From: Burkholderiales bacterium
Lineage (GTDB): Bacteria; Pseudomonadota; Gammaproteobacteria; Burkholderiales; UBA6910
DNA length: 24,289 bases
Assembly (NCBI GenBank): GCA_035718105.1
Contig: DASTHR010000209.1
Span: forward strand, 1-24,289
Direction of reading: 5' to 3'
Shown: positions 1 to 24,289 of the stretch, piece by piece
How positions within the stretch are numbered: position 1 is the first letter of the stretch
How the letters are laid out: each line of letters begins with the position of its first letter
Translations under genes and position numbers: made by a program
The notes under the pieces: model-generated
Told to the model about the DNA's origin: nothing
The model's database searches: none
The model's input: only the letters and a program-made list of their open reading frames with translations

Positions 1-269
1 CCCTCTATGACATAGCCGTTCACAGTGGCGGTGTGGCAGGACGCGAGGCGCGGCGGCACGCCGTAGCGCTCCTTGAACGGCTCGACGCTCTGGACGTCGT
101 GCACGGCGACACTGAAGCCGCCGGCCCTGAGGTGGTCCACCCACTTGCCGCAGCAGCCGCAGGAGGGGCTCTTGTACACGTTGACCACGGGCGCCGGATC
201 GGCGGCGATCGCGCCGCCGGCGAAGGCCCACGACAGGGCGAGAAGCACGAGTGCCGGAAACCGGTTCAT
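1..269 (-). CDS. DUF411-family metal-binding periplasmic protein (CopG-like), 3' end outside window
   Basis: Not in the ORF track; manual translation from ATG at 269 gives MNRFPALVLLALSWAFAGGAIAADPAPVVNVYKSPSCGCCGKWVDHL...ASCHTATVNGYVIEG. It has a signal peptide, the YKSPxCGCC and SCHTA motifs, and an AAGGAG RBS. Confidence 0.9.
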   Translation of the reverse strand, partial: MNRFPALVLLALSWAFAGGAIAADPAPVVNVYKSPSCGCCGKWVDHLRAGGFSVAVHDVQSVEPFKERYGVPPRLASCHTATVNGYVIE

Positions 270-321
270 CGAAACGCTCCTTCGGCGGGGCGGGGAGGGC
301 GCAGCCTCCCCGGGGTCCCAG

Positions 322-1023
322 TTACTCCACGGATTCCATCATCCAGAAGGGATGGTGGCTCTTGAGCATCGTACGCTGTTCCTTGCTGAGGACGGCGTCG
401 ATCCTGCCCTGGGCGTCGAGGCCGGCCTCCACCATCTGCAGGCGAAGTTCGCCGAGGCGCTTGTAGGACGCGAGAATCGCCGCCTTCTCCTGCTTGTCGG
501 CCAGGTAAAGGTCGCGCAGCTTTACCTGCTCGTCCATCATGCGGCCCTTCACCTCGTGGTGCTTCTTCCGCAGTTCATCCTGGATCCTGAGGATCTTGCC
601 GTCCTGCTCGGGCGTGAGGTCCATGTGGCTGAGGGGACCAGTGACGTGCAGCGGAACATCGATGCCGCGCGGGCGCATGCCGCCCATCGCACCGCCCTTC
701 ATCCCGCCGCCCATGCCTCCCATCATCCCGCCCTTCATCCCGCCGCCCTTGCCACCCATGCCGCCGCCTTTGCCACCCATCATGCCGCAGCCCATGCCGC
801 CGCCCATGTCGTGGTCCATGCCGCCCATGCCGCCGCCCTGCTTCATTCCCATGGGGGATGGGCCCGGGCCGGGCTTCGCGGCGGGTGCTTGCGCAGGGGC
901 GCTGTGCATCATGTGCTGGGAGTGGTCCATCTCCTGCCCGGGGGCCTGCTGGGCCAGCGCGGCGGGCGCGATGCCGGCCAGTGCCAGGGCCGCAGCGAGA
1001 GTGCTCATTTTCAGGTGTCTCAC
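322..1023 (-). CDS. Spy/CpxP/ZraP-like periplasmic protein with a long Met/Gly-rich N-terminal tract
   Basis: GTG start at 1023 behind AAAGGAG; signal peptide (ALA-QQ); GGGM repeats; C-terminal helical domain with LTPEQ and LSKEQR (LTxxQ-type) motifs. Confidence 0.8.
   Translation of the reverse strand: MRHLKMSTLAAALALAGIAPAALAQQAPGQEMDHSQHMMHSAPAQAPAAKPGPGPSPMGMKQGGGMGGMDHDMGGGMGCGMMGGKGGGMGGKGGGMKGGMMGGMGGGMKGGAMGGMRPRGIDVPLHVTGPLSHMDLTPEQDGKILRIQDELRKKHHEVKGRMMDEQVKLRDLYLADKQEKAAILASYKRLGELRLQMVEAGLDAQGRIDAVLSKEQRTMLKSHHPFWMMESVE
692..748. repeat. Intragenic 21-bp exact direct repeat within the GGGM-coding tract
   Basis: ccgcccttcatcccgccgccc at 692-712 and 728-748 (36-nt period), embedded in further degenerate gccgcccatg units. 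Confidence 0.85.
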
Positions 1024-1036
1024 GGGTGTTCTCCTT

Positions 1037-1363
1037 TCACGGAAGTGGTTTGATCTGCGTGACATAGAAATCGATCCTGCTTTCCTGAACGATGGTGATC
1101 TCCACCTTCTGCCCGGGTTTGATGTCCTTCAGGATAGCCTTGTCCTTCACCTGGAAGTCCATGGTCATGGCAGGCCAGTTGAGGCTGGGGATGGGCCCGT
1201 GGCTCATGTTGAATTTTCCGGCGGCAGCATCGACCTTGAGCACGGTACCCTCGCCCTTGTGGGTGGCGGCCTTCTGGACCAGGTGCACCGCTTCTTTCCC
1301 GGCCACCACGGCGCCGGGAAATCCCAGCGCCAGCACTGCGGCGATTAACAGTTGGGATTTCAT
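1037..1363 (-). CDS. cusF: CusF-family periplasmic Cu(I)/Ag(I) metallochaperone
   Basis: C-terminal 108 aa of track ORF 1037..2509; ATG at 1363; signal peptide; SHGPIPSLNWPAMTMDF carries the CusF His/Trp/Met/Met site. Confidence 0.92.
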   Translation of the reverse strand: MKSQLLIAAVLALGFPGAVVAGKEAVHLVQKAATHKGEGTVLKVDAAAGKFNMSHGPIPSLNWPAMTMDFQVKDKAILKDIKPGQKVEITIVQESRIDFYVTQIKPLP

Positions 1364-1377
1364 GAATTGTTCCCTTC

Positions 1378-1869
1378 TCAGTGGGTTGTTGACTGCGATT
1401 CGATCTGTTGCCAGCGCGCGTACGCCTCGTCCGACCACAGCGACTTGATATAGGCCACCACGTCGTCGATCTCGCGCTCGTTGAGCTTTCCTGCCCATGC
1501 CGGCATGTTGCCCATGCCCGGCGGACTTCCCTTGCGGATCACCCGGCGCAGCACTTCGGTGGGGTGATGCCAGGCGTGGGCGCTGTCGTCCAGGGGCGGA
1601 GGCGGATATTTGCCGTCCGGCCCCGTCTTGCGCCAGTCGCCCGGAAGCCCTGCGCCACGAGGGCCGTGGCATTCCGCGCAGTGGGCGTTGTAGACGGTTT
1701 CGCCGCGGGCGATCGAAGTTGGATCCAGGCCACGTGCCGCGTCCTTGCTTGCGGGTGCCGGTGCTGCGGACGGGGCCTGCCCGCGTTCGCCGCAAGCTGC
1801 CACCAGGAGCGCCGCCAACACCAGGGCGAACATGGGGCTGCTTGGCCGAAATATCATTCTTTGAGTCAT
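1378..1869 (-). CDS. Monoheme c-type cytochrome, probable lipoprotein
   Basis: CAECH heme motif, PPPLDDSAHAWHH, distal MGNMPAW; lipobox-like LVAAC; GAGG RBS before ATG 1869. Confidence 0.88.
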   Translation of the reverse strand: MTQRMIFRPSSPMFALVLAALLVAACGERGQAPSAAPAPASKDAARGLDPTSIARGETVYNAHCAECHGPRGAGLPGDWRKTGPDGKYPPPPLDDSAHAWHHPTEVLRRVIRKGSPPGMGNMPAWAGKLNEREIDDVVAYIKSLWSDEAYARWQQIESQSTTH

Positions 1870-2025
1870 GGTTCGAGCGCGTTCCTCGTAATTGGCGATG
1901 CCGCCGGGAAATCTGCTGCCGACCAAATTCTGGTGGAGTTTTCGGGCGCGGCATGACCGCCGGGGCGGGCCGCGCGTGGGAGCGGGCTGCATGCGCCCGA
2001 GCAGGACGCACTGACCCCAGGGGGC

Positions 2026-2376
2026 TCAGCCTAGGGGCGGCCGCCTGGGCTGGTCGGGGAGGAACCCGTCGGGATGGTGTGTGAGGCGGGTGACGAAGCC
2101 GGAAGCCGTCGCCCTTCCGGCGGCGGCGTTCGCGGACGACAGGGCGAAGACGTTGCAGAGATGGCAGACGGTGCAGTCGCCACAGATCTGCTTGGCGCTC
2201 CCGGAGCTGTCGTGCTCCGGGTGCGCGTCGCCATGATGCCCTTGATGAGCGTCCACCTGGGCGATAGCGTCCGGCGCCGCATGCTGGCAGAACGCCATCG
2301 TGGCCGCGGCGATACCCTGCAAGGGCAGCCCGGCCAAAGCCAGCAATACCAGAAGAAACCTGAGGGATTTCAGCAT
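2026..2376 (-). CDS. CopL/CzcI/DUF2946-like Cys/His leader protein, copy 1
   Basis: Hydrophobic N-terminus, GLPLQGIAAATMAFCQH, His-rich linker, CGDCTVCHLC, C-terminal DGFLPDQPRRPPLG; clear paralog at 10339-10689. Confidence 0.78.
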   Translation of the reverse strand: MLKSLRFLLVLLALAGLPLQGIAAATMAFCQHAAPDAIAQVDAHQGHHGDAHPEHDSSGSAKQICGDCTVCHLCNVFALSSANAAAGRATASGFVTRLTHHPDGFLPDQPRRPPLG

Positions 2377-2385
2377 GCCGCCAAT

Positions 2386-2415
2386 AGTATAGGAGCGCGC
2401 GCTGCGATGCCGCAA
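2386..2415 (-). promoter_or_regulatory. sigma70-type promoter TTGCGG-N18-TATACT, near-leaderless
   Basis: -10 at 2386-2391 is 9 nt upstream of ATG 2376; -35 at 2410-2415; no SD in between. Confidence 0.6.
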
Positions 2416-2438
2416 GCGGCCTTGCATCCGCGGATTGG

Positions 2439-3119
2439 TCAGCTGCCATTAGGGAAATCCTCGTCCTGCCTGTCGAGGCCGGCGGCATTCGAGCGCAGGC
2501 GCGGGACAAGACCGGGAACCCCGGCGGCGTATAGGGAATATGCGTTGCCGAACTCGGCAGTCAACTCCTGTTCCTCGCGCCCCGCCAGCCTCGCATACAT
2601 GCTCGCCAGGACCGGGAACATGATGACGGTAAGGATCGTGGGCCATTGCAGCAGGAAGCCGAACATGATCAGCACGAAGGCGGCGTACTGCGGGTGCCGA
2701 AGGTGGGCATAGGGGCCGGTCGTGGCGAGGGCATGGCGCCGGCGGGCGTGATAGAGCACCCTCCAGGCCCTGGCAAGGAGAATGAACCCGCCGACGATTA
2801 ACAGGTTGCTCAGGAGGTGGAAGGGGCCGAAGTGGGGATTCCCTCGCCAGCCCAGCAACGTCTCCAGAAGATGGCCCGCATCGTGGGACAGGAAATCCAC
2901 CTCGGGGTAGCGGCTCTGCAGCCAGCCCGAAAGCAGGTAGACGGTGAGGGGAAACCCGTACATCTCGGTGAATAGCGCCACCAGGAAGGCAGAGAACGCA
3001 CCGAAGCTGCGCCAGTCGCGGGACGTCTTCGGCCGATAGAAGCTGAAGGCGAAGATGATGAACACCAGGGAATTGATGATCACCAGCGGCCATAGTCCGT
3101 AAGCGGGCGCGGCGTCCAT
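2439..3119 (-). CDS. Isoprenylcysteine carboxyl methyltransferase (ICMT/PEMT)-family membrane protein
   Basis: Multiple TM segments; LATTGPYAHLRHPQY and REE motifs; the YGFPLT-type N-terminus is typical of copper-cluster members; AGGA RBS. Confidence 0.85.
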   Translation of the reverse strand: MDAAPAYGLWPLVIINSLVFIIFAFSFYRPKTSRDWRSFGAFSAFLVALFTEMYGFPLTVYLLSGWLQSRYPEVDFLSHDAGHLLETLLGWRGNPHFGPFHLLSNLLIVGGFILLARAWRVLYHARRRHALATTGPYAHLRHPQYAAFVLIMFGFLLQWPTILTVIMFPVLASMYARLAGREEQELTAEFGNAYSLYAAGVPGLVPRLRSNAAGLDRQDEDFPNGS

Positions 3120-3121
3120 TC

Positions 3122-3412
3122 CTATTCCTTTCCGGATTCCGGTTGTTCCCCGTTACGGCGCGCGTGTTCCGCGGAAGTGCCGGCCGAACGATGTCCACGA
3201 TGGCTGCCGCGCCCGCCGTGGCCGTGGAGCAGGTGCATTAGCGGGCAGGCGAGAAGGAGCAGATAGGGTAGCCAGCCGTACAAGTGCGCGCGGTGCTCGA
3301 CGATCAGGAAGAAGCCCGCTATCGCCAGGAAACCGATCAGGATCCACTTGCCCGCCGCAGACGAGCCGTCGTTGCCGCGGCTCTCATGGTCATGTTGGTG
3401 CTCGGCCGTCAT
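3122..3412 (-). CDS. DUF2933-family small membrane protein
   Basis: EHRAHLYGWLPYLLLLACPLMHLLHGHGG signature; His-rich N-terminus. Alternative start at 3424. Confidence 0.85.
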   Translation of the reverse strand: MTAEHQHDHESRGNDGSSAAGKWILIGFLAIAGFFLIVEHRAHLYGWLPYLLLLACPLMHLLHGHGGRGSHRGHRSAGTSAEHARRNGEQPESGKE

Positions 3413-3461
3413 GGTGGTCCCCATCGTTCTCGTGCAAACCGGCCTCGGAAGTCCCTCCCGC

Positions 3462-4124
3462 TCATGTGGGCTTGACGGCGCGCCAGAAACTCAACAGTCC
3501 CCACCACCGGCCCGTCGCACGGCCCTGAGCGAAGCCGGCGCTCTCGACGAAGGCCGGAACCTCGCCCCGCAGGTTGCCGGCGGTCATGGGCAGGAACAGA
3601 AACGGCCATGCCACCAGCCACCAAAGCAAATTGGCCGGCCGGTCCACGTCCACCAGCACCAGCTTGCCGCCGGGAACCAGCACCCGCAGCACTTCCCTGA
3701 GCCCCTCGCCCTTCGTCGCCGGAGGCAGGTGGTGAAACATGAGGCTGGAAAGCACGACATCGAAGCTCGCATCGGGAAAAGGCAGCTTCTCAATGGCTGC
3801 GAGGCGGAATTCGACCGGGTCTGCCCCAGCGCGGGCATTCTCCCGTGCCCGGGCAATCATGACGGGCCCCGGATCAATTCCGACCACGACACCCTGCGGA
3901 CCTACCGCCCTGCGGGCAACCCGGGTGAGAACCCCCGTGCCGCAGCCGACGTCGAGCACCCGGTCTCCGGGCTCGAGCCCGGCATGTTGCAGCGTCACCT
4001 CGCGGAAGTGACTGCCAAGTCCGATCGCGCTGCAATAGCGGTCGTACACGGGGGCGAGCCAATCGAGGAGCATGCCGCGAGTGCGCGGGGACGATTCCTG
4101 GGGATGGGTGTGCGCTTCGGACAC
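3462..4124 (-). CDS. Class I SAM-dependent methyltransferase
   Basis: VLDVGCGTG motif I, GIDP, LPFPDASFDVVLSS, LRVLVPGG; GTG start. Confidence 0.9.
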   Translation of the reverse strand: MSEAHTHPQESSPRTRGMLLDWLAPVYDRYCSAIGLGSHFREVTLQHAGLEPGDRVLDVGCGTGVLTRVARRAVGPQGVVVGIDPGPVMIARARENARAGADPVEFRLAAIEKLPFPDASFDVVLSSLMFHHLPPATKGEGLREVLRVLVPGGKLVLVDVDRPANLLWWLVAWPFLFLPMTAGNLRGEVPAFVESAGFAQGRATGRWWGLLSFWRAVKPT

Positions 4125-4152
4125 GGGGCGGCCGGAAATCCAATAAATCAGA

Positions 4153-6474
4153 TCAGAGCGTGACGCGGTTCAGGCGCAGGGCGTTGGCCACTACGGAAAC
4201 CGAGCTGAAGCTCATGGCGGCGGCTGCAATGATGGGCGAGAGCAGCAGGCCGAGGAATGGATACAGCATGCCCGCGGCCACCGGAATGCCCAGCACGTTG
4301 TAGATGAAGGCGAAGAACAGGTTCTCCCGGATGTTGCGCATGGTGGCCCGGCTCAGGCGACGCGCCCGCAGGATTCCCCGCAGGTCGCCCTTCACCAGCG
4401 TTACGCCGGCGCTTTCCATGGCCTCATCGGTGCCGGTGCCCATGGCGATGCCCACCTGGGCCTGCGCCAGGGCAGGGGCGTCGTTGATGCCGTCGCCCGC
4501 CATGGCGACGACACGGCCTTCGGCCTGAAGTTGCCTCACCACTTCTACCTTCTGCTCGGGAAGCACTTCGGCGATCACCCGGTCGATCCCGAGCTTCCTG
4601 GCCACAGCCTCGGCGGTGAGCCGGCTGTCACCGGTCAGCATTACCACCCGCACGCGCTCTTCATGCAGCGCACGGATGACCTCGGGGGTGCTGTCCTTGA
4701 CCGGATCCGCCACCCCGAGCAGGCCGGCCACCCGGTCCTCCAGGGCCACGAACATGACGGTCTGTCCCTCGGCCCTCAGCGTCCCTGCACGCTGCGCCAG
4801 TTCGCCGGGATCAATCCGCAGGACTTCCAGAAGCTTGGCGTTGCCGATGGCCACCCGGCGCCCCTCGACCATGCCGGCGACTCCCTTGCCGGTGAACGAC
4901 TCGAACTCCGATACCGGGAGCAGGGGGCGTTGCCGCTCCTCCGCCCCGGCCACGATCGCGGCGGCCAGGGGATGCTCGCTCGCCCGTTCCAGGCTCGCGC
5001 CGAACTGCAGGATTTCGTCCTCGCGGAAGCCGGGCGCCGCCTGCGCCGTGACCAGCCTTGGTTTGCCCAGGGTCAGGGTGCCGGTCTTGTCCACCACCAC
5101 AGTGTCCACCCTTTCCATGACCTCCAGGGCCTCGGCGTTCCTGACCAGGACTCCGGCCGTTGCGCCGCGCCCGGTTCCCACCATGATGGACATCGGCGTC
5201 GCGAGCCCCAGAGCGCAGGGGCAGGCGATGATCAGCACCGACACTGCATTGATGACGGCGTGGGCGAGGCGTGGCTCCGGCCCCCAGACACCCCACACGA
5301 CGAACGCGACCGCCGCGATCGCGACCACGGTGGGAACGAAATATCCGGACACCACGTCCACCAGGCGCTGGATCGGCGCCCGGGAGCGCTGCGCTTCGCT
5401 CACCATGCGCACGATCTGCGCCAGAAGCGTGTCGGCGCCGACCCGCTCGGCCCGCATCAGCAGGCTGCCGGTGCCGTTCACGGTGGCGCCGATCAGTCGC
5501 TCTCCCTGGTGCTTCTCCACCGGGATCGGCTCACCGGTCACCATGGATTCGTCCACGGAACTGGCTCCCCGGATGACCACCCCGTCCACCGGCACCTTTT
5601 CGCCGGGTCGCACCCGCAGCATGTCGCCGCGCTGCACTTCACCCAGGGGGATGTCTTCTTCGCGGCCATCGTCACGGACGATGCGAGCAGTCTTCGGGGC
5701 GAGGCCCAGGAGCATCCTGATGGCCGCGCTGGTGCGGCTGCGGGCCTTCAGTTCCAGCACCTGTCCCAGCAGCACCAGGGCGGTGATCACCGCCGCGGCC
5801 TCGAAGTAGAGGGGCACCAGGCCCTCCGGGCTGCGCAGGCTGGCCGGGAAGGCGCCGGGCAGCAGCAGCCCCACGGCGCTGTAGGCCCAGGCGACCCCCA
5901 CGCCCAGGGCGATGAGGCTGAACATGTTGAGGCTGCGGTTGACCAGGGACTGCCAGCCGCGCAGGAAGATCGGCCACCCGCCCCAAAGCACTACGGGTGT
6001 GGCCAGCACAAACGCGACCCATTGCAGCCCCCGGGGGGACAGGAGACGGGCGGTGACGTCGGGCGCCAGATCCGACACGGTTGCCATGACGAATACCGGC
6101 AGCGCCAGCGCGGCGCTCACCCGGAACCGCCGCGTCATTTCTGTGAGTTCGGCGCTTTCCGCTTCCTCGGCGGTGACGGTCCTTGGCTCCAGCGCCATGC
6201 CGCAGATGGGGCAGTTCCCGGGCGAGTCGCGGACGATTTCCGGGTGCATGGGGCAGACGTACTCCGTGCGAACGGCGGGCGCAGGCGATTCGGGCTCGAG
6301 CGCCATGCCGCATTTCGGGCAGCTACCCGGGCCCGGCTGCCGCACCTCGCGATGCATGGGGCAGGTGTACATCCCCGACTCGCGTCCGGCCGGAACCTCG
6401 GGCGGCGGGTTGCCGGTGACGCCGGGAACCCGCCCCTCCGGGGACCTCTTACTTGTGGAACTTCTGGTGCTCAT
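4153..6474 (-). CDS. copA: P1B-1 Cu(I)/Ag(I)-translocating P-type ATPase with two N-terminal CPMH...CPxCGM domains
   Basis: [29 protein letters not shown] and MSFSS motifs. Start uncertain (ATG 6474 overlaps the upstream stop; ATG 6372 is an alternative). Confidence 0.95.
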
Positions 6475-6781
6475 GGGCCGGGGCGTTGGGAGCTTCCGAG
6501 GTTTCCGGCGGCTTGGCGGCTGGTCCGGTCTCCACCCCGCTCTTGTGGAAGGAAGCGTGGTCGTGGGGCTTCGGCTTCTTCGTCCCGGCGCCCTTTTTCG
6601 GCGCCGACTGCTTGTCGCCCTCCGTCCCCGGGTCGGCGGCCGTGGACTTGTCGGGCAGGGTCTTTTCGGCCGACGTGCCTGCCTTCGGGGGCGTTGCCTT
6701 GTCGTCGGCGGCGGTGGCCGCCACGACGCCCGACAGTGCGGCGACAATGGCCGCGAGCACTGCAGTTCTTGCGTACGTCAT
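6449..6781 (-). CDS. Small secreted low-complexity protein with two HxHxxFHK motifs
   Basis: AAAAGGAG RBS, ATG 6781, Ala-rich signal peptide, motifs HDHASFHK and HEHQKFHK. Confidence 0.75.
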
Positions 6782-6913
6782 GGTTCTCTCCTTTTCGTCA
6801 GCTAATGGATGATGTTTCCGCGCCTTTGTGGCGCATGATCGTCCGACGGGGTCGCCTCTGGCGGTCCCACCGGGGGTTGCGGATCTCCATATCGAGTTTC
6901 TGAACATTTCTCG

Positions 6914-8428
6914 TCACCCTCGCTCCTGTGGCGGCGTGGCTGGGATCGAGACCGGCAGCCGGATGGAAAAGCGCGCTCCGGCGCCGGGAGTGCTTGCCAC
7001 GCTGACGGTGCCCCGGTGGAGCTCGATCACGCGCTTGACGAAGGCGAGCCCCAGTCCGGCTCCCGCGTGCCGGTGGGAGCTGCCATTCCGGCCTCGAAAG
7101 AAGCGCTCGAAGATATGCGGCAGGTCTTCGGGGGCGATGCCGCTGCCGGTGTCCTCCACCGTCAGCTCGATCTGCCCGTCGCCCGGTTCCGCGGCGATCA
7201 CGATCCGGCCGCCGGACGGGGTGTGGCGCAGCGCGTTCTCGATGAGGTTGTCTAGGACCCGTTCCAGCAAGGTCAGATCTGCCGCCAGCAGCGGGAGCTT
7301 GCGGGGCATTTCCACCCGCAGCGCGACGCCCTTGCGGGACGCCGACGGGTCGAATTTCTGGACCACGTCTTGGGCCAGGTCAGCCACGCTGAAGCGTTCC
7401 GGGTTGAGCCTGGCCTGCCGCGACTCCAGCTTGGCCAGGTCGAACAGGGCGTTGACCAGCGCGCCCAGGCGCTCCGCCTGCTGGACCGCAACCTCCGCGT
7501 AGCGCCTGCGATCCGCGTCGGGCAGGCAGTCGTACTTGAGCAACAGCGTTTCCAGATAGCCCTGCACGGACGCCAGCGGCGTGCGCAGGTCGTGGGAGAT
7601 GGATGCAAACATGTCCCGCAATTCGGCATCGGCGCTGCGCAGGTCTTCCATTTGGGAGCGGATTCGCGCCGCCATCCGTTCGAAGGTCTTGCCGATGTGC
7701 GCCACCTCGTCGTCGGCACGCTCTGGGATTGCCGGCATCGGGGACTCGGCGAAATTCGACGCCTGGAAGCGCTCCATGGCCTCCGACAGGCGGCGCAGTG
7801 GCCGGGTGATGACCGCGATGACGGCGAGCCCCGCGAGGAGGGAGAGCAGGACCCCGGCCGCCGTCAGCATGGCGGCCTCCCGCAGGGCGTAGCTCTGCCG
7901 GAGGTCTTCGGCCACTGCCCGATGGCCCGCGTCGCTGGCGTGATCGGAGCCGTGAAGCACCGCGTAGAGATACGAGGCACCGCCCCCGGAAACCCTGGCC
8001 GCGGAGAAGACCGCTCCCCGGCCATGGGCGGTGGGATCGTCGCCGCGCAGAGGAAATTCCCGGCTGCCGTTGAGCAGGCGCTCGATCGGCTCCAGGCGCA
8101 ACTGGGGGCGGATGATCCGCTCCGGCGGAACCGAGGACGCCACCACGCGCCCTGTGCCATCCAGTAGATACAGATCCACGCTGGGATTCACCCGCGTCAG
8201 CTCGCGCAGCCGGGATGCGATGTCGCCCGGCCCATCGGAGCTTGCGGGCAGGGTGTCGAGGCGGCCCTCAACCACGAGCTGCCGCGCCAGGGAGGCGTTC
8301 AGCTTCTGCACCAGTTCCCGGTGGTATTTCTCGTGGGAGATATTCATCACCACCGTGAACATCAGGGTGACGACGCCGGTAAAGGCGACCAGCAGCACGG
8401 TCAGCTTTCTGTAGAGGGTGTTGAGCAT
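6914..8428 (-). CDS. HAMP-domain sensor histidine kinase
   Basis: Two TM segments, HAMP, H-box SHDLRTPL, NLIENALRH, EDTGSGI, GAGLGL; start overlaps the regulator's 3' end. Confidence 0.92.
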   Translation of the reverse strand: MLNTLYRKLTVLLVAFTGVVTLMFTVVMNISHEKYHRELVQKLNASLARQLVVEGRLDTLPASSDGPGDIASRLRELTRVNPSVDLYLLDGTGRVVASSVPPERIIRPQLRLEPIERLLNGSREFPLRGDDPTAHGRGAVFSAARVSGGGASYLYAVLHGSDHASDAGHRAVAEDLRQSYALREAAMLTAAGVLLSLLAGLAVIAVITRPLRRLSEAMERFQASNFAESPMPAIPERADDEVAHIGKTFERMAARIRSQMEDLRSADAELRDMFASISHDLRTPLASVQGYLETLLLKYDCLPDADRRRYAEVAVQQAERLGALVNALFDLAKLESRQARLNPERFSVADLAQDVVQKFDPSASRKGVALRVEMPRKLPLLAADLTLLERVLDNLIENALRHTPSGGRIVIAAEPGDGQIELTVEDTGSGIAPEDLPHIFERFFRGRNGSSHRHAGAGLGLAFVKRVIELHRGTVSVASTPGAGARFSIRLPVSIPATPPQERG

Positions 8429-9132
8429 TCGCCGCTGTCCGCGAGCTTGTAGCCCACGCCCCAGACGGTGAGGATCCGCCGCGGTTCGGCGGGATCGTCC
8501 TCGATCTTGGCGCGCAGGTTGTTGATGTGGGAACTCACCGTATGCTCGTATCCACTGTGGGTGTAGCCCCACACGGCATCCAGCAGTTGGGCACGGGAGA
8601 ACACCCGCCCCGGGCTGCGGGCGAAGTGCAGCAACAGGTCGAATTCCCGCGCGGTGAGTTCGACGGGGCGACCGGCGAGGGTTACCTCGCGCCGGCTGGG
8701 GTCGATCACCATGCCGGCGACGCTCAGGGTTCCCGGCCCCGCCCCGCCGGGCGCGCTGGCAAAGGATTCGGCTCGCCGGAAGAGCGCCTTCACCCTTGCG
8801 CGCAATTCCGCCATGCTGAAGGGCTTGGTGAGGTAATCGTCGGCGCCGATCTCCAGCCCCAGCACCCGGTCGATCTCGCCGGAGCGCGCAGTGAGCATCA
8901 GGATGGGGGAGTGAATCCTCTCGCTGCGCAGCGTGCGGCAGATCTCGAGGCCGTCCAGCCCCGGCAGGGCAAGGTCCAGAACGATCAGGTCGAACCCCCC
9001 GCTGCGCGCTTTCTCCAGTGCGCCCGGCCCGTCCGCCGCGACCCGGACCTCGCACCCCAGGTCCTCCAGGTGCAGCCTGACCAGGTCTGCGATTTCGTGC
9101 TCGTCCTCCACCACCAGAACCTTCCGCGTCAT
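8401..9132 (-). CDS. OmpR-family response regulator
   Basis: VVEDE, DLIVLD, DDYLTKPF receiver motifs; winged-helix end RILTVWGVGYKL. Confidence 0.94.
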   Translation of the reverse strand: MTRKVLVVEDEHEIADLVRLHLEDLGCEVRVAADGPGALEKARSGGFDLIVLDLALPGLDGLEICRTLRSERIHSPILMLTARSGEIDRVLGLEIGADDYLTKPFSMAELRARVKALFRRAESFASAPGGAGPGTLSVAGMVIDPSRREVTLAGRPVELTAREFDLLLHFARSPGRVFSRAQLLDAVWGYTHSGYEHTVSSHINNLRAKIEDDPAEPRRILTVWGVGYKLADSGECSTPSTES

Positions 9133-9221
9133 GGGAATGTCGCCCGCCGGGTTTCTAGAGACGGTATCCTCGCTGGCGTATCCGGTTACCGGACCGGTTC
9201 GCGCGCCGTTCATTTCTCGCC

Positions 9222-9473
9222 TCAATACTCATGGATCAGGATGTCCCTGAGGGCATCGGGTCGTCCTTCCACCACGCTGGCCCAGCGTTCAACGCCGGTT
9301 TCCCGCGGGGGAGTGAAAGTCTCGCCATGATCACAGTGCAGGCGCCATCGCCGCATTAGGACTTTCAGGCAGTGCGCGAAGGGGATGTCCTCGGGCCGGG
9401 CACGGGCCGCCGCGGACAGGAACCGGCAGCTGCACTGGTGGCCGTGTGGAATTGTCTCGTAAACGCAATGCAT
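9222..9473 (-). CDS. Possible 83-aa Cys/His-rich hypothetical protein
   Basis: GAGG 6 nt before ATG 9473; fills the gap in a co-oriented cluster; codon usage is less biased than neighbours. Confidence 0.4.
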   Translation of the reverse strand: MHCVYETIPHGHQCSCRFLSAAARARPEDIPFAHCLKVLMRRWRLHCDHGETFTPPRETGVERWASVVEGRPDALRDILIHEY

Positions 9474-9553
9474 GCATCGCCTCGCCGGGACTGTCCGCAC
9501 CCGCTTCAAAGGGCCGGCTCCGGCCGATCAAGTCTGCGGGAGCCGGCGGTGCG

Positions 9554-9952
9554 TCAGCATGTGTAGCTGTAACCATCCGACTGGTGAATCTGCTTCAGGA
9601 AGGGGTCGCACACCTTGGGGGCGGGTGCGGCCGCCGGGGTGGGGGAGGGTTTCTCCACGTACCTGCCTTTGGCGGCAGCCTCCTGCTTCATCATTTCGTG
9701 GTCCGGGTTGGGGCTGGCGCCGTCCGTGATCTCTCGTTCGTGGTCCCAATACGTTCCGGGTGCTCTCTGGTCCCCGCGCACTCCCGTTGCGGTCCTGGGT
9801 GCCGCAGCATGGGGAGTGGAGGGCGTGTAGCCGTCCGTCAACTCGAGCTGGTGCCACAGCGCATCGTGGGACCGCGCGAGCGGCGCGAAGCCAAGAAGCA
9901 GGGCGGCGGCCGCGGCCGTGGCCACTGCGGTTCCGATATTGCGGTTGGTCAT
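9554..9952 (-). CDS. Secreted 132-aa protein with three (Q/E)xxx(T/S)DG repeats
   Basis: AAGGAG RBS, ATG 9952, signal peptide, internal repeats LWHQLELTDGY / WDHEREITDGA / FLKQIHQSDGY. Confidence 0.75.
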   Translation of the reverse strand: MTNRNIGTAVATAAAAALLLGFAPLARSHDALWHQLELTDGYTPSTPHAAAPRTATGVRGDQRAPGTYWDHEREITDGASPNPDHEMMKQEAAAKGRYVEKPSPTPAAAPAPKVCDPFLKQIHQSDGYSYTC

Positions 9953-10338
9953 GATCATCTCCTTGAACAGTGGTCGGAAATCTCTGCCGTCCGGGACGCA
10001 TTTGCGGCCCGTTACGCGATTCCAGTATCGAGCGCCGCCTTCAAGCACTGTTCAGGGAAAGTTAAAGAATCGTTCCAGACGCGTTACCCGAGCAATTTCT
10101 CGGAGCGGGCGCCTGCGATACGCAAACCGCAGCTCCGGGTTCGATCCGGGGACGCGATCGGGAACACTTGCTGCTCGGGACTCCGCCATTAGGGGCAAAT
10201 CCTGCCTGCGCCGACACCAAGTGGCGCGATGGTTCCGGGGAACCGGCTAGGCGGCTGGACCGGCCACGAGCGACCGGATATTGGCGCGATGGTCAGGAGC
10301 GCCAGCCACCCGCCGGAGGCAGATCCGGCGTCATAGGG

Positions 10339-10689
10339 CTAGGCTAATGGCGGCCGCTTCGGCAGGTCCGGCACAAACCCGTCAGACTGGTGTACCGGGC
10401 GAGCGACCTGAACGGCTGCCACGAGGGACGGTGTCACGCTGCGAACACCGGGGAGGGCATGGGCGCTGCAAAGGTGGCATTGGTTGCAATCCTTGCAGGT
10501 TTCGCCGGCAGACAGCGTCGGGTCACCGGTGCGGGAGTCCGCAAAATCCGCGCGGGAATCCGGCGCCAGCTGAGTGGGGGTATGCCCGCCGTCGTGCCCG
10601 CACCAAGCCATGGTGACGGCGGAGAACGCCTGCAGTGGCATGCCGGCAAGACCCAGACACAGCAGCAGTGTTTTCAAGAAATGCCGCAT
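10339..10689 (-). CDS. CopL/CzcI/DUF2946-like Cys/His leader protein, copy 2
   Basis: GMPLQAFSAVTMAWCGH, CKDCNQCHLC, C-terminal DGFVPDLPKRPPLA; paralog of 2026-2376. Confidence 0.78.
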   Translation of the reverse strand: MRHFLKTLLLCLGLAGMPLQAFSAVTMAWCGHDGGHTPTQLAPDSRADFADSRTGDPTLSAGETCKDCNQCHLCSAHALPGVRSVTPSLVAAVQVARPVHQSDGFVPDLPKRPPLA

Positions 10690-10695
10690 GGGCAA

Positions 10696-10723
10696 AGTAT
10701 AGTTCGCCCGCGGACGTGGGCAA
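10696..10723 (-). promoter_or_regulatory. sigma70-type promoter TTGCCC-N16-TATACT, leaderless
   Basis: -10 at 10696-10701 lies 6 nt upstream of ATG 10689; no SD. Confidence 0.6.
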
Positions 10724-10847
10724 CCTGGCCTGCGGCGTGCGGTGCCCTGGGACCGCGTGTCCCTGTCTGACAGTCGAATGAGCGCTGCGTGGCCCGGGGT
10801 CGGCGAATATGCGCCTGCGCCTCGAGTGGTGCCGTGGGCCCGAGGGG

Positions 10848-10866
10848 TTTTTCAACAGCCTGCTAG
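10848..10866. repeat. Solitary CTAG-capped end of a MITE/IS-like element (tentative)
   Basis: CTAGCAGGCTGTTGAAAAA on the minus strand, overlapping the LuxR-gene stop; resembles repeat ends recalled from betaproteobacteria; no partner end seen in the window. Confidence 0.3.
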
Positions 10867-11546
10867 GCGTTGCCGCCCTCGGGGCCGGGCCCAGGCTTCA
10901 GGCCGAGGCGATTCAGGGCGACGATGGCTTCGGCCCGGCTGCCGACGTGAAGCGCCCGGAGGATCGCGGTTACATGGATCTTCACGGTGCCTTCGGCGAG
11001 GCCGAGTTCGCGGCAGATCGCCTTGTTGGACCGCCCCTGAACCAGCAGTCGCATTACGTCGGCCTGCCGGCCCGTCAGCCCAAGGTCTGCCGCCGTGAAG
11101 CTTTGCCCCGAACCGGCCGTAACAGCGGGCGCCGGTCCCGGGTCCGCATCACCGCGCAGGAGTTCGGGGGGCAGGTAGATTCCCCCGGACAGCACCAGCC
11201 GCACCGCGCTCAGCATCACGGCGGGCAACGAACTCTTCGGTATGTAGCCCATGGCGCCCCGGCTCAGGCAGTTACGGACCGTCTGCGGGTCGTCAAGGAC
11301 CGAGACGATGACGACGGGCAAGGTGGGGTGACGCTCCCGGAGGGCGTCCAGGGCCGAAAAGTTTTCGGCCCCCGGAATATGCAGGTCGAGGAGGACCAGG
11401 TCCAGGTCGGGTATGCCGTCGGCCATCGCCAGGGCCTCCTGGGCGGACGTCGCCTCGTGCAACCTGACGTCGCTTCCGAGTTGGGTCAAGACCTGGCGCA
11501 GCCCCTCGCGGATCAAGGCATGATCATCAACCACTGCGATTTTCAA
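10863..11546 (-). CDS. NarL/LuxR-family response regulator
   Basis: TTG start; VVDDH, DLVLLD, GYIPKS; HTH LTGRQADVMRLLVQGRSNKAICRELGLAEGTVKIHV. Confidence 0.93.
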   Translation of the reverse strand: MKIAVVDDHALIREGLRQVLTQLGSDVRLHEATSAQEALAMADGIPDLDLVLLDLHIPGAENFSALDALRERHPTLPVVIVSVLDDPQTVRNCLSRGAMGYIPKSSLPAVMLSAVRLVLSGGIYLPPELLRGDADPGPAPAVTAGSGQSFTAADLGLTGRQADVMRLLVQGRSNKAICRELGLAEGTVKIHVTAILRALHVGSRAEAIVALNRLGLKPGPGPEGGNA

Positions 11547-11566
11547 TTTTGCCGGCCTTGCCTCGC

Positions 11567-11590
11567 GGCTTATGTCTTTTGGAATAAGCC
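11567..11590. promoter_or_regulatory. 7-10-7 inverted repeat in the AT-rich divergent promoter region
   Basis: GGCTTAT (11567-73) and ATAAGCC (11584-90). Confidence 0.35.
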
Positions 11591-11706
11591 TTTTGTATTA
11601 ATGCGTTTCGTTGTGATCCCATCCAGCCGTATCATCATAAATACTGAATATCGTGTCAAAAAATCGCATCGCCAAGTGACAGAGCGTGCCGGGTCGGGGA
11701 GGGGGA

Positions 11707-13725
11707 ATGACTGCAGGACGTAACGGGAGAAATTCGCTGCTGGCCGCTGCCATGCTCGCGGCGGGGCCGGCGTTTGCGGCCGACGCGCCGCCTGCGGAGG
11801 GACTGTCGGAGCAGGAGTTCCTGCGGGAGGTTCCGGTGGTGCTCTCGGCATCGCGCTTGCGCCAACCCCTGGATCAGGCGCCCGCCGCGATCACGGTGAT
11901 AGATCGGGAGATGATCGAGGCCTCCGGGGCGCGGGAGATCCCGGAACTGTTCCGCATGGTGCCGGGATTCGTGGTGGGTCACGTGGTGGGTCACGACGGC
12001 GTGGTGGGTTACCACGGCCTCACCGACAATTTCCCGCGCCGCATCCAGGTGCTGGTGGATGGCCGCTCCATCTACTCGCTGGCCAATATCGGCGGCGTGG
12101 ACTGGTCCGCGCTGCCCCTGGCCCTGGAGGACATCGATCGCATCGAGGTCACCCGGGGACCCAACTCCGTGTCCTATGGCGCCAATGCCTTCCTGGGCGT
12201 CGTGAATATCTACACCCGCTATCCGACCCAGGACCTGGGGCTGCAGGTGTCGGTGTCCCAAGGCGAAGAGGGGATCGCCGACCGCTTCATCCGCTATGCC
12301 GGCACCCGCGATGGCCTCGACTATCGCATCAGCCTTGCAAGCCGCCGCGACCACGGTTTCGACGAGGTCAACGACAGCCAGAAACTCACCTTCGCCAATG
12401 CGCGCGCCGAGTACCGGCTGGACCCGAAAAACACTCTTGGGGTTGAGGCGGGTCTGAGCGACGGAAACCAGGGCATCGGCGAGCCGGACAACATCCTCGA
12501 TCCCATCCGCGACTCGGAGGTGGAGAGCAATTTCGTCCAGCTCTACTGGCGGCGCGTGCTGGACGGCGATGCCGAGTTGTTTGTCCAGTATTACCGGAAC
12601 TTCGACAAGGTGCGCGACAACTTCAGCGTCACCGCACCGCCTCCGTTCCCGCCCCTGGTCGAGCCGATCAACAGGGACAAGACTTCCACGCGGGACAACA
12701 TCGAGTTCCAGCACACCTTCGCGCCGGCGGAGAGCCTGCGCTTCGCGTGGGGTTCCGAGGCCCGGTGGGAGCGAGTGGAGTCACCGGGCCTGCTCGGCAC
12801 CGAAGCCACGCAGAAAAACAGCTTCTGGCGCGTCTTCGGCAATGCCGAGTGGCGGCCGGCTCCGGCCTGGCTGGTGAACGCCGGACTGATGTACGAGGAC
12901 AACCAGCTCGGCGGCTCCATGCTCTCGCCGCGGCTGGCACTGAACTACACCATCGCCCCCGGCCACACCGTCCGGGCAGGCGTCACCCGGGGCTACCGCA
13001 CGCCCAACCTGTTCGAGGAAAAGGCGGACGTCAAGGTCTCCCTCAACGGCATCCTCATTGATCAGGACATCCTGGCCAGGGGAGGCCTCAAGCCGGAGTC
13101 CATCCTGGCGCGCGAGATCGCTTACCTGGGGGAGTTCAGCAGCCTGCGGATGTCGGTGGACGCCCGGGTGTTTCGGGAAAGCATCCAGGACCTTATCGGC
13201 GAGCACCAGGAGAAGCTGCCGCCGGGATTCGAGCAGGTGTTTCCCTTCTCCTTCTTCAACGACGCGTTCAATTTCACCAACAACCACTGGGCCAATATCA
13301 CGGGGGCCGAGCTGCAGGTGAACTGGAGCCCCTTCAGCACCACGCGCCTGGTGCTGAGCGCGGCGAACATGGATCTAGACGCCAGCGACATCAACGACGA
13401 TTTCTTCGTCAAGAATCCGAACCGCCCGACCTATGCCCGTTCCGCGCCCCGGAACAGCATGAGCCTGCTTGCCATACAGCGGCTGCCCGGGCGCGTCCAG
13501 TTCAGCGCCCTTTACTCCTACTACGACGAGATGGACTGGCTGGGCTCGGACCGGGTGCCGTCGTACAACCGCCTCGATCTGCGGCTCGCACACAAGTTCA
13601 AGGGGTCCTGGGGGAGCGGGGAGGCAGCGGTGGTCTACCAGAACCTCACGCCCGCCTACACGGACTTTGCCGAGGAAAACACGTTTGATCGCCGGGCGTA
13701 CTTCACCCTTAAGCTGAACTTCTGA
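11707..13725 (+). CDS. TonB-dependent outer-membrane receptor
   Basis: Signal peptide; plug motifs LSASRLRQPLDQAPAAITVID, VLVDGRS, IDRIEVTRGPNSVSYGANAFLGVVNI; C-terminal Phe (LKLNF). Confidence 0.93.
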   Translation: MTAGRNGRNSLLAAAMLAAGPAFAADAPPAEGLSEQEFLREVPVVLSASRLRQPLDQAPAAITVIDREMIEASGAREIPELFRMVPGFVVGHVVGHDGVVGYHGLTDNFPRRIQVLVDGRSIYSLANIGGVDWSALPLALEDIDRIEVTRGPNSVSYGANAFLGVVNIYTRYPTQDLGLQVSVSQGEEGIADRFIRYAGTRDGLDYRISLASRRDHGFDEVNDSQKLTFANARAEYRLDPKNTLGVEAGLSDGNQGIGEPDNILDPIRDSEVESNFVQLYWRRVLDGDAELFVQYYRNFDKVRDNFSVTAPPPFPPLVEPINRDKTSTRDNIEFQHTFAPAESLRFAWGSEARWERVESPGLLGTEATQKNSFWRVFGNAEWRPAPAWLVNAGLMYEDNQLGGSMLSPRLALNYTIAPGHTVRAGVTRGYRTPNLFEEKADVKVSLNGILIDQDILARGGLKPESILAREIAYLGEFSSLRMSVDARVFRESIQDLIGEHQEKLPPGFEQVFPFSFFNDAFNFTNNHWANITGAELQVNWSPFSTTRLVLSAANMDLDASDINDDFFVKNPNRPTYARSAPRNSMSLLAIQRLPGRVQFSALYSYYDEMDWLGSDRVPSYNRLDLRLAHKFKGSWGSGEAAVVYQNLTPAYTDFAEENTFDRRAYFTLKLNF

Positions 13726-13746
13726 TCCCGGGCGGGCGGTCGGATC

Positions 13747-14706
13747 ATGCTGGCGCGTCTGACGGCGGTGTTCGCGGCGGCGCTCGCGCTCGCGCTGGCG
13801 GCGGGCGCCCTGGCGCCAGCGGGCGCCGCGGGTCCTCCGCGGGTCGTTGGCATCGTCACCGGCGAGGAGGGCGGAGCCTATGCCGAGATGGCGGTGGCCA
13901 TCGAGTCCGGGCTGGCGGCGGCGTCGAGCGGCCTGTCTGTCATCCGCGTGCCCGTTCCCGCCGGCCGGGACGGTGCCTTGCAGGCCAGGGGCGCGGACCT
14001 GATCGTCGCCGTGGGAAGCCGGGCGGCTCGGGCCGCGCTTGCCACGGAACACGGCCTGCCCGTCATCGCGACACTGATTCCTCATGGTGCGTTCGAGCGC
14101 CTGGTGCGCGAACACCCGGGGCCGGCCGCGGGCCGGCGCATCACCGCGGTATTCATGGATCAGCCGCTGCGGCGGCAACTGGACCTGGTGCGCCGGGCGC
14201 TTCCGGGCCGCCAGCGCATCGGGGTCGTGCTGGGACCGGATTCCGAGCAGCAGGGCCCAATGCTGGCGGACCTGGCGGCGGATTACGGTTTCCGGCTCGC
14301 GCTGGAGCGCATCCGCTCCGGACCGGAGCTGATGCCGGCCCTGCAGCGGGTGCTCCAGGAGAGCGACGTCCTGCTGGCCGTGCCCGATCCGCTGGTGTTC
14401 AGCAGCGAAACGGTCCAGAGCGTGCTGCTTACGTCCTATCGCCACCGGACGCCCATGGTGGGCTTTTCGCCTTCCTACGTGAAGGCCGGCGCGTTGCTTG
14501 CCGTGTCCAGCAGCCCGGGGCAACTCGCCTCGCAGGTGACGGAGATCCTGCTGCGCATGGAAAAGGGCGAAGCCCTGCCGCCCCCCCAGTATCCGCGTTA
14601 TTTCTCGGTGCACGCGAACGGGCACGTGGCGCGCTCGCTCGGTCTCCGGCTGGAGCCCGAGGAAGCGCTCGAGCAGTGGCTGAAACGTCCGGAGGCGCGG
14701 CCATGA
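13747..14706 (+). CDS. Periplasmic ABC-type substrate-binding-like protein with no permease in the locus
   Basis: Signal peptide; RIGVVLG, DVLLAVPDPLVF, SYVKAGALLAV patterns of the ABC_sub_bind-like family; TGA overlaps the next ATG (ATGA at 14703-14706). Confidence 0.8.
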   Translation: MLARLTAVFAAALALALAAGALAPAGAAGPPRVVGIVTGEEGGAYAEMAVAIESGLAAASSGLSVIRVPVPAGRDGALQARGADLIVAVGSRAARAALATEHGLPVIATLIPHGAFERLVREHPGPAAGRRITAVFMDQPLRRQLDLVRRALPGRQRIGVVLGPDSEQQGPMLADLAADYGFRLALERIRSGPELMPALQRVLQESDVLLAVPDPLVFSSETVQSVLLTSYRHRTPMVGFSPSYVKAGALLAVSSSPGQLASQVTEILLRMEKGEALPPPQYPRYFSVHANGHVARSLGLRLEPEEALEQWLKRPEARP

Positions 14707-16658
14707 GAGTCGGAATCGTCCGCCGGGTGCTGCTCCTGGGCGTGGTCCCGGTGTCCATCGTGGCCGTGATCCTGTCCCTGTATTTCACCAGCACGCGGTT
14801 CGACGACCTGGAGGTGGCGCTTCAGGAACGTGGGCTGGCGATCGCGCGACAACTTGCGCCGGCGAGCGAGTACGGGGTGTTCTCCGGCAATCGCGAGGTG
14901 CTGCAGCGGGTGGCGGAAGCAGCGCTGCAGGAGAGCGACGTGCGCGCCGTGGTGATCGCGGATCGTGACGGTGTGGTGCTCGTGCACAGCGGCGAGCACA
15001 TGGAACCGCCCGCCGGTGCTGCGCCGCCGGAAGGCGGATCCATGACTCAGGCCGATCGGGGCGTGGCGCTGGTCTTCAGCGCCCCCATCCGCCGCGCGCA
15101 GATTACCCTCGAAGCCTACATCGACCAGTCGGCGGAGCTTGAGACGCCGGGGATCGCGCCACCGCCGGCACTCGGCTCGGTGCATGTGAAGGTTTCCCGC
15201 ACCGGCCTGATCAAGAAAAAGGGCCGCCTGCTGGCTGACGCCTTCCTGATCACGCTGGTCGGGCTGGGCATCGGCGCGGCGCTGGCGCTGCGGCTGGGGC
15301 GCGACGTCACCCGGCCGGTCCAGACGCTGACCCGGGCCGTGGAGCGCATCGGGCAGGGGGATCTGGCGGTGCGGGTGGAGGCCCGGTCCGCGGGAGAACT
15401 GCGGGTGCTGGAGGAAGGCATCAACGCCATGGCCGACAACCTGCAGGCGCTGCGCGAGAACCTCGAGGCGCGCATTGCCCAGGCGACGCGGGAACTCGCG
15501 GACAAGAAGGAGGAGGCGGAACGCGCCAATGCGGCCAAGTCACGCTTCCTGGCCGCCGCGAGCCACGACCTGCGACAGCCGCTTCATGCACTGGGCCTGT
15601 TTGTGGCGCGGCTGCGCGATCTCGCCGGGGAGACGGCGGCGGCGGATGGCACGGCCGCTCTCGGCGCGCTGGTCGGCAGGATCGAGGACTCCGTGGGAGC
15701 CATCAACGACCTGCTCGACGGGTTGCTGGACATCTCCCGGCTCGATGCCGGGGCGATGGTGCCCAATGTCTCCGCTTTTCCCGTCCAGCGGGTGCTGGAG
15801 CGGGTGGAAGGCGAGTTCGCAGGCATGGCCCGGGAGCAGGGGCTGCGCTTCCGGGTTCGGGGCAACAGGTCCCGGATCGTCAGCGACCCGATGCTGCTCG
15901 AGCGCATCCTGCGCAACCTGGTGAGCAATGCGGTGCGTTATACGGATCACGGGGGCGTTCTGATCGGGTGCCGGCGCCGCGGCGGGGCGTTGCGCGTCGA
16001 AGTATGGGACACGGGCGTGGGGATCCCCCAGGCCGCTCAGGGGGACGTGTTCCGGGAGTTCTACCAGGTGGGCGGCACAGGGCGCGGCCGGGAGAAAGGG
16101 CTGGGGCTGGGGCTTGCCATCGTGGATGGGCTCGCCAAGCTGCTCGGGCACCGGGTTCACCTCTTCTCCCGCCTGGGTCGGGGATCGGTGTTCGCCCTCG
16201 AGATTCCGCTTGCTCCGGAGGTGGCCGGGGTGGAGGCGCGCACAGCGGAGGCGGCCCCTGCCGGCCCCGCGCCGTCGGGCCTGGTATACGTCATCGAGGA
16301 CGACGCGCTGGTGCTGGAGAGCATGCGCGAACTGCTCCGCGGCTGGGGTTGCAGCGTGGTCGGGTTTGCTACCGGCGACGAGGCGATGGGCGCCTTGGAC
16401 GAGGGCGGTCCGGTGCCCGATCTGGTCATTTGCGACTACCGCCTGGGTACTAAGGAAAATGGCCTCGATCTCATCACCGGAATGCGCGCCCGGGTAGGGG
16501 CCGACATTCCCGCGGTGCTGGTGAGCGGCGACCCTGACCCGGACCTGCCCGGACTGGCGCGGGAGGCCGCATGCCATTTCCTGCAGAAGCCGGTGCGCCC
16601 CGCGAAACTGCGGTCCCTGCTTTGCTCGGTGCGGCTCGCGGTGCCGGGGGAGTCATAG
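14703..16658 (+). CDS. Hybrid sensor histidine kinase (BarA/GacS-like periplasmic domain, HAMP, HisKA, HATPase, REC; no HPt)
   Basis: Two TM segments; LAPASEYGVFSGNREVL; SHDLRQPL, NLVSNAVRY, DTGVGI, GLGLGL; receiver IEDD...DLVICD...QKPV. Confidence 0.92.
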   Translation: MRVGIVRRVLLLGVVPVSIVAVILSLYFTSTRFDDLEVALQERGLAIARQLAPASEYGVFSGNREVLQRVAEAALQESDVRAVVIADRDGVVLVHSGEHMEPPAGAAPPEGGSMTQADRGVALVFSAPIRRAQITLEAYIDQSAELETPGIAPPPALGSVHVKVSRTGLIKKKGRLLADAFLITLVGLGIGAALALRLGRDVTRPVQTLTRAVERIGQGDLAVRVEARSAGELRVLEEGINAMADNLQALRENLEARIAQATRELADKKEEAERANAAKSRFLAAASHDLRQPLHALGLFVARLRDLAGETAAADGTAALGALVGRIEDSVGAINDLLDGLLDISRLDAGAMVPNVSAFPVQRVLERVEGEFAGMAREQGLRFRVRGNRSRIVSDPMLLERILRNLVSNAVRYTDHGGVLIGCRRRGGALRVEVWDTGVGIPQAAQGDVFREFYQVGGTGRGREKGLGLGLAIVDGLAKLLGHRVHLFSRLGRGSVFALEIPLAPEVAGVEARTAEAAPAGPAPSGLVYVIEDDALVLESMRELLRGWGCSVVGFATGDEAMGALDEGGPVPDLVICDYRLGTKENGLDLITGMRARVGADIPAVLVSGDPDPDLPGLAREAACHFLQKPVRPAKLRSLLCSVRLAVPGES

Positions 16659-16853
16659 CCCGTCCGTGGTAGCGGCCTGCCGTTGCGCAGGGATGCCGGA
16701 TCTTGCCGAAATCCGCGCCGGATCCGGCAGGTGGCGTGGGCGTGGCGCCGCAGGCGACCGTTTCGCCTATGCCAATGGTGTGATTTCCGGCATCCCGGCA
16801 ACGCCGGATACTTGATCCCGGGCAGCTTGAGGCGCGCCACGGAGGACAGAACC

Positions 16854-17036
16854 ATGAGGCCGGCGAGACAGCGGGATTACTGGGAAGCGGCGAAAGTTGT
16901 CGGTATGGCGGCGGCGGTGATCCTGCTTTCCTTCGCCATCGCCTTCGCGCTGGCGGAGATCACGTTTCCGGAACGGCAGCGGGTGGAAGTCCCGATGAAT
17001 TCCGGCGATCTGGCTCAGCGGCCGGGCCTGCGGTAG
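16854..17036 (+). CDS. 60-aa single-pass membrane protein
   Basis: GGAGG RBS, ATG 16854, one hydrophobic helix VVGMAAAVILLSFAIAFALA. Confidence 0.6.
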   Translation: MRPARQRDYWEAAKVVGMAAAVILLSFAIAFALAEITFPERQRVEVPMNSGDLAQRPGLR

Positions 17037-17178
17037 GGGCCGGGGGTGGCCGGCGTGTCCGCCGGTCCGCTGTCCCCGGGGGGCGAATGGAGCCCTGAGA
17101 ATCCGCCGCATACCGATGAAGAAGAGTGCCAACAGCCCGACCCGCGCAGCCGAACGGCTCGGCGCAGGGTGCGGCGGA

Positions 17179-17206
17179 ATGACTGCCAGGTCGGCGATCG
17201 TATAAC
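17179..17206 (+). promoter_or_regulatory. Candidate sigma70 promoter ATGACT-N16-TATAAC
   Basis: -10 at 17201-06, about 35 nt upstream of a terminator, with no ORF between them. Confidence 0.4.
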
Positions 17207-17211
17207 AACAA

Positions 17212-17266
17212 CACACTGGGAAAGCACTACGTCCTCCACTCAGCCCCTCCTCGCGAGGGGCTTTTT
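17212..17266 (+). ncRNA. Candidate ~55-nt sRNA with an anti-Shine-Dalgarno GUCCUCC seed
   Basis: Promoter-like hexamers, unpaired gtcctccac, then an intrinsic terminator; architecture like the betaproteobacterial CU-rich 'toxic' sRNAs. Confidence 0.45.
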
Positions 17267-17666
17267 GTCACCGCCGGCGGTCTTTCCACGATTTCCCGCG
17301 GGTTGCGGACCTTGTCCGCGCGCTTCACCGGCGTCGCCCTTCGGCGCGGTTCCCCTGGGTGCGCGATCTGCTGCCGCCTGCGCTCGGCCTGGGGCAGGTT
17401 CTTGTCGTCCGTGACCGCCAGGACAATGCCGCGAATGGCGCGGCCGAATTGCGCATCGGGTTCCTCCGGCGTGGTTTCCCTGTCCTCCACCATGTCGTGC
17501 AGCAGCGCGCGCAGAATACCCTCGGCTCGCGCACTCCCGCTTGATTCCTGAGGTCAATGGCGAGCGCAATGGGATTGTTGATGTGGGGCGAGGCGTTCGG
17601 GTCCGTGCGGCGTTGGTCGCGGTGCTTGCGGGGGTCGAAGGCCAGGGCCCGCAGCACCGGCGCCAT
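17227..17666 (-). pseudogene. Frameshifted, C-terminally truncated HD-domain (Mesh1/small alarmone hydrolase-like) gene
   Basis: Frame 1 gives LRALAF..KHRDQRR.DPNASPHINNPIA...VFC. A 1-nt deletion near 17505-17510 switches to frame 2: ALLHDMVED.ETTPEE...FG...IVLAVTDDKNLP...VKRADK. Confidence 0.8.
17242..17266 (+). terminator. Rho-independent terminator
   Basis: Stem AGCCCCT/AGGGGCT, 7-nt loop, followed by a T-run. Confidence 0.8.
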
Positions 17667-17692
17667 GCTTTCCCGGGCATGGACTCGGGTGC

Positions 17693-18052
17693 TTACAGGC
17701 CGGCGTTCAGGTAGTAGAACACGAAGCGGCCGTCCTCGACGTCCACCTTGAGGCTGGCGCCGCGGTGCAGCGCATAGTCCACGTACCCCGGGACCGCGCC
17801 CGCGGCGTGGCATTCGCTCGCGTGCTGGGGCGACTCGAAGTCGCGGTCGCGGTCATACCAGGAGAGGAGCATGGGGAACTCCATGCGCCCCTTCGCCTCC
17901 GCCTGGGCCAGGCGCAATGCCGCGTCCAGAGCGCGGCAAGGCGGCTGCGGATGAAGTTGCACCGTTTGCACCTCCGGAAGCGCCGGGCGCGGCGCGGCTC
18001 CGCAGGCGGGCGCGGCAGTTTCGGTTTCGTCCGGACGGTGGTTCATGGGCAT
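17693..18052 (-). CDS. Small conserved protein, AF1514-like
   Basis: WYDRDRDFESPQHASECH...PGYVDY...G.LKVDVEDGRFVF; family assignment is from memory. Alternative start at 18046. Confidence 0.6.
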   Translation of the reverse strand: MPMNHRPDETETAAPACGAAPRPALPEVQTVQLHPQPPCRALDAALRLAQAEAKGRMEFPMLLSWYDRDRDFESPQHASECHAAGAVPGYVDYALHRGASLKVDVEDGRFVFYYLNAGL

Positions 18053-18192
18053 CTGGCGGCGGGATTCCTGCGCGCTCCAACCTAAGCCTGACCCGATGAA
18101 TCAACAAGTTTTTAGGAGGCTCCGTGGCGACGGATTGCGCACACTCCGTGTTAACATCATTTTGGCCGGCCTAACAATATTAGGAAATCGTG

Positions 18193-19149
18193 ATGAGGGA
18201 GCTGACGGAAAAGGACGTCGAAGTCCTTGCCGGGTCGAAACTGTTCCATCTCGTTGAACTGGATCTGGTGGACCACCTGCTGGAGGACTGCTCGGTGCGG
18301 ACCCTCCGCAAGGGGGAGGTGCTTCTGGCCGAAGGCAAGCGGGCCAGCGAGAGCGTGTTCGTGGTGCTGGAGGGGGCCGTTAGCGTCCACTTGGGCGGCA
18401 AGAGCGCCGACCCTTACACGATCATCAATCCCGGCGAATCCGCGGGGGAGATGTCGGTCATCGACGGACGCCCGATCTCCGCCACCGTGGTGGCGACCGA
18501 ACCGACGCGGGTGCTGGTCATTCCCGAGCTGGTGCTCTGGTCGTTCGTGAGCACCTCGCACCAGATGGCGAGGAACATGCTGCTGGAGCTGTCGCTGCGC
18601 ATGCGCCATGACAACGGCGCACTGGTGGCAAGCATCGAGCAGCAGCGTGAGCTGGAGCAGGCGGCGAGCACCGACGGGCTCACCGGCCTGCGCAACCGGC
18701 GCTGGATGAACCAGGCATTCCGGCGCGAGATTGACCGCTGCGCCCGGGACAAGAAGCCGGTGAGCCTGATCCTCGCCGATCTGGACAATCTCAAGCTCGC
18801 CAACGATCGCGGCGGCCATCTGGCGGGCGACGCGGTGATCTGCCGGGTGGCCTCGGTGCTGCTGCGGAACCTCCGGCCCATGGACCTGCTTGCCCGCTAT
18901 GCCGGCGACGAGTTCTGCCTGCTGCTGCCGGGGACCAACGAGACCGCGGCGCGGCGGGTGGCGGAGCGGCTGCGTTCCGCGGTGGAGAAGGAAGTCCACA
19001 TCGATCTCGGAACCGGACCCATTCTGGCCACCGTTTCCTGCGGGGTGGGCAGCGGTCCCCACGACTGCACCCTTGAGGAACTGTTTCGCGGCGCGGACGC
19101 GTCGCTCTACCGCGCCAAGGAAGCCGGGCGCAACCGCGTCGGCAGCTGA
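18193..19149 (+). CDS. cNMP-binding (Crp-like) domain fused to a GGDEF-family diguanylate cyclase (AGDEF variant)
   Basis: N-terminal GESAGEMSVIDG beta-roll; DGLTGLRNRR, DLDNLKLAND..GHLAGD, RPMD I-site, RYAGDEF, LYRAKEAGRN. Confidence 0.9.
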   Translation: MRELTEKDVEVLAGSKLFHLVELDLVDHLLEDCSVRTLRKGEVLLAEGKRASESVFVVLEGAVSVHLGGKSADPYTIINPGESAGEMSVIDGRPISATVVATEPTRVLVIPELVLWSFVSTSHQMARNMLLELSLRMRHDNGALVASIEQQRELEQAASTDGLTGLRNRRWMNQAFRREIDRCARDKKPVSLILADLDNLKLANDRGGHLAGDAVICRVASVLLRNLRPMDLLARYAGDEFCLLLPGTNETAARRVAERLRSAVEKEVHIDLGTGPILATVSCGVGSGPHDCTLEELFRGADASLYRAKEAGRNRVGS

Positions 19150-19159
19150 GCCGCCGCCC

Positions 19160-19996
19160 TCAGTCAGCCGCGGCGCGCTGCAGGAGCCGCGCCAGGCCCG
19201 GGTATGCGGGTCCGCGGGCGATATGGTACTTGCGCGCGGCGTCGCCCCAGGGCTCCGAAGCGGCGGCCCGGCGCATGAAGGTCTCGGCGTCAGCAACCAT
19301 GGAGCCGCCCACGGCCGTGACGCCGCGGGCAAAAAGCGGGTCCGGAACGCAGCCGGCGCTGGGACCGATGATCACGAACTCCTCCGCGTGCCTCGCCTGC
19401 TCCAGGATCCGGTCCAGGGAGTCGTTGAGCAGGACCGTGCTGGTGGAGACGATCTTGTTGCAGCGGGCGAGCCGTGCGGCGTCCAGGGTCACGCTGAAGC
19501 CCGGCTGCTCCTGGACCAGGTCGGCCCGCAACTCCACCACCAGCAGGGGAATGCCCTGGGTCCGCACCCGCTCCACCAGCGGCCTGAAGAATCCAATCAT
19601 TCCGAGATGGTCGCCGGGCCTGAATTCCATCGAACCCAGGGAGTTTGTCGCCAGGTCGGGGGTGAAACCGGCGCGGCGGAACAGCGACTGGCACAGGGCA
19701 TTGATGGTCGCGAGGCCCAGCGCCCGGTCCACCGGGTCGCTTCCCTGAAAACCGCCGGCCAGGGCCAGGGTGGATGCCGTCTGGCGGCCGCGGCGCGCCT
19801 GGATGCGCTCCAGGGTGTCATCCAGCAGGACGTAAGCCGTGCCGACGGCGCCGTCAGCGAGGCGCACCGCGCAGAACTCCGCGTCCCTTCCGGGGTGCGC
19901 CTGCCAGCGGGGGATGTGCACCCCGGCGATCGCCGGCGCGCCCACGGTTTCGTGGATGCGCCGGGCCGCGTCCAGCAGGTCCGCGGCGATGCTCAT
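19160..19996 (-). CDS. DUF364-family Rossmann-like protein (putative heavy-metal chelation)
   Basis: RALGLATINAL, GMIGFFRPL, STSTVLLNDSLD, IIGPSAG...LFARGVTAVGG pattern; ATGA overlap with the upstream gene. Confidence 0.78.
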   Translation of the reverse strand: MSIAADLLDAARRIHETVGAPAIAGVHIPRWQAHPGRDAEFCAVRLADGAVGTAYVLLDDTLERIQARRGRQTASTLALAGGFQGSDPVDRALGLATINALCQSLFRRAGFTPDLATNSLGSMEFRPGDHLGMIGFFRPLVERVRTQGIPLLVVELRADLVQEQPGFSVTLDAARLARCNKIVSTSTVLLNDSLDRILEQARHAEEFVIIGPSAGCVPDPLFARGVTAVGGSMVADAETFMRRAAASEPWGDAARKYHIARGPAYPGLARLLQRAAAD

Positions 19997-20565
19997 GGCA
20001 GCAGCCGCGGCGGAAGCCCGAGGGCGCGCGCCGCCCGGCCGAAGCCCTGGGGATCGAGCCACTCCCAGAGCCCGGCGCCCACCGCGGCGACTCCGGCCAG
20101 CGCCAGAGTCGCCCCGAGCAGGGAGCGGGGCAGGGTGAGCAGCAGTGTCCGCAGCATGCCGCGGTCGGTCTCGGGATGGAGCATCAGGATCGAACCCGCG
20201 CCAAGGGCAAGCAGGCCGCCCCCCGCCAGGACGGGGCCGGGCCGGTGCGACAGATGTGCCAGCACCCCGGATGCGAGTCCCCGGCTCAGCAGGTAGCTCC
20301 AGGCGATCACGGCGGCGCCCGTGAACAGGAGCATCAGCCCCCAGACCACCGCCTGCGCCCCCTGGTAACCCGTGCCGCCGTCGCTGCGGAAACGGAAGCC
20401 GGGCTCCCGCGTGAACACCGACTCCGCCCCCGCCAGGGCAATGCCCGCGCCGACGAGAAACACCCCGACGTGAAATGCCTGGGGCGCGTGGAAGAATTTC
20501 GCCGCGATCATGGCGATCACGCCGACGAGCACCGCGCCGTACTCGAGAAAGGCCAGCATGCGCAT
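19993..20565 (-). CDS. Multi-pass membrane hypothetical protein
   Basis: About five hydrophobic segments; stop overlaps the DUF364 start. Confidence 0.7.
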   Translation of the reverse strand: MRMLAFLEYGAVLVGVIAMIAAKFFHAPQAFHVGVFLVGAGIALAGAESVFTREPGFRFRSDGGTGYQGAQAVVWGLMLLFTGAAVIAWSYLLSRGLASGVLAHLSHRPGPVLAGGGLLALGAGSILMLHPETDRGMLRTLLLTLPRSLLGATLALAGVAAVGAGLWEWLDPQGFGRAARALGLPPRLLP

Positions 20566-20693
20566 GGGGCGCCAGTTTACGCCGGCGCTCGCGGTTGCGC
20601 TTTCGAGGCGTCGCATGCTAGACAGGAGGCACGGGGGACCGGGGAGTTCGACCCGGCGGCAATTTGTGGACAATCGCACAGGGGGAGGCTTTC

Positions 20694-21137
20694 ATGCTCA
20701 TCGAGCTGGATTCGGGTCTTTACATACCGGAGGCAGAGGTGCGGGAGATACGCCGGAGCCTGGGGCCTTCGGCGCGTTTCCAGTGGACGGTGAAGACCCG
20801 CAGCGGCGAGAAGCACCCCTGCAATGAGCTTACCATCACGCATTTTGTCGAGAACACCACCCGCATCTACGGCGTGTCCCTGGCGCGCTACGACGATGGC
20901 CGGGAGGAGATCACGCGGCTCACCGTGGTGGCCTGGCGCATCACCGCGCCGGCCCTGGAGCGCGTTCCCAACCGCGCCCAGTGGGTGGAGCCGGTGTTCG
21001 CGGGCGATTCCCGGGACGCCGGGGTTGCCGTGTGCCTGCACGATCCCGAAACCGGCCAGTACTGGGACCCGGGCATGTGGTGGGCCGACGACTGGGGCAA
21101 GGCCCTGGAAAAGCTGCGCCGGTCGGCGCAGAAATGA
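20694..21137 (+). CDS. Hypothetical protein (147 aa)
   Basis: GGAGG RBS, ATG 20694, GC3-biased codons; no recognised family. Confidence 0.7.
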   Translation: MLIELDSGLYIPEAEVREIRRSLGPSARFQWTVKTRSGEKHPCNELTITHFVENTTRIYGVSLARYDDGREEITRLTVVAWRITAPALERVPNRAQWVEPVFAGDSRDAGVAVCLHDPETGQYWDPGMWWADDWGKALEKLRRSAQK

Positions 21138-21209
21138 GTCCCCGCCGGATGTGCTAAATTGGCCCGCGGTGGCGTGCCGCCGCGATCAATCAAGAACAAG
21201 GGAGGCTCC

Positions 21210-22457
21210 ATGCGTAATCTTGCATCCTTCGCGGTCGTCACGGGCGGAGTGCTCCTCGCGCTGCCGGTCCTGGCGCAGCAGCCCAGGCCCGCCGCCCAGT
21301 ACTGGATGAGTATCGCCACCGATTCCATGAACGTGCCCGGCATGGAGGGTGCCGGAGCGGGCGTCGGCGGCCTGCTGGGCGGCATGGGAATGGGTGGCAT
21401 GGGCGGCGGCCCGAGGCGCAGCCTGCTGCTCGACCTCGTGGGTCCGGACGCTCCGCCATCGCCGGCGGCCGAGCACGAGATTCCGGCGGGGCTGAAGATG
21501 GGCCGCAGCCTGCCCCTGATCACGCCGCCGGCGCCGAGCCGCGAGCCGGGCGGGCCCGAGGGAGAGCCCGGCCGAGAGGACTGGCGCTTCCTGCTCTACT
21601 GGGGCTGCGGCGAGAGCGTGCGTTCCGGCCAGCCCCGGGTGTTCGACACTGCCAAGCTGTTCACCGCCGAGCAGTCCCAGGCGTTCGTGTCCCGCGGCGG
21701 CCCGGCGCAATATCCGCCCCGGCCGCGCAAGGGCTGGACCTACGGCGAGTGGCCGAACCGCGATGACCGCAAGGAGATCCCCGCGGGCGGCTCGCTCCAG
21801 GGCGATCACCTGGTCAAGGGCAACTACACGCCGGAGATCCGGTTCCGGCTCGACCCGCGGCGCGACTTCATGGACCCCGTGCAGTTCACCCGTGTCGAAG
21901 GCGGTCTCGGCGATCCCGTCCGCGTGGAATGGAAGTCCGTGCCCACCGCCATCGGCTACTTCATGACCGCCATGGGCACCAACGAGAAGCGGCGCGAAAT
22001 CATCATGTGGTCGTCCAGCGAGCTGCAGGATACGGGCGCCGGCCTCATGGATTATCTGCCCAATGCGTCGGTCAACAAGTTCATCAAGGACAAGGTGGTG
22101 TTCGGGCCGGACGTCACCCGCTGCACGATTCCAAAGGGAATCTTCAAGGACGCCGACGGCGCGTTCCTGCGCCTGATCGCCTACGGCGACGAGCTCAACC
22201 TGGCGCATCCGCCGAAGCCGGCCGACCCGAAGGCGGCGTGGAACCCGATCTGGACCACGAAGGTGCGGCTCAAGTCCACGGGCATGGCCATGCTGGGCGG
22301 CGAGGAGGGCGGCATGGGCCAGGCGCCCTCGAAGCGGGAAGCGGCGCCAGAATCGAAAGGGGAATCCACTCAGGCCAAGCCGGAGCCCGAAAACGCCGAT
22401 CCCCTGAAGGACGCGGTGGAAGGCGCCAAGAAGCTGAAGGGCCTGTTCGGGTTCTGA
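21210..22457 (+). CDS. Secreted hypothetical protein (415 aa)
   Basis: GGAGG RBS, signal peptide (VLA-QQ), strong codon bias, Gly/Met and Pro-rich segments. Confidence 0.85.
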   Translation: MRNLASFAVVTGGVLLALPVLAQQPRPAAQYWMSIATDSMNVPGMEGAGAGVGGLLGGMGMGGMGGGPRRSLLLDLVGPDAPPSPAAEHEIPAGLKMGRSLPLITPPAPSREPGGPEGEPGREDWRFLLYWGCGESVRSGQPRVFDTAKLFTAEQSQAFVSRGGPAQYPPRPRKGWTYGEWPNRDDRKEIPAGGSLQGDHLVKGNYTPEIRFRLDPRRDFMDPVQFTRVEGGLGDPVRVEWKSVPTAIGYFMTAMGTNEKRREIIMWSSSELQDTGAGLMDYLPNASVNKFIKDKVVFGPDVTRCTIPKGIFKDADGAFLRLIAYGDELNLAHPPKPADPKAAWNPIWTTKVRLKSTGMAMLGGEEGGMGQAPSKREAAPESKGESTQAKPEPENADPLKDAVEGAKKLKGLFGF

Positions 22458-22669
22458 CACGTGCGGATTTGGCTGCTCACGGTTGGTATTTGGCGCCGCA
22501 GATTGAGCGATGTCATTGCGACTTCGCAATCGTCGCCGTCTGCGCGGCGATTTGCCGCGGACGGGAGCCGAGGGACCGTTGGATCCTCGTGAAACGGTCG
22601 GGATGCGCCGGATTCCGGGCCCGGCACCCCACGCGACCCTCAGCAGGCGGCGCGGGGGAGGGACAAACG

Positions 22670-22745
22670 TGGCGCCCCGGAGACGAATCGAACGTCCGGC
22701 CTGCCCCTTAGGAGGGGGCTGCTCTATCCACTGAGCTACCGGGGC
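22670..22745 (-). tRNA. tRNA-Arg(CCT)
   Basis: 76-nt cloverleaf: acceptor GCCCCGG/CCGGGGC, D-arm GCTC/GAGC, anticodon stem GCCCC/GGGGC with loop CTCCTAA, TTCGATT T-loop, encoded CCA; TAAAAT -10 at 22757-62. Confidence 0.96.
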
Positions 22746-22759
22746 GCGAGGGCGGGATT

Positions 22760-22984
22760 TTACCGCAAAGCCCGGGTCCCGGCCTCAATGGGCCACCCCA
22801 GTCGGGCGCAGTGGCTGCCGGTGCAAAAGAGCCGCGCCTGCGCATCCACCACCATCTTCCAGATGCCGATGTTGCGCGATTGCAGCTTCAGCAGCCGCGG
22901 CGTGACGGTCGCAAGGGCGAAGCGCACCACGGTGTCGGTTCGGAACTCGTCGAACCGGACGACGACGGCTCCGTCCGCCGTCAT
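22760..22984 (-). CDS. Possible 74-aa hypothetical protein or gene remnant
   Basis: GC3-biased codons; no clear RBS; in frame with the Hsp20 stop codon. Confidence 0.3.
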   Translation of the reverse strand: MTADGAVVVRFDEFRTDTVVRFALATVTPRLLKLQSRNIGIWKMVVDAQARLFCTGSHCARLGWPIEAGTRALR

Positions 22985-23020
22985 GGCGTAGGCGCCGTCG
23001 CCGTCCGCCGGCGCGAGTCC

Positions 23021-23452
23021 TCAGTGAACCGTCAGGCGCTTCGGCATCGCATTGCTCGCCTTCGGCAGTATCAGCGTCAGGATGCCGTCGACGTACTTCG
23101 CCTCCGCGCGCTCACGGTCGAGTTCGCAGCCCAGTTGCAGGGTCCGGGAGCACTGGCCGGCCCGGCGCTCGCTGAACAGAAGCTTGGCCTCGGGACCGGC
23201 CTCCTTCTCTTCCTTCACCTCGCAACTGATGGTCACCTGGCTGCCCTCGATGGCAACGTTGATATCCTCCTTGTGGACGCCGGGGATCTCTACCCCGACG
23301 CGGAAGTGGCCGTCGGTTTCCCAGGCCTCCACCGGCATTGCGCGGACTGCGCGGGCGCGGGCAACCGGGCGCCACAGGGCGAAGTCGTCGAACATCTCCT
23401 CGACGGTCTTGTCCAGGTCGGCAATCAGGGGGTTGTATCGGGTGATCAGCAT
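23021..23452 (-). CDS. Hsp20/alpha-crystallin small heat-shock protein
   Basis: VEIPGVHKEDINV, FSERRAG...RTLQL, AKYVDGILTLILPK; GAGGAGG RBS. Confidence 0.93.
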   Translation of the reverse strand: MLITRYNPLIADLDKTVEEMFDDFALWRPVARARAVRAMPVEAWETDGHFRVGVEIPGVHKEDINVAIEGSQVTISCEVKEEKEAGPEAKLLFSERRAGQCSRTLQLGCELDRERAEAKYVDGILTLILPKASNAMPKRLTVH

Positions 23453-23507
23453 AGGCACCTCCTCAATATGGTCTCCAATCAAAGACGCGCACATGCGTGC
23501 TATCCCA

Positions 23508-23535
23508 ATATGGTGTCGCGCAGGGTCGATTCAAG
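23508..23535 (-). promoter_or_regulatory. sigma32 (RpoH)-type promoter CTTGAA-N14-CACCATAT
   Basis: Near-consensus match (CTTGAA...CCCCATNT) 55 nt upstream of the Hsp20 start. Confidence 0.75.
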
Positions 23536-23565
23536 CGTGCCGCCGCCCGCGAGTCGCGGCACGCA

Positions 23566-24289
23566 TCAGGTGCCGGCGATGCGGTCGTAGTAGCGGGCGC
23601 GGTAGAGGAGGCGGCGCTGGGAGGGGGTCTCGGTGAAGGCCGAGCGGTCGTGAAGGACGTTGTTGCAGAGCAGGCCCATGCCGGACTCCAGCCGGCCGTG
23701 GAAGATCCAGGGCGAATCGCCGGCGAGCAGGGTCTTCAGGGCATCCACCGCGGCCAGGGTTTCCGGGTCCGCCTTCCATGCGATGGATTGGGTGCGGTGG
23801 GTGTAGCGCATGTGCAGCGCGCCGGTGGCCGGGTCCACGGAGAACACCGGTCCGGCCTGCTCCGGACGGGCGACCCCGTCCTCGTCCACCCGGGGCGGGA
23901 TGCTCATGGCATCCGGCGCGGACAGGGCGCGGATGAAATCCGGGTTGACGTCGCGCAGCAGCAGGTAGGCCATCTCGTGATCCAGCAGGGCGTTGTCCCC
24001 GCCGCTGGCGGCCGGCGTGACGCAGTGCAGGACCATGGCGCGGATGTTGCGGTCCGGCGAGTTGTAATAGCCGTCGGTGTGCCAGCGGATGGGGCGGTTG
24101 GTGTAGGGGATGAAGGCCTTGCGGTCGCCGGATTCCGCCACCGCCAGAGGCGTGATGCCGTCGTCGTCGGCCAGCAGGTTGCAGTCCAGCCGCTCCAGCC
24201 CGAACTGCCGCCCCAGCAGTCGCGGGATGTCCTTGTCCGGGTCGGCGCCGCAGCGGGAGGCGTAGAGCGCCATGTTGGCGCGGCGGCAG
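23566..24289 (-). CDS. TauD/TfdA-family Fe(II)/2-oxoglutarate dioxygenase, 5' end outside window
   Basis: WHTDG facial-triad motif, LHC...GG.N.L.D, NNVLHDR; the frame stays open to the window edge (CRRANMALY). Confidence 0.88.
   Translation of the reverse strand, partial: CRRANMALYASRCGADPDKDIPRLLGRQFGLERLDCNLLADDDGITPLAVAESGDRKAFIPYTNRPIRWHTDGYYNSPDRNIRAMVLHCVTPAASGGDNALLDHEMAYLLLRDVNPDFIRALSAPDAMSIPPRVDEDGVARPEQAGPVFSVDPATGALHMRYTHRTQSIAWKADPETLAAVDALKTLLAGDSPWIFHGRLESGMGLLCNNVLHDRSAFTETPSQRRLLYRARYYDRIAGT

Follow-up and report, generated by a model that had tools for sequence, protein, structure and literature searches.

Two putative CutF-like leader peptides with conserved Pro-Pro tails in a bacterial copper gene cluster

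The two Cys/His open reading frames (ORFs) of a Burkholderiales copper gene cluster described here probably encode CutF-like leader peptides of the CutF/CruR/CopL/CzcI superfamily, in which bound metal would prolong a pause at a Pro-Pro motif and a Rho-type mechanism would read this pause out; judging from the sequences, we give this reading a probability of about 60%. Both ORFs lie in a window of 24,289 nt, the whole stretch of DNA that was analysed (Table 1). They are new members of an already described leader-peptide class, and the mechanism idea has already been published for CutF, CruR and CopL. An earlier note on this DNA had presented them as metal-sensing leaders. At the sequence level, exported Cys/His ORFs with a conserved Pro-Pro tail were indeed recovered, but neither the novelty, nor the analogy with RAPP motifs, nor a formal family assignment could be upheld, and the control of resistance genes, offered as a distinctive feature, is already covered by CutF (cutO), CopL (copAB) and CusD/SilD-type members.

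Table 1. Positions of the leader ORFs, their predicted control elements and the genes behind them
Feature	Positions	Strand	Remarks
LTXXQ (Spy/CpxP-like) periplasmic protein	322-1065	minus	true start probably slightly downstream of 1065
CusF-family periplasmic copper-binding protein	1037-1363	minus	
Cytochrome c lipoprotein-like gene	1378-1869	minus	first gene behind ORF 1
Spacer 1	1870-2025	minus	156 nt, ORF 1 to cytochrome c gene; C-rich, G-poor
Post-stop hairpin	1984-2017	minus	starts 8 nt behind ORF 1 stop; conserved
Leader ORF 1	2026-2376	minus	116 aa
ORF 1 predicted promoter	2386-2415	minus	TTGCGG 2415-2410, 18 nt, TATACT 2391-2386, 9 nt to ATG
Secreted 132-aa protein, no known family	9554-9952	minus	first gene behind ORF 2
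Spacer 2	9953-10338	minus	386 nt, behind ORF 2, next ATG at 9952
Stem-loop	9960-10058	minus	13-nt arms (12/13 paired), 73-nt loop
Leader ORF 2	10339-10689	minus	116 aa; architecture as ORF 1
ORF 2 predicted promoter	10696-10723	minus	TTGCCC 10723-10718, 16 nt, TATACT 10701-10696, 6 nt to ATG

The likeness of the two ORFs is not due to chance, since they share 39% identity (BLASTP, E 4e-21), and the paralogous Cys/His pair with one architecture was found where the earlier note had placed it. Common to both are a signal peptide, the motif CxDCxxCHLC (residues 65-74) and a DGFxPDxP(R/K)RPPL tail. ORF 1 consists of a signal peptide (about residues 1-25), C30/H32, a His-rich linker, C65xxC68xxC71xxC74 (CGDCTVCHLC) and the tail PDQPRRPPLG, its C-terminus DGFLPDQPRRPPLG being followed by the stop codon. 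In ORF 2 the Cys motif is CKDCNQCHLC and the tail PDLPKRPPLA, again directly ahead of the stop codon, closes the C-terminus DGFVPDLPKRPPLA. The N-termini had been called export-signal-like and, judged by eye, they are: LPLQ or MPLQ and an AxA site (A23-A25 in ORF 1, A21-A24 in ORF 2) accompany a basic n-region and a Leu-rich core. AlphaFold predicted a helix at residues 2-29 and, besides this signal-peptide helix, one other. With a mean pLDDT of 64.9 and a pTM of 0.26, the leader ORFs are predicted to have no stable or compact fold; local pLDDT of the tail was high (81-90).

The CutF-like class has a rule-based definition (Ozturk et al. 2021/2023), comprising fewer than 150 residues, an N-terminal Sec-type signal peptide, a central Cys/His metal-binding motif, Pro-Pro within the last 15 residues and a genomic context. 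Both ORFs have 116 residues, a signal peptide (by eye), CxDCxxCHLC at residues 65-74 and P113-P114; the context includes the spacers of 156 and 386 nt as well as CusF, a Cu-ATPase and a two-component system in the cluster. As far as sequence can tell, they have every feature by which CutF-like proteins are defined, and the geometry of CutF. Set beside the published descriptions of CutF from Rhodobacter capsulatus (cutFOG; PMC8456105), the layout matches almost residue for residue. CutF has 118 residues and a Sec signal peptide, and its first mature Cys is Cys5, as in the ORFs (PMC8456105; bioRxiv 2025.02.05.636593). In mature numbering, the Cys cluster is Cys41/45 in CutF and Cys40-49 in the ORFs, and PPP at 86-88 corresponds to PP at 88-89, with two residues and then the stop codon in each. 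A PExP-like run ahead of the Pro repeat, a place at the head of copper-detoxification genes (PMC9973294 / bioRxiv 2022.11.11.516240) and a poorly structured product, in the case of exported CutF rapidly degraded, are also shared. However, CutF carries CxxxC and PPP where the ORFs carry CxxCxxCxxC and RPP, its short spacer holds a stem-loop over the cutO ribosome-binding site, and its target is a multicopper oxidase instead of cytochrome c-CusF-LTXXQ and a secreted protein. CopL from Xanthomonas and Stenotrophomonas, which is counted among the CutF-like proteins, is likewise encoded by a Cys/His-rich leader ORF and is needed in cis for copper-induced copAB expression, but no copAB (multicopper oxidase) lies downstream of the ORFs.

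The leader family is large and mostly unannotated: 46 cluster representatives (E ≤ 1e-3) were aligned end to end, a larger count gave at least 502 clusters at E ≤ 1e-5, and members occurred in 96 of 201 genomes of the same order. A third paralogue in the same genome lies 102 nt ahead of an outer-membrane efflux gene. In the 51-sequence alignment, C30 and P113 were invariant, P18, Q20, C68, C71, P107 and P114 were conserved at 90% or more, and the stretch between Cys cluster and tail varied in sequence. The distance from the last Cys to PP was 37-41 residues in 28 of the 32 scorable members (36 examined) and exactly 38 or 41 in 21 of these; PP stood 2-5 residues ahead of the stop codon in 28 of 33 PP-bearing members (36 examined). 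The tail is kept family-wide, as are its 41-residue distance from the Cys cluster and its place near the stop. Each of the tail residues R, P, P and L was written with three to four synonymous codons in the 11 homologues compared, amino acids unchanged, and this codon use points to selection on the tail at the peptide level. As the c-region of the signal peptide (P18, Q20) and C30/H32 match the tail in conservation, the function of an exported protein would also fit.

Such a function is the main rival reading, according to which the ORFs encode mature metal-binding proteins of the periplasm, CzcI-like and acting in trans. They would damp or tune neighbouring efflux or chaperone systems, or hand metal to a sensor kinase; the RPP tail would be a protein-protein contact and the position ahead of an operon mere co-expression. 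CzcI (NCBIfam NF045614) is the best HMM link of the family (41 of 51 members match, best E 1e-28) and is reported to quench CzcCBA from the periplasm (PMC10127602), and the signal peptide, the conserved mature N-terminal Cys/His and the tail pLDDT are in agreement with this reading. Against it, CzcI and CzcI2 have no C-terminal Pro-Pro (bioRxiv 2022.11.11.516240), which is invariant in the leader family and keeps a fixed distance from both Cys cluster and stop with the intervening sequence free to vary. Moreover, AlphaFold predicts no compact fold, CutF and CopL, also with a PP tail, fail to complement in trans, and a conserved RNA element stands immediately behind the stop codon. We consider action in trans unlikely. 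With CzcI and CzcI2 of Cupriavidus metallidurans (PMC10127602) the ORFs nevertheless share the arrangement of a small exported protein ahead of metal-efflux genes and probably also a constitutive RpoD promoter, although those two proteins are described as mature pump modulators of the periplasm. That the nearest named family by HMM has been so described (PMC10127602) is a point against the leader reading.

Profile comparisons with CopL, CzcI and DUF2946, proposed in the earlier note, gave matches below threshold throughout, leaving formal membership unsupported. Against CzcI, with a cut-off of 100 bits, ORF 1 scored 35.9 bits (E 1e-8) and ORF 2 scored 23.2 bits. Against CopL_fam (NCBIfam NF033807; cut-off 40), ORF 1 reached 17 bits and ORF 2 gave no match. 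The Pfam profile DUF2946 (PF11162; gathering cut-off 23.7 bits) matched ORF 1 with 17.9 bits (E 5e-3) and 19 of the 51 family members weakly; it matched neither ORF 2 nor anything in a search of the bacterium's own genome.

DUF2946 is the family of CruR (Bp2923) from Bordetella pertussis (PMC9426467), which is also a poorly structured product by prediction. Its leader ORF resembles ours in having CXXC, an xxPP motif 2-3 residues ahead of the stop, a C>G bubble at the 3' end and a long G+C-rich spacer (162 nt, compared with 156 nt behind ORF 1), and its read-out is Rho-dependent, as in the model favoured for the ORFs. Fixed spacing between the Cys and Pro-Pro motifs is a further likeness, the CXXC-to-motif spacing being important for regulation by CruR (PMC9426467). 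The DUF2946/CruR layout itself (CXXC and RAPP about 45 residues apart) was not retained for the ORFs: CXXC is present, but the tail is RRPP or KRPP, and R111 stands 36 residues from C74 and 39 from C71, compared with 45 residues in CruR. CruR is also transcribed from a start 45 nt upstream of its ORF, unlike the predicted leaderless ORFs, and it controls an uptake receptor, copper relieving the stall. Since the targets of the ORFs are resistance-type genes, the opposite polarity is expected.

Could the tails act as intrinsic arrest motifs of the RAPP/SecM type? The ORFs would then be secretion monitors, with strong, EF-P-resistant stalls that are freed when export exerts a pulling force. Suggestive of this are the presence of both a signal peptide and R/K-R-P-P near the stop, and the use of RAPP by CruR, a DUF2946 protein. 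In ApdA and ApdP, however, mutagenesis found the Arg of RAPP irreplaceable, while the Ala tolerates only Gly or, partly, Ser, Asp or Pro (PMC12992588). ORF 1 (R-R-P-P) has Arg where Ala is expected and ORF 2 (K-R-P-P) additionally has Lys for Arg, both of which are excluded by these data (PMC12992588); the RAPP analogy drawn earlier fails on these rules. Across the family, the position equivalent to RAPP's Arg is variable (Q, K, R, E or H), the conserved Arg standing one position later (xRPP), and metal genes, not Sec or YidC components, lie downstream. Intrinsic arrest of this kind is highly improbable. As RAPP-type action is not to be expected of RRPP or KRPP, the tail is better seen as a CutF-type polyproline pause; any such pause may be weak, as the tail is no strong arrest motif of that type.

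Each ORF is preceded by a sigma-70-like promoter (TTGCNN-N16/18-TATACT), and the mRNAs of both are predicted from sequence to be leaderless; for ORF 1 the TATACT hexamer stands 9 nt before the ATG, and no Shine-Dalgarno sequence was found ahead of it, hence this prediction. A TAnnnT hexamer 6-10 nt ahead of the ATG occurred in 27 of 36 members, as opposed to 0.7% of background ATGs, and only 2 of the 36 had a Shine-Dalgarno sequence. The N-terminal 'extensions' called in homologues came down to differences at codon positions 1 and 2 only. In C. metallidurans, the start site of czcI2 has been mapped at the start codon (PMC10127602). The earlier note had placed each ORF first in its transcription block. 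Each does have its own promoter, but same-strand genes end closely upstream, an ICMT-like gene before the 62-nt gap that holds the ORF 1 promoter and a LuxR-type regulator gene 173 nt from ORF 2, and read-through into the leader ORFs is therefore possible.

Architecture, conservation, ruler, promoter geometry and spacer features are read directly from the analysis, whereas metal binding, pausing, polarity, Rho involvement and cis action are the parts of the mechanism that we infer. A sigma-70 promoter of its own, probably constitutive, would give each ORF a leaderless mRNA, for which reason the first ribosome would be close behind RNA polymerase. The nascent chain would be targeted for export, and Cu(I), or possibly Ag, would be bound by C30/H32 near the mature N-terminus and by CxxCxxCxxC. 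Bound metal would lengthen a weak, EF-P-sensitive pause at R112-P113-P114, two codons ahead of the stop, and the parked ribosome would shield the spacer, and before it the C-rich 3' end of the ORF, from Rho. With metal present, transcription may run on, behind ORF 1 into cytochrome c-CusF-LTXXQ and behind ORF 2 into the gene of the 132-aa secreted protein; in the absence of metal, the ribosome would terminate, Rho would load and downstream expression would be attenuated.

Two features of the spacers favour Rho-type attenuation, their length (156 and 386 nt) and the lack of any intrinsic terminator or terminator-like site in them; no U-tract follows the ORF 1 post-stop hairpin. That each ORF is followed by a long GC-rich spacer had already been noticed and was confirmed. 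In 86-97% of members, the figure varying with the interval taken, the final 100 nt of the ORF showed a C>G skew of +0.2 to +0.38, which in ORF 1 extends into the spacer; most of it stems from Pro, Gln and Ala codons. A point against such a read-out is that the spacers are rich in G+C and, by prediction, strongly structured, which is not ideal for Rho; their folding was not better than that of shuffled sequences (z -0.7 and -0.8).

The read-out may instead be translational, as in CutF, the ribosome remodelling spacer RNA and freeing the next Shine-Dalgarno sequence. In a sister subfamily (L045, L048, L050), the Shine-Dalgarno sequence of the following gene is paired with bases of the last codon, the stop codon and the region just behind it, which makes the ORF end the control point in the leader family. 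In ORF 1, the 3' arm of the hairpin (1993-2000) can alternatively pair with 1942-1949, and codons 104-106 contain GUUCCUC, the complement of GAGGAAC ahead of the cytochrome c start; these pairings are, however, short and not conserved in all homologues. The hairpin itself was kept in 86.7% of cells (7 homologues) against 32-46% with the pairing slid, a point for the leader reading in general, its covariation not exceeding that of shuffles. Behind ORF 2, where the first ~60 nt of spacer are conserved with those of one homologue (L044) and no Rfam family was found, the 3' arm of the 13-nt stem covers AAGG of the Shine-Dalgarno sequence of the gene starting at 9952. This stem lies about 280 nt from the stop codon, so that a stalled ribosome cannot open it directly, and direct melting is expected for short spacers only, not for those of 156 or 386 nt. 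Translational control is quite possible, though we would not bet on it.

A stricter version of the leader-peptide reading, which seems to us rather doubtful, takes the unannotated CzcI-like/CutF-like clade as a three-part unit of leaderless mRNA, fixed 41-residue ruler and xRPP pause, with leaderlessness required for the mechanism. Translation would start as soon as the 5' end emerges from RNA polymerase, and lead ribosome and polymerase would then be coupled physically. Two codons from the stop, the pause stabilised by metal would set the choice between termination by Rho and read-through over the unusually long spacers. If true, the Cu-OFF switch of CruR would have a Cu-ON counterpart here.

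The copper cluster announced in the earlier note is real: a Cu-type P1B ATPase (TIGR01511, 597 bits, cut-off 397), CusF and an OmpR-type regulator with a histidine kinase are all present. Its gene order is found elsewhere as well, since a metagenome contig (L039) keeps ICMT, leader, a spacer of ~150-195 nt, cytochrome c, CusF, LTXXQ, DUF411, CusC and CusB in this order, and a second contig keeps the same order as far as LTXXQ.

Translation of the minus strand yielded two ORFs of 116 residues each, ORF 1 and ORF 2 (see the table), whose N-termini resemble signal peptides (basic n-region, Leu-rich core, (L/M)PLQ and an AxA site). In both, C30 and H32 lie directly past the predicted cleavage site and are followed by a His/Asp-rich linker, a CxDCxxCHLC cluster occupies residues 65-74, and the C-terminus reads DGF(L/V)PD(Q/L)P(R/K)RPPL(G/A) before the stop. 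Their 39% identity (BLASTP E 4e-21) identifies them as true paralogues. After ORF 1, a plausible start codon first occurs at 1869, 156 nt away, and after ORF 2 at 9952, 386 nt away. Translation, BLASTP and spacer lengths thus confirmed the observation, made in the earlier note, of two Cys/His leader ORFs with a common architecture, an RPPL tail and a spacer. The predicted structure did not display a compact fold (mean pLDDT 64.9, pTM 0.26).

HMM searches against CzcI, DUF2946 and CopL gave no match above threshold for either ORF. The NCBIfam CzcI model scored 35.9 bits with ORF 1 and 23.2 bits with ORF 2 (cut-off 100), while Pfam DUF2946 (17.9 bits, cut-off 23.7) and NCBIfam CopL (17 bits, cut-off 40) matched ORF 1 only; among the 51 aligned family members, 41, 19 and 12 matched these three models, respectively. 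Both ORFs were also compared with the CutF-like definition and were found to have its length, predicted signal peptide and central Cys motif, as well as a PP within the last 15 residues and a downstream gene of the same orientation in a metal context. CutF, a leader peptide that Rhodobacter exports via Sec, has a CxxxC and a C-terminal PPP that lead to copper-induced, EF-P-sensitive stalling, which frees the cutO ribosome-binding site (PMC8456105; bioRxiv 2025.02.05.636593), and Ozturk et al. described 5,334 CutF-like proteins, including CopL, CusD, SilD and CruR, mostly upstream of copper or efflux genes. With the signal peptide taken as 25 residues in ORF 1 and ORF 2 and as 28 in CutF, the first Cys is at mature position 5 in all three, the Cys cluster at 40-49 (41/45 in CutF) and the proline repeat at 88-89 (86-88 in CutF), with two residues past the repeat in each case. 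Judged by their sequences, ORF 1 and ORF 2 are two new members of this known class. Their earlier interpretation as metal-sensing leader peptides was therefore right in kind, since they follow the CutF-like rules, but its novelty did not hold, CutF, CruR and CopL being already published; nor is the control of resistance genes new, because CutF, CopL, CusD and SilD have already been described.

The proposed analogy with RAPP-type arrest was not retained either. CruR of Bordetella is a DUF2946 protein with a CXXC plus RAPP, a 162-nt spacer and a C>G bubble; a TonB-dependent receptor is under its control via copper-relieved stalling and Rho-dependent termination (PMC9426467). ORF 1 and ORF 2 fall outside the DUF2946 definition by a sub-cut-off score (ORF 1) or no match (ORF 2), the lack of RAPP and a CXXC-to-motif spacing of 36-39 residues, against 45 in CruR. 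Both carry Arg at the Ala position of RAPP, and ORF 2 additionally has Lys at the Arg position. In ApdA/ApdP the Arg is irreplaceable and the Ala tolerates only Gly, or partly Ser, Asp and Pro, and this mutagenesis excludes RRPP and KRPP as RAPP variants (PMC12992588). In the 51-sequence alignment, the conserved Arg of the family directly precedes PP and the position matching the Arg of RAPP varies. With xRPP where CutF has PPP and CruR has RAPP, the tail is best described as a putative polyproline pause of the CutF type.

When ORF 2 was searched exhaustively with phmmer, 46 cluster representatives had E ≤ 1e-3 and, with few exceptions, aligned end to end, and a profile search at E ≤ 1e-5 retrieved at least 502 clusters, almost all 'hypothetical' and without Pfam domain; a locus search with a 12-sequence alignment returned 2 loci only. 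At least one member was found in 96 of the 201 genomes sampled from the same order. The incomplete genome hosting the window (77% complete) contains two further members: a His-rich protein without Cys ending in ...DWPPAARV (C249:4787-5164; L003:1495-1884, minus strand), followed after 102 nt by an outer-membrane efflux gene, and a copy cut off at a contig end (C152:4-132). C30 and P113 were invariant in the 51-sequence alignment and P18, Q20, C68, C71, P107 and P114 at least 90% conserved, with free variation in the stretch linking Cys cluster and tail. Of 36 members, 32 could be scored for the distance from the last Cys to the C-terminal Pro-Pro; it was 37-41 residues in 28 of them, and exactly 38 or 41 in 21. 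Of the 33 members with a PP, 28 had it 2-5 residues ahead of the stop. In 11 homologues, the tail residues R, P, P and L were unchanged although each was encoded by 3-4 synonymous codons, which argues for selection on the tail peptide. The last 100 nt of the ORFs were C-rich and G-poor across the family, partly because of Pro codons, and in ORF 1 this composition extended into the spacer. The LPLQ of the signal-peptide c-region (residues 17-20 of P0001, the ORF 1 protein) was conserved as strongly as the metal and Pro motifs; such conservation, at P18 and Q20, is unusual for a signal peptide.

Features around the two leader ORFs
Feature	Coordinates	Strand	Remarks
LuxR-type response regulator	11546-10863	-	precedes ORF 2
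Predicted promoter of ORF 2	10696-10723	-	sigma-70-like hexamers
ORF 2	10339-10689	-	leader ORF
Secreted 132-aa protein	9952-9554	-	no known family; after ORF 2 and 386-nt spacer, then ~420-nt gap
OmpR-type regulator	9132-8401	-	start at 9132
Histidine kinase	about 8410-6914	-	start probably near 8410
Copper-type P1B ATPase	6747-4153	-	TIGR01511, 597 bits (cut-off 397)
SAM methyltransferase, DUF2933, ICMT-like methyltransferase	between P1B ATPase and ORF 1	-	in this order
Predicted promoter of ORF 1	2386-2415	-	sigma-70-like hexamers
ORF 1	2026-2376	-	leader ORF
Cytochrome c	1869-1378	-	after ORF 1 and 156-nt spacer
CusF	1363-1037	-	Pfam CusF_Ec, E 4e-26, once cut out
LTXXQ protein	after CusF	-

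The order methyltransferase-DUF2933-ICMT-leader-spacer-cytochrome c-CusF-LTXXQ was found again in independent metagenome contigs, in one of which it runs on into DUF411 and CusC/CusB; the periplasmic copper module that ORF 1 heads is thus a conserved one. The CusF gene is masked by a spurious 490-aa ORF (1037-2509). Likewise, a 713-aa histidine-kinase ORF is an over-extension, another frame of the same stretch being occupied by the OmpR-type regulator. The secreted protein after ORF 2 had no Pfam or NCBIfam match and displays repeated (E/Q)x(T/S)DG(Y/A) motifs and two C-terminal Cys. Elsewhere, ORF 2 homologues precede an efflux protein or a different exported protein of 146 aa (P0055/P0056 family), for which no Pfam match was found; a tblastn search with P0055 and P0056, encoded next to the closest homologues, revealed no remnant in the 386-nt spacer.

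Upstream of both ORFs, TTGCNN and TATACT are separated by 16-18 nt and followed after 6 or 9 nt by the ATG, and a Shine-Dalgarno is lacking. A TAnnnT hexamer lies 6-10 nt ahead of the ATG in 27 of 36 family members (loci L005, L007, L009 and L015-L037 among them) versus 0.7% of background ATGs, these members being from many genera but related and not independent, which inflates the p-value; only 2 of the 36 had a Shine-Dalgarno. This leaderless-type promoter geometry is a family-wide trait of the CzcI-like clade, and a leaderless start is predicted. For czcI2 of C. metallidurans, the start site has been mapped experimentally to the start codon (PMC10127602). An upstream ATG at 2427 was rejected for ORF 1, as M1 is where the signal peptide begins and the added stretch would contain the -10 box; moreover, between ORF 1 and the 'extensions' annotated in homologues only codon positions 1 and 2 change, which points to conserved non-coding DNA. 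A MerR-type promoter was also dismissed as unlikely because of the 16-18 nt spacers and the lack of a dyad, and no operator-like repeat common to the upstream regions of both promoters was seen by eye.

The most likely mechanism is a proposed scheme combining CutF-like polarity with a CruR-like read-out. The leader mRNA would be produced leaderless from a constitutive promoter, and the nascent exported chain would bind Cu(I), prolonging a pause at R112-P113-P114; the parked ribosome would then block Rho loading and, with copper present, let transcription proceed into the genes that follow. A translational RNA switch in place of Rho attenuation is a real alternative. The Rho-blocking ribosome is favoured since melting by a ribosome is expected only across short spacers, and the spacers found here resemble that of CruR. 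The main rival to a nascent-chain sensor is a CzcI-like protein that works in trans in the periplasm as a mature product (PMC10127602). This explanation is weakened by the absence of a PP tail from CzcI and CzcI2 (bioRxiv 2022.11.11.516240), by the Cys-to-PP distance and by the conservation past the stop codon.

Should the Rho-blocking scheme operate as proposed, both ORFs would provide natural test cases for a young field whose only studied prototypes, CutF and CruR, are at odds over polarity and over the roles of EF-P and the signal peptide. ORF 1 and ORF 2 differ from both in their long spacers, the cytochrome c-CusF-LTXXQ target module and the predicted leaderless start. These points, together with the constant Cys-to-PP distance and the new downstream modules, are of modest interest; the promoter geometry and this distance could shed light on how metal status is reported through a nascent chain. 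As regards annotation, the clade is missed by Pfam and NCBIfam thresholds, and gene callers often place starts too far upstream, adding a false N-terminal extension through the -10 box.

A hairpin at 1984-2017 (minus strand) begins 8 nt past the ORF 1 stop. Its pairing was kept in 86.7% of cells among 7 homologues, versus 32-46% in the slid-pairing control, and covariation was not above shuffles in the same homologues, which indicates a conserved sequence with a hairpin and not a proven structure. Its 3' arm can alternatively form 8 bp with 1942-1949. The first ~60 nt past ORF 2 were conserved with the spacer of one homologue. Over their whole length, the spacers did not fold better than shuffles (z -0.71 and -0.77), and no intrinsic terminator was found in the 156-nt or 386-nt spacer. 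Since Rfam searches returned only a tRNA in the whole window at gathering thresholds and no match at E ≤ 1 in the ORF 2 spacer, including the stem-loop at 9960-10058, riboswitches and known leaders are absent. This minus-strand stem-loop, ~280 nt downstream of ORF 2, has 13-nt arms (10046-10058 with 9960-9972, 12/13 paired) and a 73-nt loop; it covers the Shine-Dalgarno of the gene starting at 9952 and may be a separate element of translational control. In a sister subfamily (LCHG...HLCCH...PDPLHDLFFPDQPQRPPLA; L045, L046, L048, L050 and L053), fetched by the tail pattern, the spacers are ~100-115 nt long, and the GAGGA Shine-Dalgarno of the next gene is paired with the end of the leader ORF, from its last codon through the stop to the bases past it; this pairing is a predicted compact switch of the CutF type.

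Follow-up and report, generated by a model that had tools for sequence, protein, structure and literature searches.

A TonB-dependent receptor, a binding protein and an sCache_4 hybrid kinase as a probable trans-envelope sensing cassette in a Burkholderiales bacterium

What is a TonB-dependent receptor (TBDR) doing in one operon with a periplasmic binding protein and a hybrid kinase, at a locus where we found neither an inner-membrane importer nor catabolic genes? The initial annotation of this DNA proposed that the receptor imports a signal, that the binding protein presents it to the kinase and that a divergently encoded NarL-type regulator provides the output, so that import would serve sensing rather than nutrition. 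Our analysis supports this reading, in which import, hand-over of the ligand and phosphotransfer are steps that we infer. The system is real. It is a variant of a kind already described, however, and its mechanism is less novel than had been supposed.

Four genes and their surroundings

The window, by which we mean the whole stretch of 24,289 nucleotides that was analysed (contig DASTHR010000209.1 of assembly GCA_035718105.1), contains all four genes as initially annotated, according to both Pfam and NCBIfam. The TBDR gene lies on the forward strand at 11707-13725, within an open reading frame of 11686-13725; ATG 11707 is its likely start because an 83%-identical homologue in a related locus, L010, aligns there from residue 1. 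Its TGA stop (13723-13725) is followed, after a gap of 21 nt, by the ATG at 13747 of the binding protein (SBP) gene (13747-14706, forward), whose own stop overlaps the kinase start in an ATGA at 14703-14706 (gccATGAgag), a translational coupling. The kinase gene, its start set by the L010 homologue, runs from 14703 to 16658 on the same strand. Behind it, a small membrane ORF (16854-17036, forward), 52% identical to a 90-aa gene that follows the kinase in L010, is a possible operon tail, and a forward-strand hairpin at 17242-17262 accounts for the only terminator-like sites between 10700 and 17400. It is uncertain whether this stretch (16854-17262) is part of the system.

The TBDR is 672 aa long and consists of a signal peptide, a TonB-box-like segment, a plug (Pfam Plug, 70.9 bits) and a barrel of the 22-strand type (TonB_dep_Rec_b-barrel, 93.4 bits). 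About 30 mature residues, including the TonB-box-like EVPVVLSAS, stand ahead of the plug. Neither Pfam nor NCBIfam gave an STN domain match, and the FecA model matched weakly, beginning only at profile position 98; the receptor thus lacks a FecA-type signalling extension, as had been claimed. Its best curated family is TOL_0244 (NF053590), matched over the full length at 209.5 bits, short of the cut-off of 645.

The SBP (319 aa, with a Sec-type signal peptide readable in the translation) matches PF04392, ABC_sub_bind, at 53 bits, above the cut-off of 25.9, with only profile positions 56-253 covered. An AlphaFold2 model (pLDDT 93.4) keeps the complete two-lobed binding-protein fold with its cleft; the best solved folds are CD0873, 3LKV and 3LFT, and TorT appears at rank 44.

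The kinase (651 aa) is built from TM1, a periplasmic sCache_4 domain, TM2, HAMP, HisKA, HATPase_c and REC (Pfam); the genome gave no second sCache_4 match. Pfam found no Hpt domain in it; the REC domain occupies 537-647 of 660, and the protein ends a few residues beyond. The best NCBIfam model is the NahK/ErcS-type C-terminal region (NF041832), matched over positions 1-368 of 370 at 365.3 bits against a missed cut-off of 400. Its periplasmic domain had been described as BarA/GacS-like. The likeness covers the input half of the kinase (TM, sCache_4, TM, HAMP), which is followed, as in BarA/GacS, by HisKA, HATPase and REC; it fails for the remainder, where Hpt is missing and the curated BarA model scores 240.5 bits against a cut-off of 890.

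The NarL/LuxR-type response regulator (10863-11546, reverse strand) is 227 aa long and satisfies the general architecture of its class, REC plus GerE (Pfam Response_reg, 72.9 bits; GerE, 56.6 bits), with the conserved acidic residues and Lys visible in the translation. Its best curated NCBIfam model is ErdR/CrbR (NF041830), at 140 bits with the cut-off of 390 missed, followed by NarL at 121 bits, whereas the UvrY/GacA model gives only 59.6 bits; in this the regulator too departs from the BarA/GacS pattern. The divergent intergenic region (11547-11706), AT-rich on reading of the sequence, holds one promoter-like site on the reverse strand (11659-11631). An inverted-repeat scan found there a perfect repeat, GGCTTAT-N10-ATAAGCC at 11567-11590, a candidate operator that is not kept in the Zoogloea or Uliginosibacterium loci.

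The initial annotation also stressed what is missing, and this is upheld: neither the scanned ORFs of the window nor the genes mapped by synteny with L010 include an ABC permease or ATPase, TonB/ExbBD, an ECF sigma or anti-sigma factor, or an Hpt protein. The scanned ORFs likewise include no hydrocarbon catabolic genes. Elsewhere in the genome there are TonB_C genes, and its Hpt domains lie within large proteins on other contigs. Since the genome is 77% complete, an unseen partner is possible.

A conserved input side with exchangeable outputs

The initial annotation had named conservation of the gene neighborhood as a check, and co-occurrence proved strong. We assembled 80 named loci, from Sulfuricella, Undibacterium, Rhodoferax, Zoogloea, Uliginosibacterium and others, together with 400 genomes sampled evenly from the class, from which 70 loci were fetched. 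In the named set, the gene immediately after the SBP encodes an sCache_4 sensor in 75 of the 76 assessable loci. The gene immediately before the SBP encodes a TBDR in 56 of 76, and 7 further loci have a TBDR at some other position. The corresponding counts in the 400-genome sample are 65/68 for sCache_4 next to the SBP and 48/62 for the TBDR before it. The arrangement is found again in most of some 150 related loci, far beyond what chance would give. Roughly one SBP-sensor pair in four has no TBDR next to it, so the pair does not strictly require the receptor. A NarL-type regulator stands beside 10 of the 12 loci with the same transmitter type (histidine kinase core 47-58% identical). These 10 regulators are 38-47% identical to that of the window, 8 of them divergent upstream and 2 convergent downstream.

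The family is large. SBP profile matches at E<=1e-15 occur in 80 of the 400 sampled genomes, about 1 in 6 of which carries the subfamily itself, and carriers include the Pseudomonas nitroreducens and P. lini groups, Marinobacter and Zoogloea. Remote relatives of the SBP subfamily also adjoin sCache_4 or HAMP sensors. Within the family of the source organism, searches of 8 other genomes did not find the cassette (7 with no match, one with an insignificant match at E 2.5e-4), from which it follows that the cassette is accessory there and its role not a core one. In the source genome, it is an accessory sensory system.

Across the loci, the sensor ends in one of several outputs: HK-REC, HK-REC-Hpt, GGDEF or GGDEF-EAL. 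On the SBP tree at least 7 output changes are needed, compared with a mean of 43.5 after shuffling. Outputs are thus swapped behind a constant input, which places the conserved unit on the input side; TBDR, SBP and sCache_4 act together as a portable module for input. Some sampled genomes have no sCache_4 kinase other than that of the cassette, which is then about 900 aa long and carries Hpt; one Pseudomonas and one Marinobacter genome have a GacS-like kinase of their own in addition to the cassette kinase, which is its paralogue.

Likeness to known envelope systems

The closest described system is PahS/PahP/PahK/PahR of Cycloclasticus sp. P1, a cell-surface sensing system (iScience 2023, PMC10570129; gene table in PMC8547461). 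In the published model a signal travels from the TBDR to a periplasmic SBP, which activates the kinase, and the purpose is sensing and not nutrition (PMC10570129), and this earlier publication is what reduces the novelty of the mechanism proposed for the window. PahS is reported to bind PahP and PahP to bind PahK, and transposon mutants to lose the use of polycyclic aromatic hydrocarbons (PMC10570129). Compared by order, sizes and description, the two systems share the succession of TBDR, SBP and kinase (687, 318 and 771 aa in the Pah system, 672, 319 and 651 aa here) and a regulator of NarL-family size (PahR, 215 aa; PMC10570129, PMC8547461). In both, no ECF sigma partner is described for the TBDR, and the SBP has two lobes, a three-stranded hinge and no transporter. 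Pseudomonas and Marinobacter, among our named carriers, are two of the genera listed in the Pah paper (PMC10570129).

The differences are also clear. PahR is unlinked and annotated as GacA (PMC8547461), whereas the regulator here is adjacent, divergent and ErdR-like. PahK is described without a periplasmic sensor domain, whereas the kinase here has a clear sCache_4 and lacks HPt. Pah binds polycyclic aromatic hydrocarbons as ligands, whereas hydrocarbon genes are not found near the window's copy. This copy therefore departs from Pah in its transmitter, which lacks HPt and is NahK/CrbS-like, and in its adjacent ErdR-like regulator. No fetched locus carried the published pocket residues of PahP. 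Cycloclasticus, whose proteins are Q91_0827, Q91_0826 and Q91_0825, was absent among the matches listed in our protein searches, and a single scan of genome contigs gave closer relatives only.

Several other systems resemble one tier or another of the cassette. First, in TorT/TorS and LuxP/LuxQ, the gene for a binding protein without a transporter adjoins that of a membrane hybrid kinase, on whose periplasmic domain the protein presumably docks, and TorT shares the type-I binding-protein fold with the SBP. These systems lack an outer-membrane receptor, however, their binding proteins come from other families, and the sensor domains of TorS and LuxQ have other folds than sCache_4. Second, YfiB/YfiR/YfiN and a sister cassette that we observed, built on TOL_0244-type TBDRs, have the same three tiers: one protein in the outer membrane, a small one in the periplasm, and a sensor in the inner membrane whose output can be exchanged. 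The TBDRs of the sister cassette and those of the cassette described here are each other's closest curated relatives, but the periplasmic protein of the former belongs to DUF4154, measures about 180 aa and does not have a binding-protein fold, and its sensor carries CHASE8, not sCache_4. YfiB is a Pal-like lipoprotein and not a TBDR. Third, in comparison with FecA/FecR/FecI, the scanned ORFs provide no N-terminal signalling domain, anti-sigma or ECF sigma, and the relay would consist of the SBP and a two-component system. Finally, CrbS/CrbR (MxtR/ErdR) and NahK/ErcS likewise pair an HPt-less hybrid kinase (HisKA, HATPase, REC) with a NarL-type regulator, although the kinase and regulator of the window both score below the curated cut-offs and the input modules are wholly different: CrbS has a solute-symporter-like domain and NahK is partnered with NosP (review, PMC12997753).

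Sensing across the envelope and its alternatives

We think it probable, if well short of certain, that the locus is a trans-envelope sensing cassette. An extracellular compound would be bound by the TBDR and let into the periplasm, with energy from a TonB whose gene lies elsewhere in the genome. The SBP would not be a transport component but a dedicated co-sensor, binding the compound and docking on the sCache_4 domain of the kinase. The signal would pass through HAMP and alter autophosphorylation, and phosphate would reach the NarL/ErdR-like regulator, either directly or with the kinase REC acting as sink or gate, so changing transcription. Counted against this reading are the loci in which no TBDR accompanies the SBP-sensor pair, the presence of REC without HPt, which makes the route to the regulator ambiguous, and both the incompleteness of the genome and the failure to find the cassette in its 8 relatives.

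Substrate-induced uptake of the PfeA/PfeS/PfeR or PirA/PirS/PirR type is unlikely but deserves consideration. Here the TBDR would be mainly a nutrient importer and also the regulated target: the SBP and kinase would sense the imported nutrient and the regulator would raise TBDR expression, with nutrition first and sensing second. Control of TBDRs by two-component systems is established for PfeSR and PirSR, and the placement of the regulator, divergent from the TBDR operon across a common intergenic region with an inverted repeat, would suit receptor autoregulation. In the closest curated TBDR family, the type member TOL_0244 increases sevenfold on the n-C28 alkane (PMC6304351). Against this, the locus offers neither an inner-membrane importer nor catabolic genes, and the three Cycloclasticus genes are reported to be constitutive (PMC10570129). 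Moreover, many homologous sensors have GGDEF or GGDEF-EAL outputs, which cannot directly regulate the TBDR gene, so that the receptor is better read as input than as target.

Rather less likely still is a partner switch without transport, following the logic of YfiB/YfiR/YfiN, in which the periplasmic protein would regulate the sensor and the outer-membrane protein, through its periplasmic face, would hold this regulator or let it go according to ligand occupancy or envelope state; nothing would then need to cross the outer membrane. The TOL_0244 family does sit in the sister cassette with a YfiR/HmsC-like DUF4154 protein and a CHASE8-HAMP sensor, and these two domains, CHASE8 and YfiR, make up the YfiN/YfiR pair. 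PahP, too, is reported to be bound to PahS without ligand and released with it (PMC10570129). However, the two-lobed fold and cleft of the SBP model argue for small-molecule binding by the SBP itself, and the apparent retention of a TonB box in the TBDR argues for gated passage.

That the SBP is an ordinary ABC-transporter part, with permease and ATPase elsewhere or on unassembled DNA and adjacent to the kinase through shared regulation only, is highly improbable: its Pfam placement in ABC_sub_bind, the 77% completeness and PF02653 permeases on four other contigs would allow it, but canonical PF04392 genes (325-336 bits), used as controls, lie in operons with BPD_transp_2 and ABC_tran, whereas no ABC permease or ATPase was seen wherever neighbours of subfamily SBPs were scanned and an sCache_4 sensor adjoins the SBP in nearly all of the loci. 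In the source genome we found no PF04392 gene besides that of the SBP, the one contig with a single permease that was checked holds a urea-type system with its own Peripla_BP_5, and the remaining permeases found are in pairs on their own contigs; service to a distant ABC permease is thus not indicated. The SBP is a type-I periplasmic binding protein, secreted and without a transporter partner, and belongs to a divergent PF04392 subfamily whose members are associated with sensors.

Returning to the sensing cassette, we can phrase a broader proposal, which we hold tentatively, with the balance tipped slightly against it. TBDR, PF04392-like protein and sCache_4 may together serve Gammaproteobacteria (as GTDB defines them) as a general device for trans-envelope input, indifferent to the output and pluggable into two classes of kinase transmitter or into c-di-GMP enzymes. 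With the sister cassette (TOL_0244-type TBDR, YfiR-like protein, CHASE8), it may form a lineage of signalling TBDRs that have neither N-terminal extension nor ECF sigma factor and that respond to cues well beyond hydrocarbons.

Current annotation pipelines hide this cassette behind generic labels; every named member that we found is called just "ABC transporter substrate-binding protein" or "hypothetical protein". Studies exist for a single probable member, and they concern hydrocarbons alone. The family is large, its output modular, and its carriers include tractable genera (Pseudomonas, Marinobacter, Zoogloea), so that the ligands, their import and the contact between SBP and sCache_4 are directly testable. 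If the cassette works as proposed here, many bacteria would use TBDRs as antennae for two-component and c-di-GMP signalling, without FecA/FecR/FecI.

Gene content and surroundings of the cassette

Pfam and NCBIfam scans agree with the initial annotation on the four genes and their domains. A NarL/LuxR-type regulator (REC–GerE, 10863–11546, minus strand) stands opposite a plus-strand series of three genes. The first encodes a TonB-dependent receptor (TBDR) that has both plug and barrel. Its reading frame is open from 11686, and translation most likely begins at the ATG at 11707, since a protein 83% identical to it, from L010, the locus most closely related to the window, aligns there from residue 1. 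The receptor gene is followed by one for a 319-residue periplasmic binding protein (SBP; 13747–14706) of the PF04392 (ABC_sub_bind) type, whose translation has a readable Sec-type signal peptide, and by one for a hybrid kinase (14703–16658) with the order TM–sCache_4–TM–HAMP–HisKA–HATPase_c–REC and no Hpt domain. The 21-nt gap before the SBP gene and the ATGA overlap before the kinase gene can both be read directly in the sequence. The same scans place no STN domain on the TBDR, and only about 30 mature residues, among them the TonB-box-like EVPVVLSAS, precede the plug, bearing out the claim that the receptor lacks a FecA-type signaling extension.

The kinase gene is followed by a small ORF (16854–17036, plus strand) predicted to encode a single membrane helix; it is 52% identical to the 90-residue post-kinase gene of L010, and the alignment extends beyond the stop codon in the window. 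The sole terminator-like site found between 10700 and 17400, a strong hairpin at 17242–17262, lies 3′ of this ORF, and thus the transcription unit probably comprises the TBDR, SBP and kinase, perhaps with the small ORF. In the AT-rich region between regulator and TBDR, a perfect inverted repeat (GGCTTAT-N10-ATAAGCC, 11567–11590) is a candidate, predicted from sequence, for the binding site of the NarL-type regulator. It is absent from the Zoogloea and Uliginosibacterium loci, and comparing this intergenic region in the window and eight loci with the same divergent layout revealed no common operator motif.

For the transmitter half of the kinase the top model is the NahK/ErcS type (365 bits, cut-off 400), and for the regulator it is ErdR/CrbR (140 bits, cut-off 390; GacA/UvrY, 59.6 bits). 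Identification of the kinase as BarA/GacS is rejected for the transmitter half, given a BarA score of 240 bits against a cut-off of 890 and no Hpt. There is precedent for an Hpt-less hybrid kinase paired with an ErdR-type regulator in CrbS/CrbR (also MxtR/ErdR; PMC12997753). Three genomes (G514, G681 and G240) were compared for their sCache_4 kinases. One Pseudomonas genome and one Marinobacter genome each encode a separate GacS-like sCache_4 kinase (frame of about 930–1010 residues) besides the cassette kinase, whereas some genomes, G240 among them, have no sCache_4 kinase other than that of the cassette. Pseudomonas sp. GCEP-101 has the cassette kinase in a 651-residue frame plus a separate GacS-like frame of 929 residues.

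Upstream, at about 1000–10700, lies a copper/heavy-metal cluster encoding a CusF-domain protein, a DUF2933 protein, a methyltransferase and a P-type ATPase with heavy-metal-binding domains, together with its own OmpR-type regulator and kinase. Downstream, the window and L010 share a gene order (HD_4, DUF5619, cNMP-binding GGDEF, DUF364/DUF4213 and two unknowns); in the window a tRNA-Arg gene comes after this block. The 175-residue L010 homologue of the HD_4 gene (17272–17666, minus strand) matches in two frames that meet near 17508–17517, which points to a frameshift in the gene or to a fault of this metagenome-type assembly. The cNMP-binding GGDEF protein (18190–19149, plus strand) keeps its position in L010 at 84% identity; a longer ORF on the opposite strand is spurious, as are several long ORFs in this region of 65–71% GC.

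The vicinity of the cassette is free of genes for an ABC permease or ATPase, for TonB/ExbBD, for a sigma/anti-sigma pair and for catabolic enzymes. PF04392 and sCache_4 each match once in the host assembly (2.89 Mb, 504 contigs, an estimated 77% complete), in both cases within the cassette operon. The assembly also has four TBDR plug domains in total and three matches to TonB_C that exceed the cut-off of that family. Its Hpt domains occur only within large frames on other contigs. PF02653 permeases are found on four other contigs; on the contig with a single permease lies a urea-type system that has a Peripla_BP_5 of its own.

Conservation of the input and exchange of the output

The central prediction of the initial annotation, that the genes co-occur, holds very well. 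We analyzed the best 80 loci from species-representative genomes scanned with an SBP alignment, using tblastn and profiles built from the matches. An sCache_4 sensor begins immediately 3′ of the SBP in 75 of the 76 loci that could be assessed, and a TBDR ends immediately 5′ of it in 56 of 76, with a TBDR elsewhere in the locus in seven more. In a second, independent sample, 400 genomes spread evenly over the class Gammaproteobacteria, the SBP profile matched in 80 at E ≤ 1e-15; among the 70 loci whose E fell below about 1e-40, viewed with 5-kb flanks, sCache_4 follows the SBP in 65/68 and a TBDR precedes it in 48/62. Long open frames in this sample, considered as candidate SBP–sensor or TBDR–SBP fusions, may be SBP frames extended 5′ in GC-rich DNA. 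All 13 strong matches in a phylum-level sample fall inside this same class.

A divergent NarL-type regulator completes the four-gene layout in six Zoogloea loci (L092, L093, L104, L105, L108 and L110) and two Uliginosibacterium loci (L100 and L109); L045 and L081 have the regulator downstream and convergent. A regulator accompanies 10 of the 12 loci whose kinase core is 47–58% identical to that of the window, and a full-length NarL-type regulator is present in 11 of the 70 loci of the second sample. Carriers of the cassette include the Pseudomonas nitroreducens, P. nicosulfuronedens, P. lini and P. frederiksbergensis groups, many Marinobacter species, Sulfuritortus and Thiohalobacter. In the window's own family, UBA6910, the cassette is accessory, because a search of eight other genomes did not find it (seven without a match, one, G034, with an insignificant fragment).

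Behind the SBP and sCache_4–HAMP, the sensors end in HisKA–HATPase–REC–Hpt (the BarA/GacS-like form of about 900 residues), HisKA–HATPase–REC without Hpt (the form in the window), GGDEF or GGDEF–EAL. An SBP tree with 122 rows requires at least seven changes of output class against a shuffled mean of 43.5, a rough count from a FastTree topology with one locus mislabeled. The conserved unit of the cassette is thus its input, not its output. That outputs are swapped behind a constant SBP and sCache_4 is an argument for the SBP functioning together with the sCache_4 domain. Further, because a c-di-GMP enzyme could not be a transcriptional regulator of the receptor gene, these forms argue that the TBDR acts as input.

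The binding protein and a sister cassette

The SBP stands apart from canonical PF04392 genes: those recovered in the same searches score 325–336 bits and sit within SBP–BPD_transp_2–ABC_tran operons (L025 and L029), whereas the window SBP scores just 53 bits. Remote relatives of its subfamily adjoin sensors, namely a HAMP protein in L028 and an sCache_4–HisKA_3 kinase in L023. In the latter locus (2–2442, minus strand), a very remote SBP relative with no Pfam match at E 0.001 precedes a kinase of the NarX-like HisKA_3 class, and the SBP–sCache_4 pairing thereby reaches a third kinase class. An AlphaFold2 model of the SBP is confident (pLDDT 93.4), and its type-I binding-protein fold is complete. 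The aromatic-amino-acid binders CD0873, VC_1101 (3LKV) and SP1069 (3LFT) lie nearest, at 18–21% identity, with TorT among the more distant matches. Two residues set side-chain preference in those binders (PMC6816091); both positions are hydrophobic in the window SBP by an approximate hand mapping through the 3LKV alignment (inferred offset of 9 from chain index to published numbering), which identifies no ligand.

Among curated families, TOL_0244 (NF053590) fits the TBDR best; the type member of that family rises sevenfold on a long-chain alkane (PMC6304351). Membership is rejected on score and partners. No PF04392 protein follows TBDRs at or near the TOL_0244 cut-off, and the sensors downstream of TOL_0244-family TBDRs are CHASE8–HAMP proteins in all seven scanned (among loci L111–L140). 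Between TBDR and sensor, the two loci viewed in detail encode a YfiR/HmsC-like DUF4154 protein of about 180–200 residues (L123, 3442–4035; L125, 3435–3974). The YfiR/YfiN pair carries these same domains, DUF4154 (YfiR) and CHASE8. By its predicted domains, then, a second cassette of TBDR, periplasmic protein and sensor exists, which suggests a broader theme of outer-membrane receptor, periplasmic adaptor and inner-membrane sensor. Literature searches by Pfam names, and for the TBDR–YfiR–CHASE8 cassette, found nothing on either cassette. The YfiR/YfiN domains of the sister cassette also keep alive a rival explanation, that the system works by a partner switch of the YfiR/YfiN type. Most likely, however, the cassette in the window serves TonB-dependent, sigma-independent sensing, in which the TBDR would admit a ligand for sensing and the SBP would act as co-sensor of the kinase.

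Relation to the Pah system

The mechanism proposed in the initial annotation, import for sensing, is already published for Cycloclasticus sp. P1. There, PahS (a TBDR, 687 residues), PahP (a periplasmic SBP, 318 residues) and PahK (a kinase, 771 residues) are encoded in one cluster in that order, with PahR (215 residues) unlinked; PahS and PahP are reported to bind PAHs at nanomolar level, ligand-dependent changes are reported for the PahS–PahP and PahP–PahK interactions, transposon mutants lose PAH use, and in the model the imported molecule is a signal, not food (PMC10570129).

The cassette is quite probably homologous to the Pah system, on circumstantial grounds. Pah homologues are listed in Pseudomonas and Marinobacter, among other genera (PMC10570129). 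PahR was annotated as the global regulator GacA in an earlier gene table (PMC8547461), which implies a GacS-type, that is, sCache_4, kinase; most cassette kinases in the class-level sample are of this type. In searches for a Cycloclasticus member, a profile of marine members gave 18 matches, none from Cycloclasticus; the best 120 matches listed for a Marinobacter query were Marinobacter only; the matches listed in an SBP-alignment scan of genome contigs were closer Burkholderiales-type relatives only; and among 151 SBP frames, nothing convincing matched the PahP pocket residues (Y42, L135, A210, Y215, F237 and L254) or the 687/318/771 lengths. PahK is described as having 771 residues and no periplasmic sensor domain (PMC10570129); this length and missing domain could come from a mis-called start.

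The two systems differ in their output, as the window kinase has a NahK/ErcS-like transmitter without Hpt and its regulator is ErdR/CrbR-like, in contrast to a PahR annotated as GacA. This kind of system already has one experimental description, and the window cassette is not a new kind but a variant, with a transmitter and regulator of its own.
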